NCBI GenBank assembly: GCA_000165345.1 | Contig: CM000431.1 | Location: forward strand, 608,001-672,000 | Direction of reading: 5' to 3' | Length of the DNA stretch: 64,000 bases | In this document: positions 1 through 64,000 of the stretch, one piece after another | How the letters are laid out: each line of letters opens with the position of its first letter | Position numbering within the stretch: position 1 is the first letter of the stretch | Program-made: the position numbers and the translations under genes | Notes under the pieces: generated by a model | Databases searched by the model: none | What the model was told of the DNA's origin: nothing | Seen by the model: the letters and a program-made list of their open reading frames with translations, nothing else

Positions 1-759
1 TCCATATCCATACTTAAATATATATCTTATATCCATAGTCTTTGACTGTAAAATCTTATTCGATGTGCCATAGTCATCTGGGTCTATATCCGAAATAAAA
101 AATGAAACAATTGGAATATTTTTGTTATCCCAAATACGGATAAATTTAGAGATCAAATTAAGAATAACTATTTGTTTTGAAACATCACCATAGTAGTTAC
201 TATTTGGTCCTGTGTAATATTTATTTGGATTTGCACTTCTAAAACAAACCAATATGGCAGGAGGGGAAAAAGGTCCACTGCATAATGAGTCTCTTAAGCG
301 CACCCCTACTTTTGATATAGACGTTAATTTATTATTCAAATAATAAATCTTCTTGTCAAAACAATCAGTAGTTCTCGTATCAATAAAATATTCATCAATT
401 GATATATTGAAAGTCACGGGATTAAAGGATTTTGAGTTTTCAAAGTAACAAATCTTTGAGAAGCTAGATAACAATTCTCTTGCAAAGTATCTCTTTCCAG
501 ATCCACTATTACCTATTAGAATCAAAACTTTCGGAAGTCTGTCAATGAAAAGGTTAATACCCACTTCAGTCGTGTCAATATCACAAAAATTAGTCTCATA
601 TCTTTTTAGCAACAATAGATAGAATATCGACCCAATTTTTTCAAAGAAATCATCAAGCAATGGGCCGCCTACAAATGATTCATCCAGTTCCAATCTCCAT
701 TTAAAAAGAAAAAAGGAGATCCATCTCAGAGGAATCTCGTCGTACTTGTCCCAATACAT
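1..759 (-). CDS. Hypothetical protein, 5' part of the CDS; the gene continues beyond the window start. Contains a P-loop-like GNSGSGK motif.
   Basis: The minus-strand frame is open from the window edge to the ATG at 759..757, with an in-frame TGA upstream of that ATG. Translation begins MYWDKYDEIPLRW...LILIGNSGSGKRYFAREL. It is absent from the ORF track because no stop lies inside the window. I recognise no family. Confidence 0.35.
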   Translation of the reverse strand, partial: MYWDKYDEIPLRWISFFLFKWRLELDESFVGGPLLDDFFEKIGSIFYLLLLKRYETNFCDIDTTEVGINLFIDRLPKVLILIGNSGSGKRYFARELLSSFSKICYFENSKSFNPVTFNISIDEYFIDTRTTDCFDKKIYYLNNKLTSISKVGVRLRDSLCSGPFSPPAILVCFRSANPNKYYTGPNSNYYGDVSKQIVILNLISKFIRIWDNKNIPIVSFFISDIDPDDYGTSNKILQSKTMDIRYIFKYGYG

Positions 760-979
760 AAATCGAACGAAGAGTCAGAAGTCCATACTTGACGAAATTT
801 GAAAACTGTAACAAATCAAACTGCTAGGAGACCTATGTAATAAGTAGAACAAGACATTGTCTACCTGTTGGCGCAAAAAAAAAAAAAATCGTAATTGTAA
901 CGAACATATAAGAGAATAAATACGAAGGAAACTAAAAATGTCCGTATTGGCTTTGCGTTCCAAGAAATATATTCATTAT

Positions 980-1373
980 TTAATAATGACTTTTATTATT
1001 GAAAAACAGCACTGTTAAATATCTATTTAATGTTAACCTCTCAAATTAGATTTAAATTAACATACCTTCCAGAAACTTGAAAACCAGAAAGCTGTTTCAG
1101 CGCACTTTTTGCATCCTCAATCTCATCATATACTACAAATGCTGTGCCCTTTGTATCTTCACCTACACCTCTATTTCAGACTCTTCATGAACAAGAAATT
1201 TTGTTAGCCTTACCTTCTTATTTGTCTAATTGTTCCATGTCTCCCAAAAATGTCGTAGAGATCGGTAGAAGAGATATCATATGGAAGTTGCCTAAGGTAA
1301 ATAATAGATGAATTTAAAACAATGCATTTTACATTTCGTACCTTACATATAGAATTCGGCTATTATTAGACAT
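980..1373 (-). CDS. SF3B6: Splicing factor 3B subunit 6 (SF3b14a/p14). Four exons: complement(1342..1373, 1214..1291, 1066..1170, 980..1022).
   Basis: Hand-spliced product: [85 protein letters not shown]. It aligns without gaps to the p14 RRM (RILYIRNLPY...IRQIR.G....GTAYVVY.DI.DAK.A...LSGF.V..RYLVVLYY). The three introns are 50, 43 and 43 nt, with donors GTACGA, GTAAGG and GTATGT and acceptors TAG, TAG and TAG. Confidence 0.6.
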
Positions 1374-1631
1374 TGAGTAGTTTAAACTAAACAAAATCGG
1401 ATAATGCCTTAGTAATATATTCTTAATGTTATAAAAGTTACCTTAAATAATACTATTATATTGCCATAGCTTAAAATTAATGTCAATAATAGTAATAGTT
1501 CAAATATAGGCGGTGTGTAAGTAGCGCTTTCCTACACACAATTTTACTCGCGCGTGCAACGTAGAAGTTATAATATTGCGGAATGTCGCACCATCGATTT
1601 CCTCTAATCCTCATCTAAGGATAATTTCAAG

Positions 1632-4625
1632 ATGAGTGGGTTAGCCAGCTCTCCCTCTATTGGGAAGACAATACTATTTGAGAAGAATAACGATTGGGGG
1701 CTTAATTTTGATTTGGGCGAGCTCGAAATATATGAAAATCAGGACTTAAAAACTAGACTAAAGGAATTAATTTCGCCATTCGAAAACACATTTTCTTCTG
1801 TATCTACTCTAGAATACTTGCATCCATTTACATTGAAGTTCCGAAGCGAGATTTTGGAAAAGAAATTTGAAAAAAAATTTAGAAAAAGAACAGAAATTGG
1901 TATTTTTTGGATTGGATTGCTAACATTATTTTTAATAATCTTGGATATCTTATTAGAAGTTTACAATCAAAAAGTAAATGAAGTTTCTAATAGTTCAGTA
2001 ACTGCTTATTTTATAATTTGTGGTGTAGTTGCAACATGCTCATTATTTCTAATCATATCATTTTTCGTCAATTTCTTAAATAAACATTTGGAAGTTATAT
2101 TTACATCAACTACAATAATAACAACAATACTTAATATTACAGCAGGAAATTTATTACTAGATGTCTCACTTTCCCCTAATAATAACTACGATCCTGCTGT
2201 CCAGAATTCCAGATCACTTATTGTAATCACAATTTGCTCGATTCTGCATTTTATGTTACCAATTTCTTTTATGAGTATATTAATTTATTCAATAACGAGT
2301 ATCTCATTCTATATTATATTGGTCCCTTCTATGCTGATGCCTATTCCTAACGAAACTCAATACGTATCCACAACAATTTATCTTTTTGTGTTCTGTTTTG
2401 TATGTATTTTGGCTAAAAGAGTTAACGTGAGCTCTTCTAGAAGAGACTTTTTTAACATTAATTTAGTTAAAGCAGAAATGCAAATATTGGAGAATTCTAT
2501 GAATCAAACACCTAAATCTACAATGATCGAAGGAACATTAGCTAACATCAATAAGGTTCAACTATTTCTTCGCTATTTAAATACTTCCTGCACAAAGGGA
2601 ATAAATCGTAAAATGTTACATGACGCAATGGTAGACCTGACTTCTGCTCAAGTCACTTTATGTAGGTCAGATGATATTTATGCAGTTGATCCAGTTGCGA
2701 TTTTCCTACCGCAGTCACTTCAGTCAAATGTGCCGCAAACCCCTAGACAATCTAAGGTTAGAATAATAGGTAGTGGAGATGTAACTCCAAAAGAAAATTG
2801 CTCTCCAACTGCTTCTCAAAAGATAAAACAAGAGTTGGGTATATCTTATGATGTTAGAATTCCTATATCTCCTAATTCTCCAAAGTCAATGGGGCAGTTT
2901 TTATCTCCAAAGTCGCACGAGAACAAGTCAAGTTATATAAGCGTTGATTCCATATCAGCCAGAAGGAATACAGAATCAAGGGCTACTGTTACATCGATTC
3001 CTGGCCCTTCTCGTCGAAGACTCTCAATGATGATTGCTACTGCAGGAGAGAACTCTTCAACACTTATTGATCCGTCCGTTGAAAAGGTGAGAGAGTATAT
3101 TACTGCAGAATTTACTAAATCGTCTGCATCTAGAAGAGAGGTTTTATATGCTTCTAAAGTTTTTGATGGACCGGCCGCAAACCCAAGCAATACTAATGAA
3201 AAGATCAAGACTACATCTCAAAATTTGGATACAAATCATATAGTGGAAAGTATGATTTCCCGTCAAGGACCCTTAGATGAACCTGCAGTTGGTGGAGATA
3301 TTGAAGATAATTATAGACATCTTTTAAAGAATAAGCGTAAGATAGCTCACTTCGCAACTCATCTAGCTTCAAAACTCATTTCTATTAAAGATCCTTCTGG
3401 AACAATCTCATTATTAAGTCAATCATATTTTAATGAAACTAATCCACATAATTTTACGCTACCTGAACTTCCCAAAGGTGTTGGTACAGAACTTCATTCT
3501 GATTTAGATAGGGCATTGCAACTTATGAATAACCAGTATTCTTCTAATTGGGATTTGGACATGTGGAGGCTAAACGAATTAACAAAAGGTAATTGCCTTT
3601 CAGTGGCAGGACTATATATGCTACACTTGATTGCATTAGAAGAAAAAAACCAGGAATCTGGCTTTGATTCATCTAACTTGCCTAGGGGAATTACTACAGC
3701 ATATTCTTCTTCAATTACTGCTCCTTCGAAGCTAATTGGCAATATATCCAAATTCAATATATTTTTTCGAGAATTAAATATTAGATACCTCAACAATAAA
3801 TACCATAACGAATTACACGGCACTAACGTATGCCATCTTGCAATTTGCCTATCAAGAGCGACTGGATTATGGAGCCATTTAGACACTGTAGAGAGGCTTG
3901 CCTCAGTTATTGCATCTCTTGGGCATGATGTAGGCCATATTGGTAGAACAAGCAATTTTCTTGTAAATTCAAGACATATGCTTGCAATTAATTATAATGA
4001 TCGATCTGTCCTTGAAATGTTCCATGCATCCCTAACGTTTCGGATAATCTACTATTATGGAGGCGGAGCTGCTGATTTTTTGCAAAGTTGGGACGCAGAA
4101 CTCCACAAAGAATTTAGAAGAATAGTTATTGAATTAATATTAGAGACAGATATGCATAGGCATTTTGAATGCGTTTCTAGGTTTAGAGTGAGAAGGCAAG
4201 CAGTTGATTGGGACCCATACGGAGATGCTCAAGATAGGCTAATGCTTGCTAGGACATGTTTAAAAGCTGCAGATATCGGACATGGAGCATTGAAATGGAA
4301 TCAACACTATAAGTGGTGCAGATCTGTTGTAGAAGAATTTTTCCTACAAGGAGATGAGGAGAAAGCATTATCGCTGCCCATTTCTCCAATTTGTGATAGG
4401 GAATCTACAGATGTACCAAAGTCGCAGGTTGGATTTTTAAATTTTGTTTGTCTTCCATTGTTCCAAGAATTATGCTATGTAGATGTGGAGGGTGATGTGA
4501 GAAGATGTATTGATCGAATTTTGGAAAATATTAATAACTGGGAAGACATAGCTGAGGCAGGCATTCAGTGGGATAGTGAAGATGCATTAACATTTGTTTC
4601 AGATGAAAAAGCTGATTTACAATAG
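1632..4625 (+). CDS. 3',5'-cyclic-nucleotide phosphodiesterase: an N-terminal multi-pass membrane domain followed by a C-terminal class I PDEase catalytic domain.
   Basis: Single 997-aa ORF. Residues about 110-280 contain several hydrophobic helices. The C-terminal half has the PDE signatures YHNELHGTNVCH, LGHDVGHIGRTSNFLVNS, ETDMHRHFE and AADIGH. Confidence 0.85.
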   Translation: MSGLASSPSIGKTILFEKNNDWGLNFDLGELEIYENQDLKTRLKELISPFENTFSSVSTLEYLHPFTLKFRSEILEKKFEKKFRKRTEIGIFWIGLLTLFLIILDILLEVYNQKVNEVSNSSVTAYFIICGVVATCSLFLIISFFVNFLNKHLEVIFTSTTIITTILNITAGNLLLDVSLSPNNNYDPAVQNSRSLIVITICSILHFMLPISFMSILIYSITSISFYIILVPSMLMPIPNETQYVSTTIYLFVFCFVCILAKRVNVSSSRRDFFNINLVKAEMQILENSMNQTPKSTMIEGTLANINKVQLFLRYLNTSCTKGINRKMLHDAMVDLTSAQVTLCRSDDIYAVDPVAIFLPQSLQSNVPQTPRQSKVRIIGSGDVTPKENCSPTASQKIKQELGISYDVRIPISPNSPKSMGQFLSPKSHENKSSYISVDSISARRNTESRATVTSIPGPSRRRLSMMIATAGENSSTLIDPSVEKVREYITAEFTKSSASRREVLYASKVFDGPAANPSNTNEKIKTTSQNLDTNHIVESMISRQGPLDEPAVGGDIEDNYRHLLKNKRKIAHFATHLASKLISIKDPSGTISLLSQSYFNETNPHNFTLPELPKGVGTELHSDLDRALQLMNNQYSSNWDLDMWRLNELTKGNCLSVAGLYMLHLIALEEKNQESGFDSSNLPRGITTAYSSSITAPSKLIGNISKFNIFFRELNIRYLNNKYHNELHGTNVCHLAICLSRATGLWSHLDTVERLASVIASLGHDVGHIGRTSNFLVNSRHMLAINYNDRSVLEMFHASLTFRIIYYYGGGAADFLQSWDAELHKEFRRIVIELILETDMHRHFECVSRFRVRRQAVDWDPYGDAQDRLMLARTCLKAADIGHGALKWNQHYKWCRSVVEEFFLQGDEEKALSLPISPICDRESTDVPKSQVGFLNFVCLPLFQELCYVDVEGDVRRCIDRILENINNWEDIAEAGIQWDSEDALTFVSDEKADLQ

Positions 4626-4636
4626 ACAAGATTATA

Positions 4637-6838
4637 TTATAGAAAAGTTAATGATAGTGCTAGTATTAAGGGTGATAGTAATCCTATCAGCAAATGTTTG
4701 AACATTGTTGATTTCAAGCACCTATCATCCCTAAATAAATGAAATAAATTTTCCGTAAAAATTTCATAAAAATTCTTCCCGTTGTAATTACACATATTTT
4801 TTTCTATTTTAATTTCCACCCAACTGATCCACTGCAAAATAGGGATACTTTTAATTATTTTATACTGTTTTGAAACCTGGTCAAAACCATCCAATGATAA
4901 CCTATTACAGAAATTATTTATCTCTGCTGAAAAATATTGTTTATTACGACAAAATATCTCGTTCCCTAAAACGGAGTTCCAAATAGATGCAGAATTTTTC
5001 GCTTTGCTAATATCGAAACCAAGATTATAAATAAAATGTTTTGAATTTAAAATATTTGCAATATCTATCAAAAAATATCTTGTCTTCATTGCTATTTTTG
5101 ATAAAATACATGCATAGTAGTCTCCTTTCTTTTTATAACAACAAAAATTTAATAAAATCACCAGGAAAATTGTCCAGATTATAAATTTTCGAAAAGCTGA
5201 AGAATCCATGATAAAAATAATAAATAGAATGATGGGAATAATAAAAACCAAAATGCTGAAATTTTTTGTTGAAAGAATAATTGAGAAGGCAATTAGAAAT
5301 ATTTTATTCATTATCTTAATAGAATTAATAATATCTTTGTATGCGCTACTATTCTTTTGAACATTAAATAGTTTAATGAATATATTAATGCTTGAAGTAA
5401 CAAAAAATGTGATGAAGAAGACCACAAAAGTTAATGCAATAAACAAGGGCCACAAGTTTGTATATTCGGATTCAGATAAATTGGAGCAATCAAATAAAGA
5501 ATTACCAATTTTATCAAATAAATGCACAACCAAGAGTATTATTGGAGCAGTTATTGAAATCAAACAAGCTATTAGAATAATTCCAATAAGTAGAATACTG
5601 CTTTCTTTTGATATTTGTGCTAATATTCCGATCGAAAATGATATTAACATCAGAATAATTGGGACTAAATAAATACCAAAGTTTAGTGTTGAAAAATATG
5701 ATGTAAAATAGTATTTGTTACTTGATTGATGCAATTCATCATGAAGGTTACTTTGAATCTTAACAATACCTTCTAAAAATTTATAAATCTCAAATTGTTG
5801 AATTGGAAATATTGAAATGAACTCGTTCGCATCATTGCTGTCCTTAAAATGATCCCAAATTTCATTATTCGCTATCGAAAATTCATCAACCAAAGAAAGT
5901 GTAAATGAATTGATATTATTTTGCAAAAATCGACTGTGAGGTTTATACGATCCTTTATTAAACGCTTGCCTGAAGCAATTATTTGGCAAATTAATGGTTT
6001 TTAAAAGCTTACCTTGCAATTGAATCCCAAAAATTCCTTGTAATTATAGATATAGGAGGATAGGTGAAGCTTGATTCAACTTCCCTAATAACAGAATTGG
6101 GGAAATCTTGATTAGTTTGTAGTCCATCCATAGATTCTACTAAAAGTTAGAAATTAACATACATGATTGAATCAACTTACCGATGTCAATAAAGACTCTT
6201 GTTGGAGTTAACGATAATATTTCAATACAAATTGCAGTTCGTATTCTACCATTGTATTTTAGCAGTCTTTGGTCAATTGCCAGATCCTTCAGAAATGAGT
6301 TAATTCCCATTGAATTTGGAATGTTCGAATCCGTAAAAAGTAGAATTATGTCTTTCGAAGTCCAGTAAATCTTTTCAAAATGTTTGGAAAGAGGAATAAT
6401 TAAGCCTGCTGCACTACCCAGTTCATCTTTTCCATCTTTATATTTCCATGGAAAGGAAATAGAAATTATTATTACTTCTGAAGAATCGCCTCTTTTTGAT
6501 GGAACTACAGCTGCAATATACCCGGAACTTAAGAGGTATAAATCTTTATATCTGTATGAAGAGAAGTTTTTATTTTTTATTATATCAATGTCTCCAGAAT
6601 CATCGCATTCAATGCAGTGAGTGTCCCTTGCGATAGAATTAATTATGCTTTGCGCAACCAATTCAGCGTTACCCGATTTTTGAGAAGTTAGTATCTCTTG
6701 GGTTACTTTCTTATATTCAAGTACGATGCTGCGGTCAACTGTAGCCTTATTTACTCCTTCAGAAAACCCACTTTCTTTTACTTGCGTAACTTTATCAAAG
6801 CCTGGAAGAGATAAAAGAAATAAAACCCCAATAAGCAA
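4637..6838 (-). CDS. GAA1: GPI-anchor transamidase component GAA1 (GPAA1). Three exons: complement(6181..6838, 6013..6139, 4637..5969).
   Basis: Two track ORFs (6140..6838 and 4637..6019) are joined by two micro-introns of 41 and 43 nt, with donors GTAAGT and GTAAGC and acceptors TTTTAG and TTCAG. Exon 1 has an N-terminal signal anchor and a luminal domain matching GPAA1 (KHFEKIYWTSKDIILLFTD vs [21 protein letters not shown]). The C-terminal half is multi-pass membrane. Reading phase is conserved across both junctions and the total is 706 codons. Confidence 0.6.
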
Positions 6839-7235
6839 CAGAGTTAATCTATAAAGATAAGAATGTAGTTGAATTTGAAAGCTTACGCACTTACCTGATT
6901 AATCCAACCGTAGTAAAGCTCATATCCAGCACAGTTGTAATTATTAAGGTATTTTACCCTTTGTATTTGTGCGCGCATGAGAAGCTTACAGTTTATACCT
7001 CGTAAAAATTGAAAGTAATGTGGAATTTAATTTATAATAAATGTAATATAGATTTTCACATAACACCAAAGAGACCATTTCTTTTTGGTTGCAACATATT
7101 TGCGATATTTTTGTCCGATTATACATAATTATTGTATTAATTTTTTTTTGAAATTTAGAATTTTAACACATCTTGCCCGCAAAACAATTATCTCTTTTAC
7201 CGCACAAGCAAATTGTCATTTTTGACGAATATTAA

Positions 7236-9824
7236 ATGGCTAAAGGAACATTTCAATGTTTTGGTTTTTCTCCAAAGCTTTTGGAGTCAATAAAGATTAT
7301 AGGCTATTCTCTTCCAACTCCGATTCAGCGTAAATGTTTTCCGTCTATTTTAGCAGGTAGAGATGTGGTTGCTATGGCAAGAACAGGTTCTGGTAAAACT
7401 GCGGGTTTCGTATTGCCTATGATTGAACGATTGGGCTGCTCTCATTCGCAAATTGTTGGAATTAGGGGAGTTATATTGTCTCCAACTAGAGAGCTTGCAT
7501 TACAGACTTATCGTGTTGTGCGAAAGCTTGCCTGTAAAACGAATTTGGTTGTTTGCGCACTAACAGGTGGCTCATCGCTTGATAGACAGTTTGAATCATT
7601 ATCTGGAAATCCAGATATTGTAGTTGCAACTCCAGGAAGATTATTCCATCACATTATAGAAGCAGGGCTTTCATTAATAGCTGTCAAAATAATTGTTCTT
7701 GATGAGGCAGACCGACTATTTGAAATGGGATTAGCCAGCCAAATTGAGAAAATATTGGAGTCCATCCCAAAGAATAGGCAATGCGTATTAGTATCAGCTA
7801 CAATGCCTACAGCTCTTGCATCATTTTCTAAAGTTATGTTAAACGAGCCGGAAGTTATTCAAATTGATTCAGATTATATATTAAGTGAAACATTAAAGTT
7901 AACATTTCTCTTTGTTAGAGAGGATGAAAAGCTTGCATCCTTACTATACTTGCTTAGAAACACTATTCCTTCTCACGAAAGAGCTATTATTTTTTGCGCA
8001 ACTAAACATCATGTTGATTATATCGTAAAAATTCTTGAATCAAACAACATTATAGTTAGTTATATTTATGGAAATATGGATCAAGAGGCACGTACAATGC
8101 ATTTGAACACTTTTAGAAAGAATAAGAGTAGAGCGTTAATAGTAACTGACATTGCTGCAAGAGGCGTGGATATACCAATGATCAAATATGTCATAAATTT
8201 TGATTTTCCATTGAGCCCAAAATTATTTGTTCATAGGACTGGAAGAACAGCAAGGGCAGGACAACATGGCAGAGCATTTTCGCTTATTACTTCCAGAGAT
8301 TTACCATACACGATTGACCTTTGTCTGTTTCTTGGCCTTAAAATGACTACGTTAACAAGTAAACAGACTACAGATTCATCAAATTATAGCTTAAACACAG
8401 AAAATAGAGTTGAAGCTGGCATAAGAGACGATGATATTCATGAAGAAGGGATATCTTTTATTAAACCAGCTTCTTTAAATGATTTTCATGGAGAGTCAAG
8501 ATTAATTTTAGCTGGTTTCCCTGATCTTACACTGGAGATAGAATCTATTGAAAGAGTTCTTACTGAGAATTCTGAAATAGAGAGGTGTAGGAGGTCAATG
8601 GAATCTGCGTATTTATTGTACTTGAAAACCAGGACACCATCTTCAAAAGAAAGTTTAAAAAGATCACGGGAACTTTTAGAAAAGTGCGGAGGAGTATCAA
8701 AAATATTAATGTCTATTCATCCAGATTTAAATATAGATACCAATGAAACTAATTTAAATATCGTAACTTTTCAAAATCTCGGAGTTATCAGCGACCCTCT
8801 TTTGGACCATTTGAAATCATTTAGACCAACTGAGAACAAAACTCACAATAAGTATGGGTGCCTTAACCAAGCTACTGGAAAGATGGTTTTAAAGTCATCA
8901 ATCAAGATGAAAAAAATTAAAGATATGGGCAACGTTGTAAAATCAATTCTAAGTGAAGATAAATTTGCAATTGGCACCTCTATTTCTGAGAGTCAAAATG
9001 GTATTTCAGACGAAATATCTTCAAATAATAATATTTCACAGAATTTTGTGAATAAAAAAAGAAAGCCTAAGAAACAGTGTAATAGAGTTAAAGAATCAGA
9101 ACATTTCTTTATACCTTATAAAAATAGTGAAGGGGAAGTTTCTAGATCGACTGGATTACAATTAGAGTCATCAAGTTTTGATATTAATCCTGATGAAGAG
9201 GGCGAGATGAAAAGACAAAAGTGCGTTAGAAAATGGAACTCTAAAAGGAAAAGGTATGAGCTAATCGATATTTCTAAAAAAAATTCCATCAAAAAGTTTA
9301 ACGAAAGTGGTATTAAGGTTAAAGGAGAGCTAAAGTGTACGGGGCAATATAAGAAATGGAAGGCAAATACAAATTTAAAGATCCAGAATGTTGGTGAAAT
9401 CGAGGATACAGAACTTAATAAAACTATTCGTAATAATGGGTTTAAAGATAAATATAATACGAGCGATATTAACTCTTCATTTGACTATTCGAACGTACAT
9501 GATAAACATAAAGGGATCATTGAGGCTATAAGTAAAGGTATTAAGCTAACTCACAAACAGAAACGTATTGCAAGACGCATTGGAATAATCAAGGAAAAAA
9601 TTGTTAATAAAAGCAAAAGTTTGCAAAATGAAATAAGAACTCCGCAGCAGATTCTTAAAAAACGAGCAAATGACGTCAAACAAAGAATGAAAAATGATTT
9701 AGAATTTAGAAGAAAGCAGCTAGCAAAAAAAAATAAGGAGTTTGCAGAGAAGAATTTTAAAAAAGTTATTCAAAAGGGGAGACCGAACAGGAGTAAAGTT
9801 GTGCTAGTTGAAAGGCGTAGATAG
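7236..9824 (+). CDS. DEAD-box ATP-dependent RNA helicase, DDX54/Dbp10-like, with a long basic C-terminal extension.
   Basis: The 862-aa ORF has the Q motif (PTPIQ), motif I (AMARTGSGKTAGF), PTRELA, TPGR, DEAD (VLDEADRLFEMG), SAT and motif VI (HRTGRTARAG). Confidence 0.85.
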   Translation: MAKGTFQCFGFSPKLLESIKIIGYSLPTPIQRKCFPSILAGRDVVAMARTGSGKTAGFVLPMIERLGCSHSQIVGIRGVILSPTRELALQTYRVVRKLACKTNLVVCALTGGSSLDRQFESLSGNPDIVVATPGRLFHHIIEAGLSLIAVKIIVLDEADRLFEMGLASQIEKILESIPKNRQCVLVSATMPTALASFSKVMLNEPEVIQIDSDYILSETLKLTFLFVREDEKLASLLYLLRNTIPSHERAIIFCATKHHVDYIVKILESNNIIVSYIYGNMDQEARTMHLNTFRKNKSRALIVTDIAARGVDIPMIKYVINFDFPLSPKLFVHRTGRTARAGQHGRAFSLITSRDLPYTIDLCLFLGLKMTTLTSKQTTDSSNYSLNTENRVEAGIRDDDIHEEGISFIKPASLNDFHGESRLILAGFPDLTLEIESIERVLTENSEIERCRRSMESAYLLYLKTRTPSSKESLKRSRELLEKCGGVSKILMSIHPDLNIDTNETNLNIVTFQNLGVISDPLLDHLKSFRPTENKTHNKYGCLNQATGKMVLKSSIKMKKIKDMGNVVKSILSEDKFAIGTSISESQNGISDEISSNNNISQNFVNKKRKPKKQCNRVKESEHFFIPYKNSEGEVSRSTGLQLESSSFDINPDEEGEMKRQKCVRKWNSKRKRYELIDISKKNSIKKFNESGIKVKGELKCTGQYKKWKANTNLKIQNVGEIEDTELNKTIRNNGFKDKYNTSDINSSFDYSNVHDKHKGIIEAISKGIKLTHKQKRIARRIGIIKEKIVNKSKSLQNEIRTPQQILKKRANDVKQRMKNDLEFRRKQLAKKNKEFAEKNFKKVIQKGRPNRSKVVLVERRR

Positions 9825-9859
9825 TAATTTATACTTTTTTCTAGAGACTTAAATTAGTT

Positions 9860-10147
9860 TTAATTTATTCTTTTTTTAATTTCATTAAGGGATTCTTTAT
9901 TGAAAATTACTTTAATTTTCAATGAACAGCTTTCACATTGTAAAACTACGGAACTATCATTCCCTTTAGCTTCTGAATTGACTATCTCTTCAAGATAAGG
10001 AAGCGTTGTCCAGAATATGTCGCCGCATGAGCAATTATATGATAGAGTTCCCGAATAAATATCCAACCATTCCAACTCATCAATGTATATGACTTTCCAT
10101 ATAAATCCGTTTTTATCATTCATGGAAAGGTTAGAATTAGCAATCAA
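9860..10147 (-). CDS. DPH3: Diphthamide biosynthesis protein 3 (DPH3/Kti11), a CSL-type zinc finger.
   Basis: The 95-aa ORF contains ...YNCSCGDIFWTTLPYLEE...LQCESCSLKIKVIF, the CSL zinc-finger signature. The true start may be the internal Met (MNDKNGF...). Confidence 0.8.
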   Translation of the reverse strand: MIANSNLSMNDKNGFIWKVIYIDELEWLDIYSGTLSYNCSCGDIFWTTLPYLEEIVNSEAKGNDSSVVLQCESCSLKIKVIFNKESLNEIKKRIN

Positions 10148-10154
10148 TGCAAAT

Positions 10155-11342
10155 CTAAATTGTTTTATTTAAATATTTTTCCGATATAACAGAAATTGGA
10201 TCAATCTTAATTAAAGACTCAAATACTTCGAACGGTTCTGTCGGCTCATAAAATTCTAAACTTGATTTTTTCGAATCACTATTAAATATCAGAGACAATG
10301 CAGAAATTGAAAGAAATGTATGTAGCGGATCTGAATGACCTTTGTTGTCGGTATTAAAAGGAGATTTTTGAAAACCGCCATAAATATTGTTTTGATGGCA
10401 TAGAATTCCATTTATCAATATTTTTAATATTTTTGAGTTAATGATTGATGAACAGTCAATATTTCTATTAATAGTAATATTTTTCACGATCTTAAGACTT
10501 GCAAATACCCACCATGAGTAGCATACATCACATTTTTTCCCAATGCGTCCATTAAAGCAATACGATTGATACTTAGTATTTTCGTGACTTTCAGAAGCGA
10601 TTATTCTCTTTAATAGCCACCTGTTTAGTCTGTTAAAATTAAACAACAAATCAATTGAGTTATTTTTCGTTATTTCTTTGATTATTGCTATCGATGAAAC
10701 TGCGCAGAAAGTATATCCTGCATGGGACTCGTCTTTATAGCGTTTACCGAATCCACCATCTTTGTTTTGCATATTAACCAATAGCTTTGTTAGTTCTGAA
10801 ATTCTAAAGACTGAATCTTGTTTTAAATCAGGATAGTTCGATAAATAGTATACAAGTAGTGTTGAATAAATAAACCTGACGTCAAATTGTCTTAAGCAGT
10901 TTTTGGAGTTATTGATATATATTTTTTCACCTCTCAAGGCAATTAGGCTTTTTATAAAAGCAGTTAATTCATATTTGTTATCTTCAGTAATTTTATTGTT
11001 TAATATTGTCTTTATTTGTATCCCACTAAGTATAGAAAGAATGGAAGGTCTAACAAAATCAAATGGATTAAGAGAATAAAATTTTAACTTAAAGTTATCT
11101 ATAAGTAATTCACGTTCACATTTTTTTAATAAATGTAAAAACTTATTTCTAGCATTATGGAGTTGATCGCAAATATTAAATTGAATTAAATCTGAGCAGC
11201 ACAAAACCCAATAAATACCATGTATAAATACTGAACTCAGCTGGATTTTAGATGAATCATAGCTGTTTATTGCATCATTTGTTACAAAGATTAGATATTT
11301 TTTATGTAGTTCCAGGTCGAATTTTCGTGCTGCATTATACAT
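10155..11342 (-). CDS. Protein prenyltransferase beta subunit, most similar to Rab geranylgeranyltransferase beta.
   Basis: The 395-aa ORF carries prenyltransferase alpha-alpha toroid repeats: DGGFG, HAGYTFCAVSSIA, GRIGKKCDVCYSWWVFASL and GGFQKSPFNTDNKGHSDPLHTF (compare RABGGTB ...DVCYSWWVLASL...GGF...D.FHT). Confidence 0.75.
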   Translation of the reverse strand: MYNAARKFDLELHKKYLIFVTNDAINSYDSSKIQLSSVFIHGIYWVLCCSDLIQFNICDQLHNARNKFLHLLKKCERELLIDNFKLKFYSLNPFDFVRPSILSILSGIQIKTILNNKITEDNKYELTAFIKSLIALRGEKIYINNSKNCLRQFDVRFIYSTLLVYYLSNYPDLKQDSVFRISELTKLLVNMQNKDGGFGKRYKDESHAGYTFCAVSSIAIIKEITKNNSIDLLFNFNRLNRWLLKRIIASESHENTKYQSYCFNGRIGKKCDVCYSWWVFASLKIVKNITINRNIDCSSIINSKILKILINGILCHQNNIYGGFQKSPFNTDNKGHSDPLHTFLSISALSLIFNSDSKKSSLEFYEPTEPFEVFESLIKIDPISVISEKYLNKTI

Positions 11343-11409
11343 TATATCTTTTTTATTCCCAATGAATTATGCCGCCGCAACTATTCTAAATCACTTTGAA
11401 TTGAATAAT

Positions 11410-11912
11410 ATGAAAAAGACTCAAATATCAAACGGTAAGTAATTCAACTATCACTATATGTTATCATTCTGTCTCAGTTGCAAGTGGGATTTTGTCTAGA
11501 TCGGTTTTGAAAGGAGACCCTGTTTTTTCGCAAGAAGACTTGTCTAGCAGAAAAATAATTAAAAATGAAAGCAAAAAGCACAGTAAAAGAAACGTAAGTT
11601 ATCTTCATGATAAAAACTTCTAATAACTTATATAAATAGGCTAATGAAAATATTTTGAACACAATTTTTTTAAAACAAACCGCAAAGAATCAAAGGGAGA
11701 AGAGTTTGAAGCAGTTAGCGACGAAAGGAGTCGTAAAGTTCTTTAATATGATAGTAAACTATCAGGAAAATTCAAACATCAAAGCAAGTAAAGGCACTAG
11801 TAGTCCGAAAAATGCAGGACATTGCACAGAAACTAGGAAGGTAAAAAACGTGGAGTCCAACATTAAACCAAATAGATTCGGAACAATTGTTGGAATGCAT
11901 TCAGATAGGTAA
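11410..11912 (+). CDS. RRP15-like pre-rRNA processing protein. Three exons: 11410..11434, 11478..11593, 11640..11912.
   Basis: Missed by the ORF track. Introns are 43 and 46 nt, both with GTAAGT donors, and acceptors CTCAG and AATAG. The spliced product contains ...LKQLATKGVVKFFNMIVNYQ..., matching the conserved RRP15 core (LQRIATRGVVQLFNAVQKHQ). Exon 1 is only 25 nt (MKKTQISN). Confidence 0.45.
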
Positions 11913-11936
11913 TGATGACGAAACTAAATTACTCTA

Positions 11937-14900
11937 CTAATGTTTAGCAATTCCTATTGCGTCTAAAACTATATCCCAACAGTAATTATCTATTATATTG
12001 TTAATGCATTGTTCAAACGAATATCTAACAGTATCTTCCCTCAAAGCAGTAAACTTTTCCAGATTAGTGAAAATAATTTTCAATTCATCCTGATCTATAT
12101 AGTAAGTCTCACTTTCTATTAATCTCGTGGCAAACTTCATGTATTGACTTGAAATGGTTATTATAGACTTGAGTGCATGCCATATATCTGTCACAATCTG
12201 TTCTTCATATGCTGAAAAGATTAATTGTAGATTTTCATTGGTATTGAGCAAGTAAGCATCAAAATAATTTCTAATCTTATAGAGTGGCTTCTTTCCAATT
12301 ATTACACATTTTGTAAGAGCTGATATTTCAATCAGTGTATTTGGTAGAAGAGGAGCATAAAATAGCTTCTTTGCAGCAGATATAGCCAGACTATTAATGG
12401 CAGATACATGATCTGAACGATGAAATAATAAATCTCCAGCTTTATATTTATTTTCTTGCAAGCGATTTATTAGATACATTGTGCATTTTAGTGATTGCAA
12501 TATGTTTCCGCTAGACTCTAATTTATAAATTATTGCCTCGAGCAACCAATTCAGCGGTATCCCCAATTTATCGACTAAGAACTTCCACTTTTCATCATTT
12601 AAGTAATCTTCGGGATTAGAATAATCGGGATTCTCTTGTATATTTCTCATAATAACGCAATTAAGAAGATAATAAAAGTCTGAGTTCATATTAGTATGCA
12701 TTATGATAAAAACTGCCCATTCCCACAAACCAAGAATTTCTAGTTCCTCTATAAGTATTAAGTTTAATTTATTTGTAGGTGTAATCTCATTACTATTGCA
12801 GATACTGTTGTGATAGAACGTGAGGGCCCTTGCAATTAGCCAATTAAATGAAGAGAATTTGATAGAGCCGAAGTTGTTCAATCGAAATAGCTCTACCTGT
12901 CTAGAATTTTCATCGCCAAAGAAGAATTTAATTATTTGAAATTGTATCTGCTCAAATACTTGTTTTTTGCCTACCTCTGATGGACTTATGTTAATAGGAT
13001 CATCTGAATCAATTAATTTTCCCAATTTTTGTGTATTATCAATTAAAGAGGCGTTTTTCATTTTTAGTAACCTTTCACCAAGCTTTGAATTTGTTGAATA
13101 ATTTGCAGATAGGAATACGTTATTTTGCCATTCGTATAAAAAACCATCCGCAGATGCATCTATATTAGATATTGTTTTGTATATTCTATTTGAATAAGAA
13201 GTTAGATCCGAAACAAGACCGATTTTTGACCACCACTGCATGTTTTCCATCATCTGCAAAATAGACGTTTTATTATTTCCAATGGACAAGAACAACGACG
13301 CAGTCCTTGGAATCGTCAAATATGATAAACTTGGGCCATTTCTAACTAGATCAAGTAAGTTTCCGTTTACAATATTATTCAAGAGAAGGCTAATTCTTTC
13401 TTCATGTAAACATTGAGAATTTTGTTTGTCATCACCAAACCTAATCACTGGAATGTCATTAATCACAATCTTCATCCACCAGGAAATCAGTTCTCTTAAA
13501 TTAGACTCGAAACGCTTTTCAGATGGATTATTCAAATTTTTAATTATTAATTCCATTATTCCACCAACCAAACCAAATGTTTGTTCAAAATATTTTAATC
13601 GCTCAAAATTTAAAGAATTAAACTTGAATCCAGATAAATGCGAATAAATTTCAACTTCATTTTTTGTTATGCTCCACAGGAGGAAAATAAGTTTTATTAT
13701 TGATTCGATTGAAACTCCAGAACAATTATTACTTGTTTTATTTCCTATTATCTCAAAATATAGCCTAAACCAGGCAGAAATCAACCTTCGGGAATAACCC
13801 AAATTGTTTATTGAATCTTTAGTTACGGATCCTGTCAGGTTATTTATTCTTAATAGAGTAATCGATGTGTTATAGTCGCTAACACCTTGAATATCTTTAC
13901 GAAATGATCTATGTGGTACTACAACAAAACTATTTGAGCCAATATACATACCACTTCTGAAACAGATTCCATTATAAGCAGATTTCTTTAAGCTATTGTC
14001 TTTTTCCACAATGCTTTTAATTTCTGAGTACAAACTAAAATTATATTGGCTCTTCATTACAAAAAAATGACCTTTATACTGTTCTTGTTTAGAACTTCGA
14101 AGAAAATGATTTTCCTGGTCGGAGACATTAAAATTAGTTTCTTTTGTCGCAAGAGCACTACAAGGTTCTTTAAAGTGAGATAAAGAATTATCTTCACTCA
14201 AAAAACCATATTTAGAAAAATGTGTGACCTCAAATTTCCATTCCCAGGTAATAGTATCAAGCGAAATAAATCTTGCACCCATTTGCTCTGTGTAAGACTT
14301 AATTTGTTTAACACGATTACTGTTAAATTCGTCTATCTCTTGTGGATCTTTAGAGGGTATAGCTCTCTTTGGTTTGCAATTCTTGAGTGTTATAATAGCT
14401 TTTTTATTTAATCCTTCGCCAATTGGAATAGAGGAGTCTCCATCACCATATACCGACACACATAGAGGTTCAATGGAAACAACTGAATCAAGATTAATCC
14501 CACGTAAATCAGTAACTCCAGGCCAAACGATCTCCCCAACTCCTTCTCTAACTATTTTGAAGTCTTCCACGACGGCAAGTCTCTCTTCTGAAAATGTTTT
14601 TAATAATTCTATTGATGGAATACAAAAGTAGTCATGCTTGGTGAGTATTGGGGTCAGGGATTCAATAACAAATTCTTTTTGCTTCCTTATATAGGACTTA
14701 ACTAGATCAGATGGGATGCTATCTATCAACTGATCTGGCCTTCTAGTAATAGGTCTAGGTGTTGTAAGACCAATGGAGCTACGTGCCTGACGTTCATTAC
14801 TAACAGCCGAAATAGAATTTACTGAGTTTCTATGTTGGTTTAAATATGGAGTTCTTGCTGCATTATTACTTTCATTAACTACCCTACCAATTGAAGTTCT

Positions 14901-17354
14901 GCAATCATCACTTTTGGAAATTTGCACATCCTGCGAAATACGTGAAATTGAATCGAGGTTTATCAATGGCTTTGAACTATCAGAACTTGACTTATTCTCA
15001 ATTTTTGAGGCTCTTGGGGAGAAAGTAGCTGAACTAGAATCATCTATTGCATCTTCAAATGTTTCGTCTAAAGGGACAAACTTTGTAGTATGAGATGTAG
15101 TAAATACCAAGGACCTAGTTTTGGAATTTGTAGGTGAATTTCCATTTTGTTCTGGAGACTGTACCGCGTCAAAGAACTGTTGTTGACGCTCAAGCAAGTT
15201 TAGGAATGCTGCAGGAGTCTGAGGATCCATAGTTTTCTCAATGCGCCTAACGGAAGTTAAAAGAGCAGTATTATGTCTCGCACTCTCGGTTGCAACCGCA
15301 GGAAGAGCCAGTTCTGATGAATTTGTAATTCTTTCGTGAGAAACGTGACTTAAGTTATCGAGTTGGTATCTATTAGAACGAGAAATAAATTGTGGTAGAG
15401 GTTTCCAGAGCCATAGTGACTTTCCTCTTTCATTCGAATCAGAATACTTTGAATTCTGAACAATTGGCTTAGGAAGCACACTATTGATTAATTTGTTTGA
15501 AGAAAGCCCATTGCCTAAAACAATTGACGAGTTTTGATTTGAAGGCTTTCCAGATTGCCCACCACCAAGTATATTCTGTAGCTGAATTGAGCTATTATTC
15601 AGTTGAGAATTTCCTGGTAAATTTGTTTGACCAATTGCAGAATTCGAAACCCCAGAAGTCAAAGATGACCATGATTGATTAGGAGGATTAACGCTTGAGA
15701 ATCCAAATGACTGAGATAAAGAAGTTGATTGGCCAAATAAGCTTGAACTGGATGCGTTTGCATTATTGTTATTCAGCGTATTCTGAGGTTGAGTGGAACT
15801 AAATAGACTATTTGGAGAGTTACTAAACAAGCCTGACGAGCTAGGCAGCGTTGAACCAAATAAGCTTGTAGATAAATTAGCTCCACTTGTACTACCAGAA
15901 CCTGCACCCAAATTAGAGCCACTTAATGTTTGATTACTACCAAATAATGGCTTCATTGAAAGCGAAGAATTTGACAAAGAAATTTGAGGTTGAGTATTTG
16001 AATTTGAATTAAAAAGAGTCAAGCTGGCACTATTTGAAGTTGTCGAACTCCCCCCAAACAAGGAACCAGAAGTCTTTAGAGAGCTATCTAGTGATCCTAA
16101 ATTGGATGGCTGCCCAAACAAATTACCACCGTTTAAACTGCTAATACTTGTACCTAAGTTGTTGCTGTTATTACTATTATTAATAATACCATTATTGCTA
16201 TTGCTAGAGAATAAACTGGGAGTGGAGAATAATCCTGAGTTTGAACCACTCGTTGAAGATTGAAGTGGAAATGAATTTGTATTGTTCGAAGCACCAAATA
16301 ATCCATTATTTGATACAAACTGAGTATTACCTATGTTTGATTGAGAGTTTTGAAGCCCCTGACCTAGAATTGAAGTTTGGCCCAAACCTGAGGACGAGCC
16401 ACTAGAACCGAAAAGAGAGTTTTGTGGTGTCGTTGATGATATAAAAGATGACTGAGGTTGTCCAAAAATTGAGTTTGAGATAGAAGGTCCTTGGGAGTTA
16501 GAAGCAAACCCGCCAGCGTTAGAAAATGAGCTATTCCCAAAACTATTGGTGCTTGTGGTAAAATTCGTATTGATGGATGATAAACTATTTGCAGGCCCTC
16601 TTTTTTCTTGATAATCTTCCCATCTAAGCTCTTCAACTGACTTTTTCTGATCAATGTCCTTCTGATATACAATAGACATGATTCTGGCATCGCTATCTCT
16701 ATCGACTACGGGTTGAAATGTAATCCCATTTGTGCCTTTCTTTGCCCCAAAAATATTCGAATTTGTTCCCATAGTGCCTCCGAAGGGCGAAGCTGAGGTG
16801 TTACCAAAAGTCTGAATGGGCATTGACCCAAAAAGACCACTATTGTTTTGTTGCCCAAAAAAGCTTGATGGGTTGCTTTGAGATGACTGGCTTCCAAAGC
16901 CTCCAGAAGTTCCAAATGAGTTTTGAAAAGAGCCAAAGCCTCCAGAGTTATTTGCCGAGCTAGAATTAAAAAACCCAGAGCTAGAACCTATCGTAGAAGA
17001 GGAACTTGAGCCAAACATAGTTGGTTGTGTAGAACTTATTTGCTGATTACCTCCAAACGTACTCATTGATTGGCCAAATAAGCCATTGGAAGATTGACCA
17101 AAAACTGAAGATTGCCCAGTATTTCCAAACCCGGAATTAGAAGAGCCAGTACTTCCAAATAGCCCAGGGCTCGCATTTCCTCCAAATAGGGAAGTTGATG
17201 AATTAAACAATCCCGTTGAAGCCGGTTGTACCGTATTAATATTTTGTGATACCCCTTGCTGGCCGATCCCAACTCCAAAAGAGTTGGATGTTCCAAATAA
17301 TCCTCCAGAAGACTGTTGGTTTTGGTTTGAACCAAACCCTCCTCCACCAAGCAT
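11937..17354 (-). CDS. Nup98-Nup96 nucleoporin precursor. N-terminal GLFG/FG repeats, an autoproteolytic domain ending in HF|SKY, then a Nup96-like alpha-solenoid.
   Basis: Single 1805-aa ORF. The first ~600 aa are FG/GLFG low-complexity. The motif ...KFEVTHFSKYGFL is the Nup98/Nup145 self-cleavage site and lies at about 14205..14225. The C-terminal ~900 aa are helical and Nup96-like. Confidence 0.85.
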   Translation of the reverse strand: MLGGGGFGSNQNQQSSGGLFGTSNSFGVGIGQQGVSQNINTVQPASTGLFNSSTSLFGGNASPGLFGSTGSSNSGFGNTGQSSVFGQSSNGLFGQSMSTFGGNQQISSTQPTMFGSSSSSTIGSSSGFFNSSSANNSGGFGSFQNSFGTSGGFGSQSSQSNPSSFFGQQNNSGLFGSMPIQTFGNTSASPFGGTMGTNSNIFGAKKGTNGITFQPVVDRDSDARIMSIVYQKDIDQKKSVEELRWEDYQEKRGPANSLSSINTNFTTSTNSFGNSSFSNAGGFASNSQGPSISNSIFGQPQSSFISSTTPQNSLFGSSGSSSGLGQTSILGQGLQNSQSNIGNTQFVSNNGLFGASNNTNSFPLQSSTSGSNSGLFSTPSLFSSNSNNGIINNSNNSNNLGTSISSLNGGNLFGQPSNLGSLDSSLKTSGSLFGGSSTTSNSASLTLFNSNSNTQPQISLSNSSLSMKPLFGSNQTLSGSNLGAGSGSTSGANLSTSLFGSTLPSSSGLFSNSPNSLFSSTQPQNTLNNNNANASSSSLFGQSTSLSQSFGFSSVNPPNQSWSSLTSGVSNSAIGQTNLPGNSQLNNSSIQLQNILGGGQSGKPSNQNSSIVLGNGLSSNKLINSVLPKPIVQNSKYSDSNERGKSLWLWKPLPQFISRSNRYQLDNLSHVSHERITNSSELALPAVATESARHNTALLTSVRRIEKTMDPQTPAAFLNLLERQQQFFDAVQSPEQNGNSPTNSKTRSLVFTTSHTTKFVPLDETFEDAIDDSSSATFSPRASKIENKSSSDSSKPLINLDSISRISQDVQISKSDDCRTSIGRVVNESNNAARTPYLNQHRNSVNSISAVSNERQARSSIGLTTPRPITRRPDQLIDSIPSDLVKSYIRKQKEFVIESLTPILTKHDYFCIPSIELLKTFSEERLAVVEDFKIVREGVGEIVWPGVTDLRGINLDSVVSIEPLCVSVYGDGDSSIPIGEGLNKKAIITLKNCKPKRAIPSKDPQEIDEFNSNRVKQIKSYTEQMGARFISLDTITWEWKFEVTHFSKYGFLSEDNSLSHFKEPCSALATKETNFNVSDQENHFLRSSKQEQYKGHFFVMKSQYNFSLYSEIKSIVEKDNSLKKSAYNGICFRSGMYIGSNSFVVVPHRSFRKDIQGVSDYNTSITLLRINNLTGSVTKDSINNLGYSRRLISAWFRLYFEIIGNKTSNNCSGVSIESIIKLIFLLWSITKNEVEIYSHLSGFKFNSLNFERLKYFEQTFGLVGGIMELIIKNLNNPSEKRFESNLRELISWWMKIVINDIPVIRFGDDKQNSQCLHEERISLLLNNIVNGNLLDLVRNGPSLSYLTIPRTASLFLSIGNNKTSILQMMENMQWWSKIGLVSDLTSYSNRIYKTISNIDASADGFLYEWQNNVFLSANYSTNSKLGERLLKMKNASLIDNTQKLGKLIDSDDPINISPSEVGKKQVFEQIQFQIIKFFFGDENSRQVELFRLNNFGSIKFSSFNWLIARALTFYHNSICNSNEITPTNKLNLILIEELEILGLWEWAVFIIMHTNMNSDFYYLLNCVIMRNIQENPDYSNPEDYLNDEKWKFLVDKLGIPLNWLLEAIIYKLESSGNILQSLKCTMYLINRLQENKYKAGDLLFHRSDHVSAINSLAISAAKKLFYAPLLPNTLIEISALTKCVIIGKKPLYKIRNYFDAYLLNTNENLQLIFSAYEEQIVTDIWHALKSIITISSQYMKFATRLIESETYYIDQDELKIIFTNLEKFTALREDTVRYSFEQCINNIIDNYCWDIVLDAIGIAKH
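15500..17354 (-). repeat. Coding low-complexity FG/GLFG repeat region of the Nup98 moiety.
   Basis: Many repeated GLFG, FGxxS and SxFG units. They generate spurious shadow ORFs on the same strand in other frames (16364..16690, 16706..16936, 17063..17350). Confidence 0.7.
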
Positions 17355-17449
17355 TTTGTTTCAATTAATTGGGAAAAATTCCGTGTCGTATAGCATCTGC
17401 CCCACTTAAGGTTGCCGCTTTATGGCGGTGTTTTTATACTATAGACATT

Positions 17450-18540
17450 CTAAATCTTTTTTTTTAGTGCTCTTTCTCGGATATATTTGGTCTGTGATAT
17501 TCTTATTTTATTCCAAATTGGTCGAGGGATCATATTTGCCTGAATACAAAGTATCAAAAAGTAGTTACACTCTTTATTTTACTTACTATTAATAGTTGTA
17601 TTCGATGACCAAAATAAGGAACAACCGTCGAGTAAACCGATGGAGTTTTTTTAAGCATCTTTATAGATTCAACAGAAAACCTAAGAAACCAATCAAGATG
17701 CTATAAAAATAATAGCTTACTACTTACCTTTTTGTTGAAATTGTGAACAAGGTTTCTCTTTTGGCTTTTGATAGTTTAGTGGTAACTAGTAAAGGAGTAT
17801 GGCATTGGATTGTGATATTCTCGGACTCACATTCCGCTCGTAAACTTCTACATAGAGATTCGGCGACACTTTTTGTAGCGGCATACGCGGAATAGAGAGG
17901 GTCAGTCTGAAGCTGTGACGACCCACTTCCTATACACAAAATGGCTCCCCGATCCCTAAGCATATGCATTATTTATTTAGTAAAGTTTGAAAGCACTACT
18001 CACCTCTTTTTCATGTAGCTGTAAACAATGCGAGTCATCATTAATACAGACCTAACATTCACTTCTATTAATTCATTAATTAGATCCAAACTAGTCTCTT
18101 CAAAATATTGTGCATACGGATATGAGATGCCAACATTATTTATTAGAATCCCAACATCATCAATTGAATTCAAATATCCGCAAAAATTTGAGTAACAAGT
18201 CGGGTCAGTAAAATCCATTAAATAATACCTTATTTCTTGATTTGAATCTGGTTTTTTCAAGGATAGCAACTAGGGCAAGAATTAGTATTTTTGAAGCATA
18301 TTTAAAGCTTACCTCATTTACAACATTTTGCAGCTTTTCTCTATTTCTTCCTATTAAAATTAAGTTTAAATCTTCTTTAAACAATTCCTTTGCCATTGCT
18401 TTTCCAATTCCGTCGCTTGCGCCAGTTATAATTGCCCAACTTCCAAATGAAGTAAGTTTTTTCTCAGGTCTGTTGAGCAAGAGAAATAATTTGTTTATGG
18501 CCATAGAAAGATAATTCATTATTAATTTAATAAAATTCAA
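17450..18540 (-). CDS. Very-long-chain 3-oxoacyl-CoA reductase (KAR/HSD17B12/IFA38 family SDR). Five exons: complement(18313..18540, 18004..18269, 17728..17955, 17587..17680, 17450..17539).
   Basis: Three track fragments lie in different frames. Four micro-introns of 43, 48, 47 and 47 nt rejoin them, with donors GTAAGC, GTGAGT, GTAAGT and GTAAGT. SDR motifs: TGASDGIGK, NNVG, and YSAYAATK (YxxxK). The C-terminus ...IPRPIWNKIRISQTKYIRERALKKKI matches the KAR tail (LPSWIYLKIVMNMNKSTRAHYLKKTKKN). Total 302 codons. Confidence 0.65.
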
Positions 18541-18668
18541 GCAAATAATTCCTGCTATTTTACTAATATTAACTCATTGCGGCAGGAATTTTACTTAAGC
18601 ATAAATTCATTTGATCTTTTTTTTCTTAATCTGGAAGATGTTAACATTTATTTTCATATACTTTAAAC

Positions 18669-19100
18669 TTACTTTAGATCTTCTAATTCTGTCTCTTGAA
18701 CCTTAACAAAAAGGCAAGTGCAACATTTATACAAGATTATCAAAGTCATCCCCAATATAACCAACGACAACAAAACAAGACATAAATAAATCCACCATGG
18801 CCATGCTGATGCACAAATATTTGACATGGTATTTTGTCGGCAAGATGTAATTGAATCCACTTTTGATGTACAGAAAAATTCTGAACTACTCGAAACTTTA
18901 CAAGGCGAACAAAACTTAGAAAGCTGGCATTCGCCACAAGACTTAATTGATCTGCAAATATTAAATATATCGACTTCGGTCAATTCATTGCGACCGAAGG
19001 CAGAAGTTCTATTCACTAAGATGCTGCTACTCATGTTTATTTTAAAAAAATTTATGGGGGGGGGTGAAGCAAGATTCAATACCGCAGATAAAATATACAA
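18669..19100 (-). CDS. Small cysteine-rich single-pass membrane protein with a PSI-like cysteine motif.
   Basis: The 143-aa ORF has CRSIKSCGECQLSKFCSPC...C...C followed by the hydrophobic helix WWIYLCLVLLSLVILGMTLIILY. The start is uncertain: no clear signal peptide, and an upstream exon is possible. Confidence 0.3.
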   Translation of the reverse strand: MYILSAVLNLASPPPINFFKINMSSSILVNRTSAFGRNELTEVDIFNICRSIKSCGECQLSKFCSPCKVSSSSEFFCTSKVDSITSCRQNTMSNICASAWPWWIYLCLVLLSLVILGMTLIILYKCCTCLFVKVQETELEDLK

Positions 19101-19133
19101 TTAGCTGAAAATCTATGTAAAACAAAATTCAAA

Positions 19134-20279
19134 CTAAGAACTAACTATAGGTTTGTTTTTCTTCTTCTTCTTCACTGAAAGTGGAGTTGAAAGAATTGAA
19201 TTAATTTCTTCATCAGTTACCTTGAATTCCGAGTCACAAATATTTTCCTGTGTGAATTGTAGGCCGGAAATGCGTTTTGAACCATTTGGAAGCAGTAGAA
19301 GTGTACATTTAAAGCTCGCAACGTACTCACCTTGTCTCTCTGTTATTACAGGGTATGAATACAAAAGGTTATGTCTAATGCATTCAGAAACTCCCAATCT
19401 TGCAACCTTTTCATCTGATATCATATTTAACGAAAACGGTAATGTAGGGAATCTTTTGTTAACTTCACTTAGAAATTGCCTTGGAATCGGGCTTTTCAAG
19501 TTATAGTTAGTTTCAATAGCGCGTTTAAAAACTGTGCTTCTGTAATCAGACTCCCTGGGAACGCCTTCTCCACTGCTTACTAGAATATCCAATCCATAAA
19601 CTTCATTTTCCTCGAATGTGAATTCATCAACTTTTTCATCTAGTGTCTCTTTTGAAATGATTACACGATTTCCATCAATAACATGTCTTTTTAGCTGATG
19701 TGACAAAACTCCCTGAACCATATTGCAGTTAAATTCCTTAACAGTCTTGTTAAGCATAGATGTTACATATGTGTTAGTGTTTCCAGGTTTTACAGTTCGA
19801 ATAGCCACTTCCATCGCAGTATTTGCTGCCTTTAAAACATCCGCTTGTTTTCCTGAAATACGTTCAGTCCCAATAACAATGGAATGCGAGCAAATACTAA
19901 TGAATCCATCTATATGAGCGCCGAGGTCAATCTTAATTAAGTCACCATTCTTTAACTTTAGGCTTTCTGCAGGCAAAGGGGAAAAATTGCCACAAATTTC
20001 ATTTACAGAAATGCACGTAGGAAATGCAATACCCTTATCCAATTTCCTGCCACCCTCTTTTTTGTTATAAACTGAACTTGACTTCTCCTCGATCATAGAG
20101 TCGCTTTTCCTGCAAATTTCTGAGATATCTGCGCCATCCAAACATAATGTTATTACATACTGAAGCGTTGAATTTACTATCTCCGCTGCTGTATAGTATT
20201 TAGTAACAACCTCTGAATTGGATATTGACTCAGAAATGCAAAAGTCGTCTACGTTCTCAAGCCCTTCTTGTTTTGACAT
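19134..20279 (-). CDS. PA2G4: Proliferation-associated protein 2G4 / EBP1, a non-catalytic methionine-aminopeptidase-like M24 fold.
   Basis: The 381-aa ORF matches EBP1: KGIAFPTCISVNEICGNFSP, KIDLGAHIDGFI, GKQADVLKAA, MVQGVLSHQLKRHVIDG, LVSSGEG and a lysine-rich tail. Confidence 0.85.
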   Translation of the reverse strand: MSKQEGLENVDDFCISESISNSEVVTKYYTAAEIVNSTLQYVITLCLDGADISEICRKSDSMIEEKSSSVYNKKEGGRKLDKGIAFPTCISVNEICGNFSPLPAESLKLKNGDLIKIDLGAHIDGFISICSHSIVIGTERISGKQADVLKAANTAMEVAIRTVKPGNTNTYVTSMLNKTVKEFNCNMVQGVLSHQLKRHVIDGNRVIISKETLDEKVDEFTFEENEVYGLDILVSSGEGVPRESDYRSTVFKRAIETNYNLKSPIPRQFLSEVNKRFPTLPFSLNMISDEKVARLGVSECIRHNLLYSYPVITERQGEYVASFKCTLLLLPNGSKRISGLQFTQENICDSEFKVTDEEINSILSTPLSVKKKKKNKPIVSS

Positions 20280-20557
20280 TTTTCGTTTAAATAAAAAAAA
20301 ACTAATACAACTAACTTACTCGTCTTATCATTTCCCGCTGCAAACATTTTGTAAAAAACATACTATCAAATACTTAAATTGAACATTAGTTGTTCAAGAT
20401 TCAAAGCAACAATGGTTTATAACATTTGGCTTTAAAGTTTGACTTATTAATAAGGCTATTCTCATAAGATACCTTTGTTTGTAATGATGAGGCTAACCCT
20501 ATTTCTAAAATTAATTATGTATTCCGTAGGAATGGTCAGCTAAGTTTGAGTTGTATC

Positions 20558-23186
20558 TCAATTTTTTTTTTTGCGAATAGGCCTTTTTTGATGCTCTTTG
20601 TGTTGTTTGGATAAATTGTCAAAGTCATTATACTCAAATAACTCTGATATCTCCTTGGGAATTTCATCAATATTAGCGTTATTTTTGGAATCGGGATCAG
20701 CCGTTTCTTTTATCGTGTTGTCTTCAAAATTGTCCACAATATCTACTCCTTTATCCAAACATTGAAACTTGTGACTGTGAAATTTTCTCTTTTCGCATGT
20801 AAAATAAGATTTTAAGTCATGATCAGCGGTTAAACCTGAATGTGTATTGGATGATAAAATGTTTGAACCATTTTTTCTGCAGTTATTTAAAGATTGAGTA
20901 GATTTAGATAATAATTTAAATGATTCGAGCATTCTAGAAAAAACTCTGCATTTCGAGCCTCTAGATGCCTTAAGGTTCAAATTACAAATTACAACAATAT
21001 AGTTCTCAAGTAAATATTTTAAAATTAACTGAATATTATTTCTGCATATAAAGTCAAGCATTTCAATTACCACGCTTTCCAATATTGAACCCTCTCCTCT
21101 ATTTCTTGGCACCTTTAATTGGTCCATTATTAAGAAAATGTACTTAAAAATATCATGTTTAGTGAATAGACGGTAATAAAAGTCGTCTCGAGTTCCCAGG
21201 CAAGTTCTCAAGAATTTAATAACTGAAATAGAAAAAATTTTATGAAATGGTCGAGTAGCGATACGTAGCAATTTTCTTGGCAATTGATTTTGAAGGATTT
21301 TGTATTTAATTCTGTAGTTGTGTTCTTGTACGCAAGTTGCGAGAATATCGCAAAATAATACTCTTGCAGAATACAATGGATTGAATTCAGTAAAAATTAA
21401 AGAGTCGTTGAGCAAGCTATCTATTAATCTGTCTAGAATGCCCATATCATAAAATAAAGAGAGTGAATCATCTCTTTCTGGAACATCCATAGTCTTAGGG
21501 TCCAATATTCGTTTAAAAATTGCACAAATTTGCATTTGGATGCTCTCACTCCTTGAATTAATAAAAATTTCGCATAGAGTTCCCCATAGTGAATGAAATA
21601 AGTTAGATTTGTCGGATAAATTTTCCATTTCTTTAATGCTTTCTTTTGGACTATTTTGAAGAGCATCATCAGCATATAAAATATCGACATTCGAGCCATA
21701 TATATTAGTTTCTTTATGAACTTTAAAATATTGAGAAGTTGATTCATGAATAGCGTGTCTCAAAAGACCAGGATTAATTTCGCAAACCATTGAATATATT
21801 TCAACTGCTAAATCAATTGGCCTTATATTAGAATAATTTATGAATGATAAATCATTAGTATTTGAAAAATTTTTATGATCATCATTTGAAGTGGATAATT
21901 CTAACATCTGCCTAGCTCCAATACAATTTTCATTTAAATATCCACAAAACTCACATAAAATATTGTTAACTTTAAGATTTATGAATATTTGATGTCGTTC
22001 ATAAATCGAAAGCATTGGGTTTTGTTTTAAAACCGTCAATACTGCATGAATAAATTTTGCAACAAGAAAGTTTTTCTGAATGTTTTCCTTGAGATATTTC
22101 CAAATATCGCTTGTAGTTACGATCATACTAATTATCGATGAAAAATTATTATTAATTATTGTTGCTATTCTTTGAAGGCTTTGCTCATCAAGATGCCTAG
22201 GCATAACAACATCTCTTAAATACATTAACCTATAGTTAAGATGAATTGTTCGAACTTCTGGTAAAGGAACAACACTGTGAAATTTAACATTTTCTAAAAA
22301 CTTCTTGTGAGAAAATTTTATTTTATAATTTTCCAATGTCTCGTCATATTCGCAAGCTTTAAAAAATTTTAAATAATATTCATCGCTTAATAAGATTTCA
22401 AATACTTCATTGAAGCTACTGTAGAAAACTATTATTCTACGAAGTACTTGGAATATTTTATGTAGCCCAATCAAATCAGAATTTTGTTCAAATTCTTCCA
22501 TTAGATTAAAAAGTGAATCAAAAAATTCTCTACTTAATAGATCCATAACAATATTTTCAGAATTAATATTGGAATCAAGTTCTAGATCATCAATTATTTG
22601 ATCTATATTACTTGAAGTTGGCCTCTCTAATAGTGAATAGCCCGTACTTTCTTCTGGTAATTCTGCTTCTAATAGGTCAACGCACAGATGCGGAACTAAA
22701 GAAGTGATCATGTTCCATATTGAATTACAACTTTCTGAATGCTGGAAACTTAATGCCCTGTATAGATCTGAATTTAGTCCATCCTGCCAAGTAATAATAC
22801 TTTCTTTTTGATGGCAATACTCTCGATTCAAGTCAATAGGAGTGTTTACTAATTTAACTATATTATAGTTTTCTATTTCTAGTAAATCCTCAATATTTTT
22901 TCTTTGTGAGTGCAGTTCTTTCTCAAAATTTGGATCTTCGTCACTTAAGACCTAAAAAAGTAAATAAAAAAACGGTTATTTATATTAAGCTTACCAAAAT
23001 ATTAAACTTATCATTATCCTTGTTTAATTTTAAAAAGCCAGTTCCGCAGTCAATCCAGTTACCATTTTCAGGATTTACTTCGTAAAGTTTAACCCTACGG
23101 TATTCCAATGGCCATGCATTAAAACAATAAACTTTATGCTCTGGGATTGAAATGTTTTTTATAGACTCCAGCTCTGAAAAAGCCAT
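20558..23186 (-). CDS. Serine/threonine-protein phosphatase 4 regulatory subunit 3 (PP4R3/SMEK/Psy2). Two exons: complement(22995..23186, 20558..22951).
   Basis: Exon 1 encodes the EVH1/RanBD-like start ...YRRVKLYEVNPENGNWIDCGTGFL (compare [22 protein letters not shown]). A 43-nt intron (GTAAGC...TTTTTAG) joins it in frame to the 798-codon exon 2 (...ESIITWQDGLNSDLYRALSFQ vs DTLIVWSEAENYDLALSFQ). The rest is armadillo-like. Confidence 0.65.
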
Positions 23187-23648
23187 AATTTGTCCATTTT
23201 ATACAGAAATAAATTAACTATGCGGCATGCTTGTAAAAAAAAGGGTGACAAACATTCGAATAAATTATGTGAGATTTTACATTACTTTAATTCGGAAGCT
23301 TTACCATAAATCAGAAGATAATTTTTGGCGTTATATCATAATTTAGCTCAATATAAACTATCCATGAATTCCTACAAGTCTAACAAAAAAACGTATAAAT
23401 AAATACATATTTAAATTGCAATTACACGAAAATAAACTAATTTTAAATTGAAAAATATAGAAAGATAGAAGCTATCTGAAAATATAGTAAATTATCAAAG
23501 CTGGACAATCACTTGAAGCTTTATCGATAAAACTTCTTTCGTTGAGGTGAGCACATTTCGAGAATGTCAATGATCAAAGCATAATGATTTGAGCGGCCCA
23601 AAATCTCATTTGAAAATTTATGTTTAATGAACTAATCACCTAAACGGA

Positions 23649-26600
23649 TTATGAATGATTCTTGTTTTCTAAAAATAGTTTGATCTGATCTTTAAGGCAT
23701 GTCTGAGGTATTAATTCATCCTTTGTAAGAGGAAGCCTATTAAATGGGTCTACGCCATCAGATATCAATATTCTTTCAATTACTTTTCTATCCATTATTT
23801 TTGAAGACGTTGGAAGTAATACAGGATCTTGCATAATATCCTGCATAATTGGGTCCAGAAATTCCTCCGGTATGTCTGTTTCGTCTATATTAGTCATACT
23901 CTGTCCAACTTCATTCTCTTCAAGCTCTTTCTGCAAATATTTGACAAGTTGGTTAAAGCAATCAGATTTACTTTTATTCATCAATCCTTCTCTTCGAGCA
24001 ATATGGTGTGCCTTTACAAAAGTATGAATCTTAAAATACCTCTGTTCATTTATTATTTCCAAAATCAAAATTTTAGAAAAATCTGTCTCCATTGGCTTAC
24101 ATTCAACTTTAGAATTAAATGCAAGAGTGACATAGGTCATGCAAACATTAGCCAATAGTTGCCTGGGATTAAAATTATAAGCATCGAAATTGCTTACTTT
24201 CAGTTCTAAGCACTTTGGTCCCACTAGCCGATCAAGTGTACAATTCAAGCAAGTCACAATTTGAGGCAGTATTAGTGGGGAGTCTAATATTTCAAAAGTA
24301 TAATATTCCGTAATTTTTTGCAATAAACTCGCCGACGCATGTGAAAGTTGCATATAACCTTTGCATGCATGTTCTAATCTTTCTATAGGCATTTCTTCGA
24401 TTGTACTCTCTATTTCTTCATGATTAGAACTTCTTGATTCATTGTTGGAGTTACCAAACTCATTATTATTAATACTAATAGAATTAGGAACTTGATTGCG
24501 CTTTGACTCTCTCTTTTTTATCTCTGCTAGCATTGAAAGTCCCTCCTCAAGTAGATAGTTCAGATCTGAAACGAGTAAATGAATAAATTTAGTAAATGAT
24601 TCATCTCTCTGTTTAATAAATTTATGTAACCTTTCTCTGTGCAAGTCCACTTTTAATAGAGACTCAAATAACATGATAATAGGTAATCTCAACGAGAACC
24701 GATCAAAGTATGGTGACTTTTGTACATCATTGAAAAGAGAAATTAAAGCTGGAAGAATATACTCTGCAGTAAAATCACTAGCTTCTATTCGATGCCTAAA
24801 TTGAGGAATCTGAAGAAGGTAGTGTATCCCAATTACACCTCTTTGGCACCTAATGTGAGGATTTTTGAAATAGTTTCCATAATTTATTATAAAAATAACG
24901 AATGAAATATATGAATCAAAATCGAAACCAATCAAAATTTCGTCGTTGCCCTTAATTCTTAACAATAGCTCAGTAACTGATAATACATCTTCAATTAAGC
25001 AAGATGGGAGCGATGAAAACTGTGGTGAAGGCTTACTAGATGGAGCAGTTGACTTAAGCGCTACTGCGATTCGGCCTTGTTTAGAAGCTAGTAATGTATT
25101 CCTATCACAATTCTCAACCCCATTTTCATCAAAAGAATAAATTGTTCTAAAAATAAATTGAATAAATAGAGATAAAAAATGCCAAAATGCGGAAATAGTG
25201 TTTTGATGGAAAACTGCGCATTCAAATGATAATGCCTCGCAGCTTAATTGCTCAAGATGATGGTCATTCTTATATTTATGCCCAGAAGTGAGTCCGCTTC
25301 TATAGTCATTTAAATCATTTAGAATACTCTCATATTCAAGTAATACTGGCTGCATAAAACATTTGATTGATTTACACGAAATCCAAAATATTTGAGTTGG
25401 GAATTTGATAAAGTCTTGATATTTTAGATTAATTTGATTTAAATCACTCAATTTCTTCTTTGTTAAATTTAATGCAATTTCCACCTGGTCTTTCTCGCCA
25501 AGAGTTGCATCATTTACTAAATCTCCTAAAAGATTATGAACCTCATTGCAAATATCATTTAATTGGTTAAATCTCCCGTACATATGAAAAAAACAGTCTA
25601 GTTCTGAAACCTTTTCAATCTTAACTGGCTGTAATAGTCTCAACACTATGTGTAAATAATTAATTGAAAATCCACTCGTTGAAAGACCAGAAGTTCTCAT
25701 TATTAGAGAGCGTAAGTTGTGTTGAATTTCTCGTGAATTTTGGATATTTCCAAACATTGACAAATCTGGTATTGAATTGTATATTTTTGATTTATCTTCA
25801 TTTGAAGTACATATAATGCCCATCCATTTTATTACCATTCTTCTACATTCTGTGCTTGCTTTAAGCATATTTTTTATTACTAGAGCTGAATGTTCATATA
25901 CCAACGAAAGATCTTGTTTAATCAGCATCTTACTTTGATTGATATAAGAATGAGTCTTAGATAACAATCCTGAAAAATATTTCATAATGGTAGGGTTTAC
26001 ATTTGTTTTGAAATCTTTGTCTATTGGATTTGGGCTAATAATACAACCCAAGAGAGAGTTTTGCTGTTGAACCAAACCTGATGATACCTTCGTTCCTTGA
26101 TTTGTATTAGATGACTTAATAAATGAGGGGGTTTGTGTTAAAATAAATGTAGTTTGTTTGAATTGGCTGAGAAAGATAATATTTTTTATTGAATGAAGCT
26201 TTAAGTCAGTAAATTTTCTTTGTCTAATAATATCCATTTGTCTCTCAATATAGTCGGTGAAGGTAGAAACAAATAATTTAGGATCGTTACTTTCCATTTC
26301 TTGTATCAATGTGAGAAAAAATGAATTTGGAACTGAAATTTCAAATAGATCTGAGATTGCACACTCACTGTTACATACTATTTCGAAAAGTTCAGGGCAC
26401 TGAATTATTAATGCACAATATTTGGGGAAAAATTGAGCAAGGTTTGAAATCCTTTCATTAATTTCGATTTTCTTAGGAATTGAGCTCTCATTAATAAATT
26501 TGTTATATGAATCGATCAAAAACTGAAATGCTTTAATTCTAGGTTTATTATCTGTTGTCGAGAAAAAAATTTTCAATCTATGGAAGATAATATTCTCGAG

Positions 26601-26774
26601 ATCATCGAATAATAGTGCAACCTTCTTTTCTTGAATTAACAATTCATTCTTGTAATCACTCAAAAATATCCGCTTTGTTGATGGATTTTCAACGGGGTTG
26701 TCAGTACAAATCAGTGAAACCCCAAGAAGAGCACCAATGAGTGAATTTTCAATTTCCTCCTGATTAGTTAACAT
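23649..26774 (-). CDS. UFD2: Ubiquitin conjugation factor E4 (UFD2/UBE4) with a C-terminal U-box.
   Basis: The 1041-aa ORF ends with the U-box EEFLDPIMQDIMQDPVLLPTSSKIMDRKVIERILISDGVDPFNRLPLTKDEL. The upstream part is a UFD2 core-like helical domain. Confidence 0.85.
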   Translation of the reverse strand: MLTNQEEIENSLIGALLGVSLICTDNPVENPSTKRIFLSDYKNELLIQEKKVALLFDDLENIIFHRLKIFFSTTDNKPRIKAFQFLIDSYNKFINESSIPKKIEINERISNLAQFFPKYCALIIQCPELFEIVCNSECAISDLFEISVPNSFFLTLIQEMESNDPKLFVSTFTDYIERQMDIIRQRKFTDLKLHSIKNIIFLSQFKQTTFILTQTPSFIKSSNTNQGTKVSSGLVQQQNSLLGCIISPNPIDKDFKTNVNPTIMKYFSGLLSKTHSYINQSKMLIKQDLSLVYEHSALVIKNMLKASTECRRMVIKWMGIICTSNEDKSKIYNSIPDLSMFGNIQNSREIQHNLRSLIMRTSGLSTSGFSINYLHIVLRLLQPVKIEKVSELDCFFHMYGRFNQLNDICNEVHNLLGDLVNDATLGEKDQVEIALNLTKKKLSDLNQINLKYQDFIKFPTQIFWISCKSIKCFMQPVLLEYESILNDLNDYRSGLTSGHKYKNDHHLEQLSCEALSFECAVFHQNTISAFWHFLSLFIQFIFRTIYSFDENGVENCDRNTLLASKQGRIAVALKSTAPSSKPSPQFSSLPSCLIEDVLSVTELLLRIKGNDEILIGFDFDSYISFVIFIINYGNYFKNPHIRCQRGVIGIHYLLQIPQFRHRIEASDFTAEYILPALISLFNDVQKSPYFDRFSLRLPIIMLFESLLKVDLHRERLHKFIKQRDESFTKFIHLLVSDLNYLLEEGLSMLAEIKKRESKRNQVPNSISINNNEFGNSNNESRSSNHEEIESTIEEMPIERLEHACKGYMQLSHASASLLQKITEYYTFEILDSPLILPQIVTCLNCTLDRLVGPKCLELKVSNFDAYNFNPRQLLANVCMTYVTLAFNSKVECKPMETDFSKILILEIINEQRYFKIHTFVKAHHIARREGLMNKSKSDCFNQLVKYLQKELEENEVGQSMTNIDETDIPEEFLDPIMQDIMQDPVLLPTSSKIMDRKVIERILISDGVDPFNRLPLTKDELIPQTCLKDQIKLFLENKNHS

Positions 26775-27277
26775 AGAAATTAATTTCTATTTTACATAAT
26801 TAAATCCTGCGCGCAAAAAAAAAAGAGAAAAAAAAAAAAAGAAAAAACATAGCTTTACTATTAATTTATTTTTCTAAAAAATGTCTTGGTGTTTATTAGT
26901 CAATCCCAATTATTTAATGAACTAATACATTGGAAATTATTTAAAATATAGAACACTAGTGATTAAGTTAAATTAAAAATTAAAGGAAATCACTAAATCT
27001 CATATCTAACTTAAATATTGATTTAATTTTGATATATTATTTATTCACCTGAAATTTTAAATTTGTAAAACACGTAATTAAAAAAATAGTGGCTACCGCT
27101 AATGCATTGTGACGTGCAATTAATAATTAACACGTAAATAAGATTTTTTACCCCTTTCCTTCATCGCTATTAATTTGAAAAGAATGTGTAATTGTGAATA
27201 ATATGTAAGTTTTGTGATAGTTTTGTGGTTTGATATACTCTTATTTAAAACAAGTAATGAGAACTTAAATAAAAAAA

Positions 27278-28640
27278 ATGAGTGTAAATAAAAATATTTT
27301 ATTCCCATGTATGAAAAAGGCGGAATGCAACATCTTTTGTCCAAATGAAGTTTTGAGAGAAAATATTAACTCTTATGGATCTATAGAAATTATGGATAAA
27401 ATATCAATTTTTCACATTCCTAGTCCACAAAATAACCAAAAGCCAAAAAAAATATTCGTTACTAGAAAAGAATGCTGTAAACTACTTGATATTTCAATAG
27501 ATGAATATTTATTCATTAATCAAAATTTGTGTGGATTGAAACCAATAATTAAATGCACTGGAAAGATCATTATTAAAATGTCCGTTACAAGTGTTATCAT
27601 TGCATGCAAAGATGTTTGGATTCTTAATCCGGAAAATAGCAAAACATTAGAGATCATTGAAAGGCTATTAGAGTGCACAGGATATAATATTTCGGTAGAC
27701 AACAACACTCCCAGTACAAAAGTTTCATTTGCAGATGGTATCAGCAAAGAATTCATTTCTCCTTTGGTAGAAAATTATAATTATAATTCTAGTTTAGAAT
27801 GTACTCGCAATAATTTTGAAGAAACAGAACATGCACTTTCGAGCTCAATATTAAGTACATTTACTGATATAAATACTTTGGATAATTCACATGAGTATAA
27901 AAGACAGGAATCAATCGAATGCTCTATTTCAAGTGCTACCCAAGAAAAGAATATTGATATCTACAATTACAGGTTTATTCCCACAATCAACAAAGATTAT
28001 TACTCTCATTCATTTGCTGCTGTATGCATAGAGATAGGATTAGAAGTACTAAATAAAGAATTAATTGAAAGTATTAATTGCACAAAAAATGAAGTACTAA
28101 AAAGTTGTAATATATTAATAAAGAGCAGTAAATGGTACAAATACCCTTGGAGATTTACCTTTAGTGACTTTACAAATAAAAAAATGATATCTAAGTCAGT
28201 AAACGTAAGTTTTTTCTCGTAGATTAACAATATATTGATTCCATATTTAGACGTTAGAAATTACCACTTCTATATTAATAGATTGCTTAAAGGAAATTTT
28301 GGAAGAGATTAAACAAATTAGACAAAAAGATGGAGACGAATTAGTTATTTGTATTGAAGAATGGGAAGACATTTTACACCGTTACATCCCAGCAATATAC
28401 TTGGCATCCAAAGAATTAACAGAAGTCAAATCCTCAATTACATTCAGTGACGAATTGTCAAAGGTATATCTCGACTTCCAGAGAAACGAATACATGTACA
28501 CAAACTTAAAGATCTCGCTACTTACATTATCGTGTAGCATCACCTCAGTAATTACAGGTAAGAGTGATTTTGCAAATATTAATAAAAAGTTAATTAGCCT
28601 CACAAGGAATATTCGGAATGAATCTTCTCAGTGGAATTGA
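27278..28640 (+). CDS. Hypothetical protein. Two exons: 27278..28204, 28251..28640.
   Basis: Track ORFs 27278..28222 and 28299..28640 are joined by a 46-nt intron (GTAAGT...ATTTAG), phase 0. The first ORF's apparent stop lies inside the intron. I recognise no family. Confidence 0.4.
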
Positions 28641-28890
28641 ACACGACCCTATAGCTTGGTACGTCGTCACATTCTTAGTTGTCACCCCAATAATATTATG
28701 GGGAGTGAGTTGTTGGTTTACAGGAGCGATGTGTAAACGCGAAATAAACTACATAAGCCACAACCAAAAGGGAAGATAAAAAAAAAAATTAGAATACACT
28801 AGAATAATAGTGCTTGGGTGAATATCAAACTATTTGTGGTCATTCAATATTAATACAGACTCCCACAAAAATACTACGGTAGAATAGATT

Positions 28891-29352
28891 TTACCTTTTC
28901 TTTGCAGCTGCGGCTGCCCTGCTACCACGGCCAGTAGTTTTAGTATGCTGGCCTCTAACTCTAACACCCCAATGGTGACGAAGACCCCTATGGCTTCTAA
29001 TCTTCTTAAGACGCTCCAAATCCTCACGTAGAGATGCTTCTAGATTGTTTGAAGTAATATGCTTATATTTCCCATCCTTGACATCTTTTTGTCTATTAAG
29101 CATGTAAGAGGGAATGTTAAACTGCAGAGGATTTGCTACAATTGCTACAATTCTGTTAATTTCTTCTTGAGATAACTGCCCTGCTCTCTTCGAGAGATTT
29201 ACATCGGCTTTTTTACAAACAATATTCGAAAAGCGTCTACCGATACCTTTGATTGCTGTAAGAGCATACATAATTTTTTGACGCCCATCAACATTCGTAT
29301 TCATAATACGAAGGATGTGCTGAAAATCTTGATCCATTATTTGCAGTGACAT
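28891..29352 (-). CDS. RPS18: 40S ribosomal protein S18 (uS13).
   Basis: The 153-aa ORF ([40 protein letters not shown]...[29 protein letters not shown]) is near-identical in pattern to eukaryotic S18. Confidence 0.9.
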
Positions 29353-29683
29353 CTTTCAAAAATATCGAATAAAACTGAAGTTTCAATAACTGGAGACGAA
29401 AGAAAAATCACGTCTTAGCGCAAAATGTCTAATTTAAATGCTAAACCCGCATTTTGTTGGCGCCATCCTCAAAATTATAAATTATGAACATGCTTAAGTG
29501 GCATGTACTTTACTTGGATGAAGAAAAACATTATATTGTTAAAATTCGGCTTATACTTATTTGGGGTACTATGTTAGCCTACCTTCTTATTAACTTGCTT
29601 TAAATCTTAAGTTATTTGATTCCAATAAAATTTTTAGTCGCGTCATTGTTATAAAATAAATAAATCTATAAATTATTATTAAA

Positions 29684-31213
29684 ATGGATCAAGAATTAGG
29701 GTTATCAAGTGGTACAAATACACATCATATTGAGCTATCAATTTATTTAGGATCCATAAGTGTTACAATTAGTGATGATAATCAAGTTAATTGTAGGTTT
29801 TTCTCACTTACAGTTGATATTGAACCATCATTTAATTTAGAAAACAGTTTACAGGAAATTAATACACAAACACAGAACATTTTTGATTATAATGATTCAG
29901 AGATAGATGATTGTGAGAAAACTCAGTTTTGTACTAGTTGGTATGAAATAACAGATGCTCCATTACATGCAACCTATGGTATATTTTCTAGTGAAATTAA
30001 TGGCATTATTAAAGAGTGCAATATAAACCAAGATATATATTTAAATCTGAAGTTGCCTATATGGGTTTCAAATATGGCAAAACAATTTTATAATGCATAC
30101 AACCAAATTGGCTTTGAAAACTTTCTATTAACAGTTCTTCAGTTAAGAATCACAATCTGGGCTACAAAAAATTCAACTATTGAATCAGCTGAAATATTTG
30201 AAGTTGGTGAAACAATTATCAAAGTTTCTGAGGATCACATATTATCAAAAAATTCATTTTATTTTATACATAGAATTCCTGAGCATGACGCTTTTGCTAT
30301 TAAGGAATATTCTGGAAACGACAAAGAATACACAATTGGTATTCTTAAATGTTTTTTTAACTCCAGGCCCGTAATAATAAAAAACATTAATAATAATTTA
30401 ATAGATATTTGTAAAAATAACGCAACACCTTGCGATTTTTCAAAAGAAAATTTTGAATTAATTCAGAAATTGCGAATTAGTCAAGAAAATGTTCGAATGC
30501 AGCTTCATGATATTGTTCCTTTGAAATGGGAATATTTAGATGATAATAATGTAATCAGAGGGCCATATAATAGCATTGTTATGATGAGTTGGATAGTAAA
30601 AGGGTACTTTGGAGAAAATAGCAAATTACGTTTATTTGATTTTGGTCAAGAGTGCAAAATTGAAAGTACTACTCCAAGATGTTTACAAAAGTTTCAACCT
30701 TTGAGCAATTACCTATCTTTGATTAAATCAGATGTGTCTAGAATATTTAGATGCTCACCTAATGATTTAATAAACATTGGCTTAATAGTTAAAGAGCCTA
30801 ATCATGAAAACATGAATTTACATACTGTGGAAATGACTAATAAATCAAGTGCACGAGAAGAAAATGCAAGATTTATTCACAAATCCCAGGAAAGCAAAAG
30901 AATTGAAATTGAAAACGCAGTAAATATGCTGAAAACCCAATTTTCACATATTGAAAAAGAATTTCAAAATAAGTTTAGAAGAAAAGTGCAAAATAAAAGT
31001 ATGGATAACAATTTTTCCTTGGAAGCAACAAATATAAGTAAGGACGAGTTTATAAAATTTGCAACAAAAAATGTATTTAGACAAAAAAATAATGCTTTAT
31101 TCAAAAAATGGTGCGCAGAATATGGGCCTGAATTAGTGTTAGAAGCATGCGCAATTAGGATTCAAACCGCATTTCGCAAATACATTAAAAGAAGATATTT
31201 AAATGTAAAATGA
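29684..31213 (+). CDS. Hypothetical protein with a C-terminal IQ calmodulin-binding motif.
   Basis: 509-aa ORF with the IQ motif AIRIQTAFRKYIKRRYL near the C-terminus. No other recognisable domain. Confidence 0.4.
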   Translation: MDQELGLSSGTNTHHIELSIYLGSISVTISDDNQVNCRFFSLTVDIEPSFNLENSLQEINTQTQNIFDYNDSEIDDCEKTQFCTSWYEITDAPLHATYGIFSSEINGIIKECNINQDIYLNLKLPIWVSNMAKQFYNAYNQIGFENFLLTVLQLRITIWATKNSTIESAEIFEVGETIIKVSEDHILSKNSFYFIHRIPEHDAFAIKEYSGNDKEYTIGILKCFFNSRPVIIKNINNNLIDICKNNATPCDFSKENFELIQKLRISQENVRMQLHDIVPLKWEYLDDNNVIRGPYNSIVMMSWIVKGYFGENSKLRLFDFGQECKIESTTPRCLQKFQPLSNYLSLIKSDVSRIFRCSPNDLINIGLIVKEPNHENMNLHTVEMTNKSSAREENARFIHKSQESKRIEIENAVNMLKTQFSHIEKEFQNKFRRKVQNKSMDNNFSLEATNISKDEFIKFATKNVFRQKNNALFKKWCAEYGPELVLEACAIRIQTAFRKYIKRRYLNVK

Positions 31214-31237
31214 GAATTACATCATATATTTAAAAAA

Positions 31238-32435
31238 TTGTGCCTAATAATGAATACTATTCGACCGAATTATGGATTTATCAACTCAAGCTTTTCAAAG
31301 ACATGTATACAAAGCGTATTTAGAACAAGTAGGGGGATATGTAAAATGAACTTTAAACACTATATTAAGTTGTATAGAATTAACAACCCCACGGGATTTT
31401 GGCTTCTCTTTATTCCTACTTTTGGGAGCTTGACCCTTGCATCTAACTCATTGCTACCAAAAGCGAACATTACCGCATTGTTTGCACTTGGGTCAGTAGC
31501 TTCTAGGAGCGCAGGATGCGTAATAAATGATTTGGCAGATCGCCAATTTGATTCAAAGGTTGTTTTCCATACTTTCTTTATTCATTATCATCTGCTTTCA
31601 GGTTGAGAGAACAAAGAATAGACCGCTTGCTAACGGAGAAATGGCTTTTACCAAAGGTAAATTACACAAGTTTGGTTTTACTATTTTCATTCTAGTTTAG
31701 CGCTAATTGCTCTCATTGGGTCTTCTACAACTTCAGCGATTGTTTTGTCTAGACTTAACAGATACACAATTTATTTAGGTATTCCTTCTGTATTCTTAAT
31801 AGCAGCATACCCTTTTATGAAAAGGATAACGCATTACCCCCAGCTATTTCTAGGTTTTACATTTAATTGGGGCGTATTGCTTGCTTGGACCTCTATATAT
31901 GGTTGTATTAACCCATATCGGAGCTCGTGGTTATGTCCGATTTCATATTACCTTTCTTCTGTTTGTTGGAGCGTACATTATGATACAATCTATGCGCATC
32001 AAGATAGGTTATTTGACAAACAAATTGGATTGTTCTCGACTGCATTAAAATGGTGAGTATTTTTACCTCAATTATTCTTTATATCTCCCTTAGGAATGAA
32101 GCTACAGGAAGTCGTTTGTTTATCAATGCAATAGTTTCTGGAATATTTGCGTCATCTGCAGGCATATTTGCAAATTTAGGAGTAAGTTTCAATTACTTTG
32201 TAAAGAATGTTAATCCAAAAAGCTGGAATACCAGTTCTCTGTACTTTTATATACAGCTCATTTAATTTACCAAAGTAAAGCTACAAATTTCTTTTCCGAA
32301 CAAGATTGCAGGAAACAATTTATTATGAGTAAATATTCTGGAGTAGTGCTACTTTTAGGAATAATATTTTCTAAATATAAAGCAAGTAAAAAGCATTCCA
32401 ATAAGAGGGACTCAAATACTTTGCACAAAGGCTGA
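31238..32435 (+). CDS. COQ2: 4-hydroxybenzoate polyprenyltransferase (COQ2, UbiA family). Five exons: 31238..31558, 31602..31656, 31701..32052, 32094..32181, 32223..32435.
   Basis: Three track fragments plus two unlisted exons are joined by introns of 43, 44, 41 and 41 nt, with donors GTTGTT (non-consensus), GTAAAT, GTGAGT and GTAAGT. The spliced product aligns residue-for-residue with COQ2: NDLADRQFDSKVERTKNRPLANGE (NDxxDxxxD motif), YPFMKRITHYPQLFLGFTFNWG and YDTIYAHQDR. The C-terminus is HLIYQSKATNFFSEQDCRKQF (compare [21 protein letters not shown]). The start codon is uncertain. Confidence 0.65.
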
Positions 32436-32636
32436 TAAACTATGAACGAATTACAAATAAATTTCAGCAAAATGCTATTCCAATAGTTTGTTTTGAAAAA
32501 TTTTTTTCTCTAAACATTTTCTATACGAATGCCCACGTCTACAGAGAGAATTAAAAAAAAAAATACAAGCCAGGATTGGGGTAAGTTACTTTCCGATTAA
32601 TAATAAAATATTTTACTTTATAAAGAACCTGGTTCA

Positions 32637-33281
32637 ATGACGCTAACAAACAATGTACCAGTTGTTGATAATTGGGAGGATTTGTTAAATAGTGATAATG
32701 AGGATTCCTTTAATAACAACTCAGAATTCCAGACAAATTCGAATAATATTACTTCAACTTCAATTTCGAACAAGTGTTTTAATGACTATGAGGAACAGAG
32801 AAGATGCCAAGAGCTCGTTGAAGAGATGGATGGAAATGTAATGGACGATTTGTTTGACGGATTTGTAAGCCAACGCAAATCCACAAGTAAACTTCCCGGA
32901 AATAATTCTACTCATGCAATTTCGAATTTAAGCAACCAACAAGATGCGTTTAGTAATTTGAACTTGAACTCATATGGGAAAGTTGAAACTACTGCGTTTA
33001 AAATTGCAGAATGTATCAAGCCAGCTTTGGCTAAAAGTCCAGCCTGGCTCCGATTTATTGATATTTGCCTAAATGAGATTTTTCAAAAACTAGATTTAAA
33101 AGATCTGAAGACCTTAAAGAAAAAAGTTGACTTACAACTGTCAATTAGAGAAAAGGAGGAAAGAGAGAAGTCTCAGCAAAAGAAGAAGCCCAACGATTTT
33201 AGCACTCTTTCCAAAAACTTTAGGGAGGAACTCGACATATTTGATGGAATAGACTCCCTCGATGAGTCTGATGATTATTAG
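32637..33281 (+). CDS. Translation initiation factor eIF3 subunit J-like (eIF3j/HCR1).
   Basis: The 214-aa acidic protein has an N-terminal DNWEDLL...DNED stretch, the central LDLKDLKTLKKKVDLQLSIREKEEREKSQQKKK (compare eIF3j SLEIDDLKKITNSLTVLCSEKQKQEKQSKAKKKKK) and an acidic aromatic C-terminus, DIFDGIDSLDESDDY. Confidence 0.5.
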   Translation: MTLTNNVPVVDNWEDLLNSDNEDSFNNNSEFQTNSNNITSTSISNKCFNDYEEQRRCQELVEEMDGNVMDDLFDGFVSQRKSTSKLPGNNSTHAISNLSNQQDAFSNLNLNSYGKVETTAFKIAECIKPALAKSPAWLRFIDICLNEIFQKLDLKDLKTLKKKVDLQLSIREKEEREKSQQKKKPNDFSTLSKNFREELDIFDGIDSLDESDDY

Positions 33282-33382
33282 TTTCAAAAAGTTATAGTCT
33301 AAAAACTTTAGTGTTTTAATTTGTTATTATAATTGCCTTCGAAATCCCCTCATGTTTTTTAGTTGCCGCAAGCTGTTAATAT

Positions 33383-34816
33383 TTGATCAAAATGAGTCAA
33401 GATTTAATTTGTCGAAAAATAGCTCATCTAAAGGTTGATGCTGAAGCATCTATAAGAAATAGCTCTTCAAGAATTGAACGGATACTAAATGACGGCCTTC
33501 CGATATTCTCAGATGAAGTAGGTAGTTTTTCATCGAATGCAGAGAAGTTTTATATTTCAACGTCTAATAGAGAAATGGAAAATACAACGATAGGTGCGAA
33601 GAATTACTTAAATAATGCAAAGTGGGACTTAGTTAATAAGTACTATATTAATGTCTTGAAGAACCTAGACAGCCTAACGAATATCATTTTTTGCATACAA
33701 AAAAACTATTTTGACAACATACAATATATTAATATCTCGCAATCATATAACATGGCCTCAAGTATTGATAACATAACCACAAGGTCGCTTCGAATTAATG
33801 AGGCATCAAAAGGTGAATTGCTCATTTCATTATATAGAAGGTTATATATACTAAGACCTTTTATTGAAAAAATCAATAATGAAATTCTGAGGATACCAGA
33901 TCATATTATTACTCACAAATGTGCCCTTAGTACATTGAATGAACTATTACCTATTTGGAAAATTAGTATAAATTCCCAGGCCAAAAATGAATCTCAGTGT
34001 CTCTATAATCGTGAAAATAAATTGTCAAGTGTAATATGCCTGCAACTACCTCTTGAAAATGTTTTCTTCAAACAAGGAAGTTTTGTATCAAGGCCAATGG
34101 CACAAATAGATAATAATTGCTTGTTCAACGATGTACTTGTCACACTAACTTTCAGCAAGAATAAATTTAATCCTTACGGCGGAAAATATAACCTTCGTGC
34201 TTCTTTAAAACTCCCAGAATTTACTTCTTATTTGATCAACAATAATTATCAACTTTATGTTAAAACTAAACCAAGTGATTCAGAATCTAAAAACGTAACT
34301 TCCAGTACTCTTCCTCAAGTTGACTTCCCATCTTGCATAAAAAGCGCACTTGCAAAACAGATACATTCAACTCTTCATAGAGTTCACTGGGCATTAATTG
34401 ATAGGCTAATTTTCCATACCATTGTTCAACAAGTTGTCAATGCCCAAAAGGATTCTCCAGAAGCTATTTATATTAATGAACTAAGTAGTGAACGCGTTAT
34501 ATTTTCTATCAATGAAGCAAATCCATCAATTAGTTCGCATGATAATTCGAGTCTCGAAGTAAAAAATATATCTGTAAGTTATAAACCCATTAGCGTTGAA
34601 AATTTCTTTTTAAGTAATGATGAGCTGAATGCACTGAAATTACTTAGAGAGTCATTTTTAGAAATTTGGAGAAATTCCATTAAATTAAGTACAGATAATT
34701 TATTAGAAAACCAAATGTGTGTCATTAAATTAAGTAAATATTCTAATAAATTACTTGAAAGGTGGATTCATAAACTCGCAAAAAAATGCATAAACATTAG
34801 CGCAACATCTCTCTAA
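33383..34816 (+). CDS. Hypothetical protein.
   Basis: 477-aa ORF. I recognise no family. Confidence 0.35.
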   Translation: MIKMSQDLICRKIAHLKVDAEASIRNSSSRIERILNDGLPIFSDEVGSFSSNAEKFYISTSNREMENTTIGAKNYLNNAKWDLVNKYYINVLKNLDSLTNIIFCIQKNYFDNIQYINISQSYNMASSIDNITTRSLRINEASKGELLISLYRRLYILRPFIEKINNEILRIPDHIITHKCALSTLNELLPIWKISINSQAKNESQCLYNRENKLSSVICLQLPLENVFFKQGSFVSRPMAQIDNNCLFNDVLVTLTFSKNKFNPYGGKYNLRASLKLPEFTSYLINNNYQLYVKTKPSDSESKNVTSSTLPQVDFPSCIKSALAKQIHSTLHRVHWALIDRLIFHTIVQQVVNAQKDSPEAIYINELSSERVIFSINEANPSISSHDNSSLEVKNISVSYKPISVENFFLSNDELNALKLLRESFLEIWRNSIKLSTDNLLENQMCVIKLSKYSNKLLERWIHKLAKKCINISATSL

Positions 34817-34933
34817 AACGAGAATACAAAATTAACGATAATGAATTTTATTGGGAAAAATAGGCTGGATACCCATTATAGAATATATTTTTAAATTCTA
34901 CATTAGTTATATCTTTAATAATTTTTTGTCTAA

Positions 34934-36100
34934 ATGAAAAGTTTTTTTAGAAAGAGTTTAAATCCTATTCATAATACAAAGAGTGAAGCTTCACAGCAAA
35001 TAAAATCAAGTTTGGTTGCAATAAACTATCTTAGTATTAATATTGACCTCTCGAGCATTATTTTTTCAAGTGGCTACACACCATCTAGACTTGATATTTT
35101 AAATAAAGGTTTTCTTTTACTTTATTACACCGACCCCTACACTGCCACTATGGCAGCATGGTTCTTCGAAATTCAAGGAATTCCTGCTGCCACGATTTCA
35201 GGGTGGTCTCTTATTCGCATATGCGGCCCTATTACATTAGATGAAGTTACAGAAATTATATCATTCAAACCTTTTGCAATTACCTTCTTTAATTATAAGG
35301 TAAAGTATTCATGGATTGCTGTTCATGGAATTCACACAAAACAACTATTATTAAAATACATTAAGAATCAAAATTGGAATATTGTTGAGGCACTCCACAA
35401 CAGAAACTTTCAAGATGTTGTTGAAGTATTGGAAATATTCAATAATGAAGAAGTCCCAAATTGCTATAATAAATTGGAATACATGTTTGTAAGCCTTCTT
35501 GAAAAAAAAAGTTATAATATAGATAATCCGGATCAATATAGGTTACATCAAAAATTAGTTCTACTATCTAGATGTTCTAGACTAACTAATGAAATTTACT
35601 TAAATGGAGTATATATGAAAAATACCCATGAAAGTTACCAATCTCCTATTAAGAGGGATTTGCTACTTGCAATTAGAAAGTATCTATATAGTATTCCAAT
35701 TTTTACAGAAGCTTGTATATCTAAAAGCTCTCTCAAATCATTGAAAACAGAAGAATGGTGCTTAGGACTAGATGAAAAACACATATATAGAAGAGAGAAC
35801 GGGTGTTTTAATGACTGCATAGAAACAAACAGCAATTACAAAGCGCAAAGCAATCATTCTGTAAGCAGAAATAAGTTACTTGAACGCATGTTAAGGGTTA
35901 TATTGATAGAATTAATTACCCATTTCAGAGTAAAGTATAATAATAGCAAATACCCAAATATCACTGAAGTGAGTGAATTATGGAAAATTAGGTTTGGAAT
36001 AGAAGTTGACATTATTCAATTGTTCAAAATGGCGGGACTTTATGAAGAAATTAAAAATATTGTCGAAGCTACTAAAGAAATTAAAATAACAAGAGATTGA
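34934..36100 (+). CDS. Hypothetical protein.
   Basis: 388-aa ORF. I recognise no family. Confidence 0.35.
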   Translation: MKSFFRKSLNPIHNTKSEASQQIKSSLVAINYLSINIDLSSIIFSSGYTPSRLDILNKGFLLLYYTDPYTATMAAWFFEIQGIPAATISGWSLIRICGPITLDEVTEIISFKPFAITFFNYKVKYSWIAVHGIHTKQLLLKYIKNQNWNIVEALHNRNFQDVVEVLEIFNNEEVPNCYNKLEYMFVSLLEKKSYNIDNPDQYRLHQKLVLLSRCSRLTNEIYLNGVYMKNTHESYQSPIKRDLLLAIRKYLYSIPIFTEACISKSSLKSLKTEEWCLGLDEKHIYRRENGCFNDCIETNSNYKAQSNHSVSRNKLLERMLRVILIELITHFRVKYNNSKYPNITEVSELWKIRFGIEVDIIQLFKMAGLYEEIKNIVEATKEIKITRD

Positions 36101-36282
36101 TTCAAATTCGGACAAAACCATTTTTCCAAAATATTAGCCATATGCAAACTCCGATTACAAAAGTGCTGATATTTTCAGGTTTTTGTATCTTAATTAGGTA
36201 AAAATTATTCAAAATTATAATTTGTTATTTTTGTATATATAAAATCTAGACCTCTTTTTTTAATTGTTGATCAGGCCGCGAC

Positions 36283-37629
36283 TTGTTATCAAAAATGTTC
36301 TTTGATAAAAGGATATTGGCACTGCTAATGAATCCATTTAGGAGAAATATTAAGAGAAATTCCTTCAATATTAATACATTTAATAGAAAATGCTTTGATT
36401 TATTCAGAAATAAAGATAGTTTTCGTTTTAATTATACAATTTTTTCAATTTCTATATCCTTTGCCTTTCTCGCCAAATACTATTTTCAAAATACAAGAAA
36501 GCAGTTGAATATGAAAGCGATATCTAGTGATGAAATTGAAATTTTAAGTTCAAAATCTAAGAATATGATAGTATTAAATTTAATAAAAGGAATGGAAATT
36601 AATAAAAGCAATTTTATTAAAGAGTTGAGCAAGCAAATAAAAAGCAAAGAATTGAATAGGTTGAACATTCAAATATATTATACTGAAAACAATTGCAGTG
36701 AAAGCGCACCTAATGTTACTCTTTTCAAGGGATATGGGAGCCGAATTTCCAATATTGATTTAAATTTTAAAAACAATAACATTGAACAAATTAAATCATT
36801 TTTTGACCCAAAATCTGAAAAAATAATAAATGGCAATCCTTCAACTATAAAAAACATATCTCATGATACTTTTGAAAGTGATGTGATAAATAAAAGCGAC
36901 GAAAATAACCCATTGTTGCTTATGTATTATGACGATTACTGCTTAATGTGTTTTCTCATTAGACCATTGATTAATTCTTTAGCGGCAAGACTAAGAAACA
37001 CAAAAAATATACAGTTTGGTAGATATAATATTGGAAGAAATGATCTACACGAGTTCTCACCGCCTGTAAAGGCAACGCCATCATTTGTATTATTTCGTGG
37101 TAGGCAAGAGCCTGAACGATTGGATGAGTACAAGCCAAAAGATATAATAAACAAAATTATTGAAATTAAATGCAGAGTTGAAAACAATGATTGTGGCAAA
37201 AAAGAGTTAGCTGAACTTAGCACTTTGGAGCAAAAGGTTTTAATTAGATTTCATTTATTCACAGTTTTAAACATTTGGAATCTATATTTAAAGGAACTCC
37301 AAGCCAAATTAATTAATACTCCAAAAAGTCAATTTGATCAATTAAATTTTATGCATCTTGAAGAATTACTTTCTATTTCATGTTTATTTCTGCAAGATCA
37401 AAATGTCTCATCAAAAAACAGCAAAAGTTTTGACGAAATAAATTTTGAAAAAATAAGCTACGACAAAATTGCTGAAAACATTAACTTTCAAGAAATTTTC
37501 TTGGAAAATATTAAAAAAGACATGAAGAGATCTGATACAATAGAAGAGAATATTAATCACCTTCTAAATGAGATTGAGGGATGTTGTAATGATTATATAG
37601 CTATGAAAAAATTGATAAAAAATAGTTAG
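36283..37629 (+). CDS. Thioredoxin-fold domain-containing protein.
   Basis: The 448-aa ORF has a central thioredoxin-like segment, LLMYYDDYCLMCFLIRPLINSLAARL...ATPSFVLFRG, with a CxxC-type motif. Confidence 0.4.
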   Translation: MLSKMFFDKRILALLMNPFRRNIKRNSFNINTFNRKCFDLFRNKDSFRFNYTIFSISISFAFLAKYYFQNTRKQLNMKAISSDEIEILSSKSKNMIVLNLIKGMEINKSNFIKELSKQIKSKELNRLNIQIYYTENNCSESAPNVTLFKGYGSRISNIDLNFKNNNIEQIKSFFDPKSEKIINGNPSTIKNISHDTFESDVINKSDENNPLLLMYYDDYCLMCFLIRPLINSLAARLRNTKNIQFGRYNIGRNDLHEFSPPVKATPSFVLFRGRQEPERLDEYKPKDIINKIIEIKCRVENNDCGKKELAELSTLEQKVLIRFHLFTVLNIWNLYLKELQAKLINTPKSQFDQLNFMHLEELLSISCLFLQDQNVSSKNSKSFDEINFEKISYDKIAENINFQEIFLENIKKDMKRSDTIEENINHLLNEIEGCCNDYIAMKKLIKNS

Positions 37630-38048
37630 CATATCTGTATTTTGATATTTGAATGGTTATAATATTCTTCTTTGGGAATTGCAACTTCTTCAATTTTGCT
37701 AATCTCTGTAGAAATATTATCAAAACATGGGCAAATCAAAATTAAGTTTCCAAAAACCATTGTCTCGTTAAATTGCAGTGATTTTTGCAATATTTTATTA
37801 TTTCTAAAGCTCACAAAATAAATATCATGTCCTTCTTTAACATAGCCATTTATCCAATGGTCTATTGGCCCAATTTCATATTCCAACTTTGGCCTAATTA
37901 AACTAATTAAATGTCTTGGAAATCCAGAAATAATTACCCAGTCTTCACTTTTAATGCTGTCTAAGTTCTCACCAGCAGCGTAATTAGTAAATTTTTGTTC
38001 AGATGTTACTTCGAAACGTTCTCTTGGAATCAATAATTCCCTACTCAT
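37626..38048 (-). CDS. Nucleoporin Nup35/Nup53-like; contains an MPPN (RRM-like) domain.
   Basis: The 140-aa ORF has WVIISGFPRHLISLIRPKLEYEIGPIDHWINGYVKEGHDIYFVSFRNNKILQKSLQFNETMVFGNLILICPC, which matches the Nup35 MPPN signature (WVTVFGFP...I..H.........I.Y.....A...A......G..IGV.PC). It may lack additional exons. Confidence 0.45.
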   Translation of the reverse strand: MSRELLIPRERFEVTSEQKFTNYAAGENLDSIKSEDWVIISGFPRHLISLIRPKLEYEIGPIDHWINGYVKEGHDIYFVSFRNNKILQKSLQFNETMVFGNLILICPCFDNISTEISKIEEVAIPKEEYYNHSNIKIQIC

Positions 38049-38338
38049 TTTTTCTTCTGCCGTTATTTCAACACGCGCAAGTATCCCTTAAAAAAAAAAA
38101 AAATCAAATCATCAAGTATAAAAATTAATATTTTTTACAATTTAGAATAGAAAGTTCTCAACAAATACGTGATGAATTATAAATCAATAGATAGATCAAT
38201 TAAAAGACTATATTGGGAAATGCTAAATATCGCCAAATTATCTTTGGCTAGGCAATACTATTATTTCGAAATGTAGCCACTTTAATTAATTACGTCATAA
38301 ATAACTATACCTTTCTAAACTGATGGTTATGGAGACGC

Positions 38339-38411
38339 GGCCTCGTCGTCTAATGGATATGACGTTGGTCTTCGGAACCAAAGGTTGTGGGTTCGAGTCC
38401 CATCGGGGTCG
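38339..38411 (+). tRNA. tRNA-Arg, anticodon UCG.
   Basis: GGCCTCGTCGTCTAATGGATATGACGTTGGTCTTCGGAACCAAAGGTTGTGGGTTCGAGTCCCATCGGGGTCG folds as a 73-nt cloverleaf. It has a 7-bp acceptor stem with two G-U pairs, a D-loop with GG, a 5-bp anticodon stem (TTGGT/ACCAA) and the anticodon loop CTTCGGA, giving anticodon TCG. The T-arm is GTGGG-TTCGAGT-CCCAT. There is no intron. Confidence 0.85.
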
Positions 38412-38436
38412 TTTATTCCGTTTTTAAATTTATTGT

Positions 38437-39750
38437 TTAGGTAATGTAATTCCCCGATTGAAATACCTGTTGTAATGAGCTATATTCCTTTTGTAGTCTA
38501 GCTGCATTTTTAGATTTTTTTTCACGTTTCGATTGAGTTTTCAATAACTCTACAACGGTTTTGCGAAGCCTTTTAGTGTCTACGTGAAAATAAGGACAGC
38601 CATCCATGTTTTCATTCGCATAATCTTCGTCATCTTCAAAGAGGAACCTAGACTCTGTTGAATCAATAGAATCTAGTACCTGACACTTTAATAGCTTATT
38701 TTTAAGCCGCTCATATAATATAGAAATGCGGTCTGAAATGTGCATATTTTTTTTTGTAATTCTAGTTAGTGCCAATCTGATCCTTGACCAAAGAGTTGTA
38801 AGGGGAATGTGCGCAGAGAGTAGTTTTGGCCAGTCGTTATATTTAATTTCGTCTATGTGAGAATAGTTATATCTGGTTTCATAAAGATAATTTACGGCTT
38901 GAGAAAATGTGTTAGAAATGAGGGACAAGGCCTGTTCATCTTGAATATATTTGAGCTTTGGATAGAGAGAAGAAACATACCTTAAGCGAATTTGTCCTTG
39001 GCTTATTTTCCCATAAAAATTGGATAGATCAGTTCCATCTATAGGTTGAAGATTAATACCTAACTTTTCGTTTATCTTTCTGCAACATTTTTTCCAAAAA
39101 TAAATAAACTCTGTAGGAAAATTTGGGGAGCAAAGTGATTCAATAATTGTCTTCCATGAAATTCCTTTGAATGGGAGAAATTTTCCAGTATAGCGTTCAA
39201 TGCAATAAAGTACAAATACGTCAATTACAAAAGGCATTTTTGATTTAAGCGGTTTTTCAATCTGGGAATTAAGATTTAAAATATATCCTGAATCATTCGA
39301 GTCATTTTCAACAATTTTTGTATGTAAATCACGCCATTTGTCCCTAATAGAGGCTGCTGATCTTCCAATAAATTCAACAAACATGCTCCATTTCTTCCCA
39401 TGTTCATTAACGAGTTTAATAAGTTCTTGCTCCTCTTCTTTTGTCCACTTTCCCTTTTTTCCTCGCATTAGCATCCTTTTTGCGCAATAATATATCGACT
39501 GAAGCGACCTATTTGGTAGAGACTCTCCAATAATTGGCCAATGTCTGTCTTTTTTCCCACCCCTTGTAGAAAATAAATTATCTAACCCTTCATCCCAGTT
39601 CCATTGTTGAGACTTTATGTAGTCTTTAACTGAATTATTAATTATATCTCTCTCGCTTGAGCTGAACTTTCCCTTTAATATATTTCGATTATTTAAATGA
39701 TCGTTCCAACTTCTTGTTTGAAATATATTACTTGCCATGTTCGTTTTCAC
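38437..39750 (-). CDS. Myb/SANT-like DNA-binding domain protein (Reb1/TTF-I/DMTF1-like).
   Basis: The 437-aa ORF has tandem Myb-like repeats with regularly spaced Trp: W..IGESLPNRSLQSIYYCAKRM, then KWTKEEEQELIKLVNEHGKKWSMFVEFIGRSAASIRDKWRDL. Confidence 0.55.
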   Translation of the reverse strand: MKTNMASNIFQTRSWNDHLNNRNILKGKFSSSERDIINNSVKDYIKSQQWNWDEGLDNLFSTRGGKKDRHWPIIGESLPNRSLQSIYYCAKRMLMRGKKGKWTKEEEQELIKLVNEHGKKWSMFVEFIGRSAASIRDKWRDLHTKIVENDSNDSGYILNLNSQIEKPLKSKMPFVIDVFVLYCIERYTGKFLPFKGISWKTIIESLCSPNFPTEFIYFWKKCCRKINEKLGINLQPIDGTDLSNFYGKISQGQIRLRYVSSLYPKLKYIQDEQALSLISNTFSQAVNYLYETRYNYSHIDEIKYNDWPKLLSAHIPLTTLWSRIRLALTRITKKNMHISDRISILYERLKNKLLKCQVLDSIDSTESRFLFEDDEDYANENMDGCPYFHVDTKRLRKTVVELLKTQSKREKKSKNAARLQKEYSSLQQVFQSGNYIT

Positions 39751-39836
39751 GCTTATTTTTTGTTATATTTTTTCAATCCGGCTTGGAGCGCCAACATACT
39801 GCTTGTGTGAATTAAATTTCATTAGCTAAAGTTGAT

Positions 39837-41558
39837 ATGAATAAAGTATTGCGAAGCGATAATTTAATTGAAACGAGTTCTCAAAACAGCTCTAAACACT
39901 CATTTAGCTTGCAACTATCTGACTATTTTAGGCTATTAATAGATCGATCGATTGAAATTAGAAATTGGAGAAGGGGCGAAAAATATTGTACAGTATTACA
40001 ACTAATCAAACCGTTAGAAATTTGCGATACTTTAAGATGGTGCGAATGTCTATTTAATTTAGCAGATTACTCTGCTGTTATCAGGATTTCCCAAAATACG
40101 TTAATTGAAAACGTGAATGGCTATTGCCCAGACAAGATAAAAATTTTTATATTCAGATCAAAAAGTGAATTTTTTATGGGAAAATATTCAAATAGTATTG
40201 AAACATCAAATTTAATATTGGAAACAATTAAGCATGGACTAAATATAGAGCCAGATGTTAAAAAAAAATTGCTTCTTAAACAACTAAGAGTAAGGGTTTT
40301 GCTTATTAAAGCTCGAATATTTGAATTAAATAATATGTTTGATGAGTGTGATAAAATTTACACGGGCATATTATTAGAGGATGATCCAATGAATATTGTA
40401 TCTTTAGAAATGGTGTTTTGCTCACATAAATTTACATTAAATGAAAAGATTGAGATATTTAAGAAATGGAAAGATTTTATTCCAAAATCTTATTACTGGA
40501 TTTTAATAATTGTTTGGTACAGAATAATGCATGATTACTCGCGAATGATAGACTGCTATAATGGAGACCTCGAAGAAGACTTAATTTCATTCTCTCTAGA
40601 CTCAAAAATATCCTTGAATAAACTTCTAATGAATATACCCGTCTACTCTAAAAAGATGGTATTCTTAAAGGACAAAATTTTCTCCTTAGCTAATTTAAGT
40701 AATAATAATTCATTAAAAACACAAATTTTTGACGTTTCGAGTCATTTGGATTGTGAAACTCACATAATTATGCAAATGATCTCGGCAATATATGACTCAG
40801 GATATATTTTGACAATTTCAAACATTCTTGATGAAAAAATTCCTTCTTCACCGCTTTCAATCTTCACAATGGGATGCTACTATTATAAACAGTCAGCGTA
40901 TTCGAAGTCAGCGCACCTTTTTAGAAAAGTAATAGAGATAGAGCCTGGATTTTACGAAGCTCATCTGCTACTTGCGCATTCACTTTCACTTAACAATAAT
41001 AGTAAGCAAGCAATTATTGTTTATTCGCATATTCAAGACCAATGGAGAGGAAGTTGTTATGGAACTCTATATAAGGGCGTAGAATATTTGAAAAGTAATA
41101 ACTATGACATGGCAGCACTAAATTTAAGAAGCTCCCTCACACAATTTTCTGATAACCCAATTATACTGAATGAATTTGGGGTTTTACAATTTTATCAAAA
41201 GAAATTTTATGAATCAGAAGAAACATTTAGAAAAGCGCTTCATAAGTTACATATAAATAAGAGTAACCACTTAAAATATGTTTTAGAAATAAATATGAGC
41301 TGTTCAATCATCTGGTCGATACTATATTGTGAAGAAATAGTTTGTAAGTCCCGTGTAGTTGAGGCAATTTCAATTCTTGAAAGGTGCAGTAAAATAAACA
41401 ACTCAGCTAATAAAGTGTATTTAGTTAGCTTTCTTCTCGCAGTTGCATATCAGATAAGTGGTGAAAAAAATAAGGCAAATTTAAAATATTTGGAATGCGT
41501 TAGTTTAGGTATTTTTCATCCAATTACCTTAAAATCCTTACACACGATCTGTAGCTAG
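39837..41558 (+). CDS. TPR-repeat protein, possibly an anaphase-promoting complex subunit (Cdc16/Cdc23-like).
   Basis: The 573-aa ORF has several TPR-like helical repeats in its C-terminal half (...AYSKSAHLFRKVIEIEPGFYEAHLLLAHSL...). Assignment to the APC is tentative. Confidence 0.35.
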   Translation: MNKVLRSDNLIETSSQNSSKHSFSLQLSDYFRLLIDRSIEIRNWRRGEKYCTVLQLIKPLEICDTLRWCECLFNLADYSAVIRISQNTLIENVNGYCPDKIKIFIFRSKSEFFMGKYSNSIETSNLILETIKHGLNIEPDVKKKLLLKQLRVRVLLIKARIFELNNMFDECDKIYTGILLEDDPMNIVSLEMVFCSHKFTLNEKIEIFKKWKDFIPKSYYWILIIVWYRIMHDYSRMIDCYNGDLEEDLISFSLDSKISLNKLLMNIPVYSKKMVFLKDKIFSLANLSNNNSLKTQIFDVSSHLDCETHIIMQMISAIYDSGYILTISNILDEKIPSSPLSIFTMGCYYYKQSAYSKSAHLFRKVIEIEPGFYEAHLLLAHSLSLNNNSKQAIIVYSHIQDQWRGSCYGTLYKGVEYLKSNNYDMAALNLRSSLTQFSDNPIILNEFGVLQFYQKKFYESEETFRKALHKLHINKSNHLKYVLEINMSCSIIWSILYCEEIVCKSRVVEAISILERCSKINNSANKVYLVSFLLAVAYQISGEKNKANLKYLECVSLGIFHPITLKSLHTICS

Positions 41559-41565
41559 TTGTTAA

Positions 41566-42474
41566 TTGGCGCTTAAAGTTTATACCCTCACTAATTATAA
41601 ATTTTTGTTACAAATTTTCAAAAGTTGTATTACAATGAATGCCTACTTAAATGCTTATTTTTCTGAAAAATCAACAAATGGGTTCTTATTCGAAAATAAT
41701 ATTGCAACTGCTCCCTGCCTATCTGACTCAACTGAGCTTAAAACAGTTAAAACTGGTACTACGATTGTAGGAGTTGCTTGCAACGATTGTGTTGTTCTTG
41801 GTGCAGATACTAGAGCAACGAATGGTCCTATTGTTGCAGATAAAGATTGCGAAAAGATACACCGACTTTCAGATAACATTTTTGCTGCTGGGGCAGGAAC
41901 TGCTGCTGACCTTGATCATGTAACTTCTCTTATTGAGGGGAATTTAGAATTGCAGAAACTTCAAATGAATCGAAAACCCAGAGTAGCGCATGCGGTTTCT
42001 ATGCTTAGCGACCACTTATATAAATACCAAGGCTATATTGGTGCCCATTTGATAGTTGCAGGCTCCGATTCTACAGGAAATTTTGTATTCCAAGTTTCAG
42101 CAAATGGTTGTATCATGCAGTTGCCGTTTACATCTATGGGGAGTGGTTCTCTATGCGCAAGGTCGATATTAGAAGCAAGGTATAGGGATGGTCTAACAGA
42201 GAGTGAATGTGTAGAATTAGTTTCAGATGCGATTAGGGCAGGGATTTATAATGATCTCTATAGTGGAAGTAACGTAAATATTCTTATTATCAAAAACAAT
42301 TATGTTAAACATTTCAGACATTTTGATACTAAGGCCAGTGAAAGAATCTACCGACAGCCAAAGCCCATTTCATTTCCCGTTGGTACAACTCCAATTATTG
42401 CAGAAAAGACGGAAGATTTGAGCTCATTTGTTGTGGAGGTATCTGAAGTACAAATCGATGAAAATATGGATTAA
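41566..42474 (+). CDS. PSMB7: Proteasome subunit beta type-7 (beta2, trypsin-like).
   Basis: The 302-aa ORF has a propeptide followed by TGTTIVGVACNDCVVLGADTRATNGPIVADKDCEKIH, GAGTAADLDHVT and YQGYIGAHLIVAGSD. It has the beta2-type C-terminal extension. Confidence 0.85.
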   Translation: MALKVYTLTNYKFLLQIFKSCITMNAYLNAYFSEKSTNGFLFENNIATAPCLSDSTELKTVKTGTTIVGVACNDCVVLGADTRATNGPIVADKDCEKIHRLSDNIFAAGAGTAADLDHVTSLIEGNLELQKLQMNRKPRVAHAVSMLSDHLYKYQGYIGAHLIVAGSDSTGNFVFQVSANGCIMQLPFTSMGSGSLCARSILEARYRDGLTESECVELVSDAIRAGIYNDLYSGSNVNILIIKNNYVKHFRHFDTKASERIYRQPKPISFPVGTTPIIAEKTEDLSSFVVEVSEVQIDENMD

Positions 42475-42604
42475 ATATTACTAAAATAGACTTTCAATAG
42501 GATAGACAAACTAAAACTTTAATCTCAAAATTTATGGTGGCTAGTGCCACCTGTTCCTTCAACCGTTAGTCCGATGTTTTTAGTAATTAAAGCTTGATCA
42601 TTAA

Positions 42605-43102
<498 letters not shown>

Positions 43103-43401
43103 TTAGAAACAAAAAAAAAAATAAAGAAGTGGACAGCATCAAAAGTAATTAAACATTAATATTGTACAGACACATTTATGTATTTAGCTTAAAATAATAC
43201 TCGATTTTCGAAATTTTGATTTATGAGTTTCTATCCTTAAATTTATATTTAAAAATAAACAAAATATGGTAAATATCAAACTCAAGATTTTATATTTAGT
43301 TTAAGATTGAAATTGTTGGTTCACTTTTTATTCTAGTTGAAATTCAAAGAAAAAATGTAAAATTAGTTTGCGCGCGTAGAATTTAGTCGTTACTTTTTAG
43401 A

Positions 43402-44231
43402 ATGTTTTTCAATAATCACAAAGAAAAGATATCATCTGAATTGGTAAGTTACTGCCTATCAAATTTGGGTTATTGTAATTTCTGTAGCTTAAGAATATAG
43501 GGAAGGATGGCATTTCTATTGAACTAACAAATATTGAACCATACATTATTAAAGATTTGATGCAATCATTCATTTACACTGAGGGTAAGTCGGACAACTA
43601 GATATAACGAATAAAATAAATTGATGTAGATATTAATACCACCAAACAACGAAATTCCAATTTTCCGAAGTTTCAGTTTAGTTTTTCTAAGGGTGACAAT
43701 TTTAATAGTCAATTATACGGCGGCTGTCCGAGCTGTGGTAATTCGTATGACTTCTTGTTTTTATTAGATGCTTTTGAGAACGAGTACACATCATCGTCTC
43801 ACAATTTGATTGAAAACCATTATTTGAGATGCAAAATATGTAATTACCGATTTTTGAAATTACACAATCATAATTCTTCAGATTCTACAATTAATACTAA
43901 TAGTAATTCTTTTGAGAAGAAGCGCATTTATATAACAGGTATTAGAAAATCGTTATGTTTTGGAACTAACAATAAGTGGTGGGCAAAGTCTATTAGCGTT
44001 GGGAAAAGAATAGAAAAAGAGTCAGATAATAAGTCAGGGAAATCCAATAGTGTTATTAGGGTTCTTGATGCTATGCATAAAAAGAAGGCTCCTAAAATCC
44101 AGGAAATTTGTCCTGAATGCTCACATAACGAGGCATTCTTTACTCAATTCCAGGCTAGATCTGCAGATGAGGGTACTACAGTCATGTATGAATGTTGTAA
44201 ATGCCAGCATCGTAGGGTTATTAATAATTAA
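43402..44231 (+). CDS. RNA polymerase small subunit with a C-terminal TFIIS-type zinc ribbon (RPC11/RPA12/RPB9 family) and an N-terminal extension. Three exons: 43402..43443, 43488..43584, 43630..44231.
   Basis: The track ORF (43755..44231) ends ...CPECSHNEAFFTQFQARSADEGTTVMYECCKCQHR, a TFIIS-type ribbon closest to RPC11. Upstream in the same frame sits the first ribbon, GGCPSCG...CKICNY. That frame has no ATG before an in-frame TAA. Two canonical micro-introns of 44 and 45 nt (both GTAAGT...TAG) connect it to the ATG at 43402. An optional in-frame 30-nt intron at 43738..43767 is ambiguous. Confidence 0.5.
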
Positions 44232-44325
44232 CGTTTATTTTCTCAACTAGCACTTTTTTTCTTTTATTATGCGCTCTATATTTGCGCTCATCTTTTTTTC
44301 AATCAAATAACTTTATTATGGGTTA

Positions 44326-45435
44326 ATGTCTCTTGACGTTCTTATTAATTCAACTGAGCCTACAAAAGAGGGTCGTTTTTTGTCCGTTTTGGAACAGGAA
44401 TGTATTGATATTAAACTTTTACAAGACTTACTTTGGTCCGGTGTTCCTAGAGGTTCTCCGCCAGAGTTACGAAGAGATGCCTGGCAGATAATGCTGGGAT
44501 ATCTACCACCGAGGAAAGATCGAAAGAATTCGTATAAACTTAAAAAAATCAACGAATATAGATTGCTTTTGAAAGAACATATTGAACATGATAATTATTC
44601 TGAACAAGAAAAGAAGATATTAAGGCAGATTAGGGTAGATCTCCCCAGAACCTCAATTGAATATGAATCCTTAAAAAACCGAATAATTCTTGATTTAATG
44701 GAAAGAGTATTATTCCTTTGGGCAATTAGAAATCCTGCTAGCGGATATGTACAAGGAATTAATGATTTATTACCTCCTTTTCTCGTAGTTTTTCTACTTC
44801 CGTTCTCTCCAGAAGGCGATATTGAACTTCTAGATATCAATAAAATATCTTCTGAAAGGATGTTTGAGATTGAGGTTGAAATATATTGGTGTTTAACGAG
44901 GATGCTTGATACGTTACAAGAAAATTATGTTACAGAACAACCAGGAATACACAAACTTATTGTGCACCTACAAGATATTATAAAAAGGACAAACAAGCCT
45001 TTATTCCAACATTTGAAAGAACAGGGTGTTGATTTTCTGCAATTTTCATTCAGATGGATGAACTGTTTGTTGACCAGAGAATTCCCCACAAAGTGTGTTG
45101 TGAGGCTGTGGGACACATACATTGCAGAAAATACTCTCAATAAAACAAATAAGCCACTAAGATCAAGCTCAATTACATCATTAGATCAGATTCCTACTGG
45201 AAACAATGTAATTTCACATTTTAATGCGTTTCATGTTTATGTTTGCGCAGCATTCCTGTTGCACTGGGAAAAAAAGCTTAGAAATATGGAATTTTCAGAA
45301 ATCATGTTGTTTCTGCAAAATTCTCCTACAAAAAATTGGACAGAAAGAGATATTGACTCACTTCTTGCGCAGGCATTTGTTTTGCAAAGTTTATTCCATT
45401 TTTCTCCGAGACATCTAATTGATTATTCTAATTGA
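44326..45435 (+). CDS. TBC-domain Rab GTPase-activating protein (Gyp1/TBC1D22-like).
   Basis: The 369-aa ORF has TBC signatures: RDAWQIMLGYLPP, the arginine finger IRVDLPRT and the glutamine finger YVQGINDL. Confidence 0.8.
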   Translation: MSLDVLINSTEPTKEGRFLSVLEQECIDIKLLQDLLWSGVPRGSPPELRRDAWQIMLGYLPPRKDRKNSYKLKKINEYRLLLKEHIEHDNYSEQEKKILRQIRVDLPRTSIEYESLKNRIILDLMERVLFLWAIRNPASGYVQGINDLLPPFLVVFLLPFSPEGDIELLDINKISSERMFEIEVEIYWCLTRMLDTLQENYVTEQPGIHKLIVHLQDIIKRTNKPLFQHLKEQGVDFLQFSFRWMNCLLTREFPTKCVVRLWDTYIAENTLNKTNKPLRSSSITSLDQIPTGNNVISHFNAFHVYVCAAFLLHWEKKLRNMEFSEIMLFLQNSPTKNWTERDIDSLLAQAFVLQSLFHFSPRHLIDYSN

Positions 45436-46574
45436 TGCGGTACCGCAAAAAAAAACAAAAAAAAATGAATAGACTTAAGAATGCAATATTTACTTTACAG
45501 TCAAAAAAAACGGTTATTTCTATTTGTAAGCATATAGGCCTATTCAAAGATTTGGCCCTTCAAGTAGATTTAGTGAAAAATATTTTAAACTGTGAAATTT
45601 TGAAAAAATATCCGCTCCCTTTAATTTACCAAAGAAATTTAATATGTGAAATTGTAAAAATTATTGAGAGTGCTGGCGATGAAGTTTCTGATGAGTTATA
45701 TATGCATCTGTCTCAATTAATGGGTTCGTGCCACTCTAATTTAGTTTCTCATATTATCATTACTTTCCCTAACAATCAAACTGATATTTGTTTGAATTCT
45801 TCAAATCTAGTGAACTCTGGGAATTTTGTATTTGGATTTGAAGAATGTAACTTAGTTGGAATGAGACCTTGGTCTGCTGGATATCGACTTGTAGAATGGC
45901 TGATTCATTCTGTAAATCTTGGAAGAAATGTTGCTAATTCTGATTTAATTGAACTTGGTAGCGGAATTGGTATTTCAAGTATTATACCATATTCGGTTCT
46001 ACCTATAAAAAGTATCTGCTCTACAGACCACGATCCGAAAATTATTAATAACCTTAGATATAACTTTGAAATTAATGGAATTTTGTTAAACTCAGAATTT
46101 GAAGAACATGCCAAATCTAATTCTAATAAAAAATATGCGAGAGTAATGTGTCTTGACTGGGAAACTATAAATATTAACATCGCAAAAGAAATTCTCAAAC
46201 CTTTAAAAAATCCTATTATTATCTCATCTGACGTAATTTATGATAATGATTTAACTCTTTTATTTGTTAGAACCCTTAGATTCTTTTTATCATCTTGTCA
46301 TGAAAAAAAATTTGGTTCTTATCATAAGAAATGTATTAGTAAGGATCCCAAAAATAAATCGGTTAAATGGGATGAGCTTCAAGAAGCAGATTTTGGCTCG
46401 ATGTCAACATATGCAATCTCTGTAAACACAGTAAGGAATCAGCATACCATTCAATACTTTGTCGATTGCTGTATTGAAAATGGCTTGACAATCTCACGTG
46501 ACTCTAAAGTCATTCCTATGATATTTAATATTGAGTTGGATACACCAACTGTCATTTTCATTATTAGCTATTAA
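45435..46574 (+). CDS. Putative class I protein-lysine methyltransferase (METTL21/EEF2KMT/Nnt1-like).
   Basis: Contains GMRPWSAGYRLVEWL...LIELGSGIGISSI...STDHD...LDWE...IISSDVIYD, the pattern of the lysine-MTase family. Its ATG at 45435 overlaps the upstream TGA (TGATG). The start could instead be the internal Met MNRLKN. Confidence 0.5.
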   Translation: MRYRKKKQKKMNRLKNAIFTLQSKKTVISICKHIGLFKDLALQVDLVKNILNCEILKKYPLPLIYQRNLICEIVKIIESAGDEVSDELYMHLSQLMGSCHSNLVSHIIITFPNNQTDICLNSSNLVNSGNFVFGFEECNLVGMRPWSAGYRLVEWLIHSVNLGRNVANSDLIELGSGIGISSIIPYSVLPIKSICSTDHDPKIINNLRYNFEINGILLNSEFEEHAKSNSNKKYARVMCLDWETININIAKEILKPLKNPIIISSDVIYDNDLTLLFVRTLRFFLSSCHEKKFGSYHKKCISKDPKNKSVKWDELQEADFGSMSTYAISVNTVRNQHTIQYFVDCCIENGLTISRDSKVIPMIFNIELDTPTVIFIISY

Positions 46575-46830
46575 TCTTATGAAATAAGATAAATATAGAA
46601 ACTCAATTATTCGACTTAATTCAAAGCTATTGCTTGATAGCCAATAATAATTATCAGTAACCTTTAAACATTTCGTAATTGCCTACTAAATAAATAATAT
46701 TAATATAGGGCTATTAAAATAATTAAAGTTTGGCCCAATATAAATAATGAGTTCTAATCTAGATAAGTTGTAAAGCAGACAAAGTATTCATCTGAGGGTT
46801 GGGAATATAATATATGTACATATATTTATA

Positions 46831-48015
46831 TTAATAAGCATTATTTTTAGAATTATTACACTCAATATCATATTTTTGATGCTTAAACGTAGATAATAGT
46901 GTTTTTAGAGACTCCGCAATATTTCCTGTTCTTGTAGAGTCATCGCTTGGGCGTTGTGTAATGATTGGGAATTTACCAAATTCACCCAAATTATTCGTTT
47001 CTTGAAAAGGAGCCGATGATTGATATAATAACCTAAAATCCGGATGAACGCGTAGATCATTACGATTAACATTTCGTTTTGAAAATTCGGAATATAATTC
47101 ACAGTGTGAAGCATCTCTTGCAACTAGTCTTTTGAGCACTCTGGAAGTGCCGCATTTTATAGGTTTGTACTTCTTTTTTGTGTTCAACGATGATTGCTGT
47201 TTATACCTTTCCTCGCTTGAAATGCGAAGAGATTTGTTACAAACACCTGAGTTCCGACTACTTGCAGTAGCTCTGGAGTCAGAATTTAACGTTCTGCTAT
47301 GCGTATTTGCAAACTGAATCTCTAAGATAACTCCATTAAAATCATAGCCATTCAAGGCTTTTTGAGATGCTTCTGCACCTCTAATGTCGTAGAACTCTAC
47401 AAACTTCTCTGATTCTCGCTTTCGATTACTGCTGACCTTTTTAACTTCGCCATAGGCGCAAAATAACTCTTTATAATCGTCTTCAGTATTCGGGTCGGTT
47501 GCAGTTTTATTACTTACAATCGGTTTAATATACAACGTTCCTGTATTAGTATCTCTCGAGGGCCTACCGTCTCTACCTCTAGAATACTGAGCATCAATTA
47601 TTCTTCCTTGAACTAAGGAACTTTTCAATGTATTTCTTGCCCCTTCCGCTTTTCTTATATCAAAGTATTCTACAAATGCAATTCCTTTACGAGGATATAC
47701 GGCAACTTTCTTCAGATCGCCAAATGGTTCGCAAAGTTCTCTAACGGAGTCTTCAGTCATATCATATGGCAGTTTACAAAGGTAGAGTGTTCTGGAAATA
47801 TATGTTTCAGTAATAGGATCATCCAAATCAGTTGTAATTACATGTTGACATGGATTTTTAGATGCGCCTTGATATTGAATCGAATAATTTTGGTGATTCG
47901 AATTTAAGAACAGCCTATTATCATTATTACTTGCAATACTCTGAGAATAAGGATCTGATCTAAACATTGAAACATGTTGGGTTGTTTTTCCCCAGAAACG
48001 TGACAAATGAAACAT
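46831..48015 (-). CDS. Mei2-like RRM RNA-binding protein.
   Basis: The 394-aa ORF has two RRMs with the Mei2-type motif F(V)E(Y/F)(F/Y)DIR.AE.A: RTLYLCKLPYDMTEDSV...GIAFVEYFDIRKAEGARNTL and ...KFVEFYDIRGAEASQKALNGYDFNGVILEIQFA. Confidence 0.5.
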   Translation of the reverse strand: MFHLSRFWGKTTQHVSMFRSDPYSQSIASNNDNRLFLNSNHQNYSIQYQGASKNPCQHVITTDLDDPITETYISRTLYLCKLPYDMTEDSVRELCEPFGDLKKVAVYPRKGIAFVEYFDIRKAEGARNTLKSSLVQGRIIDAQYSRGRDGRPSRDTNTGTLYIKPIVSNKTATDPNTEDDYKELFCAYGEVKKVSSNRKRESEKFVEFYDIRGAEASQKALNGYDFNGVILEIQFANTHSRTLNSDSRATASSRNSGVCNKSLRISSEERYKQQSSLNTKKKYKPIKCGTSRVLKRLVARDASHCELYSEFSKRNVNRNDLRVHPDFRLLYQSSAPFQETNNLGEFGKFPIITQRPSDDSTRTGNIAESLKTLLSTFKHQKYDIECNNSKNNAY

Positions 48016-48067
48016 TTGAAAAGCAATGGCTTACCGCCCATAGAGGCGCCAAATAGCCGGCGCCTAA

Positions 48068-49717
48068 TTAGTTTTTTTCTCTGTTGCGATTCGTTACACA
48101 GTTTTGAACTTTAGATGCAAACCTTAGAGAGCTAATAGTTTCGTTTATGGAATGTGAAGAAGGTGAGATGTGCACCAACATAGCTGCTTTACTATTTCCT
48201 CCAAGTGAATTTTTGAGAACCATTGTAAGCTTACTATTTCTAAAGGGTATATGATCCTTCCCCTGATTAATAGACTGAATTACATCTCCTAATGCACTCA
48301 ATGACTTATTGATAAACTGAGCTTCCTTCATTCTTTCTCCTGCAACACCGCTTTTGTTTACCCTTTCTGACCCGGCTAGGTCGATTAATGATAAGGTTGA
48401 ACTTATATTCCTTGAATCGGGGTTTGACTCGTCTGCGTCTTGACAGTGTTTTCCAGATATCTTCAACTGAATAATACTGTGCGATCTTGAACTTCTTTCA
48501 TTGCAATCTGTTGATGCCTCTGATCGGTGTTTGTGTGCCATTTTTAACAAATTATTCACATCGTTGATATTATTGACTTTGATTAAATTAATTCCAACAA
48601 TAGTTGCAGAACCAAATTGGTCTATTTTTACTTCCGAATTTTTCTGTTTAGGTGTAGTTAGGTCACGGATAGTTTCGTTATAAACTTCAATTGCGGAATA
48701 TTCAAGGTTATATGTCCATCCCTTTTCACAATTCCTATCTATATTATCAAAAATTAACTTAAGAGCTCTAGGAATCATCCCATATTCATTTACATCTTTC
48801 CCACCCAACATAGTGAATGTTTTTCCACTTCCAGTTTGTCCATAGGAAAATAAAGAAACATTGTAACCATCTAAAGCCGACTGTATTAGTTGTGAAACTT
48901 CTTCAAAAACCTCATGTTGAGTCGAAACTGAAGAGAAAATGTAGTCAAATTTAAATGTTAAAAGATTTGTACCTCTGGTAGTTGTGTTATTTATAGTAAT
49001 TGTTGATGCATCCTCCGAAATATCATACTTAATGCAAAAATCTTGCTCCGAAATTGTAGGAGGCCTAACTCTGCAAAATACTCGTATATTACCCCTTATA
49101 TCTTGTAATTCATTAAATAACTTTCTCCTGGTATCATTTAACAATATTGAGTGGCGCTGCAAGCGATACTTCCATGATAAAATTTCTTGGTTTGCAAGCT
49201 CTAACTGTTGAGCTAATGATAATCTTGCCGTATTTGCCCAATATTTTTTCTTAATAGTTTCATTTAAAACTTCTAACTTATTTTCAAGGTCTCTTTTTAT
49301 TATTGATTTCTCAGAAAACGTTTCTTTTAGTTCATTATTTTCGTTGGTTGCTTCATCATGCAACTGTTTTAATTTACCTAATTTTGTTTCAATTCTCAAT
49401 AGTTGATCTTTTTTATTGTCTAACATTTCCTTAAGATTTTTCTTTAATTCGTTCATTTCGTTCGTGTAAGATTTATGATCTTCCACCATAACGGATAATT
49501 TTTTTTTAATTGAATTAATTGTGTTACTTTTTTCTTTGTTGATCAAAATAAGATGGTCGGCATCATTTTGTCTTCTAATCAACAAATCCGAAAGTTCAGC
49601 TTGCTTACTTTCGAGATCATTGATTTTTTCTTGGAAAAATATATTAATATCCCCTTGTCTAGATTTATTATATCTTATTTGTGTATTTTCTCTTTTCATT
49701 AAAATAGCTTTATTCAC
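48068..49717 (-). CDS. Kinesin-14 family, a C-terminal motor kinesin (KIFC1/Kar3/Ncd-like).
   Basis: The 549-aa ORF has an N-terminal coiled coil, then the kinesin-14 neck NIRVFCRVRP. Motor motifs are GQTGSGKTFTM (P-loop), SSRSHS (switch I) and LIDLAGSE (switch II). The motor lies at the C-terminus. Confidence 0.85.
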   Translation of the reverse strand: MNKAILMKRENTQIRYNKSRQGDINIFFQEKINDLESKQAELSDLLIRRQNDADHLILINKEKSNTINSIKKKLSVMVEDHKSYTNEMNELKKNLKEMLDNKKDQLLRIETKLGKLKQLHDEATNENNELKETFSEKSIIKRDLENKLEVLNETIKKKYWANTARLSLAQQLELANQEILSWKYRLQRHSILLNDTRRKLFNELQDIRGNIRVFCRVRPPTISEQDFCIKYDISEDASTITINNTTTRGTNLLTFKFDYIFSSVSTQHEVFEEVSQLIQSALDGYNVSLFSYGQTGSGKTFTMLGGKDVNEYGMIPRALKLIFDNIDRNCEKGWTYNLEYSAIEVYNETIRDLTTPKQKNSEVKIDQFGSATIVGINLIKVNNINDVNNLLKMAHKHRSEASTDCNERSSRSHSIIQLKISGKHCQDADESNPDSRNISSTLSLIDLAGSERVNKSGVAGERMKEAQFINKSLSALGDVIQSINQGKDHIPFRNSKLTMVLKNSLGGNSKAAMLVHISPSSHSINETISSLRFASKVQNCVTNRNREKN

Positions 49718-49917
49718 AAGTAAGATTAACTAACCCACATCAAAAGCATAACCGCTTTAAAAAAGAGCTGAAAATTTGAAAGCAAAAAGTTGTAAGTAAC
49801 TTTATCTAAATTTATTCAAAATTAATGTAATAACTAATTTTTTGCATTTCCTAGCTTTTCAACTGCATAGAGTATCGCGCTACAATAATTATAAAAAATG
49901 TATAATTAATTTAACTT

Positions 49918-52900
49918 ATGTCAAACAATACTTTTGAGGAAGTCCCAATTAGGGGCACAATTAAATTACTGCATGATAAGCTTTCTTTGCTATTCCGTTT
50001 GAGTATCTTAGAATCTACTGAGATCCTTCTAGAAATTGATGAGTCAATTTCAAAATGTGACGGCTATTGTATCTCATCTTGCGCAGAAGTTATTGTTCCA
50101 CCAATAATCATGGCAATTCACAATTGTATAAGGAATAAACTTCATCCAACTAATGAATTAAGTGGTTCGAATCATAACAAAAATTTAAATACGAAATCTT
50201 CTCTGCAATTGGAAGAACTATTAAAAATTCTCTTGAATGTCTTGCAAAAAATGAATTCAAAGACATCAAAAATCATTTTTAGTCGCATATCAAATGCTTT
50301 TTTTGATATACTTTACGTAATAACTGAAGTTCTACGTATATTTATTTACGAAAGAAATGAATTTATTATTGAATATAGTATTAAAATTGCACATCTAGAC
50401 TTTAATATTTTTTGGGAATATTGGGAACATAAAAATACAAATACGAATATAAATCAACATCTAATTATCCCTGTAATTATACAATTTTTATTATCAATAG
50501 CAATTCCCAGCAAAAATGAATTCAATTATTCAAAAGAAACCCAAACTTTAGCTCTAAAGTTATTATCTGAAATTCCAGGCATTATTGAAAATAATGATTT
50601 ATTAATAAAAGTGTACCCTGGAGTTATTCAAAGATTAAGCATACAACTAATTAATTCTATTGAGAAAGGTAGCTCCAAAAAACTAATAGAATTATCATTA
50701 TTTGCAATAATTGAATGGATAAGTAATTGTCTTTCTAACTTGAATCATGAAACGAAAAATATCTGCTCGAACATGGAAAATATTAAAAACACAGCTAAAA
50801 TATTGAACTATATTATCAAGTATAAAACATTAGAATTGAACTTAGATTGCTCATATAAAAGTGGTAATATAAATTATTTAAATGATAGCGTATGCATGTT
50901 AAAAGTTAAATCACTTTTCGCAAGTATTACAAGAATGTGTTTTACAGATTTATTTGATATTTTTTACGATAGCTTTGACGAACTTTTAATAACTTCTCTT
51001 GACTTTTTAATTTCATTGAAATCCGAAGGCAATTATAATAATCCACTAATTGATAATGTTCTTAATTCGATTTCAAAAAATCAAAGTAACAGAAAGATGA
51101 GGTCATTTTTTTCAAATTATTCTCGAAAGTTTGGAATTAATTTTGATCAAAGTAACACGGAAAAATTTACTTCGGTTGAACTTAATGAAGAAAATAATTT
51201 AACAGACTTTATTCGTAAACTAACTTTATATATTGGCTTCCATAAAACAGAAAATCAATTTTTTAAGCATATAATTTCCACATTTTGTGCAGAAAAAGCC
51301 TTCAACTTTTTTCTTATCATACTAATATCTAATCTAAACCTAACAATGTACGAAAAATCAATTAAAGATTCAAAGAAAAATTTTAGCTTCAATTTTAAAA
51401 ACCGATCGTTAAATAAGGAAAATTATATTCTGAAAGCAATCGATTTAACAGAAAGAACGAGCAATAATATATTCCAAAACTATTCTTATAATATTCCAAA
51501 TAAGAATGAGAGTATTATATCCAATGACAAACTGGAAGCTTTTCAGCTATATGGTGACTTATTCACCTTAACTTTTTTCAATATTAAGAGATTTGGGTTT
51601 GAGAAATCAAAAATGATTTCAAGCTTATTTATTAAATCAATTTCAATTTCAATATTAGATTTGAACTATGAAAAAATGGAGTGTAAATATATTCTTCAAT
51701 GTATTACGCAACATTTTGTAAAACTTTGTAATAGTGAGAGAGATAAACATATTCCTTTACAACATTTTATTTTATATATCTTAGTATGTAATGCCACGCA
51801 ACTCATTTTAAATCAATCAGTATTTGGCAATCCTCTATATAACGAACTGCCGAATTTTGAAACAAAAAATTTGCCAAATATTATAATTAGTTGGTTCAAC
51901 TTTGCTATTGAGGAATTAAGTATAGAACTTATTCAAGAGAGTATGTCAAATTATACAGAAATTAATAGAAATATTTTATTAATTCTTCTGGGAAATCTAC
52001 TATTAATTGCGAGAAATATTGGATTAGATGGAGAAATTTTTATTAAAAAACTTAATAAAGTCATAACGCAATTAATATCACTATATGGCTATGGCTCACC
52101 AATTACGAAGAAAATTGCAGCTTATATTCTAAACCAAATTTTTCTAATGTTAGGTTATTCATCATATAAATTTTCAATTAATACGATTATTAATGAATAT
52201 TCTCTTGAAATCATTAGGTCACTAGAAATTATGTACTATAAAGGCTATTCCGAGGAAAAAGTTGATCTAATCTTGACGGCTCTTCAGCATTGTAAATTGG
52301 GATTCATTTTGGAACTATCAGATTTAATTGAAAAGTTTAATGATATAAATATAAATAATAATCCTTGGATATTTGAATTTATTGCAATAATCACAAAACG
52401 TATAGCAAACTGCATTCTAACATATTGGGATAATTTTTCCTTTCATAAGATATTCAAGAACGCACAAATTTCTGCTTTCAAACAGAAACTTGAATCTTTC
52501 CAAACATTAAATACCACAATTAAAGAAATATACTATGAATATTTCTTAGATTATATAACTTCACAAGAGAATGACATTCCTAACTTTTATCCAACACAAA
52601 ATTTTATAAATAGTATTAAAAGCCAAAATATAGATCATTTAGATCTTTTTGAACAGGAATTACTGGAGGAAATTGATATTTCTAATGAAATTTCAAAAAT
52701 TCGTAAAGTTATTGAAAGAATGATTAATATTATCTATTCATATACATCAGAGAGTGATGAGAAGAATTTTAGCATTCAGGATCATCGATATTTGTCTACA
52801 TATTCATTATTAAATTGTATTTTTATACTTTCCACTGAGACAACTTGTTTATTTCCCTACGCAAATATGATAATTCCTGGGATAATTAATCAATGGATGG

Positions 52901-53523
52901 CTATAATAAGCAACATAAGAAGCGATAACTTTGAAAAATCTAAAATTGAAGCAATCAAATCACGTGAGCTTTGCCAAACAAATATTATTGTAATACAATT
53001 AATCATTTCATGCACTGAATTTGCAATTAAAGTTCTAGAAGACAAATTAATTCCATTGATTACAGAATTTATTGAATTTATTTTTTCAAGCCATGAAGCC
53101 ATTACACTTATGGATGATAGAGAGTCAGAATTAAATTCGGAATTTCAAAAAATGTGTATATCTACATTAGAAGTTCTCTACTATTTCACCAAATTTTACC
53201 TTAAATTGAATTCAGCTGAAATCAAGTTTGAAACGTTAAACAACATAGTAAACTTACTAATATCTCCAATTAATTCGTTCCTTTCAGTTAAATGGAGAAT
53301 TGTTGTCTCAAAAACCATATTTCATATATATTTTAAATTCCCATGTATTATTAATTCCAAGTTAATCGTTCAAAGTAAAAACTATAACACAACATGCCTA
53401 AAAGAAATAGTTATCATGATTAAATTAGCGGAAAATAACTTAACTGCAATTTTTAACAATATTAGTATTATTTCTGAAACTCGAGGAGAATTTAATTTAA
53501 AGTTGAAAATTAACAAATTTTAG
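49918..53523 (+). CDS. Large hypothetical protein; predicted helical-repeat.
   Basis: 1201-aa uninterrupted ORF, Leu/Ile/Asn-rich, with no recognisable catalytic motif. Confidence 0.4.
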   Translation: MSNNTFEEVPIRGTIKLLHDKLSLLFRLSILESTEILLEIDESISKCDGYCISSCAEVIVPPIIMAIHNCIRNKLHPTNELSGSNHNKNLNTKSSLQLEELLKILLNVLQKMNSKTSKIIFSRISNAFFDILYVITEVLRIFIYERNEFIIEYSIKIAHLDFNIFWEYWEHKNTNTNINQHLIIPVIIQFLLSIAIPSKNEFNYSKETQTLALKLLSEIPGIIENNDLLIKVYPGVIQRLSIQLINSIEKGSSKKLIELSLFAIIEWISNCLSNLNHETKNICSNMENIKNTAKILNYIIKYKTLELNLDCSYKSGNINYLNDSVCMLKVKSLFASITRMCFTDLFDIFYDSFDELLITSLDFLISLKSEGNYNNPLIDNVLNSISKNQSNRKMRSFFSNYSRKFGINFDQSNTEKFTSVELNEENNLTDFIRKLTLYIGFHKTENQFFKHIISTFCAEKAFNFFLIILISNLNLTMYEKSIKDSKKNFSFNFKNRSLNKENYILKAIDLTERTSNNIFQNYSYNIPNKNESIISNDKLEAFQLYGDLFTLTFFNIKRFGFEKSKMISSLFIKSISISILDLNYEKMECKYILQCITQHFVKLCNSERDKHIPLQHFILYILVCNATQLILNQSVFGNPLYNELPNFETKNLPNIIISWFNFAIEELSIELIQESMSNYTEINRNILLILLGNLLLIARNIGLDGEIFIKKLNKVITQLISLYGYGSPITKKIAAYILNQIFLMLGYSSYKFSINTIINEYSLEIIRSLEIMYYKGYSEEKVDLILTALQHCKLGFILELSDLIEKFNDININNNPWIFEFIAIITKRIANCILTYWDNFSFHKIFKNAQISAFKQKLESFQTLNTTIKEIYYEYFLDYITSQENDIPNFYPTQNFINSIKSQNIDHLDLFEQELLEEIDISNEISKIRKVIERMINIIYSYTSESDEKNFSIQDHRYLSTYSLLNCIFILSTETTCLFPYANMIIPGIINQWMAIISNIRSDNFEKSKIEAIKSRELCQTNIIVIQLIISCTEFAIKVLEDKLIPLITEFIEFIFSSHEAITLMDDRESELNSEFQKMCISTLEVLYYFTKFYLKLNSAEIKFETLNNIVNLLISPINSFLSVKWRIVVSKTIFHIYFKFPCIINSKLIVQSKNYNTTCLKEIVIMIKLAENNLTAIFNNISIISETRGEFNLKLKINKF

Positions 53524-53603
53524 CGGGATTCTGCTACATGCGATTTTTCTTCAAAAAATAATCAACACCAAGATAAGAACCAAAGGATAAATAAACTAAT
53601 CAA

Positions 53604-54179
53604 ATGGATGCCAATAATATTGTTCCTGAAAATATAAAGCATATTCAACAACAAAGTCTTAACCCCACAACAACGCTTAATAAAAAATTAATATTTTCAA
53701 GTAACGAAAGGAATAATCTTTGGGACTTGTTTTCTAGTAATTTTTTATTATTTAAATTTTACCCATCAGGAAATGAAATTGAGGAAGAGCTCAAATCAAT
53801 CCATGAAATGATAAAAGTTTTCGAAAACTGGAAGTCACTGATTTCGACAAAGAAAATGTCCTTATTTGATTTTTGTAAAACTATTGAAAAATTCACATTT
53901 CATACAGAAACGCAAGATTACCGTTTGAGAACGGTATTTAACTACAAATCAATCAAAAGTGGGATGCATTCTAATATGAGCAATTACGAGTTTAGACCAA
54001 TCAGTTCAAAAGAGCATACTGATCAAAGAAATATAGTCGGCGATCAAAATGATGATTCAAAATCCATTAATTCCAATCAGAACTTAGACACTAGTTGTGG
54101 AATTGAGGAAAAGCTAAAGGCTAAAAGAGAACTGGCTTTGAAAAGAAGGAAACTACTTTTAACTAATAAAGTATTGTGA
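53604..54179 (+). CDS. Hypothetical protein, possibly TIPIN/Csm3-like.
   Basis: The 191-aa ORF has the central segment IKVFENWKSLISTKKMSLFDFCKTIEKF, which resembles the Tipin core ([24 protein letters not shown]). The C-terminus EEKLKAKRELALKRRKL resembles the RPA32-binding motif found in TIPIN, UNG2 and XPA. Weak. Confidence 0.35.
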   Translation: MDANNIVPENIKHIQQQSLNPTTTLNKKLIFSSNERNNLWDLFSSNFLLFKFYPSGNEIEEELKSIHEMIKVFENWKSLISTKKMSLFDFCKTIEKFTFHTETQDYRLRTVFNYKSIKSGMHSNMSNYEFRPISSKEHTDQRNIVGDQNDDSKSINSNQNLDTSCGIEEKLKAKRELALKRRKLLLTNKVL

Positions 54180-54448
54180 CTTAGTTTATCTTCGTAATTA
54201 CTAGATCATTTACTACTTCTAGACTTCAAGAATATGTTAGTAGATTCTGCAATTATTTATATATTTGGCAAAAAATATTAATACCATTATACCAATTAAT
54301 GTCTTAAAATTTGTTTTATACCACCGCTTATATTCACTAGACATGACGCCCTGATGATCGATGTAATAATTGAAACAAAAAACAATAGTTACGTTGTTCC
54401 TGATTTTGGCGTTGAGGTCATATTTAAAGGCGAATTATCCAGGAAATT

Positions 54449-57400
54449 ATGTCCACAGCATTGGAGTTGAACTCTCCATTTAGCAGTAAAGAGTTAAAAA
54501 GAGTATTTAGTATCGAATTTGGCGTCCTTTCACCCGAACTAATACGTAAGTATTCCGTACTCGAGATTAAAGTATCAGATATTTATGAAAATGGAAGACC
54601 TAAATCAGGTGGGCTTAACGACCCATTGTTGGGCACAACAGACTATCATATTCTTTGCGAAACTTGTCATATGGATATAAAAACATGTCCTGGCCACTTT
54701 GCGCATATTGAGCTTGGAAAGCCCATGTTTCATATCGGATTTATTACTACAGTACTTAAGCTTCTCAGATGCGTGTGCTATGCATGCTCTAAGTTATTCG
54801 TTGATACATTAGATCCCAAGTTTAAACAAATAAAACGCATTAAGAATCCAAGACTTAGATTGAAGAAAATTCTAGAAATGAGAAGCTCTTCATCCAGATG
54901 TATAATTTCTAGTGATGGTTCTGGATGCGGGTTTGTCCAACCAACCTATTCGAAAGAAGGATATAATTTGTATATTAATCAAAATCAAGATGAAAACAGA
55001 ATTATTGACGATGAAAGTGTTGATTCGAAGAGGTTGCTAGCCGCAGAAGAGGTACTTACAATTTTTAAAAGGATATCTCACGATGACATGAAGATTCTTG
55101 GATTTGATCCTGTAAAATGTAATCCTTCTTGGTTTATTAATACGGTAATACCGATTCCTCCTCCAGCTGTTAGACCATACGTTCAATTCGGAAGCGATCG
55201 GAGCGAAGATGATTTGACTTTAAAACTACAACAAATAATCAAGTTGAATGAAAATCTTAAAAAACAGATTCGTATTGGGTCTCCTGAACATATTATTAGT
55301 GAAATGTCAACTGTACTTCAATATCATTTAATTACACTTATTAATAACGACTTACCTGGTTTGCCTCAATCTAGAACAAGGAGTAACAGGCCAATCAAAT
55401 CTCTCAGAGCACGTCTAAAAGGCAAGGATGGTCGCATACGCGGTAACTTAATGGGTAAAAGGGTAGATTTCTCTGCAAGAACAGTAATAACAGGCGATCC
55501 TAACTTAGCTGTCGACCAAGTTGGAGTTCCATATTCTATTGCTATGACACTTACTTATCCTGAAGTTGTTACACCATATAATATAGAAGAGCTAAAGGAG
55601 TTGGTGCAAAGAGGACCGCATGAATGGCCAGGAGCAACTAGTATTATTCAGGAGGACGGAACAAAGGTTGACCTAAGGTTTTCAAATACCTCAAATAATT
55701 CGAATAATATTCTTCAATATGGATGGAAGGTTGAAAGGCATATGAAGAATGATGATCTAGTGCTCTTCAACAGGCAGCCTAGTCTACATAAGATGAGTAT
55801 TATGGGTCATCGTGTAAAAATTTTACCTTATTCTACATTTAGACTTAATCTTTCGGTAACTTCGCCATATAATGCAGACTTTGATGGAGATGAAATGAAC
55901 CTTCACCTGGCGCAATCGCATGAGACCCGATCTGAAATCAAAAACTTGATGATGGTTCCGAGACAAATAGTTTCTCCTCAAGGTAACAAACCCGTAATAG
56001 GCATAGTTCAGGATTCATTACTTGGAATTTTTCTTCTAACGAGAAAATCAACCTTTTTAACTAGAGATAAATTTTTACAGCTCTTATTATGTATTCCTTA
56101 TTGGAACGGAAACATCCCTCCTCCTGCAATACTTAGGCCTCAGCCTTTATGGACTGGGAAACAGATTATTACAGTGCTACTTGCATTTACAACAGACTTG
56201 GGTGAGCCAATTGAATTGAATTTAATGCGAGATGGTAGTATTGTATCGATTAAGCAATCTAATAACTCTTCTAATACAGATAAAGATGATTCTAAAGAAG
56301 CTATAGTTAACAATCCTTGGATATCAGAGCTGGATAATCAAGTAATAATCCAGAAGGGAGAGCATATTTGCGGAGTACTCACAAAAAAAATTGCAGGGTC
56401 TTCTTCAGGTTCACTAATTCACATTTTATGGAATGAAATTGGCCCAGAAAAAACTGGATTGTTTTTGACGTATACTCAGATGGTAGTTAATACATGGCTT
56501 CTTGAGCACGGCTTCACTGTAGGATGTCAGGACATTCAACCACAAAATTATACCTTGGAAAAAATAATGAACTCTTTAGAAGGCTCAAAGTTACAAGTTC
56601 AACAAATTATCAGGCGCGCTCAGAAAGGTAAACTTGATTGTCAGCCAGGTAAGAGCCTAATTGAATCTTTTGAGGCTCAAGTTAATCAGGAATTGAATAG
56701 TGCGCGTGAGTTGTCTGGTACGATTGCAACTGAGAACCTCGATTCTTCTAAAAACAATATTGTTGCAATGGTCCAATGTGGAAGCAAAGGGTCAACTATA
56801 AATATTTCACAGATTATGGCATGCGTTGGGCAGCAAAATGTCGAAGGTAAACGTATTCCATTTGGGTTTAGGGATAGAAGCTTGCCACATTTTTTGAAAT
56901 ATGATTATGGGCCTGAAAGTCGTGGTTTTGTTTCGAACTCATATCTTTCAGGTCTTACACCCCAGGAAGTTTTTTTTCATGCTATGGGAGGCAGAGAAGG
57001 AATCATTGATACTGCTTGTAAAACTTCAGAAACAGGGTATATACAAAGAAGGCTAATAAAGGCAATGGAAGATTGTATGGTACAGTATGATAGAACTGTT
57101 AGGAATAGTAATGGCGACATTATTCAATTTCTTTATGGAGAAGATGGAATGGCAGGAGAGTTTATTGAGGACCAAGTTATCGAACTACTACAGATGGAGG
57201 CAGCAGTGTTCCAGCACAAGTATCGTCACAATCTTGAACATCCGAGATGGGGTTCTAGCTGGGCTGGTGTCCAACCTTCCTTGATAAAAAATCTACAATT
57301 TGATCTAGAATCTCAGAATATACTGAACTCCGAGTATAAACAACTTGTAACAGACCGCGAGCAGCTTGGGAAAGACATTTTCCCAGATGGTGAAACAAGA

Positions 57401-60136
57401 CAACATCTTCCGATTAATATCAATAGAATAATTCAAATGGCTCAACAAAAGTTTCCACAAAGGGTAAGTGATACGTCATCGAGCAAGGATTGGGGGCCAG
57501 TTTACATCATAAAAAAGGTTGAATCATTGCTTGATAAACTATTGCTTTGGAAGAACGTCGGGATTATCAATGATGAAGGCAATAAATCTAATTTTGTATT
57601 TGATAGTATTATTGCTGAAGTTCAAAAGAATGCCACAACTTTGCTAGGGATACATATTAGAAGCTCTTTAGCTAGTAAAAAAATATTAGAGGTTGATAGG
57701 CTTGGACCAACTGCATTTGAGTGGATACTTGGGGAAATTGAACATCAGTTTTATAGAAGTCTTGCACACTCCGGTGAGATGGTTGGCACTATAGCAGCAC
57801 AGTCAATTGGAGAACCTGCAACGCAAATGACATTAAATACCTTCCACTTTGCTGGTGTGGGCTCAAAAAATGTAACTCTCGGTGTTCCAAGGCTGAGAGA
57901 GCTAATTAATGTTGCAAAAAATGTTAGAACACCAACCTTAACTGTTTATCTTGAAAGCGGGATTGCAAACGACCAAGAACAGGCAAAAGATGTATTAACA
58001 TTATTAGAACATACGATGCTACAAAACATTACGACTATTGCGCACATTTTATATGACCCAGAACAAGACAAGACTATTGTCGAAGCAGATAAGAGTTGGG
58101 TTAGTGATTATTATGAATTTCCGGATGATGCGGATATTACAAGCAGACTTGGTACTTGGCTATTAAGAATTCAGTTGAATAACAAGCTTGTTACTGACAA
58201 AAAACTGTCAATGAAAGAAATTGGTGACAAAATTTTAATGGAATTTAGTAAAGATGAGTTGGATTGTATTTGGACTGACGATAACTCAGATGAGCTTGTA
58301 TTAAGACTCCGAATTAAAAACATTGAACCTACCAATAATATTCGCGATAATATACATTCTTCTGAAGAAAACGACTCGATTTCTCCCTCAATTACGTCAG
58401 GAGTTGAAGAGCATAAATTCCTGGAAAAACTAATGACGGAATGTCTTTCTCAAATTACCCTTAGAGGGATAAACAATATTAAGAAGGTTTATATGAAAGA
58501 GGAACAGGTTTCTAGATATGATAGTGTTAGTCAGAAAATGGTGAGAGACAACCAATGGGTGCTTGACACAGATGGGTGTAATCTTGAAGCAGTGCTTTGC
58601 CACACAGCAATAGATAGTACAAGAACAATCTCAAACGATATAACTGAAGTCTTTAGTGTATTAGGGATCGAAGCCGTAAGAAGAGCTCTTCTTAGAGAGT
58701 TGAGAACAGTAATTTCATTTGATGGAAGTTATGTAAACTATAGGCACTTAGCACTACTCTGCGATAATATGACTCAAAAGGGCCACTTAATGAGTATAAC
58801 AAGACATGGTATCAATAGAGTTGATAAGGGCCCGCTTCAAAAGTGCAGTTTTGAAGAGACAGTTGAAGTCTTAATGGATGCTGCTATGTTTGGAGAAACT
58901 GATTATCTTAATGGCGTAAGCGAAAATGTTATGCTTGGGCAGCTTGCTCCATATGGAACTGCATGCTTTGACGTCCTAATTGACCCTGATAAACTTAGGG
59001 ATACTGCTACTCATCTTGAAATTCATGGAGAATTTGCCAAACTCGGGAAATTCTCTACGCTTTCTCAAACAACAAGATCTTATTCCGACAGCGGGGCATT
59101 TGAATCGGATTCTTTTGAATCTCCAATGTCGCCTCTTTCTCCAATGTCTCCGCTTTACCAATCTTATGAACCAATGTCCCCTATGATTTCTGGTCAATTT
59201 TCTCCTGTTCAAATGACTCCAAGATCGCCAATGAGTCCAGTTTCACCAGGAGGGATATTCAGCCCAGTTCCATATTCTCCTATGAGTCCATCCTCACCAC
59301 TTATGGATTACACACCAACTTCTCCCATCTATGCAGCAAGTAGCCCAACATACAATACAGAGGTTTCTGAAAGGGCTAGAAAAAAGTATAAGGTTAACAA
59401 TACACTTAGCTCATACTCACCATCTTCACCATTAAATTCAGACAACAAAATAAGTAACATAAGTCCAGATTTATCACCAACATCACCGCATTATTCACCA
59501 ACATCTCCACATTATTCACCAACATCTCCACATTATTCACCAACATCACCACACTATTCACCAACATCACCACATTATTCACCAACGTCACCACATTATT
59601 CACCAACGTCACCACATTATTCACCAACGTCACCACATTATTCACCAACATCACCACATTATTCACCAACATCTCCACATTATTCTCCAACATCACCACA
59701 TTATTCGCCAACATCTCCACATTATTCTCCAACATCGCCTCACTACTCTCCTACCTCGCCACATTATTCACCAACATCACCGCATTACTCTCCAACATCA
59801 CCACACTATTCTCCATCATCACCGCATTATTCTCCAACTTCGCCTCAATACTCACCCACATCACCCAACTACAACCCCGCATCGCCAAATTATTCTCCCA
59901 CCTCACACTACTCTCCTACCTCGCCAAATTACAATCCTACCTCTCCGAATTATTCTCCATCTTCACCCAATTATATTTCAAATAACTCTGGCTCTCCTGG
60001 GTACTCGCCATCGTCACCTCAATATGATCCTATAGCGGTTGCTTCAGTCCCTAGATCTCCATCGTATTCTGTTGGAAAAATGGTAGACGCTGAATATTCA
60101 CCGTCTTCCCCTCTAGACGAAACAAAGAATTCATAA
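54449..60136 (+). CDS. RPB1: DNA-directed RNA polymerase II largest subunit (RPB1) with a heptad-repeat CTD.
   Basis: The 1895-aa ORF has the zinc motif CETCHMDIKTCPGHFAHIEL, the catalytic NADFDGDEMNLH, trigger-loop and bridge-helix regions, and a CTD of about 24 YSPTSPH heptads decaying into YSPTSPN/YNPTSPNYSPSSP. Confidence 0.95.
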   Translation: MSTALELNSPFSSKELKRVFSIEFGVLSPELIRKYSVLEIKVSDIYENGRPKSGGLNDPLLGTTDYHILCETCHMDIKTCPGHFAHIELGKPMFHIGFITTVLKLLRCVCYACSKLFVDTLDPKFKQIKRIKNPRLRLKKILEMRSSSSRCIISSDGSGCGFVQPTYSKEGYNLYINQNQDENRIIDDESVDSKRLLAAEEVLTIFKRISHDDMKILGFDPVKCNPSWFINTVIPIPPPAVRPYVQFGSDRSEDDLTLKLQQIIKLNENLKKQIRIGSPEHIISEMSTVLQYHLITLINNDLPGLPQSRTRSNRPIKSLRARLKGKDGRIRGNLMGKRVDFSARTVITGDPNLAVDQVGVPYSIAMTLTYPEVVTPYNIEELKELVQRGPHEWPGATSIIQEDGTKVDLRFSNTSNNSNNILQYGWKVERHMKNDDLVLFNRQPSLHKMSIMGHRVKILPYSTFRLNLSVTSPYNADFDGDEMNLHLAQSHETRSEIKNLMMVPRQIVSPQGNKPVIGIVQDSLLGIFLLTRKSTFLTRDKFLQLLLCIPYWNGNIPPPAILRPQPLWTGKQIITVLLAFTTDLGEPIELNLMRDGSIVSIKQSNNSSNTDKDDSKEAIVNNPWISELDNQVIIQKGEHICGVLTKKIAGSSSGSLIHILWNEIGPEKTGLFLTYTQMVVNTWLLEHGFTVGCQDIQPQNYTLEKIMNSLEGSKLQVQQIIRRAQKGKLDCQPGKSLIESFEAQVNQELNSARELSGTIATENLDSSKNNIVAMVQCGSKGSTINISQIMACVGQQNVEGKRIPFGFRDRSLPHFLKYDYGPESRGFVSNSYLSGLTPQEVFFHAMGGREGIIDTACKTSETGYIQRRLIKAMEDCMVQYDRTVRNSNGDIIQFLYGEDGMAGEFIEDQVIELLQMEAAVFQHKYRHNLEHPRWGSSWAGVQPSLIKNLQFDLESQNILNSEYKQLVTDREQLGKDIFPDGETRQHLPININRIIQMAQQKFPQRVSDTSSSKDWGPVYIIKKVESLLDKLLLWKNVGIINDEGNKSNFVFDSIIAEVQKNATTLLGIHIRSSLASKKILEVDRLGPTAFEWILGEIEHQFYRSLAHSGEMVGTIAAQSIGEPATQMTLNTFHFAGVGSKNVTLGVPRLRELINVAKNVRTPTLTVYLESGIANDQEQAKDVLTLLEHTMLQNITTIAHILYDPEQDKTIVEADKSWVSDYYEFPDDADITSRLGTWLLRIQLNNKLVTDKKLSMKEIGDKILMEFSKDELDCIWTDDNSDELVLRLRIKNIEPTNNIRDNIHSSEENDSISPSITSGVEEHKFLEKLMTECLSQITLRGINNIKKVYMKEEQVSRYDSVSQKMVRDNQWVLDTDGCNLEAVLCHTAIDSTRTISNDITEVFSVLGIEAVRRALLRELRTVISFDGSYVNYRHLALLCDNMTQKGHLMSITRHGINRVDKGPLQKCSFEETVEVLMDAAMFGETDYLNGVSENVMLGQLAPYGTACFDVLIDPDKLRDTATHLEIHGEFAKLGKFSTLSQTTRSYSDSGAFESDSFESPMSPLSPMSPLYQSYEPMSPMISGQFSPVQMTPRSPMSPVSPGGIFSPVPYSPMSPSSPLMDYTPTSPIYAASSPTYNTEVSERARKKYKVNNTLSSYSPSSPLNSDNKISNISPDLSPTSPHYSPTSPHYSPTSPHYSPTSPHYSPTSPHYSPTSPHYSPTSPHYSPTSPHYSPTSPHYSPTSPHYSPTSPHYSPTSPHYSPTSPHYSPTSPHYSPTSPHYSPTSPHYSPSSPHYSPTSPQYSPTSPNYNPASPNYSPTSHYSPTSPNYNPTSPNYSPSSPNYISNNSGSPGYSPSSPQYDPIAVASVPRSPSYSVGKMVDAEYSPSSPLDETKNS
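59470..60010 (+). repeat. 21-bp tandem coding repeats that encode the RPB1 CTD heptads.
   Basis: Repeats of ACATC(A/T)CC(A/G)CA(T/C)TATTC(A/T)CCA. They produce a spurious antisense ORF, 59406..59735 (-), consisting of VVMLVNN repeats. Confidence 0.8.
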
Positions 60137-60173
60137 ATTACGAAGTAATATATAATTAGGAAACTATAAGTAG

Positions 60174-62945
60174 CTAAGAAATTAATAATTTATTTTCTTG
60201 AATAATATGTTCCGTTATCCATGCTCTTTGACTAGTATTAATAATTTTTTTTTGAACAGCTTGCTCTAAAGCATTTTGAACTGAGAGCGATACTGTATTT
60301 TCAATTTTCTCCGAACAAATAACTGGAATTTTCCCAGATTGTTCAATTATGAGTTTGCATTTGTTTATTATTCTAGGCTCTCCGTCAACTTGAAAAGGGA
60401 GTTGTCTAGGAATATATACGACTATATGGCTACCTTGGCACAACTTAATTGGCTCTGTGAGCCCAACTTGTAGTTGGGTTAAATGAAAAAGAGATCTAAT
60501 ACCTACAACTTCTATTAGCCCATCATCAATCTTTTGCAACTGGAACTTATTAATTCCAAACTTAGTGGGCTCATCATTTATTTCTAAGTTATTTAATTTG
60601 GGGGACAAAGATAACCCTTGTTTAAAGGCTTTAGAAAACCATGATTTGAGTAAATTAGTCGATCTCTTCCTTCCTTCTCTCAATTCTAATCGAGTATTAT
60701 CTGTTTCATCGCATTCTGAAAATTCTGAATTCGAGCAAGATAAGTATCCAGAATTCTTGAAATTATCTATTGAAAATGACATTGATCTATCTGACAAGCC
60801 TTTCCCCATTTTTCTGCTAGTTAAAGTGGTAGTCCTTCTAATTGTATTGGTATCTCTATTTTTGCGTGGTTTTTTAAAAAATTGATTTGAAATTTTCCAA
60901 AGATTTACTCCGCCTGAAAAACTAGGAATATTACAAATAATGAGGCCTTCAAGCCTATTTTCTCTTGAATTAAAATTATTATGAATTTCAGTGATAGATT
61001 TATTATTTACTTTATTTTTAATGGAGTTCCCAAGCCCAAAAATGTCTGCAGCTGGAATTAAGAACCAATTAATATATTTTTTAATAATAAAATTATAAAT
61101 ATTCATTAAATGATGATATCCTTGAAAATAATCGTCATTTATTGATCTGTTTCCTAGTAAGTTTATGGACTCTTCGCTTTTGCTTGAAAAAGACCCTCCT
61201 ACTTGATTTGAAATAGAAACCTCCTTTCCATCACAAAGTATTTTTAAACCATCTAATTGAATGCTTTTGTTAAAGAAATCTCTAAATCCTACTTCACCAT
61301 AAACTAGTTGGTTTCCAAGCCTGCTTTTGAAGTGTTGAGGATATGCTTCTCTTAAGTTATGGAACTTTAATGCAATTCGCGCAGCAATACCAATATCTAA
61401 ATAGTTGATAAATGTAGATGAGAACAACATATTGTGATTATCATGAGTATTATTAGAATCTCCATTTTTTAAATCCCATGCAGTACATTTCCAAATATCC
61501 ATTTGCTTAATATTCGAAGTGCATATTCTTTTTAAAAAGTTCAGAATGTCACCGTTAAACGTAACATCCCATCCCAATGTTCTGCTGAGATCATTTCCAG
61601 TCCCTAATGGAAGGACTGCAATAGGAGGGAGACTATTTGAATTTACTCCATAAATTTCTCTGCATCTATCTATTACCCATCTTACTGTTCCGTCCCCTCC
61701 ACATATAAGAATCATCAATTTTTTCATTTTTGCAAGATGCTTGAATAAATATAATGCTTCATCTGGGCCTTTTGAGCTTTGAATATCAACTACTTGAATT
61801 GGATTTAAATAAATATGTAGATTTTTTATTAATCCTTGTCCAAGGTGTCCGCCTGACTTTGTGTTTACAAATACAAGTAAAGGCTTTCCTGAATTAGTAT
61901 ATAAAAAGTCATCAAAAAACTTTAATTTTTTTTTAATTAAATTAGATTTATGGAACATCTGTATATAATGAGAAATACTTCTTTTACTTGGAGAAGATGT
62001 TAAGTTAGTTTTAATAACATCGGTGGGATTAGTATCCAAATTATTTGCTGAAACATTAATTAAACTATTTGGATTGAAAATATTTTTTTCCTCATTCTTT
62101 AAAGTAGAGAAGTTAGTACTTAGTGTTGAGTTGCCACTCTTTTCTAAGCTATGGAGTTCAAATACAAAAGAGTTTGGAGGTAAAATAATATACTTGAGCG
62201 TTCCAAAGTCGCACTGCTTCTGAGTAATTTTGTTATTCTCAGCGCATTCATCATGGTATGTTCGGTTACACCAAATGCACTTTTGTCCGTATAAGCCGAA
62301 TGGAGAGAAACAGACAGTTAGACAAATTGAACAAATAGCTCCAGAGTGTAAATTGCCTTTCATTAATACATGGCAATGAATTTTTTGTTGAGGAATTAAG
62401 CCATCTAAATTATTCGATTCATCATTATTTAAAAATGTTTTATTCTTAAATTGGATAAGTGAGCCACTTTTAATAAAATAATTCGATGAACATTCATCCT
62501 TGCAATATTCTGAGTCTGACTGCATTATACAGTGCATATGCGAAATCCGCTTACAAATCAAGCACTGCCAACCTTCATAGTTTCTCATTAATAAAAAGCG
62601 TTTTTTTATAATTCCAGAACACTTCGTACAATACTTAGGATATTCAGGAGTTTCATATAAAACCCAATTATGTCTCAATTTAATGTGCCTCAAAATACTG
62701 TTATTACTATTGTTCTTTTGTAAATAATATAATATAGCTATTGTTACAATTGAAGCAATTAATGTAGTAAATATGAGAAAATACCAATGGCCTGCTTTTA
62801 ATGCAGATATATGTCTTTTTATGATGTTTAGTGCGATTTTTATTACATTTGATGCTTCGCGGAATGGAATAAATTTATTTATAATTTCAATTACAAGTGA
62901 AAAGTAAGTTTCATATTTTGAGTAGGCTATCATTATTTTGAACAA
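60174..62945 (-). CDS. Diacylglycerol kinase with two C1 (phorbol-ester/DAG-type) zinc fingers and an N-terminal transmembrane segment.
   Basis: The 923-aa ORF has two C1 domains (H..........C..C..........C..C....H..C). The DAGKc domain has KPLLVFVNTKSGGHLG...LICGGDGTV...VLPLGTGNDLSRTLGW. The accessory domain has ...PSFSGGVNLW. Confidence 0.85.
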   Translation of the reverse strand: MFKIMIAYSKYETYFSLVIEIINKFIPFREASNVIKIALNIIKRHISALKAGHWYFLIFTTLIASIVTIAILYYLQKNNSNNSILRHIKLRHNWVLYETPEYPKYCTKCSGIIKKRFLLMRNYEGWQCLICKRISHMHCIMQSDSEYCKDECSSNYFIKSGSLIQFKNKTFLNNDESNNLDGLIPQQKIHCHVLMKGNLHSGAICSICLTVCFSPFGLYGQKCIWCNRTYHDECAENNKITQKQCDFGTLKYIILPPNSFVFELHSLEKSGNSTLSTNFSTLKNEEKNIFNPNSLINVSANNLDTNPTDVIKTNLTSSPSKRSISHYIQMFHKSNLIKKKLKFFDDFLYTNSGKPLLVFVNTKSGGHLGQGLIKNLHIYLNPIQVVDIQSSKGPDEALYLFKHLAKMKKLMILICGGDGTVRWVIDRCREIYGVNSNSLPPIAVLPLGTGNDLSRTLGWDVTFNGDILNFLKRICTSNIKQMDIWKCTAWDLKNGDSNNTHDNHNMLFSSTFINYLDIGIAARIALKFHNLREAYPQHFKSRLGNQLVYGEVGFRDFFNKSIQLDGLKILCDGKEVSISNQVGGSFSSKSEESINLLGNRSINDDYFQGYHHLMNIYNFIIKKYINWFLIPAADIFGLGNSIKNKVNNKSITEIHNNFNSRENRLEGLIICNIPSFSGGVNLWKISNQFFKKPRKNRDTNTIRRTTTLTSRKMGKGLSDRSMSFSIDNFKNSGYLSCSNSEFSECDETDNTRLELREGRKRSTNLLKSWFSKAFKQGLSLSPKLNNLEINDEPTKFGINKFQLQKIDDGLIEVVGIRSLFHLTQLQVGLTEPIKLCQGSHIVVYIPRQLPFQVDGEPRIINKCKLIIEQSGKIPVICSEKIENTVSLSVQNALEQAVQKKIINTSQRAWITEHIIQENKLLIS

Positions 62946-63334
62946 AAAAATGATATTTGATCCAAATAATAATATTAAGCTAAGCTAGTTAAAGAAAGTA
63001 AATCTCTTAGCTTTCATATTGTGCAAATTTTATAATTCAACTGGAGATGTGCGGTGTATGACTGTGGAGCGGTACAGAATTTTTTCAAACTTGCATTAAA
63101 AATTTAGGAATACTAAACAAAATTTAGATATTGACTAAATATAATAAAGCACTGTAATGAATAATAGCCTATAATTTTGCTAATTTCCATTATACTATTA
63201 ATTAATTATTATCGGGTTATTGTATTGTTTTTGCAATTAATGAAACATATTAATTTTGGATCTTGTTGTTGTATGGCGCCTTATTGTCATTTATGACTTT
63301 TGAAAAATATCATTTAAATAATTTATAGAAAAAA

Positions 63335-64000
63335 TGAAATATTTATATTCAAGCGATAATTTTGGTACGATTAAAGAATATAAAACTACCAAGTTTCTTA
63401 ATTCAGATTGTTCGTTTATCGATTCAATAGTCGAATACTCAAATGAGTCTATGAAAAAAATTACATATATTTATGCAGAAAAAAAGCTTAATTCGAATGA
63501 AGAAAGTCAACCAAAGGATGATATGTTCATTGGTTATTCTGATGGTACAATAAATGTAATTTCAATTCCACTTAAAAGTCAATCAGATATTCCAAAAATT
63601 ACATTTTTGGTCAATGGCAAGGTAATTTTTATAAAAGATATAACTTTTAATTATCCAAATGAGTCAGAAAAAGGAAATAAAGTAATTATAGTAGTAACTG
63701 AGTCTAGAAAATTATACTTATTTAGGCTGCCACAAATTAATAAAGAGAATCCATATTTTCAATCAACAATTAACTTCAATGTTTGTAATGAAAACGCTTG
63801 TCTAACTAATCCTGATTTGATTATTGAAACATTTGATCTCCCATGTAATGATCTAAAATGTGTTGCATATAATAAAACAAAAAATTCAATTGCATTTGGT
63901 GGTTACGAGTCAGATATTAAGATGATGAATTTAGAGAGTATGAAGTTAACTTGGAGTTCAAAGAATATACAACTTAAAATGCTTAAGAATAGAATGCCAA
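63335..64000 (+). CDS. Hypothetical protein, 5' part of the CDS; the ORF runs off the window end.
   Basis: From the ATG at 63335 the frame stays open to position 64000 (MKYLYSSDNFGTIKEYK...FGGYESDIKMMNLESMKLTWSSKN...). It may be a beta-propeller, but no family is assigned. Confidence 0.35.

Follow-up and report, generated by a model that had tools for sequence, protein, structure and literature searches.

The window analysed here, a stretch of 64,000 nucleotides from Cryptosporidium parvum chromosome 3, is AT-rich (~31% G+C) and carries near its start a short minus-strand gene at 1373-980, hereafter the p14 gene, lying between two larger ones. Its ATG begins at 1373 and is followed by four coding segments and three GT..AG introns; the spliced coding exons of 32, 78, 105 and 43 nt join into a 258-nt open frame that encodes an 85-aa protein with a single RRM. 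The features of the locus are as follows.

1632-4625, plus strand: phosphodiesterase gene, intronless, encoding a 997-aa membrane-associated cyclic-nucleotide phosphodiesterase (Pfam PDEase_I)
1374..1631: divergent intergenic region between the p14 ATG (1373, minus strand) and the phosphodiesterase ATG (1632, plus strand)
1342..1373, minus strand: coding exon 1, 32 nt, with the ATG at 1373-1371; ends with the first 2 nt of an R codon
1292..1341, minus strand: intron 1, 50 nt, phase 2, GTACGA...CCTTAG
1214..1291, minus strand: coding exon 2, 78 nt; end of RNP2, helix 1 and strand 2
1171..1213, minus strand: intron 2, 43 nt, phase 2, GTAAGG...AAATAG
1066..1170, minus strand: coding exon 3, 105 nt; RNP1 KGTAFVVY and helix 2
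1023..1065, minus strand: intron 3, 43 nt, phase 2, GTATGT...AAATAG
980..1022, minus strand: coding exon 4, 43 nt, of which 982-980 form the TAA stop; last RRM beta-strand
760..979, minus strand: 3' UTR or intergenic spacer, reaching the start codon at 759 of the following gene on this strand
759 downwards, minus strand: AAA-ATPase-like gene, encoding a 671-aa AAA/P-loop protein, gene span 2355 nt

The initial annotation had proposed this four-exon arrangement and its 85-aa product, and the reconstruction proved exact, with the splice join reproducing the 258-nt frame. It had also stated, correctly, that 980-1373 is devoid of ORFs of 60 aa or more, as a scan of both strands verified: the longest ORF inside the gene is a plus-strand frame of 55 aa with a GTG start (1144-1311), and a 62-aa TTG ORF at 775-963 falls outside it. 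The plus-strand ORFs of 37, 32 and 55 aa inside the region are without support and were taken as chance. The description of the first exon as 32 nt long is right for its coding part and wrong for the transcribed exon, which adds a 5' UTR. That a splicing-factor gene itself needs three splicing events is true and unremarkable. Retention of intron 1 or intron 3 in the p14 pre-mRNA leads to early stops; we found no evidence that the gene is autoregulated.

Turning to the flanks, the AAA/P-loop gene span exceeds its coding sequence by ~340 nt, and this gene therefore contains introns too. Upstream of it, at ~845-880, a 'GCGCC ... AGACAAT/AGACATT' motif lies beside a homopolymer of 14 nt, read as T on the minus strand, and by eye the motif was also seen at the corresponding position of the C. 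hominis, C. felis, C. ryanae and C. bovis loci. Within the divergent intergenic region (1374-1631), the blocks TGCGACATT (within GGTGCGACATTCCGCAA), CACGCGCG and TGTGT are invariant in five Cryptosporidium species, the remainder having diverged. These blocks are probably promoter elements common to both divergent genes, and the region is presumed to be a bidirectional promoter together with 5' UTRs. A non-coding RNA in the conserved blocks was considered and rejected, as no match there reached an Rfam gathering threshold; the sole such match in the 64-kb window is a tRNA gene at 38339-38411 on the plus strand.

Relationship to SF3B6

The protein encoded at 980-1373 on the minus strand is, with high probability, the C. 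parvum SF3B6 (p14/SF3b14a), a subunit of SF3b in the U2 snRNP. Its 85-aa sequence matches Pfam RRM_1 over residues 8-74 (1.7e-15), and residues 5-81 align without a gap to residues 18-94 of human p14 (77 residues, 55-57% identity, E 1.5e-25), bearing out the gap-free alignment and the RNP2-like element RILYVRQLPY pointed to in the initial annotation. A sequence search of solved structures in the PDB returned human p14/SF3B6 chains as top matches (E 1.2e-26 to 2e-24, the lowest value belonging to a p14 variant chain). The p14 chains scored 88-96 bits; the next RRM proteins, at least one of which is a multi-RRM protein, trailed by 20 or more bits, with 75 at most.

The same picture emerged from an exhaustive HMMER search of 1.84 billion representatives, in which single-RRM matches of 49-68% identity constitute one coherent p14 family and Cryptosporidium-type matches are 82-90% identical. 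Multi-RRM proteins, at 26-38% identity, attained similar total scores only through the summing of several domains. In a word-indexed search, the informative source names were 'pre-mRNA branch site protein p14', 'SF3B14' or 'splicing factor 3B subunit 6'; the others were generic Cryptosporidium labels ('hypothetical protein', 'RNA recognition family', 'unnamed protein product') or transcript IDs. Both family-specific motifs, RNP2 of the type ILY[IV][RK]NLP[YF] with its conserved Tyr and RNP1 of the type [RK]GTAFVVY, are represented, RNP2 as RILYVRQLPY, with Y9 aligned to human Y22, and RNP1 as KGTAFVVY; their columns are invariant or nearly so in an alignment of 41 sequences. Over the RRM core, identity with p14 of very distant eukaryotes amounts to 55-65%.

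An AlphaFold2 model built with 41 homologues (pLDDT 85.8) has the beta-alpha-beta-beta-alpha-beta topology of an RRM. In a Foldseek search of the PDB with this model, the best 10 matches were all human p14 (TM 0.83-0.93, rmsd 1.1-1.6 Å), either alone or within U2 snRNP and spliceosome structures, and generic RRMs ranked below them at 23-37% identity. Sequence and predicted-fold matches thus agree on an SF3B6/p14 orthologue, as first suggested. The SF3B6 family is known in Apicomplexa, since an inventory of RNA-binding proteins (PMC4630921) already names Plasmodium falciparum PfSF3B6 (PF3D7_1224900) as a member.

Cryptosporidium orthologues and public gene models

The C. parvum locus was compared with those of C. 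hominis, C. felis, C. ryanae and C. bovis. The gene order phosphodiesterase, p14, AAA-ATPase-like is kept in all four, and all five species accommodate a four-exon model whose three introns agree in position and phase, with exon 2 at 78 nt and exon 3 at 105 nt throughout. Introns of the orthologues measure 41-59 nt and are of the GT..AG type. Differences from C. parvum were distributed as follows, codon changes being those of exons 2 and 3 and the third-position fractions giving how many of the nucleotide differences fall at third codon positions.

C. hominis: 7 differing codons, all synonymous; third-position 7/7; exon identity 94-98%, intron identity 92-100%
C. felis: 25 synonymous and 14 non-synonymous codons; third-position 35/49; exon identity 68-83%, intron identity 52-58%
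C. ryanae: 26 synonymous and 19 non-synonymous codons; third-position 39/60; exon identity 70%, intron identity 56-58%
C. bovis: 24 synonymous and 16 non-synonymous codons; third-position 33/52; exon identity 71-75%, intron identity 50-58%

Intron 1 of C. parvum is 52-58% identical to that of the three distant species, as against 68-83% for exons. The changes fall mostly at third codon positions, and the p14 gene is therefore under purifying selection. At the level of sequence, the codon-position pattern in the four species is the signature of a spliced, translated gene and independently confirms the frame. Three distant p14 homologue loci were all intronless ORFs on metagenome contigs, a result that reflects the sampling bias of ORF-based gene calling; because of this bias, the intronless homologues are not informative on whether the Cryptosporidium intron positions are ancestral.

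These comparisons also bear on the donor of intron 1, GTACGA, which had been singled out as weak. It does not stand out, since orthologous Cryptosporidium introns use GTACG as well, namely intron 1 of C. hominis (GTACGA) and C. bovis (GTACGC) and intron 3 of C. felis (GTACGT). With the universal 5' end of U1, the site AAG/GTACGA is predicted to pair at -2 to +3 and +5, one pair fewer than would form at AAG/GTATGT of intron 3. Judged by this predicted pairing, the intron 1 donor is the weakest of the three, yet it lies inside the range used by Cryptosporidium and presents no notable anomaly.

The gene had further been described as unannotated, which does not hold, as the exact 85-aa protein and its 394-nt span are in GenBank. 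The identical protein has been deposited for C. parvum three times (QOY42581.1, from CPATCC_001230; KAL5369581.1; WRK31466.1), named only 'hypothetical protein' or 'RNA recognition motif domain containing protein'. On the chromosome-3 records CP044420.1 and CM109963.1, the gene span is 394 nt, the same as 980-1373 in the window, CP044420.1 places the gene start identically, and a 621-nt region around the gene is 100% identical to chromosome 3 of C. parvum IOWA-ATCC. The IOWA-ATCC annotation incorporated 1926 gene-model updates, and its introns are stated to be 100% RNA-seq supported, a general statement rather than one made gene by gene (PMC8744675). The p14 gene and its exact four-exon model are thus already known, and the gene is an ordinary one; since the exact product has been deposited, 'unannotated' applies only to faulty models of older or automatic origin. 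A literature search on the old gene ID cgd3_2310 found no mention of it.

Faulty models are numerous among the public records:

Iowa II XP_001388108.1: partial model of 86 aa, with introns 1 and 3 read through
C. hominis CUV05112.1: 89 aa, faulty model
C. tyzzeri TRY52624.1: 79 aa, intron 3 retained
C. hominis PPS93768.1: 74 aa, faulty model
C. ryanae P0023 (L004, 2501-2953): wrong last acceptor, with loss of the final beta-strand
C. bovis P0053 (L005, 2501-2775): 57 aa; starts inside the gene, with loss of part of the RRM
C. hominis UdeA01 (L006, 2501-2813): reads through introns

At least six deposited models are incorrect or incomplete (Iowa II, C. hominis UdeA01, PPS93768.1, C. tyzzeri, C. 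ryanae and C. bovis), and P0003 from Cryptosporidium sp. 43IA8, likewise a retained-intron form, is a seventh such model. In addition, a 640-aa record (P0057), ~82% identical to C. parvum p14, fuses p14 with the downstream ATPase. The re-derived four-exon models restore a complete RRM in C. ryanae, C. bovis and C. hominis. Where a genome is compact and intron-poor, a short gene with several introns is easily given a wrong model, and the product in current C. parvum records could be named more precisely as 'splicing factor 3B subunit 6'; beyond such annotation hygiene, the case is of little importance.

An RRM-only p14 and its proposed place in the spliceosome

The C. parvum protein is essentially a bare RRM, without the N-terminal arm or the C-terminal helix of most orthologues. 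Only MSNNS precedes RILY, giving an N-extension of 5 residues compared with a median of 19 among 158 p14-like proteins, and the C-extension past the last strand is 6 residues compared with a median of 34. An LPPEVN-like arm occurs in 91 of these 158 proteins and a C-extension of at least 20 residues in 122, so that each is typical of the family and not strictly defining. All five Cryptosporidium species are short, with stops within 6-22 residues of the RRM. About 15 family members from outside Cryptosporidium are also short-tailed, some of these records probably being incomplete models; given that short tails are seen elsewhere too, the RRM-only form is uncommon rather than unique.

Around the C. 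parvum gene, an in-frame stop lies 23 codons upstream of the ATG, with no ATG between, and translation of the 258-nt upstream and 220-nt downstream spacers in all frames gave nothing resembling RLPPEVN. The 220 nt before the ATG of the next gene (759) likewise contain no Lys/Glu-rich reading frame. With five species in agreement and flanks that lack coding potential for the missing parts, the truncation of Cryptosporidium SF3B6 is well supported. The C-terminal helix of human p14 reportedly helps to cover the RRM beta-sheet, according to the 2F9D crystal-structure paper. A naturally minimised, RRM-only SF3B6 might conceivably imply that, in the reduced spliceosome of this intron-poor parasite, the interface between p14 and SF3B1 has been remodelled or the RRM sheet lies more exposed, a tentative reading that we consider rather doubtful. 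The RRM-only form could be of modest interest for the study of reduced spliceosomes and of the still-debated role of p14.

Could the true gene instead be longer, with further exons upstream or downstream, or alternative splicing, supplying the arm or the C-terminal helix? Most p14 orthologues have 105-140 aa, and the annotated C. felis model, at 101 aa, is slightly longer at both termini, as such a gene would lead one to expect. The in-frame stop before the ATG, three-frame translations of the spacers without an RLPPEVN-like piece or a Lys/Glu-rich helix, and the common end of all five species close to the RRM argue the other way, as does the curated annotation, which has the same 394-nt span; the flanks, moreover, are fully taken up by the neighbouring genes and by putative promoter blocks conserved across species. 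We regard a longer gene as extremely unlikely, and such a model was rejected once both flanks had been translated in all frames. A chance arrangement or decaying pseudogene, in which RRM-like fragments are neither expressed nor spliced, would account for the lack of a long ORF and for the conflict among several public gene models. It is hard to reconcile with a gap-free p14 alignment at E 1e-26, with conserved intron positions, with the strictly synonymous substitutions between C. parvum and C. hominis in exons 2 and 3, or with the third-position excess in three more distant species, where introns diverge faster than exons, and its probability is close to nil.

The truncation itself invites another explanation, namely that a functional single-RRM protein descended from p14 has left SF3b and binds RNA on its own, its beta-sheet being exposed. 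None of the five Cryptosporidium species has either extension, the flanks are without coding potential for them, and p14 is dispensable in some lineages: S. cerevisiae lacks it, and yeast Hsh155 is without the p14-binding motif (PMC5835773). However, the core has remained 55-65% identical to distant p14, with RNP2 (ILYVR.LPY) and RNP1 (KGTAFVVY) intact, a degree of conservation most simply explained by a partner interface that has been kept, and the ~15 short-tailed members outside Cryptosporidium also speak against a loss of the SF3b role through truncation. We judge a free RRM protein to be very unlikely, and favour an SF3B6 subunit that remains part of SF3b.

In humans, p14 is the seventh SF3b subunit. 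The C. parvum pre-mRNA has three short phase-2 GT-AG introns, and its spliced form specifies an 85-aa, near-bare RRM protein. By analogy with human p14, we propose that this protein may bind the N-terminal region of SF3B1 (SF3b155). It would sit beside the SF3B1 HEAT repeats in the U2 snRNP and in the A to Bact spliceosomes, as in human, and early in splicing it could help to recognise the branch site and to stabilise U2. In the human Bact complex, p14 is found at the SF3b periphery, among the N-terminal helices and HEAT repeats of SF3B1 (PMC5835773); it was first identified as contacting the branch-point adenosine and has been invoked in early branch-site recognition (PMC11874996). Turning to the partner, the human p14-binding motif of SF3B1 (residues 373-415) corresponds to chain P of PDB 2F9D, and yeast Hsh155 aligns only after this motif. 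A search with human SF3B1 residues 368-582 gave 980 matches, and none among the best 120 was identified as Cryptosporidium. Most probably, Cryptosporidium p14 plays the same role in the parasite U2 snRNP.

Comparison with known p14 proteins

With respect to the deposited QOY42581.1 (CPATCC_001230), the gene reconstructed here differs in nothing structural; the product name of that record is simply less specific than 'SF3B6'. C. felis P0007, recorded as 'putative splicing factor 3B subunit 6', and the re-derived orthologues of C. ryanae and C. bovis are 62-76% identical to the C. parvum protein and differ from it in an exon 1 of 38 nt, compared with 32 nt in C. parvum, and in short, species-specific C-tails.

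Human SF3B6 (PDB 2F9D and 3LQV, and chains in the 17S U2 snRNP and Bact complexes) has 125 aa, compared with 85 aa in C. parvum. The ~13 first residues of human p14, including the 'RLPPEVN' arm, and its last ~30 residues, which make up the C-terminal helical tail, are absent from the C. parvum protein. Like its human counterpart, the C. parvum protein consists of a single RRM; the two have in common the motifs RNP2 'RILY[IV]R.LPY' and RNP1 '[RK]GTA[FY]VVY', and the predicted C. parvum fold superposes on human p14 at an rmsd of 1.1 Å and a TM of 0.90.

What the first reader, a model, noticed from the sequence alone, without database searches (positions are those of the whole stretch)
11410..11912. 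Small three-exon RRP15-like gene between two minus-strand genes, overlapped by a spurious antisense ORF
The track shows only an 85-aa + ORF and a 62-aa - ORF. Two GTAAGT introns of 43 and 46 nt connect a 25-nt first exon to a product containing LATKGVVKFFN, the RRP15 signature. The ATG is only 67 bp from the divergent prenyltransferase ATG. The stop is 24 bp from the convergent Nup98-96 stop.
Basis: partly seen in the sequence, partly recalled or inferred. Interest (0 to 1): 0.5.

Follow-up and report, generated by a model that had tools for sequence, protein, structure and literature searches.

The report
Known three-exon Cryptosporidium Rrp15 gene

Summary
The window is Cryptosporidium parvum chromosome 3. 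It is 100% identical to CP044420.1 over the 8,503 bp compared.

At 11410-11912 (+) there are three exons: 11410-11434, 11478-11593 and 11640-11912. They are separated by GTAAGT...AG introns of 43 and 46 nt. Splicing gives a 137-aa protein that passes Pfam Rrp15p (38.9 bits, cut-off 27). That protein is letter-for-letter identical to deposited C. parvum proteins named Rrp15p (QOY42587.1, WKS76982.1, WRK31472.1, KAL5369587.1, UniProt F0X561).

Both introns sit at the same positions in eight Cryptosporidium species, out to C. muris. Their lengths vary freely, while the exons show third-codon-position substitution bias. The flanking prenyltransferase and Nup98-96 genes are conserved, and the 67-bp and 24-bp spacers are as stated. 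The 62-aa antisense ORF carries stop codons in three of the four other species aligned over it and has no Pfam match.

The gene was missed in the 2004 annotation. It was reported as new gene cgd3_new_08 (Rrp15p) in the 2015 reannotation.

One point stays open. The parvum clade has an in-frame ATG 48 nt upstream (11362), which one C. hominis model uses (153 aa). It is absent in four more distant species, so 11410 is the conserved start.

Verdict: observation confirmed, interpretation supported, already known, low interest.

The parts
11410..11434 (+). Exon 1 (25 nt): ATG plus MKKTQISN and the first base of codon 9. The intron is in phase 1.
   Evidence: Exon 1 is 25 nt in seven species and 28 nt in C. 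muris. All eight species have A at -3 of the ATG.
11435..11477 (+). Intron 1, 43 nt, GTAAGT...CAG.
   Evidence: The donor and acceptor are conserved. Length is 42-65 nt across species, including a 1-nt indel in C. ubiquitum. Retaining it gives an immediate in-frame stop.
11478..11593 (+). Exon 2 (116 nt), residues 9-47, including the conserved N-terminal block VASGILSRSVLKGDPVFSQE.
   Evidence: This block is identical at protein level between C. parvum and C. ubiquitum. Across exon 2 there are 30 nucleotide substitutions between the two species, split 4/8/18 by codon position. It aligns to the ILS...DP block of human and yeast RRP15. There is no in-frame ATG between the upstream stop at 11411 and the exon, so splicing from exon 1 is required.
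11594..11639 (+). Intron 2, 46 nt, GTAAGT...TAG.
   Evidence: It is at a conserved position in eight species, with length 46-92 nt. Retaining it gives TAA TAA in frame in C. parvum.
11640..11912 (+). Exon 3 (273 nt including the TAA stop), residues 48-137. It holds the Rrp15 core helix and a genus-conserved C-terminal NRFG motif.
   Evidence: Exon 3 alone scores 35.7 bits against Pfam Rrp15p. AlphaFold predicts a helix at residues 62-95, with 10-residue block mean pLDDT of 72-91.
11715..11747 (+). LATKGVVKFFN, the most conserved block of the Rrp15 family.
   Evidence: It aligns to human IATRGVVQLFN, yeast IAQKGAVKLFN and Chaetomium IAQRGVVKLFN. A74, G77, V78, V79, K80 and N83 are invariant in the alignments.
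11343..11409 (.). 67-bp divergent spacer shared with the prenyltransferase beta-subunit gene. It is presumed to be a bidirectional promoter plus 5'UTRs. It contains GCCGCCGC at 11371-11378.
   Evidence: GCCGCCGC occurs only once in the 64-kb window. The CCGCC core is conserved in seven intestinal-clade species. Promoter function is inferred, not tested.
11362..11364 (+). In-frame upstream ATG at -48, an alternative start that would give 153 aa. An out-of-frame ATG at 11369 opens a 6-codon uORF.
   Evidence: The C. hominis UdeA01 model P0007 uses it. It is present only in parvum, hominis, tyzzeri and meleagridis. It is absent in ubiquitum, canis, felis and muris; canis, felis and muris have an in-frame stop upstream of the conserved ATG. 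It has C at -3, whereas the 11410 ATG has A.
11913..11936 (.). 24-bp spacer between the convergent stop codons of Rrp15 and Nup98-96.
   Evidence: The spacer is 1-69 bp in other species. I infer that the 3'UTRs must overlap the neighbouring gene.
11474..11662 (-). 62-aa antisense ORF with a GTG start; spurious.
   Evidence: It is interrupted by stop codons in C. hominis, C. meleagridis and C. ubiquitum. It has no Pfam match. It spans intron 2 and exon 2 of the real gene.

Best explanation
This is the Cryptosporidium parvum orthologue of the ribosome-biogenesis factor Rrp15 (yeast Rrp15p, human RRP15). It is encoded by a three-exon gene on chromosome 3 between the prenyltransferase beta-subunit gene and the Nup98-96 gene.

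Shown here:
- Two short U2-type GT-AG introns (43 and 46 nt) must be removed to join a 25-nt first exon to the rest.
- The 137-aa product contains the two conserved Rrp15 blocks: the N-terminal ILS...DP block and the ATKGVVKFFN helix.
- The model matches current public annotation exactly.

Inferred from what is established for yeast and human Rrp15: the protein binds early nucleolar pre-60S particles as part of the Ssf1/PPAN-Rrp15-Rrp14/SURF6 module. That module holds rRNA root helices and domain VI in an immature arrangement. It is released when the DEAD-box ATPase Dbp10/DDX54 remodels helix H61.

The Cryptosporidium protein is a minimal version, 137 aa against 250 in yeast and 282 in human. 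It is reduced to about the Pfam core and lacks the long N-terminal extension.
For: - Splicing arithmetic and in-frame stops when either intron is retained.
- Pfam Rrp15p: 38.9 bits against a cut-off of 27, covering residues 13-117, which includes exon 2.
- The protein is identical to deposited C. parvum proteins named Rrp15p. 137-aa orthologues exist in C. hominis, C. tyzzeri and C. meleagridis.
- The window is 100% identical to C. parvum chr3 over 8,503 bp, and the annotated gene span is the same 503 bp.
- GTAAGT (GTATGT for C. muris intron 1) and AG are conserved in eight species. Intron lengths vary in non-multiples of 3. Exon substitutions are biased to third positions: 22/29/57 against C. 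ubiquitum.
- Prenyltrans / Rrp15 / Nup98-96 gene order is conserved out to C. muris.
- A profile of the Cryptosporidium orthologues hits only RRP15 chains significantly in the PDB: human 8fkp_NG E = 2.7e-8, Chaetomium 8i9r_Ch E = 5.5e-4, yeast 6c0f_w E = 9.6e-3. The human and yeast alignments span both conserved blocks; the Chaetomium alignment covers only the helix block.
- Isaza et al. 2015 (PMC4637869), Suppl. Table S2, lists PF07890 Rrp15p in new gene cgd3_new_08. Its reported identity to the C. hominis orthologue, 0.954, equals the 146/153 I count for this locus. That paper required RNA-seq or cDNA support for new models.
- Baptista et al. 2022 (PMC8744675) state that introns in the IOWA-ATCC annotation, the source of QOY42587.1, are 100% RNA-seq supported.
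- Function of the family.
Against: - No transcript data for this locus could be inspected here. Splicing and the transcription start rest on comparative evidence and on general statements in the annotation papers.
- Sequence similarity to yeast and human Rrp15 is weak outside the core helix. A single-sequence phmmer search against the PDB gives only E = 0.0073 to human RRP15.
- The protein lacks about 100 N-terminal residues present in yeast and human, so partner contacts may differ.
- Whether C. parvum has Ssf1/PPAN and Rrp14/SURF6 was not checked.
- The AlphaFold model is of low overall confidence (mean pLDDT 63) apart from one helix.
Confidence: 0.93

Rival explanations
1. Same gene, but in C. 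parvum translation starts at the in-frame upstream ATG at 11362. This gives a 153-aa protein with a 16-residue N-terminal extension (MNYAAATILNHFELNN), as in the C. hominis UdeA01 model and probably the 2015 cgd3_new_08 model.
For: - The frame is open from 11362 to 11410 in parvum, hominis, tyzzeri and meleagridis.
- The C. hominis UdeA01 annotation uses this start.
- The 0.954 identity reported in 2015 fits a 153-aa model (146/153) slightly better than a 137-aa model (131/137 = 0.956).
Against: - The ATG is absent in C. ubiquitum, C. canis, C. felis and C. muris. The last three have an in-frame stop 6-24 nt upstream of the conserved ATG.
- C. ubiquitum has indels in the spacer that do not preserve the frame.
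- The context is weak, with C at -3, against A at -3 for 11410 in all eight species.
- It lies only 19 bp from the neighbour's ATG, so the transcript would have to start inside the prenyltransferase gene or its 5'UTR.
- An out-of-frame ATG at 11369 follows immediately.
- Four later C. parvum annotations choose 11410.
Confidence: 0.12
2. There is no splicing. Only the last-exon ORF (the 85-aa track ORF, or a shorter ATG-initiated part of it) is expressed, and the upstream 'exons' are a chance arrangement.
For: - Exon 3 alone already passes the Pfam threshold at 35.7 bits.
- Automated gene callers on metagenome and Logan contigs produced such last-exon-only products: P0010 (65 aa), P0011 (85 aa) and P0014 (108 aa).
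Against: - The 85-aa ORF begins with TTG, which is not a normal eukaryotic start. The first in-frame ATG in exon 3 is M84, downstream of the conserved motif.
- The exon 2 peptide is highly conserved with third-position bias, and it aligns to human and yeast RRP15.
- Exon 1 and the splice sites are conserved in eight species.
Confidence: 0.01
3. The 62-aa minus-strand ORF (11474-11662) is a real small protein gene overlapping Rrp15.
For: It is open in C. parvum and C. tyzzeri.
Against: - It has a GTG start.
- It has stop codons in C. hominis and C. meleagridis, and a stop plus a frame shift in C. ubiquitum.
- It has no Pfam hit.
- Its composition is what the reverse complement of an AT-rich coding region would give.
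Confidence: 0.01
4. Intron 2 is retained as an alternative, giving a second functional isoform, as the C. ubiquitum GenBank model (152 aa) implies.
For: In C. ubiquitum, intron 2 is 48 nt and open in frame. The deposited model reads through it.
Against: - In C. parvum, retention gives TAA TAA in frame.
- GTAAGT...AG is conserved in C. ubiquitum too.
- The 16 inserted residues have no counterpart in any other species.
- Intron length varies between species in non-multiples of 3.
Confidence: 0.04

Closest known systems
C. parvum Rrp15p as already annotated (QOY42587.1 on CP044420.1; WKS76982.1; WRK31472.1; KAL5369587.1 'CPHLJ_3g2355'; UniProt F0X561_CRYPV; 'cgd3_new_08' of Isaza et al. 2015)
   Same: The 137-aa sequence, the 503-bp gene span and the neighbouring genes are identical.
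   Different: Nothing differs. The 2015 model probably used the upstream ATG, giving 153 aa.
Yeast Rrp15p (PDB 6c0f chain w; 250 aa) and human RRP15 (PDB 8fkp chain NG; 282 aa), Pfam PF07890
   Same: It shares the two conserved blocks: the N-terminal ILS...DP block and the A-[TQ]-[KR]-G-[VA]-V-[KQ]-[LF]-[FL]-N helix. It passes the Pfam gathering threshold, and RRP15 chains are the only significant PDB hits.
   Different: It is about half the length. It lacks the roughly 100-residue N-terminal extension and most of the C-terminal tail. It has a genus-specific C-terminal NRFG..VGMH motif. Its role in the pre-60S particle is untested in Cryptosporidium.
Other genes added to the C. parvum annotation only after transcript-based reannotation (74 new genes in Isaza et al. 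2015; 1,926 updates in Baptista et al. 2022)
   Same: It is a small gene with a tiny first exon in a genome where about 90% of genes lack introns. ORF-based calling therefore misses it.
   Different: Its introns (43 and 46 nt) are shorter than the reported mean of about 99 nt.

Membership tests
Rrp15 family (Pfam PF07890 Rrp15p) | Scores above Pfam's curated gathering threshold. | tested here: met
   38.9 bits against 27, E = 1.2e-9, residues 13-117 matched to profile positions 22-129 of 140.
Rrp15 family (Pfam PF07890 Rrp15p) | Conserved core helix motif A-[TQ]-[KR]-G-[VA]-V-[KQ]-[LF]-[FL]-N. | tested here: met
   LATKGVVKFFN aligns to the human, yeast and Chaetomium motifs. The predicted helix at residues 62-95 has 10-residue block mean pLDDT of 72-91.
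Rrp15 family (Pfam PF07890 Rrp15p) | N-terminal conserved block (ILS...DP[IV]) upstream of the helix. | tested here: met
   The exon-2 block GILSRSVLKGDPVFSQ aligns to yeast AILSSHL..KDPIMARNK and to human KVLNKKTPESKP. It adds only about 3 bits to the Pfam score.
Rrp15 family (Pfam PF07890 Rrp15p) | The best hits among characterised proteins are Rrp15 and nothing else. | tested here: met
   The profile search of the PDB gives the three RRP15 sequences at E <= 0.01. The next hit is CRIF1 at E = 0.63.
Rrp15 family (Pfam PF07890 Rrp15p) | Nucleolar location, component of early pre-60S particles with Ssf1/PPAN and Rrp14/SURF6, and required for 60S maturation. | not testable with these tools
   Known for yeast and human. 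There are no Cryptosporidium data.
Spliceosomal GT-AG introns | GT...AG termini, removal restores a single open frame, and retention breaks it. | tested here: met
Spliceosomal GT-AG introns | Position conserved among species while length and sequence drift without regard to reading frame. | tested here: met
   Intron 1 is 42-65 nt and intron 2 is 46-92 nt in eight species, at the same codon positions.
Spliceosomal GT-AG introns | Junction-spanning transcript reads. | not tested
The annotation papers state RNA-seq support in general terms only.

The most novel reading that the evidence does not exclude
In the parvum/hominis/tyzzeri/meleagridis clade, a lineage-specific in-frame upstream AUG (11362) and an overlapping 6-codon uORF (11369-11389) lie in the 67-bp bidirectional spacer. 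Depending on where transcription starts, they could give two Rrp15 isoforms (153 and 137 aa) or uORF-mediated translational control of a ribosome-assembly factor. Separately, the Dbp10/DDX54 gene lies 1.6 kb away, so the enzyme that ejects Rrp15 from pre-60S particles is genetically linked to it.
Probability: 0.08. Interest if true: 0.25.

Novelty: already known. Interest (0 to 1): 0.08.

Why it matters
It matters little for biology. The gene, its exon structure and its family assignment are already in public databases, and Rrp15 is a conserved eukaryotic housekeeping factor.

It is useful as a check on method. A reader working from raw sequence recovered a gene with a 25-nt first exon. The original 2004 annotation missed this gene. 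Automated callers still truncate it to the last exon on metagenome contigs. Two deposited models, from C. hominis UdeA01 and C. ubiquitum, describe it differently.

The two minor annotation discrepancies are the start codon in C. hominis UdeA01 and the retained intron in the C. ubiquitum model. Both could be corrected.

Tried and rejected
- Full-text searches for 'cgd3_2355' and for 'Cryptosporidium' plus 'Rrp15' found no paper. The link to the literature came only from a supplementary table.
- The word-indexed protein search found only two clusters. The exhaustive HMMER search was needed to reach C. canis, C. felis and C. muris.
- A single-sequence search of the PDB gave only a weak human hit, E = 0.0073. 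The profile search gave clear hits.
The run with A4 gave a low-confidence model (pLDDT 63, pTM 0.24) with one confident helix. I did not run a fold search because a single helix would match anything.
- I considered whether the GC-rich GCCGCCGC element is an E2F-like site. Published C. parvum motifs are DTTGSCGCCH and TTTGGCGGGAAV. By my own comparison by eye, not a computed match, the window element resembles these but is not an exact match. I left it as a passing note.
- GTAAGT occurs 35 times in the window against about 25 expected. The hexamer alone is therefore not evidence. The frame-joining and the conservation across species are.
- Supplementary files of Baptista et al. 2022 are not held, so gene-specific RNA-seq support could not be read.

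Full report
**What is in the sequence**

The region 11100-12200 was read directly and ORFs were listed. One is an 85-aa plus-strand ORF (11655-11912, TTG start). The other is a 62-aa minus-strand ORF (11474-11662, GTG start).

The proposed gene model is as follows:

| Part | Coordinates | Length | Notes |
|---|---|---|---|
| Exon 1 | 11410-11434 | 25 nt | starts with ATG |
| Intron 1 | 11435-11477 | 43 nt | GTAAGT...CAG |
| Exon 2 | 11478-11593 | 116 nt | |
| Intron 2 | 11594-11639 | 46 nt | GTAAGT...TAG |
| Exon 3 | 11640-11912 | 273 nt | ends in TAA |

Joining the exons gives 414 nt in one frame and a 137-aa product:
MKKTQISNVASGILSRSVLKGDPVFSQEDLSSRKIIKNESKKHSKRNANENILNTIFLKQTAKNQREKSLKQLATKGVVKFFNMIVNYQENSNIKASKGTSSPKNAGHCTETRKVKNVESNIKPNRFGTIVGMHSDR

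Leaving either intron in place produces in-frame stops.

The neighbours are a 395-aa minus-strand ORF ending at its ATG at 11342 and an 1805-aa minus-strand ORF whose stop ends at 11937. The first matches Pfam Prenyltrans at 155 bits. The second matches the Nup98-96 autopeptidase and Nup96 domains. The spacers are therefore 67 bp and 24 bp, exactly as stated.

**Identity of the window and of the gene**

The spliced protein scores 38.9 bits (E = 1.2e-9) against Pfam Rrp15p PF07890, whose curated cut-off is 27. The match covers residues 13-117, so it reaches into exon 2. Exon 3 alone scores 35.7 bits.

A protein search returned 'Rrp15p [Cryptosporidium tyzzeri]', 137 aa and 96% identical, and a C. 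ubiquitum protein.

An exact-sequence look-up showed that this very 137-aa sequence is already deposited for C. parvum. The accessions are QOY42587.1, WKS76982.1, WRK31472.1, KAL5369587.1 ('CPHLJ_3g2355') and UniProt F0X561_CRYPV, and it is named Rrp15p. There are 137-aa orthologues in C. hominis and C. meleagridis.

The encoding contigs are C. parvum chromosome 3: CP044420.1 (GCA_015245375.1) and CM109963.1. Their annotated gene span is 503 bp, flanked by the same Prenyltrans and Nup98-96 genes at 67 and 24 bp. The window is identical to both records at all 8,503 compared positions. In CP044420.1 the gene is at 622455-622957.

**Comparative test of the exon and intron model**

I fetched the orthologous loci from seven more species:
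- C. hominis, C. tyzzeri, C. meleagridis and C. ubiquitum
- C. canis, C. felis and C. muris, found through the exhaustive profile search

Gene order Prenyltrans(-) / Rrp15(+) / Nup98-96(-) is the same in all of them.

I fitted the deposited proteins back to the DNA. C. canis, C. felis and C. muris have the same three-exon structure, with both introns at the same codon positions.
- Exon 1 is 25 nt in seven species and 28 nt in C. muris.
- Intron 1 is 42-65 nt and intron 2 is 46-92 nt.
- Donors are GTAAGT, or GTATGT for C. muris intron 1. All acceptors are AG.

In the five-species DNA alignment, the introns of C. ubiquitum differ from C. parvum by 1-nt and 2-nt indels, whereas the exon 3 deletion is a whole codon. 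Exon substitutions are biased to the third codon position:
- 6/11/23 against C. meleagridis
- 22/29/57 against C. ubiquitum
- 4/8/18 within exon 2 alone, against C. ubiquitum

The exon-2 peptide VASGILSRSVLKGDPVFSQE is identical between C. parvum and C. ubiquitum, although exon 2 as a whole is 26% diverged at the nucleotide level.

In the frame of exon 2 there is no ATG between the upstream stop at 11411 and the exon. This conserved coding segment can therefore only be translated by splicing from exon 1. The N-terminus M-x-K-x-K-I-S-x-V-A is itself recognisable in C. canis, C. felis and C. muris.

**The antisense ORF**

The 62-aa minus-strand ORF is interrupted by stop codons in C. hominis and C. 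meleagridis. In C. ubiquitum it is both interrupted and frame-shifted. It has no Pfam match.

**Start codon**

C. parvum, C. hominis, C. tyzzeri and C. meleagridis have an in-frame ATG 48 nt upstream (11362), with an open frame down to 11410. The C. hominis UdeA01 annotation uses it, giving 153 aa (P0007).

This ATG is absent in C. ubiquitum, C. canis, C. felis and C. muris. In the last three an in-frame stop lies 6-24 nt upstream of the conserved ATG. All eight species have A at -3 of the conserved ATG, whereas 11362 has C at -3. An out-of-frame ATG at 11369 opens a 6-codon uORF (read directly).

The conserved start is therefore 11410. Whether 11362 is ever used in C. parvum depends on the transcription start, which I could not examine.

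**Family membership and likely mechanism**

A profile of the Cryptosporidium orthologues was searched against all PDB chain sequences. It hit:
- human RRP15 (8fkp_NG), E = 2.7e-8
- Chaetomium Rrp15 (8i9r_Ch), E = 5.5e-4
- yeast Rrp15 (6c0f_w), E = 9.6e-3
- next, an unrelated protein at E = 0.63

The yeast and human alignments cover both the exon-2 block and the ATKGVVKFFN helix. The Chaetomium alignment covers only the helix.

AlphaFold2 with the 11-sequence alignment gives a low-confidence model (mean pLDDT 63). It has one confident long helix at residues 62-95 and a short helix at 8-14. This is the extended, largely unstructured character expected of an assembly factor that folds on its partners.

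From published cryo-EM work (bioRxiv 10.1101/2023.11.01.565222; 10.1101/2023.03.14.532478):
- Rrp15 forms a trimeric module with Ssf1 and Rrp14 (human SSF1/PPAN and SURF6).
- The module bridges rRNA domains I, II and VI and traps root helices in early nucleolar pre-60S particles.
- It is released when Dbp10/DDX54 remodels H61.

I infer the same role here. This step is inference from family membership and was not tested.

The Cryptosporidium protein is roughly the Pfam core only: 137 aa against 250 in yeast and 282 in human.

**Prior knowledge**

Isaza et al. 2015 (PMC4637869) reannotated C. parvum Iowa with full-length cDNA and RNA-seq and added 74 genes. New models had to be supported by TopHat read mapping together with a Cufflinks or MAKER prediction. 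[quoted passage not shown] The table of orthologue pairs gives identity 0.954 to CHUDEA3_new_08. I count 7 differences in 153 residues between the C. parvum and C. hominis UdeA01 versions of this locus, which is 0.954. This is therefore that gene.

Baptista et al. 2022 (PMC8744675) is the paper describing the C. parvum IOWA-ATCC assembly and annotation. I take this to be the GCA_015245375.1/CP044420.1 record, from which QOY42587.1 derives; that link is from my own knowledge, not a tool result. The paper states that its introns are 100% supported by RNA-seq.

The reported mean intron length is about 99 nt, and about 10.8% of genes have introns. Two introns of 43 and 46 nt in one 503-bp gene are at the short, dense end of the range, but they are not anomalous.

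**Verdict**

The finding is already known and annotated. Interest is low. The only residual uncertainties are the transcription start, the possible use of the clade-specific upstream ATG, and the untested biochemical role.

Noticed in passing
window 7236-9824 (+): An 862-aa DEAD-box helicase with a DBP10CT domain (35 bits against a cut-off of 27), i.e. the Dbp10/DDX54 orthologue, lies only about 1.6 kb upstream of Rrp15. In yeast and human this enzyme triggers release of the Rrp14/Rrp15/Ssf1 module from pre-60S particles. The adjacent helicase gene is present in C. ubiquitum with the DBP10CT match. It is probably coincidence in a compact genome.
   Followed up: partly
window 11371-11378 (within the spacer 11343-11409): GCCGCCGC is the only occurrence of this octamer in the 64-kb, 32% GC window. 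Its CCGCC core is conserved about 35 nt upstream of the Rrp15 ATG in seven intestinal-clade species. By eye it resembles the E2F-like motifs reported as the commonest C. parvum upstream elements but does not match them exactly. A similar CCGCCATAA sits at 17420-17428 (-), about 66 bp upstream of the Nup98-96 ATG.
   Followed up: partly
L003:4001-4503 (C. ubiquitum LRBP01000012.1): The deposited C. ubiquitum model (OII74204.1 / XP_028875397.1, 152 aa) reads through intron 2. There the intron is 48 nt and happens to be open in frame, which inserts 16 residues (VSCIYEKETLNDLYKK) with no counterpart elsewhere. GTAAGT...AG is intact, so this is probably an annotation error.
   Followed up: yes
L006:1501-2051 (C. 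hominis UdeA01 LN877949.1); window 11362: The C. hominis UdeA01 model (CUV05121.1, 153 aa) starts at the clade-specific upstream ATG, only 19 bp from the prenyltransferase ATG. Other C. hominis annotations give 137 aa.
   Followed up: yes
proteins P0010, P0011, P0014 (Logan/ENA contigs): Gene calls of 65, 85 and 108 aa on short metagenome or SRA-assembly contigs are last-exon-only fragments of Cryptosporidium-like Rrp15. They repeat the truncation seen in the ORF track.
   Followed up: partly
window 11865-11909 (residues 123-137): A C-terminal motif K-P-N-R-F-G-x-[IV]-V-G-M-H is conserved across Cryptosporidium; R126 and F127 are nearly invariant. It lies outside the Pfam Rrp15p match, which ends at residue 117, and its function is unknown.
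   Followed up: no
window 9860-10123 (-): An 87-aa CSL zinc-ribbon protein (Pfam PF05207, 54 bits), by my reading Dph3/Kti11-like, sits between the Dbp10 and prenyltransferase genes. It is separated from them by about 35 bp and 31 bp, which shows the extreme gene density of this region.
   Followed up: no
L008:2020-2022 (C. felis); window 11913-11936: The convergent Rrp15 and Nup98-96 stop codons are 24 bp apart in C. parvum and only 1 bp apart in C. felis. The 3'UTRs must therefore run antisense into the neighbouring coding region.
   Followed up: no

What the first reader, a model, noticed from the sequence alone, without database searches (positions are those of the whole stretch)
14205..14225. 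Nup98-Nup96 polyprotein with a conserved HF|SKY autoproteolytic site
One 1805-aa ORF carries the GLFG-repeat Nup98 moiety, the autoproteolytic domain and a Nup96-like C-terminus. The motif THFSKYGF is the catalytic cleavage site. The organism therefore probably makes two nucleoporins by self-cleavage, as metazoa and yeast Nup145 do. This matters for pore-evolution arguments in a divergent protist.
Basis: partly seen in the sequence, partly recalled or inferred. Interest (0 to 1): 0.5.

Follow-up and report, generated by a model that had tools for sequence, protein, structure and literature searches.

The report
Cryptosporidium Nup98-Nup96 nucleoporin precursor gene
This is the ordinary, already annotated Cryptosporidium parvum gene for the Nup98-Nup96 nuclear-pore precursor, and it keeps the self-cleavage site (His-Phe|Ser) that animals, fungi and Toxoplasma use to make two pore proteins from one chain.

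Summary
Window 11937..17354 (minus strand) is one 1805-aa ORF. Bases 14205..14225 encode THFSKYG, and HFSKY is aa 1045-1049.

The protein is identical to C. parvum Iowa II EAK89079.1, named "nucleoporin, FG-rich motifs within N-terminal region" and, in UniRef, "Peptidase S59 domain-containing protein". Its parts are:
- Two FG/GLFG repeat regions, with 28 FG in the first 550 aa.
- A GLEBS motif between them.
- A linker.
- A full-length Nup98 autoproteolytic domain (Pfam PF04096, E 8e-37) that ends exactly at HF|S. Its predicted fold matches human Nup98 (TM 0.82-0.86).

HFS is kept in all 11 Cryptosporidium orthologues and in 116 of 120 homologues. It is absent only from Babesia-type proteins that have no Nup96 part.

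Self-cleavage at F1046|S1047, giving about 110 and 88 kDa products, is the most likely mechanism. It is inferred, not shown. The one caveat is that a lysine common in other eukaryotes (KPxxGxGLN) is Ser975 here and is non-lysine in every apicomplexan examined.

The gene is already known and of low interest.

The parts
11937..17354 (-). Complete single-exon ORF of the Nup98-Nup96 precursor: 1805 aa, about 198 kDa, stop codon at 11937..11939.
   Evidence: The sequence is identical to C. parvum Iowa II EAK89079.1. Orthologues of 1769-1935 aa in 11 Cryptosporidium species cover 93-100% of the query.
16740..17354 (-). N-terminal FG/GLFG repeat region, aa 1-205, with 18 FG. It is rich in Ser, Gly, Phe, Asn and Gln.
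16590..16739 (-). GLEBS-like motif, aa 206-255 (ITFQPVVD...KSVEELRWEDYQEKRGP), embedded between the FG regions. It is the predicted Rae1/Gle2 docking site.
   Evidence: A profile of the apicomplexan segments hits human Nup98 GLEBS chains, including 3mmy_B, at E 1.7e-5. The segment is 88% identical between C. parvum and C. muris, against 37-58% for the flanking FG regions. The Pfam PF21240 match is only 15 bits, below its cut-off of 27.
15555..16589 (-). Second FG region, aa 256-600, with 10 FG. It is rich in Ser and Asn.
14637..15554 (-). Linker without FG repeats, aa 601-906. It contains short motifs conserved across the genus: SLWLWKPLPQF (646-656), ELALPAVATESARH (681-694) and DPQTPAAFLNLLERQQQFFDAVQSPE (710-735).
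   Evidence: The motifs can be read in the orthologue sequences. The linker is 48% identical to C. muris. The function of the motifs was not tested.
14217..14636 (-). Nup98 autoproteolytic domain (peptidase S59), aa 907-1046, ending in His1045-Phe1046.
   Evidence: Pfam PF04096, E 8.3e-37, covering the full profile. phmmer against PDB Nup98 chains gives E 1e-19 to 4e-24. The AlphaFold model has pLDDT 86.3. Its top 22 Foldseek hits are all Nup98, Nup145N or Nup116 autoproteolytic domains, at E 1e-13 and TM 0.82-0.86.
14406..14420 (-). GEGLN motif, aa 979-983. Leu982 and Asn983 are invariant across the family. Ser975, eight residues upstream, occupies the position that is Lys in most non-apicomplexan homologues.
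14214..14222 (-). His1045-Phe1046|Ser1047. The predicted scissile bond lies between codons 14217..14219 (Phe) and 14214..14216 (Ser, the predicted nucleophile).
   Evidence: The tripeptide aligns with human HFS in 2q5x and 7f60. H, F and S are 94%, 100% and 93% conserved in the 54-sequence alignment. HFS is the experimentally required tripeptide in S. pombe and human (PMC4483485).
14199..14216 (-). SKYGFL, aa 1047-1052: the new N-terminus of the Nup96 product. It is predicted to stay bound as a beta-strand on the autoproteolytic domain.
   Evidence: The model places a strand at aa 1048-1050. Ser and Tyr are nearly invariant. The role of Tyr-Gly-Leu in tail binding in human Nup98 (Sun & Guo 2008) is from my own knowledge.
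13842..13979 (-). Beta-strand segment before the helical domain, aa 1126-1171, including CFRSG (the equivalent of the SFRVG motif of Nup96). It is a candidate Sec13 insertion blade.
   Evidence: The Arg of the motif is nearly invariant (alignment shown). The model has strands here, but with pLDDT below 50. The assignment as a Sec13-binding blade is an inference from Nup145C and Nup96 structures.
11940..13790 (-). Alpha-helical Nup96/Nup145C-type domain, aa 1189-1805, including the ELEILGLWEWAVFIIMH signature (GLWEWA at 12714..12731).

Best explanation
The ORF is the Cryptosporidium parvum orthologue of the Nup98-Nup96 (yeast Nup145, Toxoplasma TgNup302) nucleoporin precursor.

Proposed mechanism:
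1. After translation, the S59 autoproteolytic domain (aa 907-1046) folds and buries Phe1046 in its hydrophobic pocket. The hydroxyl of Ser1047 then attacks the Phe1046-Ser1047 peptide bond (N-O acyl shift), and the resulting ester is hydrolysed.
2. This releases a Nup98-like protein of about 110 kDa (aa 1-1046). It carries the FG/GLFG barrier repeats, a GLEBS site for Rae1/Gle2 and the pore-targeting domain.
3. It also releases a Nup96-like scaffold protein of about 88 kDa (aa 1047-1805). This product starts with SKYGFL, can re-bind the domain, and joins the outer-ring Y complex together with Sec13.

Shown here: gene identity, domain architecture, folds and conservation of the motif. Inferred: the cleavage itself, the binding partners and the location in the pore.
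For: - **Identity.** The protein is an exact match to annotated C. parvum nucleoporin records. Orthologues with the same architecture exist in 11 Cryptosporidium species and in coccidia.
- **Autoproteolytic domain.** Full-length Pfam S59 match at E 8.3e-37. Alignment to human Nup98 structures runs through HFSKYG. The predicted fold matches Nup98, Nup145N and Nup116 domains only, with TM up to 0.86.
- **Motif conservation.** HF[ST] is present in 116 of 120 homologues. The four exceptions are Babesia-type proteins that stop about 20 aa after the domain and have no Nup96 part, so the motif is kept wherever there is something to cleave off. H, F, S and Y are each at least 91% conserved, and the Asn of GLN is invariant.
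- **Selective constraint.** The autoproteolytic domain is 71% identical to C. muris and the GLEBS segment 88%, against about 25% for the Nup96 part. This indicates strong constraint on these two modules.
- **Literature.** HFS is required for cleavage in S. pombe and human (PMC4483485). The serine-attack and acyl-shift mechanism, with the buried Phe, is described for Nup98 (PMC3210808). The Toxoplasma orthologue retains HFS and is handled in the literature as a separate C-terminal product, TgNup302C (PMC6062611, PMC10923651, PMC12407827).
Against: - I found no experimental evidence for two products in Cryptosporidium.
- The Lys eight residues before the invariant Asn (KPxxGxGLN) is present in 79 of 109 homologues scored. 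It is Ser975 in C. parvum and non-Lys in all apicomplexan sequences examined. A preprint on Entamoeba Nup98 lists a Lys and an Asn with this spacing as catalytic residues. My mapping of that Lys onto this column is inferred from the spacing, not taken from the paper.
- Cleavage is not universal: trypanosome TbNup158 is not cleaved (PMC4758718).
- Cleavage is dispensable for viability in S. pombe, so selection for it could in principle be relaxed.
- I had no model coordinates, so the active-site geometry could not be inspected.
Confidence: 0.85

Rival explanations
1. The protein is a true Nup98-Nup96 orthologue but is not cleaved, or only inefficiently. It would enter the pore as one FG-plus-solenoid chain, as trypanosome TbNup158 does, with HFS kept for structural or binding reasons.
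For: All apicomplexan domains lack the Lys of KPxxGxGLN, which one preprint treats as catalytic. TbNup158 shows that an uncleaved fusion can work. An uncleavable S. pombe fusion is viable.
Against: TbNup158 lacks the catalytic residues, whereas this protein keeps H, F, S, K and Y exactly. HFS is retained across Cryptosporidium species that are only about 25% identical in the Nup96 part. It is lost precisely in apicomplexans that have no C-terminal extension. Toxoplasma TgNup302 also lacks the Lys and is treated in the literature as giving a separate C-terminal product. H862 mutations only slightly reduce cleavage in human Nup98, which suggests the reaction depends mainly on backbone strain and the Ser nucleophile.
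Confidence: 0.1
2. The two moieties are separated by a trans-acting protease or by separate transcripts, not by self-cleavage.
For: There is no direct evidence. Human and S. pombe additionally make a Nup98-only mRNA by alternative splicing.
Against: The ORF is continuous and intron-free, and it is annotated as one 1805-aa protein. The complete S59 domain with its nucleophile is sufficient for cleavage in homologues. No additional mechanism is needed.
Confidence: 0.03
3. HFSKY is a chance motif in a low-complexity protein, and the ORF is not a nucleoporin.
For: None beyond the Ser- and Asn-rich composition of the N-terminal half.
Against: The expected number of HFSKY occurrences is 0.0002. The motif lies at the exact end of a Pfam domain match at E 8e-37. 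Both predicted folds match nucleoporins.
Confidence: 0.01

Closest known systems
Human NUP98-NUP96 precursor (UniProt P52948; structures 1ko6, 2q5x, 7f60)
   Different: The Nup96 part is very divergent: 12-14% identity, with sequence similarity detectable only around GLWEWA. The Lys of KPPVGEGLN is Ser here. The tail is SKYGF rather than SKYGL. The FG region has fewer FG repeats and is rich in Ser and Asn. No alternative Nup98-only transcript is evident.
Toxoplasma gondii TgNup302 (Nup98-96 homologue)
   Same: It is an apicomplexan orthologue with FG repeats, an S59 domain, HFS and a Nup96 part in one ORF. It also lacks the Lys (Ala at that position). [quoted passage not shown]
   Different: TgNup302 is much larger (2894 aa), with long insertions in the Nup96 part. 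Its tail is HFSTYRF. Its GLEBS region is less similar (28% identity).
Saccharomyces cerevisiae Nup145 (Nup145N/Nup145C), S. pombe Nup189 and Chaetomium Nup145
   Different: Sequence similarity is lower than to the animal proteins (E 1e-9 to 1e-11). Yeasts have non-cleaving paralogues (Nup100, Nup116). Whether Cryptosporidium has paralogues was not examined.
Trypanosoma brucei TbNup158
   Same: It is an FG plus Nup96-type solenoid encoded in one chain of a divergent protist.
   Different: TbNup158 lacks the catalytic residues and stays uncleaved (PMC4758718). The Cryptosporidium protein keeps them.
Babesia (piroplasm) Nup98-like proteins of about 1020-1050 aa
   Same: They are apicomplexan, with FG repeats plus an S59-fold domain and the GEGLN motif.
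   Different: They have no Nup96 moiety and no HFS (PYFV or PCFV instead), and they end about 20 aa after the domain. Plasmodium Nup221 is likewise reported to lack the site.

Membership tests
Peptidase S59 / Nup98 autoproteolytic domain (Pfam PF04096) | Sequence match to the family profile above the curated threshold, over the whole domain | tested here: met
   127 bits against a cut-off of 28.4, E 8.3e-37, profile positions 2-148 of 148, aa 907-1051.
Peptidase S59 / Nup98 autoproteolytic domain (Pfam PF04096) | Nup98 autoproteolytic-domain fold | tested here: met
   The AlphaFold model has pLDDT 86.3. Its 22 best Foldseek PDB hits are all Nup98, Nup145N or Nup116 domains, at E down to 1e-13 and target-normalised TM 0.82-0.86.
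Peptidase S59 / Nup98 autoproteolytic domain (Pfam PF04096) | His-Phe-Ser/Thr tripeptide at the C-terminal end of the domain (Ser/Thr nucleophile, buried Phe) | tested here: met
   H1045-F1046-S1047 aligns with human HFS. These columns are 94%, 100% and 93% conserved.
Peptidase S59 / Nup98 autoproteolytic domain (Pfam PF04096) | Invariant Asn of the GxGLN motif | tested here: met
   N983 lies in GEGLN. L and N are invariant in 54 sequences.
Peptidase S59 / Nup98 autoproteolytic domain (Pfam PF04096) | Lys eight residues before that Asn (KPxxGxGLN), listed as catalytic in one preprint | tested here: not met
   Ser975 in C. parvum. The position is S, P or T in other Cryptosporidium species, A or S in coccidia and E in a gregarine, and K in 79 of 109 homologues scored. 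The residue's necessity is uncertain, because Toxoplasma also lacks it. Equating this column with the preprint's K240 is my inference from the spacing.
Peptidase S59 / Nup98 autoproteolytic domain (Pfam PF04096) | Tail residues Lys/Arg-Tyr-Gly-Leu after the cleavage site, which bind back onto the domain | tested here: met
   The tail is SKYGF (Leu replaced by Phe). Tyr is 91% conserved. The model has a strand at aa 1048-1050.
Peptidase S59 / Nup98 autoproteolytic domain (Pfam PF04096) | Actual self-cleavage of the polypeptide | not testable with these tools
   This needs a western blot, in vitro translation or proteomics. No Cryptosporidium data were found in the literature search.
Nup98-type GLFG nucleoporin | N-terminal FG/GLFG repeat domain | tested here: met
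   28 FG in aa 1-550, with 5 GLFG and 12 LFG. The region is rich in Ser, Gly, Asn and Gln.
Nup98-type GLFG nucleoporin | GLEBS (Rae1/Gle2-binding) motif embedded in the FG domain | tested here: met
   The apicomplexan segment profile hits human Nup98 GLEBS chains (3mmy_B, 4owr_B, 7vpg_B) at E about 2e-5. The single-sequence Pfam match is only 15 bits, below the cut-off of 27, and single-sequence phmmer is weak. Binding to Rae1 was not tested.
Nup96 / Nup145C (Pfam PF12110) | Sequence match above the curated threshold | tested here: met
   45 bits against a cut-off of 25, E 9.4e-12, but only profile positions 161-291 of 295. The signature ELEILGLWEWAVFIIMH is conserved.
Nup96 / Nup145C (Pfam PF12110) | Helical scaffold fold shared with Nup96 and Nup145C | tested here: met
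Nup96 / Nup145C (Pfam PF12110) | N-terminal beta-strand insertion blade that completes the Sec13 propeller | tested here: inconclusive
   CFRSG aligns with the conserved SFRVG motif, and strands are predicted at aa 1143-1148 and 1164-1169, but with pLDDT below 50. No complex was modelled.

The most novel reading that the evidence does not exclude
Apicomplexan Nup98-96 autoproteolytic domains, including this one, have all replaced the Lys of the KPxxGxGLN motif (Ser975 here) while keeping HFS. They may therefore use a modified catalytic arrangement. Alternatively, they may cleave slowly or conditionally, leaving a functional pool of uncleaved 198-kDa fusion in the Cryptosporidium pore.
Probability: 0.1. 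Interest if true: 0.3.

Novelty: already known. Interest (0 to 1): 0.1.

Why it matters
The finding has little consequence beyond confirming the annotation. It shows that Cryptosporidium, like coccidia, retains the fused Nup98-Nup96 gene with an intact cleavage site. Piroplasms, and by published report Plasmodium, have an FG-plus-S59 protein without the site or the Nup96 part. This gives a useful data point for reconstructing apicomplexan pore composition, and a ready marker pair (Nup98 N-terminal and Nup96 C-terminal products) for tagging the Cryptosporidium pore. It does not change any argument about pore evolution, because the arrangement is widespread across eukaryotes and is already documented in Toxoplasma.

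Tried and rejected
- **Word-indexed search with the Nup96 part alone.** It returned no hit at all, not even the Cryptosporidium orthologues. I take this to be a candidate-selection artefact and did not treat it as evidence of absence. I used the orthologues instead.
- **GLEBS tests with a single sequence.** Pfam (15 bits, below threshold) and phmmer against the PDB (E 0.1-0.5, with a spurious PARP hit on top) were inconclusive. I replaced them with a profile of apicomplexan segments, which gave E about 2e-5.
- **Primary papers not held in the library.** These were Courjol 2017 on TgNup302, Rosenblum & Blobel 1999, Sun & Guo 2008 and Sampathkumar 2010. Mechanistic details therefore come from secondary citations or from my own knowledge, and are marked as such.
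- **Residue at the Lys position in S. cerevisiae and S. pombe proteins.** These proteins are experimentally shown to cleave, but I could not obtain their sequences with the tools.
- **Active-site geometry.** Model coordinates are not exposed, so the position of Ser975 relative to Ser1047 could not be inspected.
- **Chance motif and mis-called ORF.** Both were considered and rejected.

Full report
**Observation**

The window has about 30% G+C and carries closely spaced eukaryotic housekeeping genes. On the minus strand, 11937..17354 is one uninterrupted ORF of 1805 codons. Bases 14205..14225 translate to THFSKYG. HFSKY is aa 1045-1049 (14208..14222), and the full THFSKYGF occupies 14202..14225. 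From the protein's own composition, 0.0002 HFSKY and 0.18 HFS occurrences are expected, and exactly one HFS is present. The only correction is that the stated start coordinate cuts off the final Phe codon.

**Identity of the gene**

The translated ORF is identical, residue for residue, to C. parvum Iowa II EAK89079.1, named "nucleoporin, FG-rich motifs within N-terminal region". UniRef calls it "Peptidase S59 domain-containing protein". It is 97% identical to the C. hominis protein. Orthologues of 1769-1935 aa with the same two Pfam domains exist in ten further Cryptosporidium species. One of them, from C. felis, is named "nuclear pore complex protein Nup98-Nup96". The window is therefore C. 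parvum chromosomal DNA, and the gene is already annotated.

**Architecture**

Pfam gives three matches:
- PF04096 (Nup98-96 autopeptidase S59): E 8.3e-37, aa 907-1051, covering profile positions 2-148 of 148.
- PF12110 (Nup96): E 9.4e-12, aa 1469-1607.
- A sub-threshold GLEBS match.

The first 550 residues carry 28 FG dipeptides, and the whole protein has 5 GLFG and 12 LFG, in a Ser/Gly/Asn/Gln-rich context.

Between the two FG blocks lies ITFQPVVD...KSVEELRWEDYQEKRGP. A profile built from the apicomplexan versions of this segment finds the human Nup98 GLEBS peptides crystallised with Rae1 (3mmy_B and relatives) at E about 2e-5. The segment is 88% identical between C. parvum and C. muris, far above the flanking repeats. 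I therefore accept it as a GLEBS motif, although binding was not tested.

**The autoproteolytic domain**

phmmer aligns aa 915-1064 with human Nup98 structures at E 1e-19 to 1e-22 and with the Dictyostelium protein at 4e-24. The alignment runs without a gap through F-x-V-x-HFSKYG. An AlphaFold model of aa 895-1075 has mean pLDDT 86.3. Its 22 best Foldseek matches in the PDB are exclusively Nup98, Nup145N and Nup116 domains, at E down to 1e-13 and target-normalised TM 0.82-0.86. The model also places aa 1048-1050 (Lys-Tyr-Gly) in a beta-strand, as expected for the tail that remains bound after cleavage.

In a 54-sequence alignment, the Leu and Asn of GEGLN, the Trp of WxF and Phe1046 are invariant. 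His1045, Ser1047 and Tyr1049 are 91-94% conserved.

Of the 120 best homologues, 116 have HF[S/T] at this position. The four exceptions are Babesia-type proteins of about 1020-1050 aa that read PYFV or PCFV, end about 20 residues later and have no Nup96 part. The motif is thus kept where there is a C-terminal moiety to release and lost where there is none. This is the pattern expected if its function is cleavage.

**The Nup96 moiety**

Foldseek agrees. The alignment also shows the conserved SFRVG-type motif (CFRSG here) just before the helical domain. In Nup145C and Nup96 this is where the strands that insert into Sec13 lie (my own knowledge of those structures). The model is low-confidence there, so this part is only suggestive.

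**Mechanism**

The literature establishes the following:
- Human Nup98-Nup96, S. cerevisiae Nup145 and S. pombe Nup189 are made as one chain and cut themselves at HF|S. Ser-to-Ala mutation abolishes cleavage (PMC4483485).
- The chemistry is attack by the Ser hydroxyl on the preceding peptide bond, an N-O acyl shift and hydrolysis. The buried Phe imposes strain, and the His contributes only modestly (PMC3210808, citing Sun & Guo 2008 and Hodel 2002).

C. parvum has every element of the HF|SKYG context. I therefore infer cleavage between Phe1046 and Ser1047, giving products of about 110 kDa (Nup98-like) and 88 kDa (Nup96-like) from a 198-kDa precursor. By homology, the first product would supply FG barrier repeats and an mRNA-export docking site, and the second would be an outer-ring scaffold protein. 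These roles are inferred, not shown.

**Caveat found on the way**

In animals, plants, amoebozoans and stramenopiles the invariant Asn is preceded by KPxxGxGLN, and Lys holds that position in 79 of the 109 homologues scored. Every apicomplexan sequence has another residue there: Ser975 in C. parvum, Pro or Thr in other Cryptosporidium species, Ala or Ser in coccidia, Glu in a gregarine and Val or Ile in Babesia.

A 2026 preprint on Entamoeba Nup98 lists a Lys and an Asn eight residues apart as catalytic residues alongside His and Phe. From the spacing, I map these onto this Lys and the GLN Asn, but the paper does not give the human equivalents.

Toxoplasma TgNup302 also lacks the Lys. It is nevertheless described as a homologue of autocatalytically cleaved Nup145 that retains the site, and its C-terminal product, TgNup302C, is used as a Y-complex marker. 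I therefore think the Lys is not essential. It does leave some room for slower or incomplete cleavage in this lineage.

Uncleaved fusions are viable in S. pombe and are the natural state in trypanosomes, which lack the catalytic residues. An uncleaved Cryptosporidium protein is therefore not impossible, only unlikely given the strict conservation of HFS.

**Comparison and novelty**

This is a member of the Nup98-Nup96/Nup145 family by every sequence and fold criterion I could test, with the single exception of the Lys noted above. Self-cleavage could not be tested with these tools.

The closest characterised relative is Toxoplasma TgNup302. The closest by motif and length is the metazoan precursor, which has an identical HFSKYG. 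The gene, its S59 domain and its nucleoporin nature are already in public annotation. I found no paper dealing specifically with the Cryptosporidium protein.

I rate it already known, with an interest score of about 0.1.

**Neighbourhood**

The flanking genes are unrelated housekeeping genes, and nothing suggests a functional cluster. They include:
- a cyclic-nucleotide phosphodiesterase
- a DBP10-type DEAD-box helicase
- a prenyltransferase beta subunit
- an M24 peptidase-like protein
- PP4R3
- the Ufd2 ubiquitin-chain elongation factor (E4)
- a proteasome subunit
- a kinesin
- the RNA polymerase II largest subunit
- a diacylglycerol kinase
- one tRNA-Arg

Noticed in passing
window 17724..18540 (-): A short-chain dehydrogenase gene is split over three overlapping or adjacent ORFs in different frames. 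They cover Pfam adh_short profile positions 2-51, 48-126 and 123-193. This suggests two small introns, or frameshifts, directly upstream of the nucleoporin gene.
   Followed up: partly
window 4637..6838 (-): A Gaa1-like GPI transamidase N-terminus (6140..6838) is followed by a 460-aa ORF (4637..6019) with no Pfam hit. The sequence between them has a GTAAGT...TTTTAG pair at about 6140-6180, and there is another GTAAGC at about 6012. This is probably one gene with introns in an otherwise intron-poor genome.
   Followed up: partly
window 15150..15419 (-), aa 646-735 of the nucleoporin: The FG-free linker contains short motifs that are almost invariant across Cryptosporidium: SLWLWKPLPQF, ELALPAVATESARH and DPQTPAAFLNLLERQQQFFDAVQSPE. 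The first also appears in a eukprot transcript (YLWKPLPEM). They might be the counterparts of the linker motifs by which fungal Nup145N binds inner-ring nucleoporins.
   Followed up: no
homologues P0028, P0038, P0042, P0052 (Babesia-type proteins): Piroplasm Nup98-like proteins keep the S59 fold motifs (GEGLN, WxF) but have PYFV or PCFV in place of HFS. They end about 20 aa later with no Nup96 part. Where their Nup96 is encoded, if at all, was not examined.
   Followed up: partly
window 49918..53523 (+): A 1201-aa ORF in the most A+T-rich part of the window (26% G+C) has no Pfam match at E below 0.08.
   Followed up: no
window 38338..38412 (+): A single tRNA-Arg (anticodon TCG) lies about 25 bp from the stop-codon end (38437) of the convergently oriented minus-strand Myb-domain ORF 38437..39750.
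   Followed up: no
(tool behaviour): The word-indexed protein search with the Nup96 half alone returned no hit, even though full-length orthologues with 89-96% identity in that half are in the same database. Negative results from that tool with divergent or low-complexity queries should be treated with care.
   Followed up: no

Follow-up and report, generated by a model that had tools for sequence, protein, structure and literature searches.

A five-exon reductase gene on the minus strand

At positions 17450-18519 of the window, by which we mean the whole 64,000-nt stretch of DNA analyzed here, the minus strand very probably carries an ordinary Cryptosporidium parvum gene for a very-long-chain 3-oxoacyl-CoA reductase (3-ketoacyl-CoA reductase, KAR). 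Its five exons are separated by four short introns of the U2-type GT-AG class, and its spliced product is 294 aa long. Its features are given below in the order of the coding strand, with a slash at each exon-intron boundary.

18313..18519, minus strand: exon 1, with the ATG at 18519-18517, 69 codons, and the TGASDGIG cofactor motif
18270..18312, minus strand: intron 1, 43 nt, phase 0, GAG/GTAAGC...CCCTAG/
18004..18269, minus strand: exon 2
17956..18003, minus strand: intron 2, 48 nt (a multiple of 3), phase 2, AG/GTGAGT, with an in-frame TGA at 18002-18000 in the donor
17728..17955, minus strand: exon 3, with the catalytic residues S168, Y182, and K186
17681..17727, minus strand: intron 3, 47 nt, phase 2, AG/GTAAGT, with an in-frame TAA at 17726-17724
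17587..17680, minus strand: exon 4, FSVESIK...GHRIQLLI, with P255 and H259 invariant among homologues
17540..17586, minus strand: intron 4, 47 nt, phase 0, ATA/GTAAGT...TATTCAG/
17450..17539, minus strand: exon 5, ANMIPRP...RALKKKI, with the KKKI codons at 17464-17453 and the stop TAG at 17452-17450

Joining the five exons produces an 885-nt open frame that encodes 294 aa and ends in RALKKKI and a TAG stop; peptides encoded by exons 4 and 5 include TPSVYSTVVPYFGHR and ISQTK. The intron phases are, in order, 0, 2, 2, and 0. The donors are GTAAGC, GTGAGT, GTAAGT, and GTAAGT, and the acceptors TAG, TAG, TAG, and CAG, so that all four introns have the GTRAGY-like donor and pyrimidine-AG acceptor of the U2-type GT-AG class. 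The acceptor TAG of intron 1 is also the stop that bounds the next ORF, and this intron is the only one compatible with the CpIA model's span and length. Removing the introns restores a single frame, and the 294-aa product is colinear end to end with KARs. The initial annotation had proposed exactly this arrangement (four introns, a full-length KAR, and a KKKI tail), and we were able to reproduce it; Pfam, homology, conservation in seven species, and the exon structure implied by the IOWA-ATCC annotation all agree. We infer splicing of the KAR introns in vivo from the published RNA-seq-based annotation.

Stop codons within the splice donors

The ORF at 17724..17969 had been flagged as ending on a stop codon embedded in a splice donor, and reading the sequence confirmed this to the base. 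At the end of the ORF, the minus strand reads ...ACA AAA AGG TAA GTA..., with the octamer AGGTAAGT at 17729..17722 and the donor G at 17727. The TAA at 17726-17724 thus sits within the AG/GTAAGT of 17729-17722. The apparent ATG of the same ORF, at position 17969, belongs to the interior of intron 2, and the true start of exon 3 is at 17955. The ORF at 18000..18269 on the minus strand is likewise closed by a TGA within AG/GTGAGT, with its donor at 18003.

The mechanism that we propose is one of reading frame. As phase-2 introns, introns 2 and 3 interrupt a codon after its second base and place the donor in the frame AG/G-TAA-GT or AG/G-TGA-GT. The conserved donor hexamer then supplies an in-frame stop in both introns, and unspliced DNA presents exon-sized ORFs, every one of them closed by a stop that is in fact part of a splice signal. 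In the frame of a phase-2 intron, xAG/G TAA GT, any donor that begins with GTAA, GTAG, or GTGA gives an in-frame stop automatically. This frame arithmetic fully explains the flagged stop, and the effect, which is peculiar to no one genome, follows from intron phase in textbook fashion. Prokaryote-style ORF calling on genomic contigs of Cryptosporidium in the Logan assemblies gives exon-sized pieces of 72-81 aa (P0127, P0128, and P0131), whose ends are the donor-embedded stops: KKR for exon 2 (P0127) and STKR for exon 3 (P0128 and P0131).

Identity and fold of the spliced protein

The very-long-chain 3-oxoacyl-CoA reductase catalyzes the second step in the cycle of fatty-acid elongation at the ER, and its family includes yeast Ifa38/Ybr159w, plant KCR1/GL8, and mammalian HSD17B12, which is the same as KIK-I. 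The spliced protein matched Pfam adh_short at 6e-39. Its top sequence matches were Cryptosporidium proteins named "steroid dehydrogenase KIK-I" or "3-ketoacyl-CoA reductase," followed by very-long-chain 3-oxoacyl-CoA reductases from apicomplexans and plants, which are 38-48% identical to it across more than 90% of its length. Named relatives (KCR1, 3-ketoacyl-CoA reductase, and steroid dehydrogenase KIK-I) had E values of 1e-48 to 1e-74, while generic short-chain dehydrogenases (SDRs) in the PDB reached only 1e-17. The PDB sequence matches were all to such generic SDRs, with no solved KAR structure among them.

Like Ifa38, KCR1, and HSD17B12, the protein has the SDR Rossmann fold with the TGxxxGIG, NNVG, and S...YxxxK catalytic set. 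The classical motifs are found as TGASDGIG at residue 32, NNVG at 113, and YAATK at 182, and S168, Y182, and K186 are invariant. It also shares with known KARs the C-terminal PY.xH...P...IR.RALKK region and a lysine-rich C-terminus. What sets it apart from known KARs is the N-terminus, which is shorter by some 25-45 residues and in which no transmembrane (TM) helix is predicted. Judged by these sequence comparisons, the protein is an orthologue of very-long-chain 3-oxoacyl-CoA reductase (KCR1/HSD17B12), and its existing label, "steroid dehydrogenase kik-i," is HSD17B12-like. The Cryptosporidium enzyme would, by homology, carry out the NADPH-dependent 3-ketoacyl-CoA reduction step of the elongase cycle.

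For the C. canis orthologue (P0004), whose architecture is the same, the AlphaFold model has a pLDDT of 94.7 and contains confident helices at 232-244, 257-268, and 271-295. A PDB fold search with this model returned HSD17B13 and 11beta-HSD1, both generic membrane-associated SDRs, as the nearest structures. In the proposed gene model, the final ~60 residues would thus contribute three helices of the fold, followed by a KKXX-type tail. At the sequence level, exons 4 and 5 align with the conserved C-terminus of KARs; across 50 sequences, P255, H259, and P270 never vary, and conservation of R286 and K292 is 90% or more.

These features bear on a competing reading of the locus, in which the TAA at 17726-17724 is a genuine stop and the protein is the 234-aa product found in RefSeq, C. 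hominis, and C. tyzzeri records. That length has been deposited several times, as XP_001388111.1, CUV05123.1, and TRY52302.1 and, more recently, as WKS76984.1 and KAL5369589.1. However, seven species have conserved the exons downstream of the TAA in frame, these exons align with C-terminal residues that are invariant in KARs, and the evidence-based annotation splices intron 3. According to the structural model, a protein ending at residue 234 would be left without the three confidently predicted helices. Termination at this TAA is therefore extremely improbable in our assessment, and we retain the 294-aa product of five exons.

Conservation across Cryptosporidium

We examined the orthologous loci of C. 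canis, C. ubiquitum, C. felis, C. ryanae, C. xiaoi, and C. meleagridis and solved their splice models against the C. parvum protein. The four intron positions were identical in all seven species, with intron lengths of 43-68 nt that do not keep their value modulo 3, and the predicted proteins ranged from 288 to 296 aa. Beyond C. meleagridis, the introns were less conserved than the exons: between C. parvum and C. ubiquitum, identity was 0.79-0.90 in exons and 0.61-0.67 in introns. Exon 5 was conserved on par with the other exons. At the other end of the gene, the start Met and the open frame of exon 1 were kept in the seven species, including the first 18 codons in each of them.

Deposited gene models

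At the KAR gene, the DNA is 100% identical to the C. parvum assembly GCA_015245375.1, and positions 16400-20600 of the window match both C. parvum IOWA-ATCC CP044420.1 and CP141120.1 at 100% identity. Positions 17350-19100 correspond to roughly 628,400-630,150 of CP044420.1. Over 25.4 kb, the comparison with CP044420.1 contains a single 1-nt indel, which lies within 20600-27277 and outside the KAR gene; the window accordingly represents a C. parvum assembly or version that differs slightly.

The warning that annotations would truncate the protein at the donor-embedded TAA holds for KAR. The C. parvum Iowa II RefSeq model XP_001388111.1 (234 aa) corresponds exactly to exons 1-3, and the C. hominis and C. 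tyzzeri models end with the same ...STKR at the same place; the 234-aa form is also present in newer C. parvum records. Other species have been affected in other ways: the deposited C. meleagridis model has 265 aa and ends at exon 4, and several models from other species run through intron 4. In the IOWA-ATCC annotation, QOY42589.1 has 281 aa, is marked "partial," and spans 1028 nt. Its span and length admit only one intron solution, which has the same four introns as our model. It ends ...KIRISQ without a stop and omits TKYIRERALKKKI, the last 13 conserved codons (17450-17491, minus strand). The exact 294-aa sequence was absent from the public records of the collection that we searched.

This history resembles the documented under-annotation of C. 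parvum Iowa II (PMC4637869, PMC8744675), in which introns were missed. A reannotation raised the share of intron-bearing genes from 4.3% to 10.8% and added 451 introns (Isaza 2015, PMC4637869), and the introns of the 2022 annotation, which include the four of KAR, are stated to be 100% supported by RNA-seq (Baptista 2022, PMC8744675). The 2022 model of KAR is still marked partial, and the 234-aa form survives in other deposits. The stop-in-donor effect, the gene structure, and the under-calling of introns are thus all already known, and the newer annotation largely corrects the gene. New here are only the 13 C-terminal codons added to the best current C. parvum model.

The result is a small correction to a gene model, with nothing conceptually new. 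Its practical weight comes from the fact that the error is still spreading, with 234-aa deposits from which the ER-type tail and ~60 structured residues at the C-terminus are missing. We recommend that expression, tagging, or modelling of this candidate lipid-metabolism enzyme use the 294-aa sequence.

An upstream gene for a Cys-rich mini-protein

KAR lies downstream of a gene for a mini-protein on the same strand, at a distance of ~70-200 nt in all seven species, and the C. parvum spacer measures 71 nt. The following features lie in this region:

18591..19034, minus strand: separate neighbour gene, 133 aa, with a Cys-rich N-terminus, one strong TM helix, and a basic tail
18672-18631, minus strand: intron of the neighbour gene, 42 nt, phase 2, AA/GTAAGT, with an in-frame TAA at 18671-18669
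18574..18586, minus strand: GC-rich motif CCTGCCGCAATGA in the 71-nt spacer, 55-67 nt upstream of the KAR ATG

The ORF at 18669..19100 on the minus strand seemingly ends at the TAA within AA/GTAAGT. The second exon of the mini-protein gene consists of 13 codons and its own stop, and seven species conserve it in frame. The mini-protein had no Pfam match, and an exhaustive phmmer search returned a single relative, itself a separate 123-aa protein. The spacer motif CCTGCCGCAATGA is kept in 4-5 Cryptosporidium species at ~60 nt upstream of the KAR ATG and may be a promoter element. Similar GCCGCAA motifs, at 11372-11380 and 33363-33371 (both plus strand), precede the Rrp15 gene and the start of another gene by 20-40 nt; across the whole window, enrichment of the motif was not significant (10 matches vs. 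4.7 expected).

Deposited models for C. hominis, C. meleagridis, C. ubiquitum, chipmunk genotype I, C. felis, and C. ryanae, with lengths of 380-398 aa, join the two genes. In such a fusion, the donor at 18672 would be spliced into KAR exon 1, where an in-frame acceptor is on hand at ~18473, giving a protein of ~390 aa whose N-terminal anchor would supply the TM helix that other KARs have and the 294-aa protein does not. Against this, the acceptor used by the fused models differs in every species. Conservation is seen in the 13-codon second exon and stop of the mini-gene and in the KAR start Met with its first 18 codons, in seven species each, and also in the GC-rich motif between the genes. 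The RNA-seq-based annotation has two separate genes, and the one relative found for the mini-protein is a stand-alone homologue. On this conservation evidence we rejected a fused gene, which we consider very improbable, and we treat KAR and the mini-protein as products of separate genes.

Membrane attachment and the dilysine tail

We searched the 294-aa protein for an N-terminal TM anchor and found none; the Kyte-Doolittle mean over 19 residues peaks at 0.91. Its N-terminus is shorter than those of 11 aligned KARs, and it lacks the N-terminal TM segment that they contain. At the C-terminus, Lys occupies position -3 together with -4 or -5 in six of the seven Cryptosporidium species, the placement expected of a dilysine signal. 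The tails are KKKI in C. parvum, C. meleagridis, and C. ubiquitum, KKIKVS in C. canis, KKKET in C. felis, and KKRN in C. xiaoi; the RKKN of C. ryanae is non-canonical. Dilysine signals have been reported in 11 of 19 KCRs (PMC6411113).

From its sequence, the KKKI tail can be predicted to mediate ER retrieval. How a KKXX signal would act is uncertain because the protein has no stretch that passes as a transmembrane helix. Membrane association of KAR could be supplied by its C-terminal helices or by elongase partners. A more elaborate scenario would have Cryptosporidium KAR lose its N-terminal anchor, with the genus-restricted mini-protein representing a split-off or recruited anchor or partner, or being joined to KAR in a minor chimeric transcript, and with KKXX acting on a peripherally attached enzyme. 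We consider this speculative scenario very improbable.

Donor-embedded stops across the window

The initial annotation had extended the stop-in-donor observation to two further sites, with differing outcomes. Both are introns of other genes:

6137..6180, minus strand: intron 2 of the Gaa1 gene, 41/44 nt, phase 1, donor at 6180, TCG/GTAAGT...TTTTAGTAG/, with a read-through stop TAG at 6142-6140
28205..28250, plus strand: intron, 46 nt, phase 0, AAC/GTAAGT, with a read-through stop TAG at 28220-28222, 15 nt into the intron

At 6140..6142, a TAG had been described as part of an acceptor, and the stop of the ORF at 6140..6838 on the minus strand is indeed the first AG of a tandem TAGTAG acceptor. 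This acceptor is of the NAGNAG type, so that switching between the two AGs adds or removes a single residue; the annotated length of 717 aa is consistent with use of the second. At 28204..28210, the same effect as in KAR had been claimed. The AAC/GTAAGT at 28205 is a good donor, but the intron is in phase 0, and the ORF at 27278..28222 stops at the TAG of 28220-28222, outside the GTAAGT.

The window is AT-rich (~32% GC), and its enrichment in GTAAGT is weak, with 35 occurrences on both strands vs. ~24-30 expected. A GTRAG[TC] context was present at 5 of the 62 open stretches of at least 80 codons that end in TAA or TGA, against a background of 1.35% (binomial P = 0.0015). With the threshold at 60 codons or more, there were six matches, four of which are real introns and two of which are antisense to genes.

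We used the gene spans and product lengths of the IOWA-ATCC annotation to constrain exact exon-intron solutions. Solutions were obtained for 8 of the 30 listed genes and comprised 19 introns of 41-49 nt each, located between 1937 and 51558. Seven of the eight solutions were unique; the gene for a 468-aa product had seven, of which the best-ranked one was used. The 19 introns were distributed over phases 0, 1, and 2 as 8, 5, and 6. A stop occurs at +1 in all six phase-2 introns, and the other 13 reach a stop 5-108 nt further. The claim that annotations stopping at the first in-frame stop would truncate proteins systematically is thus borne out for KAR but overstated as a generality, since the stop falls within the donor in just 6 of the 19 introns of the window. 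With 8 of 30 genes containing introns vs. ~10.8% genome-wide, the window is intron-dense for this genome.

The identical phenomenon is on record in another organism. In Yarrowia lipolytica, every phase-2 intron acquires a stop from its GTGAGT or GTAAGT, and the stop can also come from a TAG acceptor (Mekouar 2010, PMC2911113). GTGAGT dominates there, whereas the phase-2 donors of the window are GTAAGT or GTAAGC in four of six cases and GTGAGT in two.

The Yarrowia pattern has been interpreted as a fail-safe (PMC2911113), and donor-embedded stops could by the same logic have been selected here so that transcripts retaining an intron terminate and are degraded, or retention of intron 3 could be regulated and yield a tail-less reductase. 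Read-through of any of the 19 introns in the window meets a premature stop, and the three with a length divisible by 3 (42, 48, and 45 nt) each contain one in frame. However, AT-rich introns of 41-49 nt with a GTRAG donor are expected to hold stops without selection, and 19 introns are too small a sample to test for depletion. We consider selection or regulated retention unlikely, and either would supplement the explanation by intron phase, not replace it. Intron phase thus remains our account of the flagged stop.

A naive scan for donors and acceptors with flanking open frames returned 167 candidates, most of them false; one example, at 35489..35541, lies inside an intronless gene for a 388-aa product. 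Donors outside the consensus also occur in the window: the UbiA-family gene, which has a unique solution for its 338-aa product, uses GTAGCT (31496-31501, plus strand) and GTAAAT (31657-31662, plus strand).

Follow-up and report, generated by a model that had tools for sequence, protein, structure and literature searches.

The window analysed here, a stretch of 64,000 nucleotides from chromosome 3 of Cryptosporidium parvum, very probably carries at positions 31250-32435 (+) the COQ2/UbiA orthologue of this species, interrupted by four GT-AG introns, the first of which begins with the donor AAG/GTTGTT (the slash marks the exon-intron boundary throughout). The gene, its exon structure, and the ubiquinone synthesis and alternative oxidase of C. 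parvum are already known from the annotation or the literature, and the conserved weak donor is of minor interest. It nevertheless illustrates well how a strongly non-consensus 5' splice site is tolerated in an intron-poor genome whose donors are otherwise rigid. A preliminary description made from the sequence alone had guessed at a Cryptosporidium-like source; the DNA is indeed from C. parvum chromosome 3, and the public gene is identical. A ciliate-type genetic code (nearby genes end in TGA) was considered and dropped, the database matches being to Cryptosporidium.

Translation of the three forward frames between 30700 and 33000 revealed five coding segments that do not share a single frame; the four intervals between them are short and T-rich, with GT at one end and AG at the other. 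Once joined, the segments form one open frame of 338 codons, from the ATG at 31250 to the TGA at 32433-32435. The parts of the gene are as follows.

31250..31558 (+): exon 1, residues 1-103, with the N-terminal extension and the first two predicted membrane helices (from translation and a 14-sequence alignment)
31526-31552 (+): first Asp-rich motif, N93-D94-x-x-D97-x-x-x-D101, in exon 1 (14-sequence alignment)
31559..31601 (+): intron 1, 43 nt, phase 0, AAG/GTTGTT, T-rich body, acceptor TTTCAG
31602..31656 (+): exon 2, 55 nt, V104-E-R106-T107-K-N-R110-P111-L..., the VxRTxxRP continuation of motif 1
31657..31700 (+): intron 2, 44 nt, phase 1, donor GTAAAT, acceptor TTTAG
31701..32052 (+): exon 3, 352 nt, central membrane helices and second Asp-rich motif
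31979-32017 (+): second Asp-rich motif, Y215-DTIYAHQD223-RLF-D227, in exon 3 (alignment of 14 homologues)
32053..32093 (+): intron 3, 41 nt, phase 2, donor GTGAGT, acceptor CCTTAG
32094..32181 (+): exon 4, 88 nt, from GT-AG enumeration
32182..32222 (+): intron 4, 41 nt, phase 0, donor GTAAGT, acceptor AAAAAG
32223..32435 (+): exon 5 with the TGA stop at 32433-32435, ending as the public gene span does

As expected of U2-type GT-AG introns, removal of the four elements leaves one open frame and a conserved protein, and their position and phase are common to the orthologues. Read-through of intron 1 meets a stop after 15 codons. The acceptor of intron 2 at 31700 keeps the segment LIALIGSSTTS, which has aligned counterparts in C. 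canis, C. andersoni and Dictyostelium, and the acceptor of intron 4 at 32222 keeps LEYQ, as C. canis does. The preliminary description had called four very short introns, and the lengths of 43, 44, 41 and 41 nt bear this out; of the span it gave, 31238-32435, the end is exact, and the start falls 12 nt before the ATG at 31250, on a TTG in the same frame.

Comparison with public records supports the model in full. Spliced at the GTTGTT donor, the product is identical at 338 of 338 residues to QOY42597.1 of C. parvum IOWA-ATCC (locus CPATCC_001246), which was found in the 90% cluster of the top protein match, and also to WRK31482.1. The NCBI record is named "UbiA prenyltransferase family", and the UniRef entry "4-hydroxybenzoate polyprenyltransferase, mitochondrial". 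At the DNA level, the interval 640794-644979 of CP044420.1, chromosome 3 of IOWA-ATCC, is 100% identical to window positions 29750-33935 over 4186 nt, and the public gene span corresponds to exactly 31250-32435. Exhaustive enumeration gave 1238 sets of GT-AG introns within this span that leave a 338-aa open reading frame, and only one of them reproduces the public protein. The introns of the IOWA-ATCC annotation have been described as 100% supported by RNA-seq, a general statement made for the annotation that bears indirectly on whether intron 1 is removed from the transcript (PMC8744675). Over a longer stretch of 21 kb (window about 21250-42435), CP044420.1 is not fully identical: in the part upstream of about 23.2 kb the coordinates are offset by 1 nt, so there must be at least one indel, and the window may come from a C. 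parvum assembly or isolate other than IOWA-ATCC.

The donor of intron 1 departs from the consensus at several positions, as it lacks the +5 G, the purine at +3 and the A at +4; donor 2, GTAAAT, likewise has no +5 G. The preliminary description had noted the non-consensus character of the first donor and the missing +5 G, which agrees with the reading AAG/GTTGTT at 31559, and had left the boundary ambiguous between GTTGTT and GTTTTC. This ambiguity is real, with two in-frame GTs in tandem, and is settled in favour of GTTGTT at 31559 by the public protein and the alignment. Main use of the downstream GT at 31562 (GTT/GTTTTC) would yield a 339-aa product with an additional valine after K103. Either GT preserves the frame and yields an open product, the GTTGTT tandem is kept in four species, and an alternative donor 3 nt away is physically possible; the additional valine would, however, fall within D101-x-x-V104-x-R106-T107 (the D101-S-K-V-E-R-T stretch), and the stretch from D101 to R106 is free of insertions in all 14 aligned COQ2/UbiA proteins. 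The public protein also lacks this valine, and since only one of the 1238 intron sets reproduces that protein, the donor is placed at 31559. The flanks point the same way: 31559 is preceded by the exonic AG and has a U at +6, whereas 31562 fits the donor consensus at the GT only. We thus consider it very improbable that 31562 is the main donor, and a minor +3 isoform may occur.

Other boundaries for intron 1 were examined and rejected. Shifts by +1 to +4, which would give the same mRNA, leave GT-AG ends only at 31559-31601. The acceptor AG at 31606-31607 would remove V104-E105 and break the invariant VxRT spacing. A U12-type intron does not fit either, as the donor GTTGTTTTCC departs from the consensus RTATCCTT.

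With the donor at 31559 as the preferred reading, the older annotations deserve attention, as those of C. parvum Iowa II (XP_001388113) and of C. hominis TU502 and UdeA01 (XP_667504, CUV05137) contain only a 118-aa fragment, consisting of exon 1 and the read-through of intron 1 (window 31250-31606). Taken at face value, these read-through frames imply that intron 1 is poorly removed and that a truncated 118-aa product dominates in a decaying or non-functional gene; the very weak donor and the complete loss of the pathway in several other Cryptosporidium species (PMC8767354) would be in line with this. Such a product would nonetheless be missing motif 2 entirely and half of motif 1, the exons downstream are open and conserved in five species, the catalytic residues are all invariant, and the spliced model is the one found in the evidence-based IOWA-ATCC annotation, so that truncation as the dominant outcome is judged extremely unlikely. 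A regulatory role for the weak tandem donor could also be imagined, in which splicing is deliberately inefficient and retention of intron 1 (118 aa) or use of the +3 donor tunes COQ2 dosage across life-cycle stages; we regard this idea as speculative and improbable.

To place the donor in its local context, the other introns of the window were rebuilt under the GT-AG rule from public gene spans and product lengths, with a unique solution for five genes and an ambiguous one for the 468-aa gene (four possible intron solutions). The following genes contain 1-3 introns each.

4637-6923 (-): Gaa1
11410-11912 (+): Rrp15p
17724-18519 (-): short-chain dehydrogenase
20558-23186 (-): PP4R3
27278-28779 (+): 468-aa hypothetical protein
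43402-44231 (+): TFIIS-type protein

The 12 introns recovered in this way are 43-49 nt long, and with local introns of about 40-50 nt the short COQ2 introns represent the local norm rather than a feature of this gene. Their donors are GTAAGT (seven), GTAAGC (three), GTGAGT (one) and GTAAGA (one), all conforming to GTRAG. GTTGTT was counted as the only non-GTRAG donor among the 16 annotated introns of the window; COQ2 donor 2, GTAAAT, also lacks the +5 G. This tally agrees with the published figure, according to which 84% of C. parvum introns begin with GTAAGT, obtained from 213 introns of an old annotation (2008) with a median length of 61 nt (PMC2483917). When the literature was searched for a recent tabulation of donor hexamers across a Cryptosporidium genome, only that 2008 figure was found. 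COQ2 is the most intron-rich gene of the window. About 11% of C. parvum genes have introns, and intron-containing genes have 2-10 exons with a mean of 2.6 (PMC4637869); a five-exon gene is in the upper tail of this distribution and is not exceptional.

To follow the introns across the genus, the C. parvum locus was compared with its orthologues in C. tyzzeri, C. canis, C. andersoni and C. hominis. Synteny is retained in all loci compared, the gene being preceded by a GYF-domain gene and followed by eIF3j, and the four introns occupy the same positions, in the same phases, in all five species. The intestinal species (n=4) have introns of 41-44 nt, and those of the gastric C. andersoni measure 64-71 nt; all C. 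andersoni COQ2 introns are about 50-70% longer than their intestinal counterparts (locus L003, 3001-4319). Intron 1 starts with AAG/GTTGTTT in the four intestinal species and with AAG/GTAATA in C. andersoni; it is 43 nt long in C. hominis, C. tyzzeri and C. canis and 64 nt long at the same site in C. andersoni. Identity between C. canis and C. parvum is 70.6% in exons and 56.8% in introns, and C. canis keeps the GTTGTTT start despite this intron divergence. From this, GTTGTT seems to have been acquired in the intestinal lineage, either at its base or later within it, and to have been retained since. In C. hominis, splicing leaves an intact product of 338 aa, identical at 331 of 338 residues.

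The public C. tyzzeri model TRY52428 (321 aa; locus L001, 3001-4183) uses later acceptors for introns 2 and 4, which removes 17 residues. The deleted segments, LIALIGPSATS and LEYQ, are kept in C. canis, C. andersoni and Dictyostelium, and the model is probably a mis-annotation with two wrong acceptors, as judged from these alignments. The same later acceptors were tried for the C. parvum gene and rejected, as they remove residues kept in those three species. Pathway reconstructions that start from proteomes holding the 118-aa fragment or the C. tyzzeri model could miss or mis-score COQ2.

The identity of the product as COQ2/UbiA, proposed in the preliminary description, was borne out by profile searches together with the full-length public match. 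Pfam UbiA (PF01040) scored 156.6 bits against a cutoff of 34.2 (E = 9.2e-46), aligning residues 53-303 with positions 1-245 of the 250 in the profile, and the equivalog model TIGR01474 (ubiA_proteo) scored 279.8 bits, above its cutoff of 275.45 by a narrow margin. The gene call is far beyond chance. A search of 5.8 billion proteins gave the best matches in C. tyzzeri (93% identity), C. canis (68%) and C. andersoni (53%), followed by animal, amoebozoan and alphaproteobacterial COQ2/UbiA at 35-43% identity; orthologues were found in this protein search only in the parvum group, C. canis and gastric species.

In a 14-sequence alignment, residues N93, D94, D97, D101, V104, R106, T107, R110, P111, Y215-D-T-I-Y-A-H-Q-D223 and D227 are invariant, so that both Asp-rich motifs of the family are intact. 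Conservation of the UbiA motifs had been set beforehand as a test of the identification, and in this alignment the motif residues are fully conserved. The first motif, NDxxDxxxD, binds Mg2+ and diphosphate; it is present here and also aligns to the structure 4od4. The second, DxxxD, is represented by D223 and D227 with RLF between them, instead of the usual KxD.

AlphaFold (AF2) modeling from the 14-sequence alignment produced an all-helical structure (pLDDT 86.5, pTM 0.83), and the hydropathy profile has 8 peaks. Foldseek matched the model with probability 1.00 to 4od5 (TM 0.81, target-normalised), 4od4, 4tq3, 6m31, 7bpu and 8djk, with UBIAD1 among the matches; the only sequence match in the PDB was 4od4, Aeropyrum UbiA (E = 7e-11). 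The product has a predicted UbiA-like multi-pass membrane fold. At the N-terminus, residues 1-32 have pLDDT below 50, and residues 1-47 contain 8 K/R and no D/E; from its composition, this basic, acid-free extension is a plausible organelle-targeting sequence.

The fold and the Asp-rich motifs are common to all members of the UbiA superfamily, and archaeal lipid synthases are among the best Foldseek matches, which raises the question of whether the enzyme uses another substrate, as heme O synthase (COX10) and the menaquinone prenyltransferases (MenA/UBIAD1-type) do. The profile scores argue against this: TIGR01474 lies above its cutoff, whereas the sister models fall far below theirs (cyoE/ctaB 55.7 bits against 210, MqnP models 63-73 against 375-430), and the MqnP/MenA-type and other UbiA-type models are likewise far under their cutoffs. 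The nearest named homologues are, moreover, all COQ2/UbiA, and the COQ2-specific block YDTIYAHQD is identical. We therefore give almost no credence to another substrate and retain the assignment to COQ2.

The preliminary description had also inferred a quinone-using membrane system in a reduced mitochondrion. For C. parvum this is established, and AOX, MQO and NDH2 have been reported there together with the full pathway (PMC5146892, PMC12691609, PMC8767354). The complete set of enzymes for ubiquinone synthesis, along with polyprenyl synthases, alternative oxidase, malate:quinone oxidoreductase and NDH2, is reported for both C. parvum and C. hominis (PMC5146892, PMC12691609, PMC6282951), and the pathway has been lost entirely in several other members of the genus (PMC8767354). 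No other gene of the ubiquinone pathway or for a quinone oxidoreductase was found among the large open reading frames of the 64-kb window.

By homology and from the literature, we hypothesize that the enzyme resides in the inner membrane of the mitosome, where predicted COQ2 would transfer the polyprenyl chain from polyprenyl diphosphate to 4-hydroxybenzoate. This reaction would be the committed membrane step of ubiquinone synthesis, and the resulting ubiquinone would supply the alternative oxidase and malate:quinone oxidoreductase system kept by the intestinal C. parvum. At the RNA level, intron 1 would be removed through the weak donor AAG/GUUGUU, with U1 pairing in the normal register, mainly to the exonic AG and the GU; such a weak donor would be tolerated, and it is conserved in the four intestinal-species sequences compared.

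Several further features of the window were recorded. Upstream of the annotated eIF3j ATG at 32637 lies a 45-nt intron-like element, from GTAAGT (32581) to AAAG (32625), whose removal joins an ATG at 32529 in frame in C. parvum. An A-run at about 32553-32563 is not of equal length in C. parvum, C. tyzzeri and C. hominis, and thus the reading frame upstream of eIF3j is not conserved; C. canis reads ATGAGCTGGG/GTAAGT at the site of the element, which may be a 5'-UTR intron. The only prenyl-related neighbour of COQ2 is a gene resembling the beta subunit of protein prenyltransferases (10158-11342, -; PF00432, E = 3e-45), another consumer of prenyl diphosphate that stands outside the ubiquinone pathway. 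The largest subunit of RNA polymerase II is encoded at 54449-60133 (+), with Rpb1 domains 1-7, and its C-terminal heptad array corresponds to a 21-nt tandem repeat of 18.7 copies (59474-59906); the strong negative GC skew at 58-60 kb is due to this repeat. An Rfam scan of the window yielded one tRNA and no snRNA, and a tRNA-Arg gene (anticodon TCG) is located at 38338-38412 (+), between a 140-aa open reading frame and a Myb-domain gene.

Among known systems, the closest is CPATCC_001246 itself, which is the same gene with the same DNA, span and product, and shows no difference from the model rebuilt here. The archaeal UbiA structures of Aeropyrum pernix (4od4/4od5) and Archaeoglobus fulgidus (4tq3) are alike in fold and their Asp-rich motifs align; sequence identity to them is only 15-23%, and the archaeal enzymes are not proven ubiquinone enzymes. 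Eukaryotic COQ2, such as the 4-hydroxybenzoate nonaprenyltransferase of Dictyostelium and the animal enzymes, and proteobacterial UbiA share 35-43% identity with the C. parvum protein over about 85% of its length, with NDxxDxxxDxxVxRTxxRP and YDTIYAHQDxxxD invariant and a similar helical membrane architecture. Relative to these enzymes, the Cryptosporidium protein has a shorter N-terminal extension and a 5-residue loop insertion in the NPYRS region (residues about 192-198, window about 31910-31930). The second motif also differs from the usual DKxDD, reading D(R/K)L(F/Y)D in Cryptosporidium and DRLFD in C. parvum (residues 223-227, window 32003-32017), with the first and last Asp kept.
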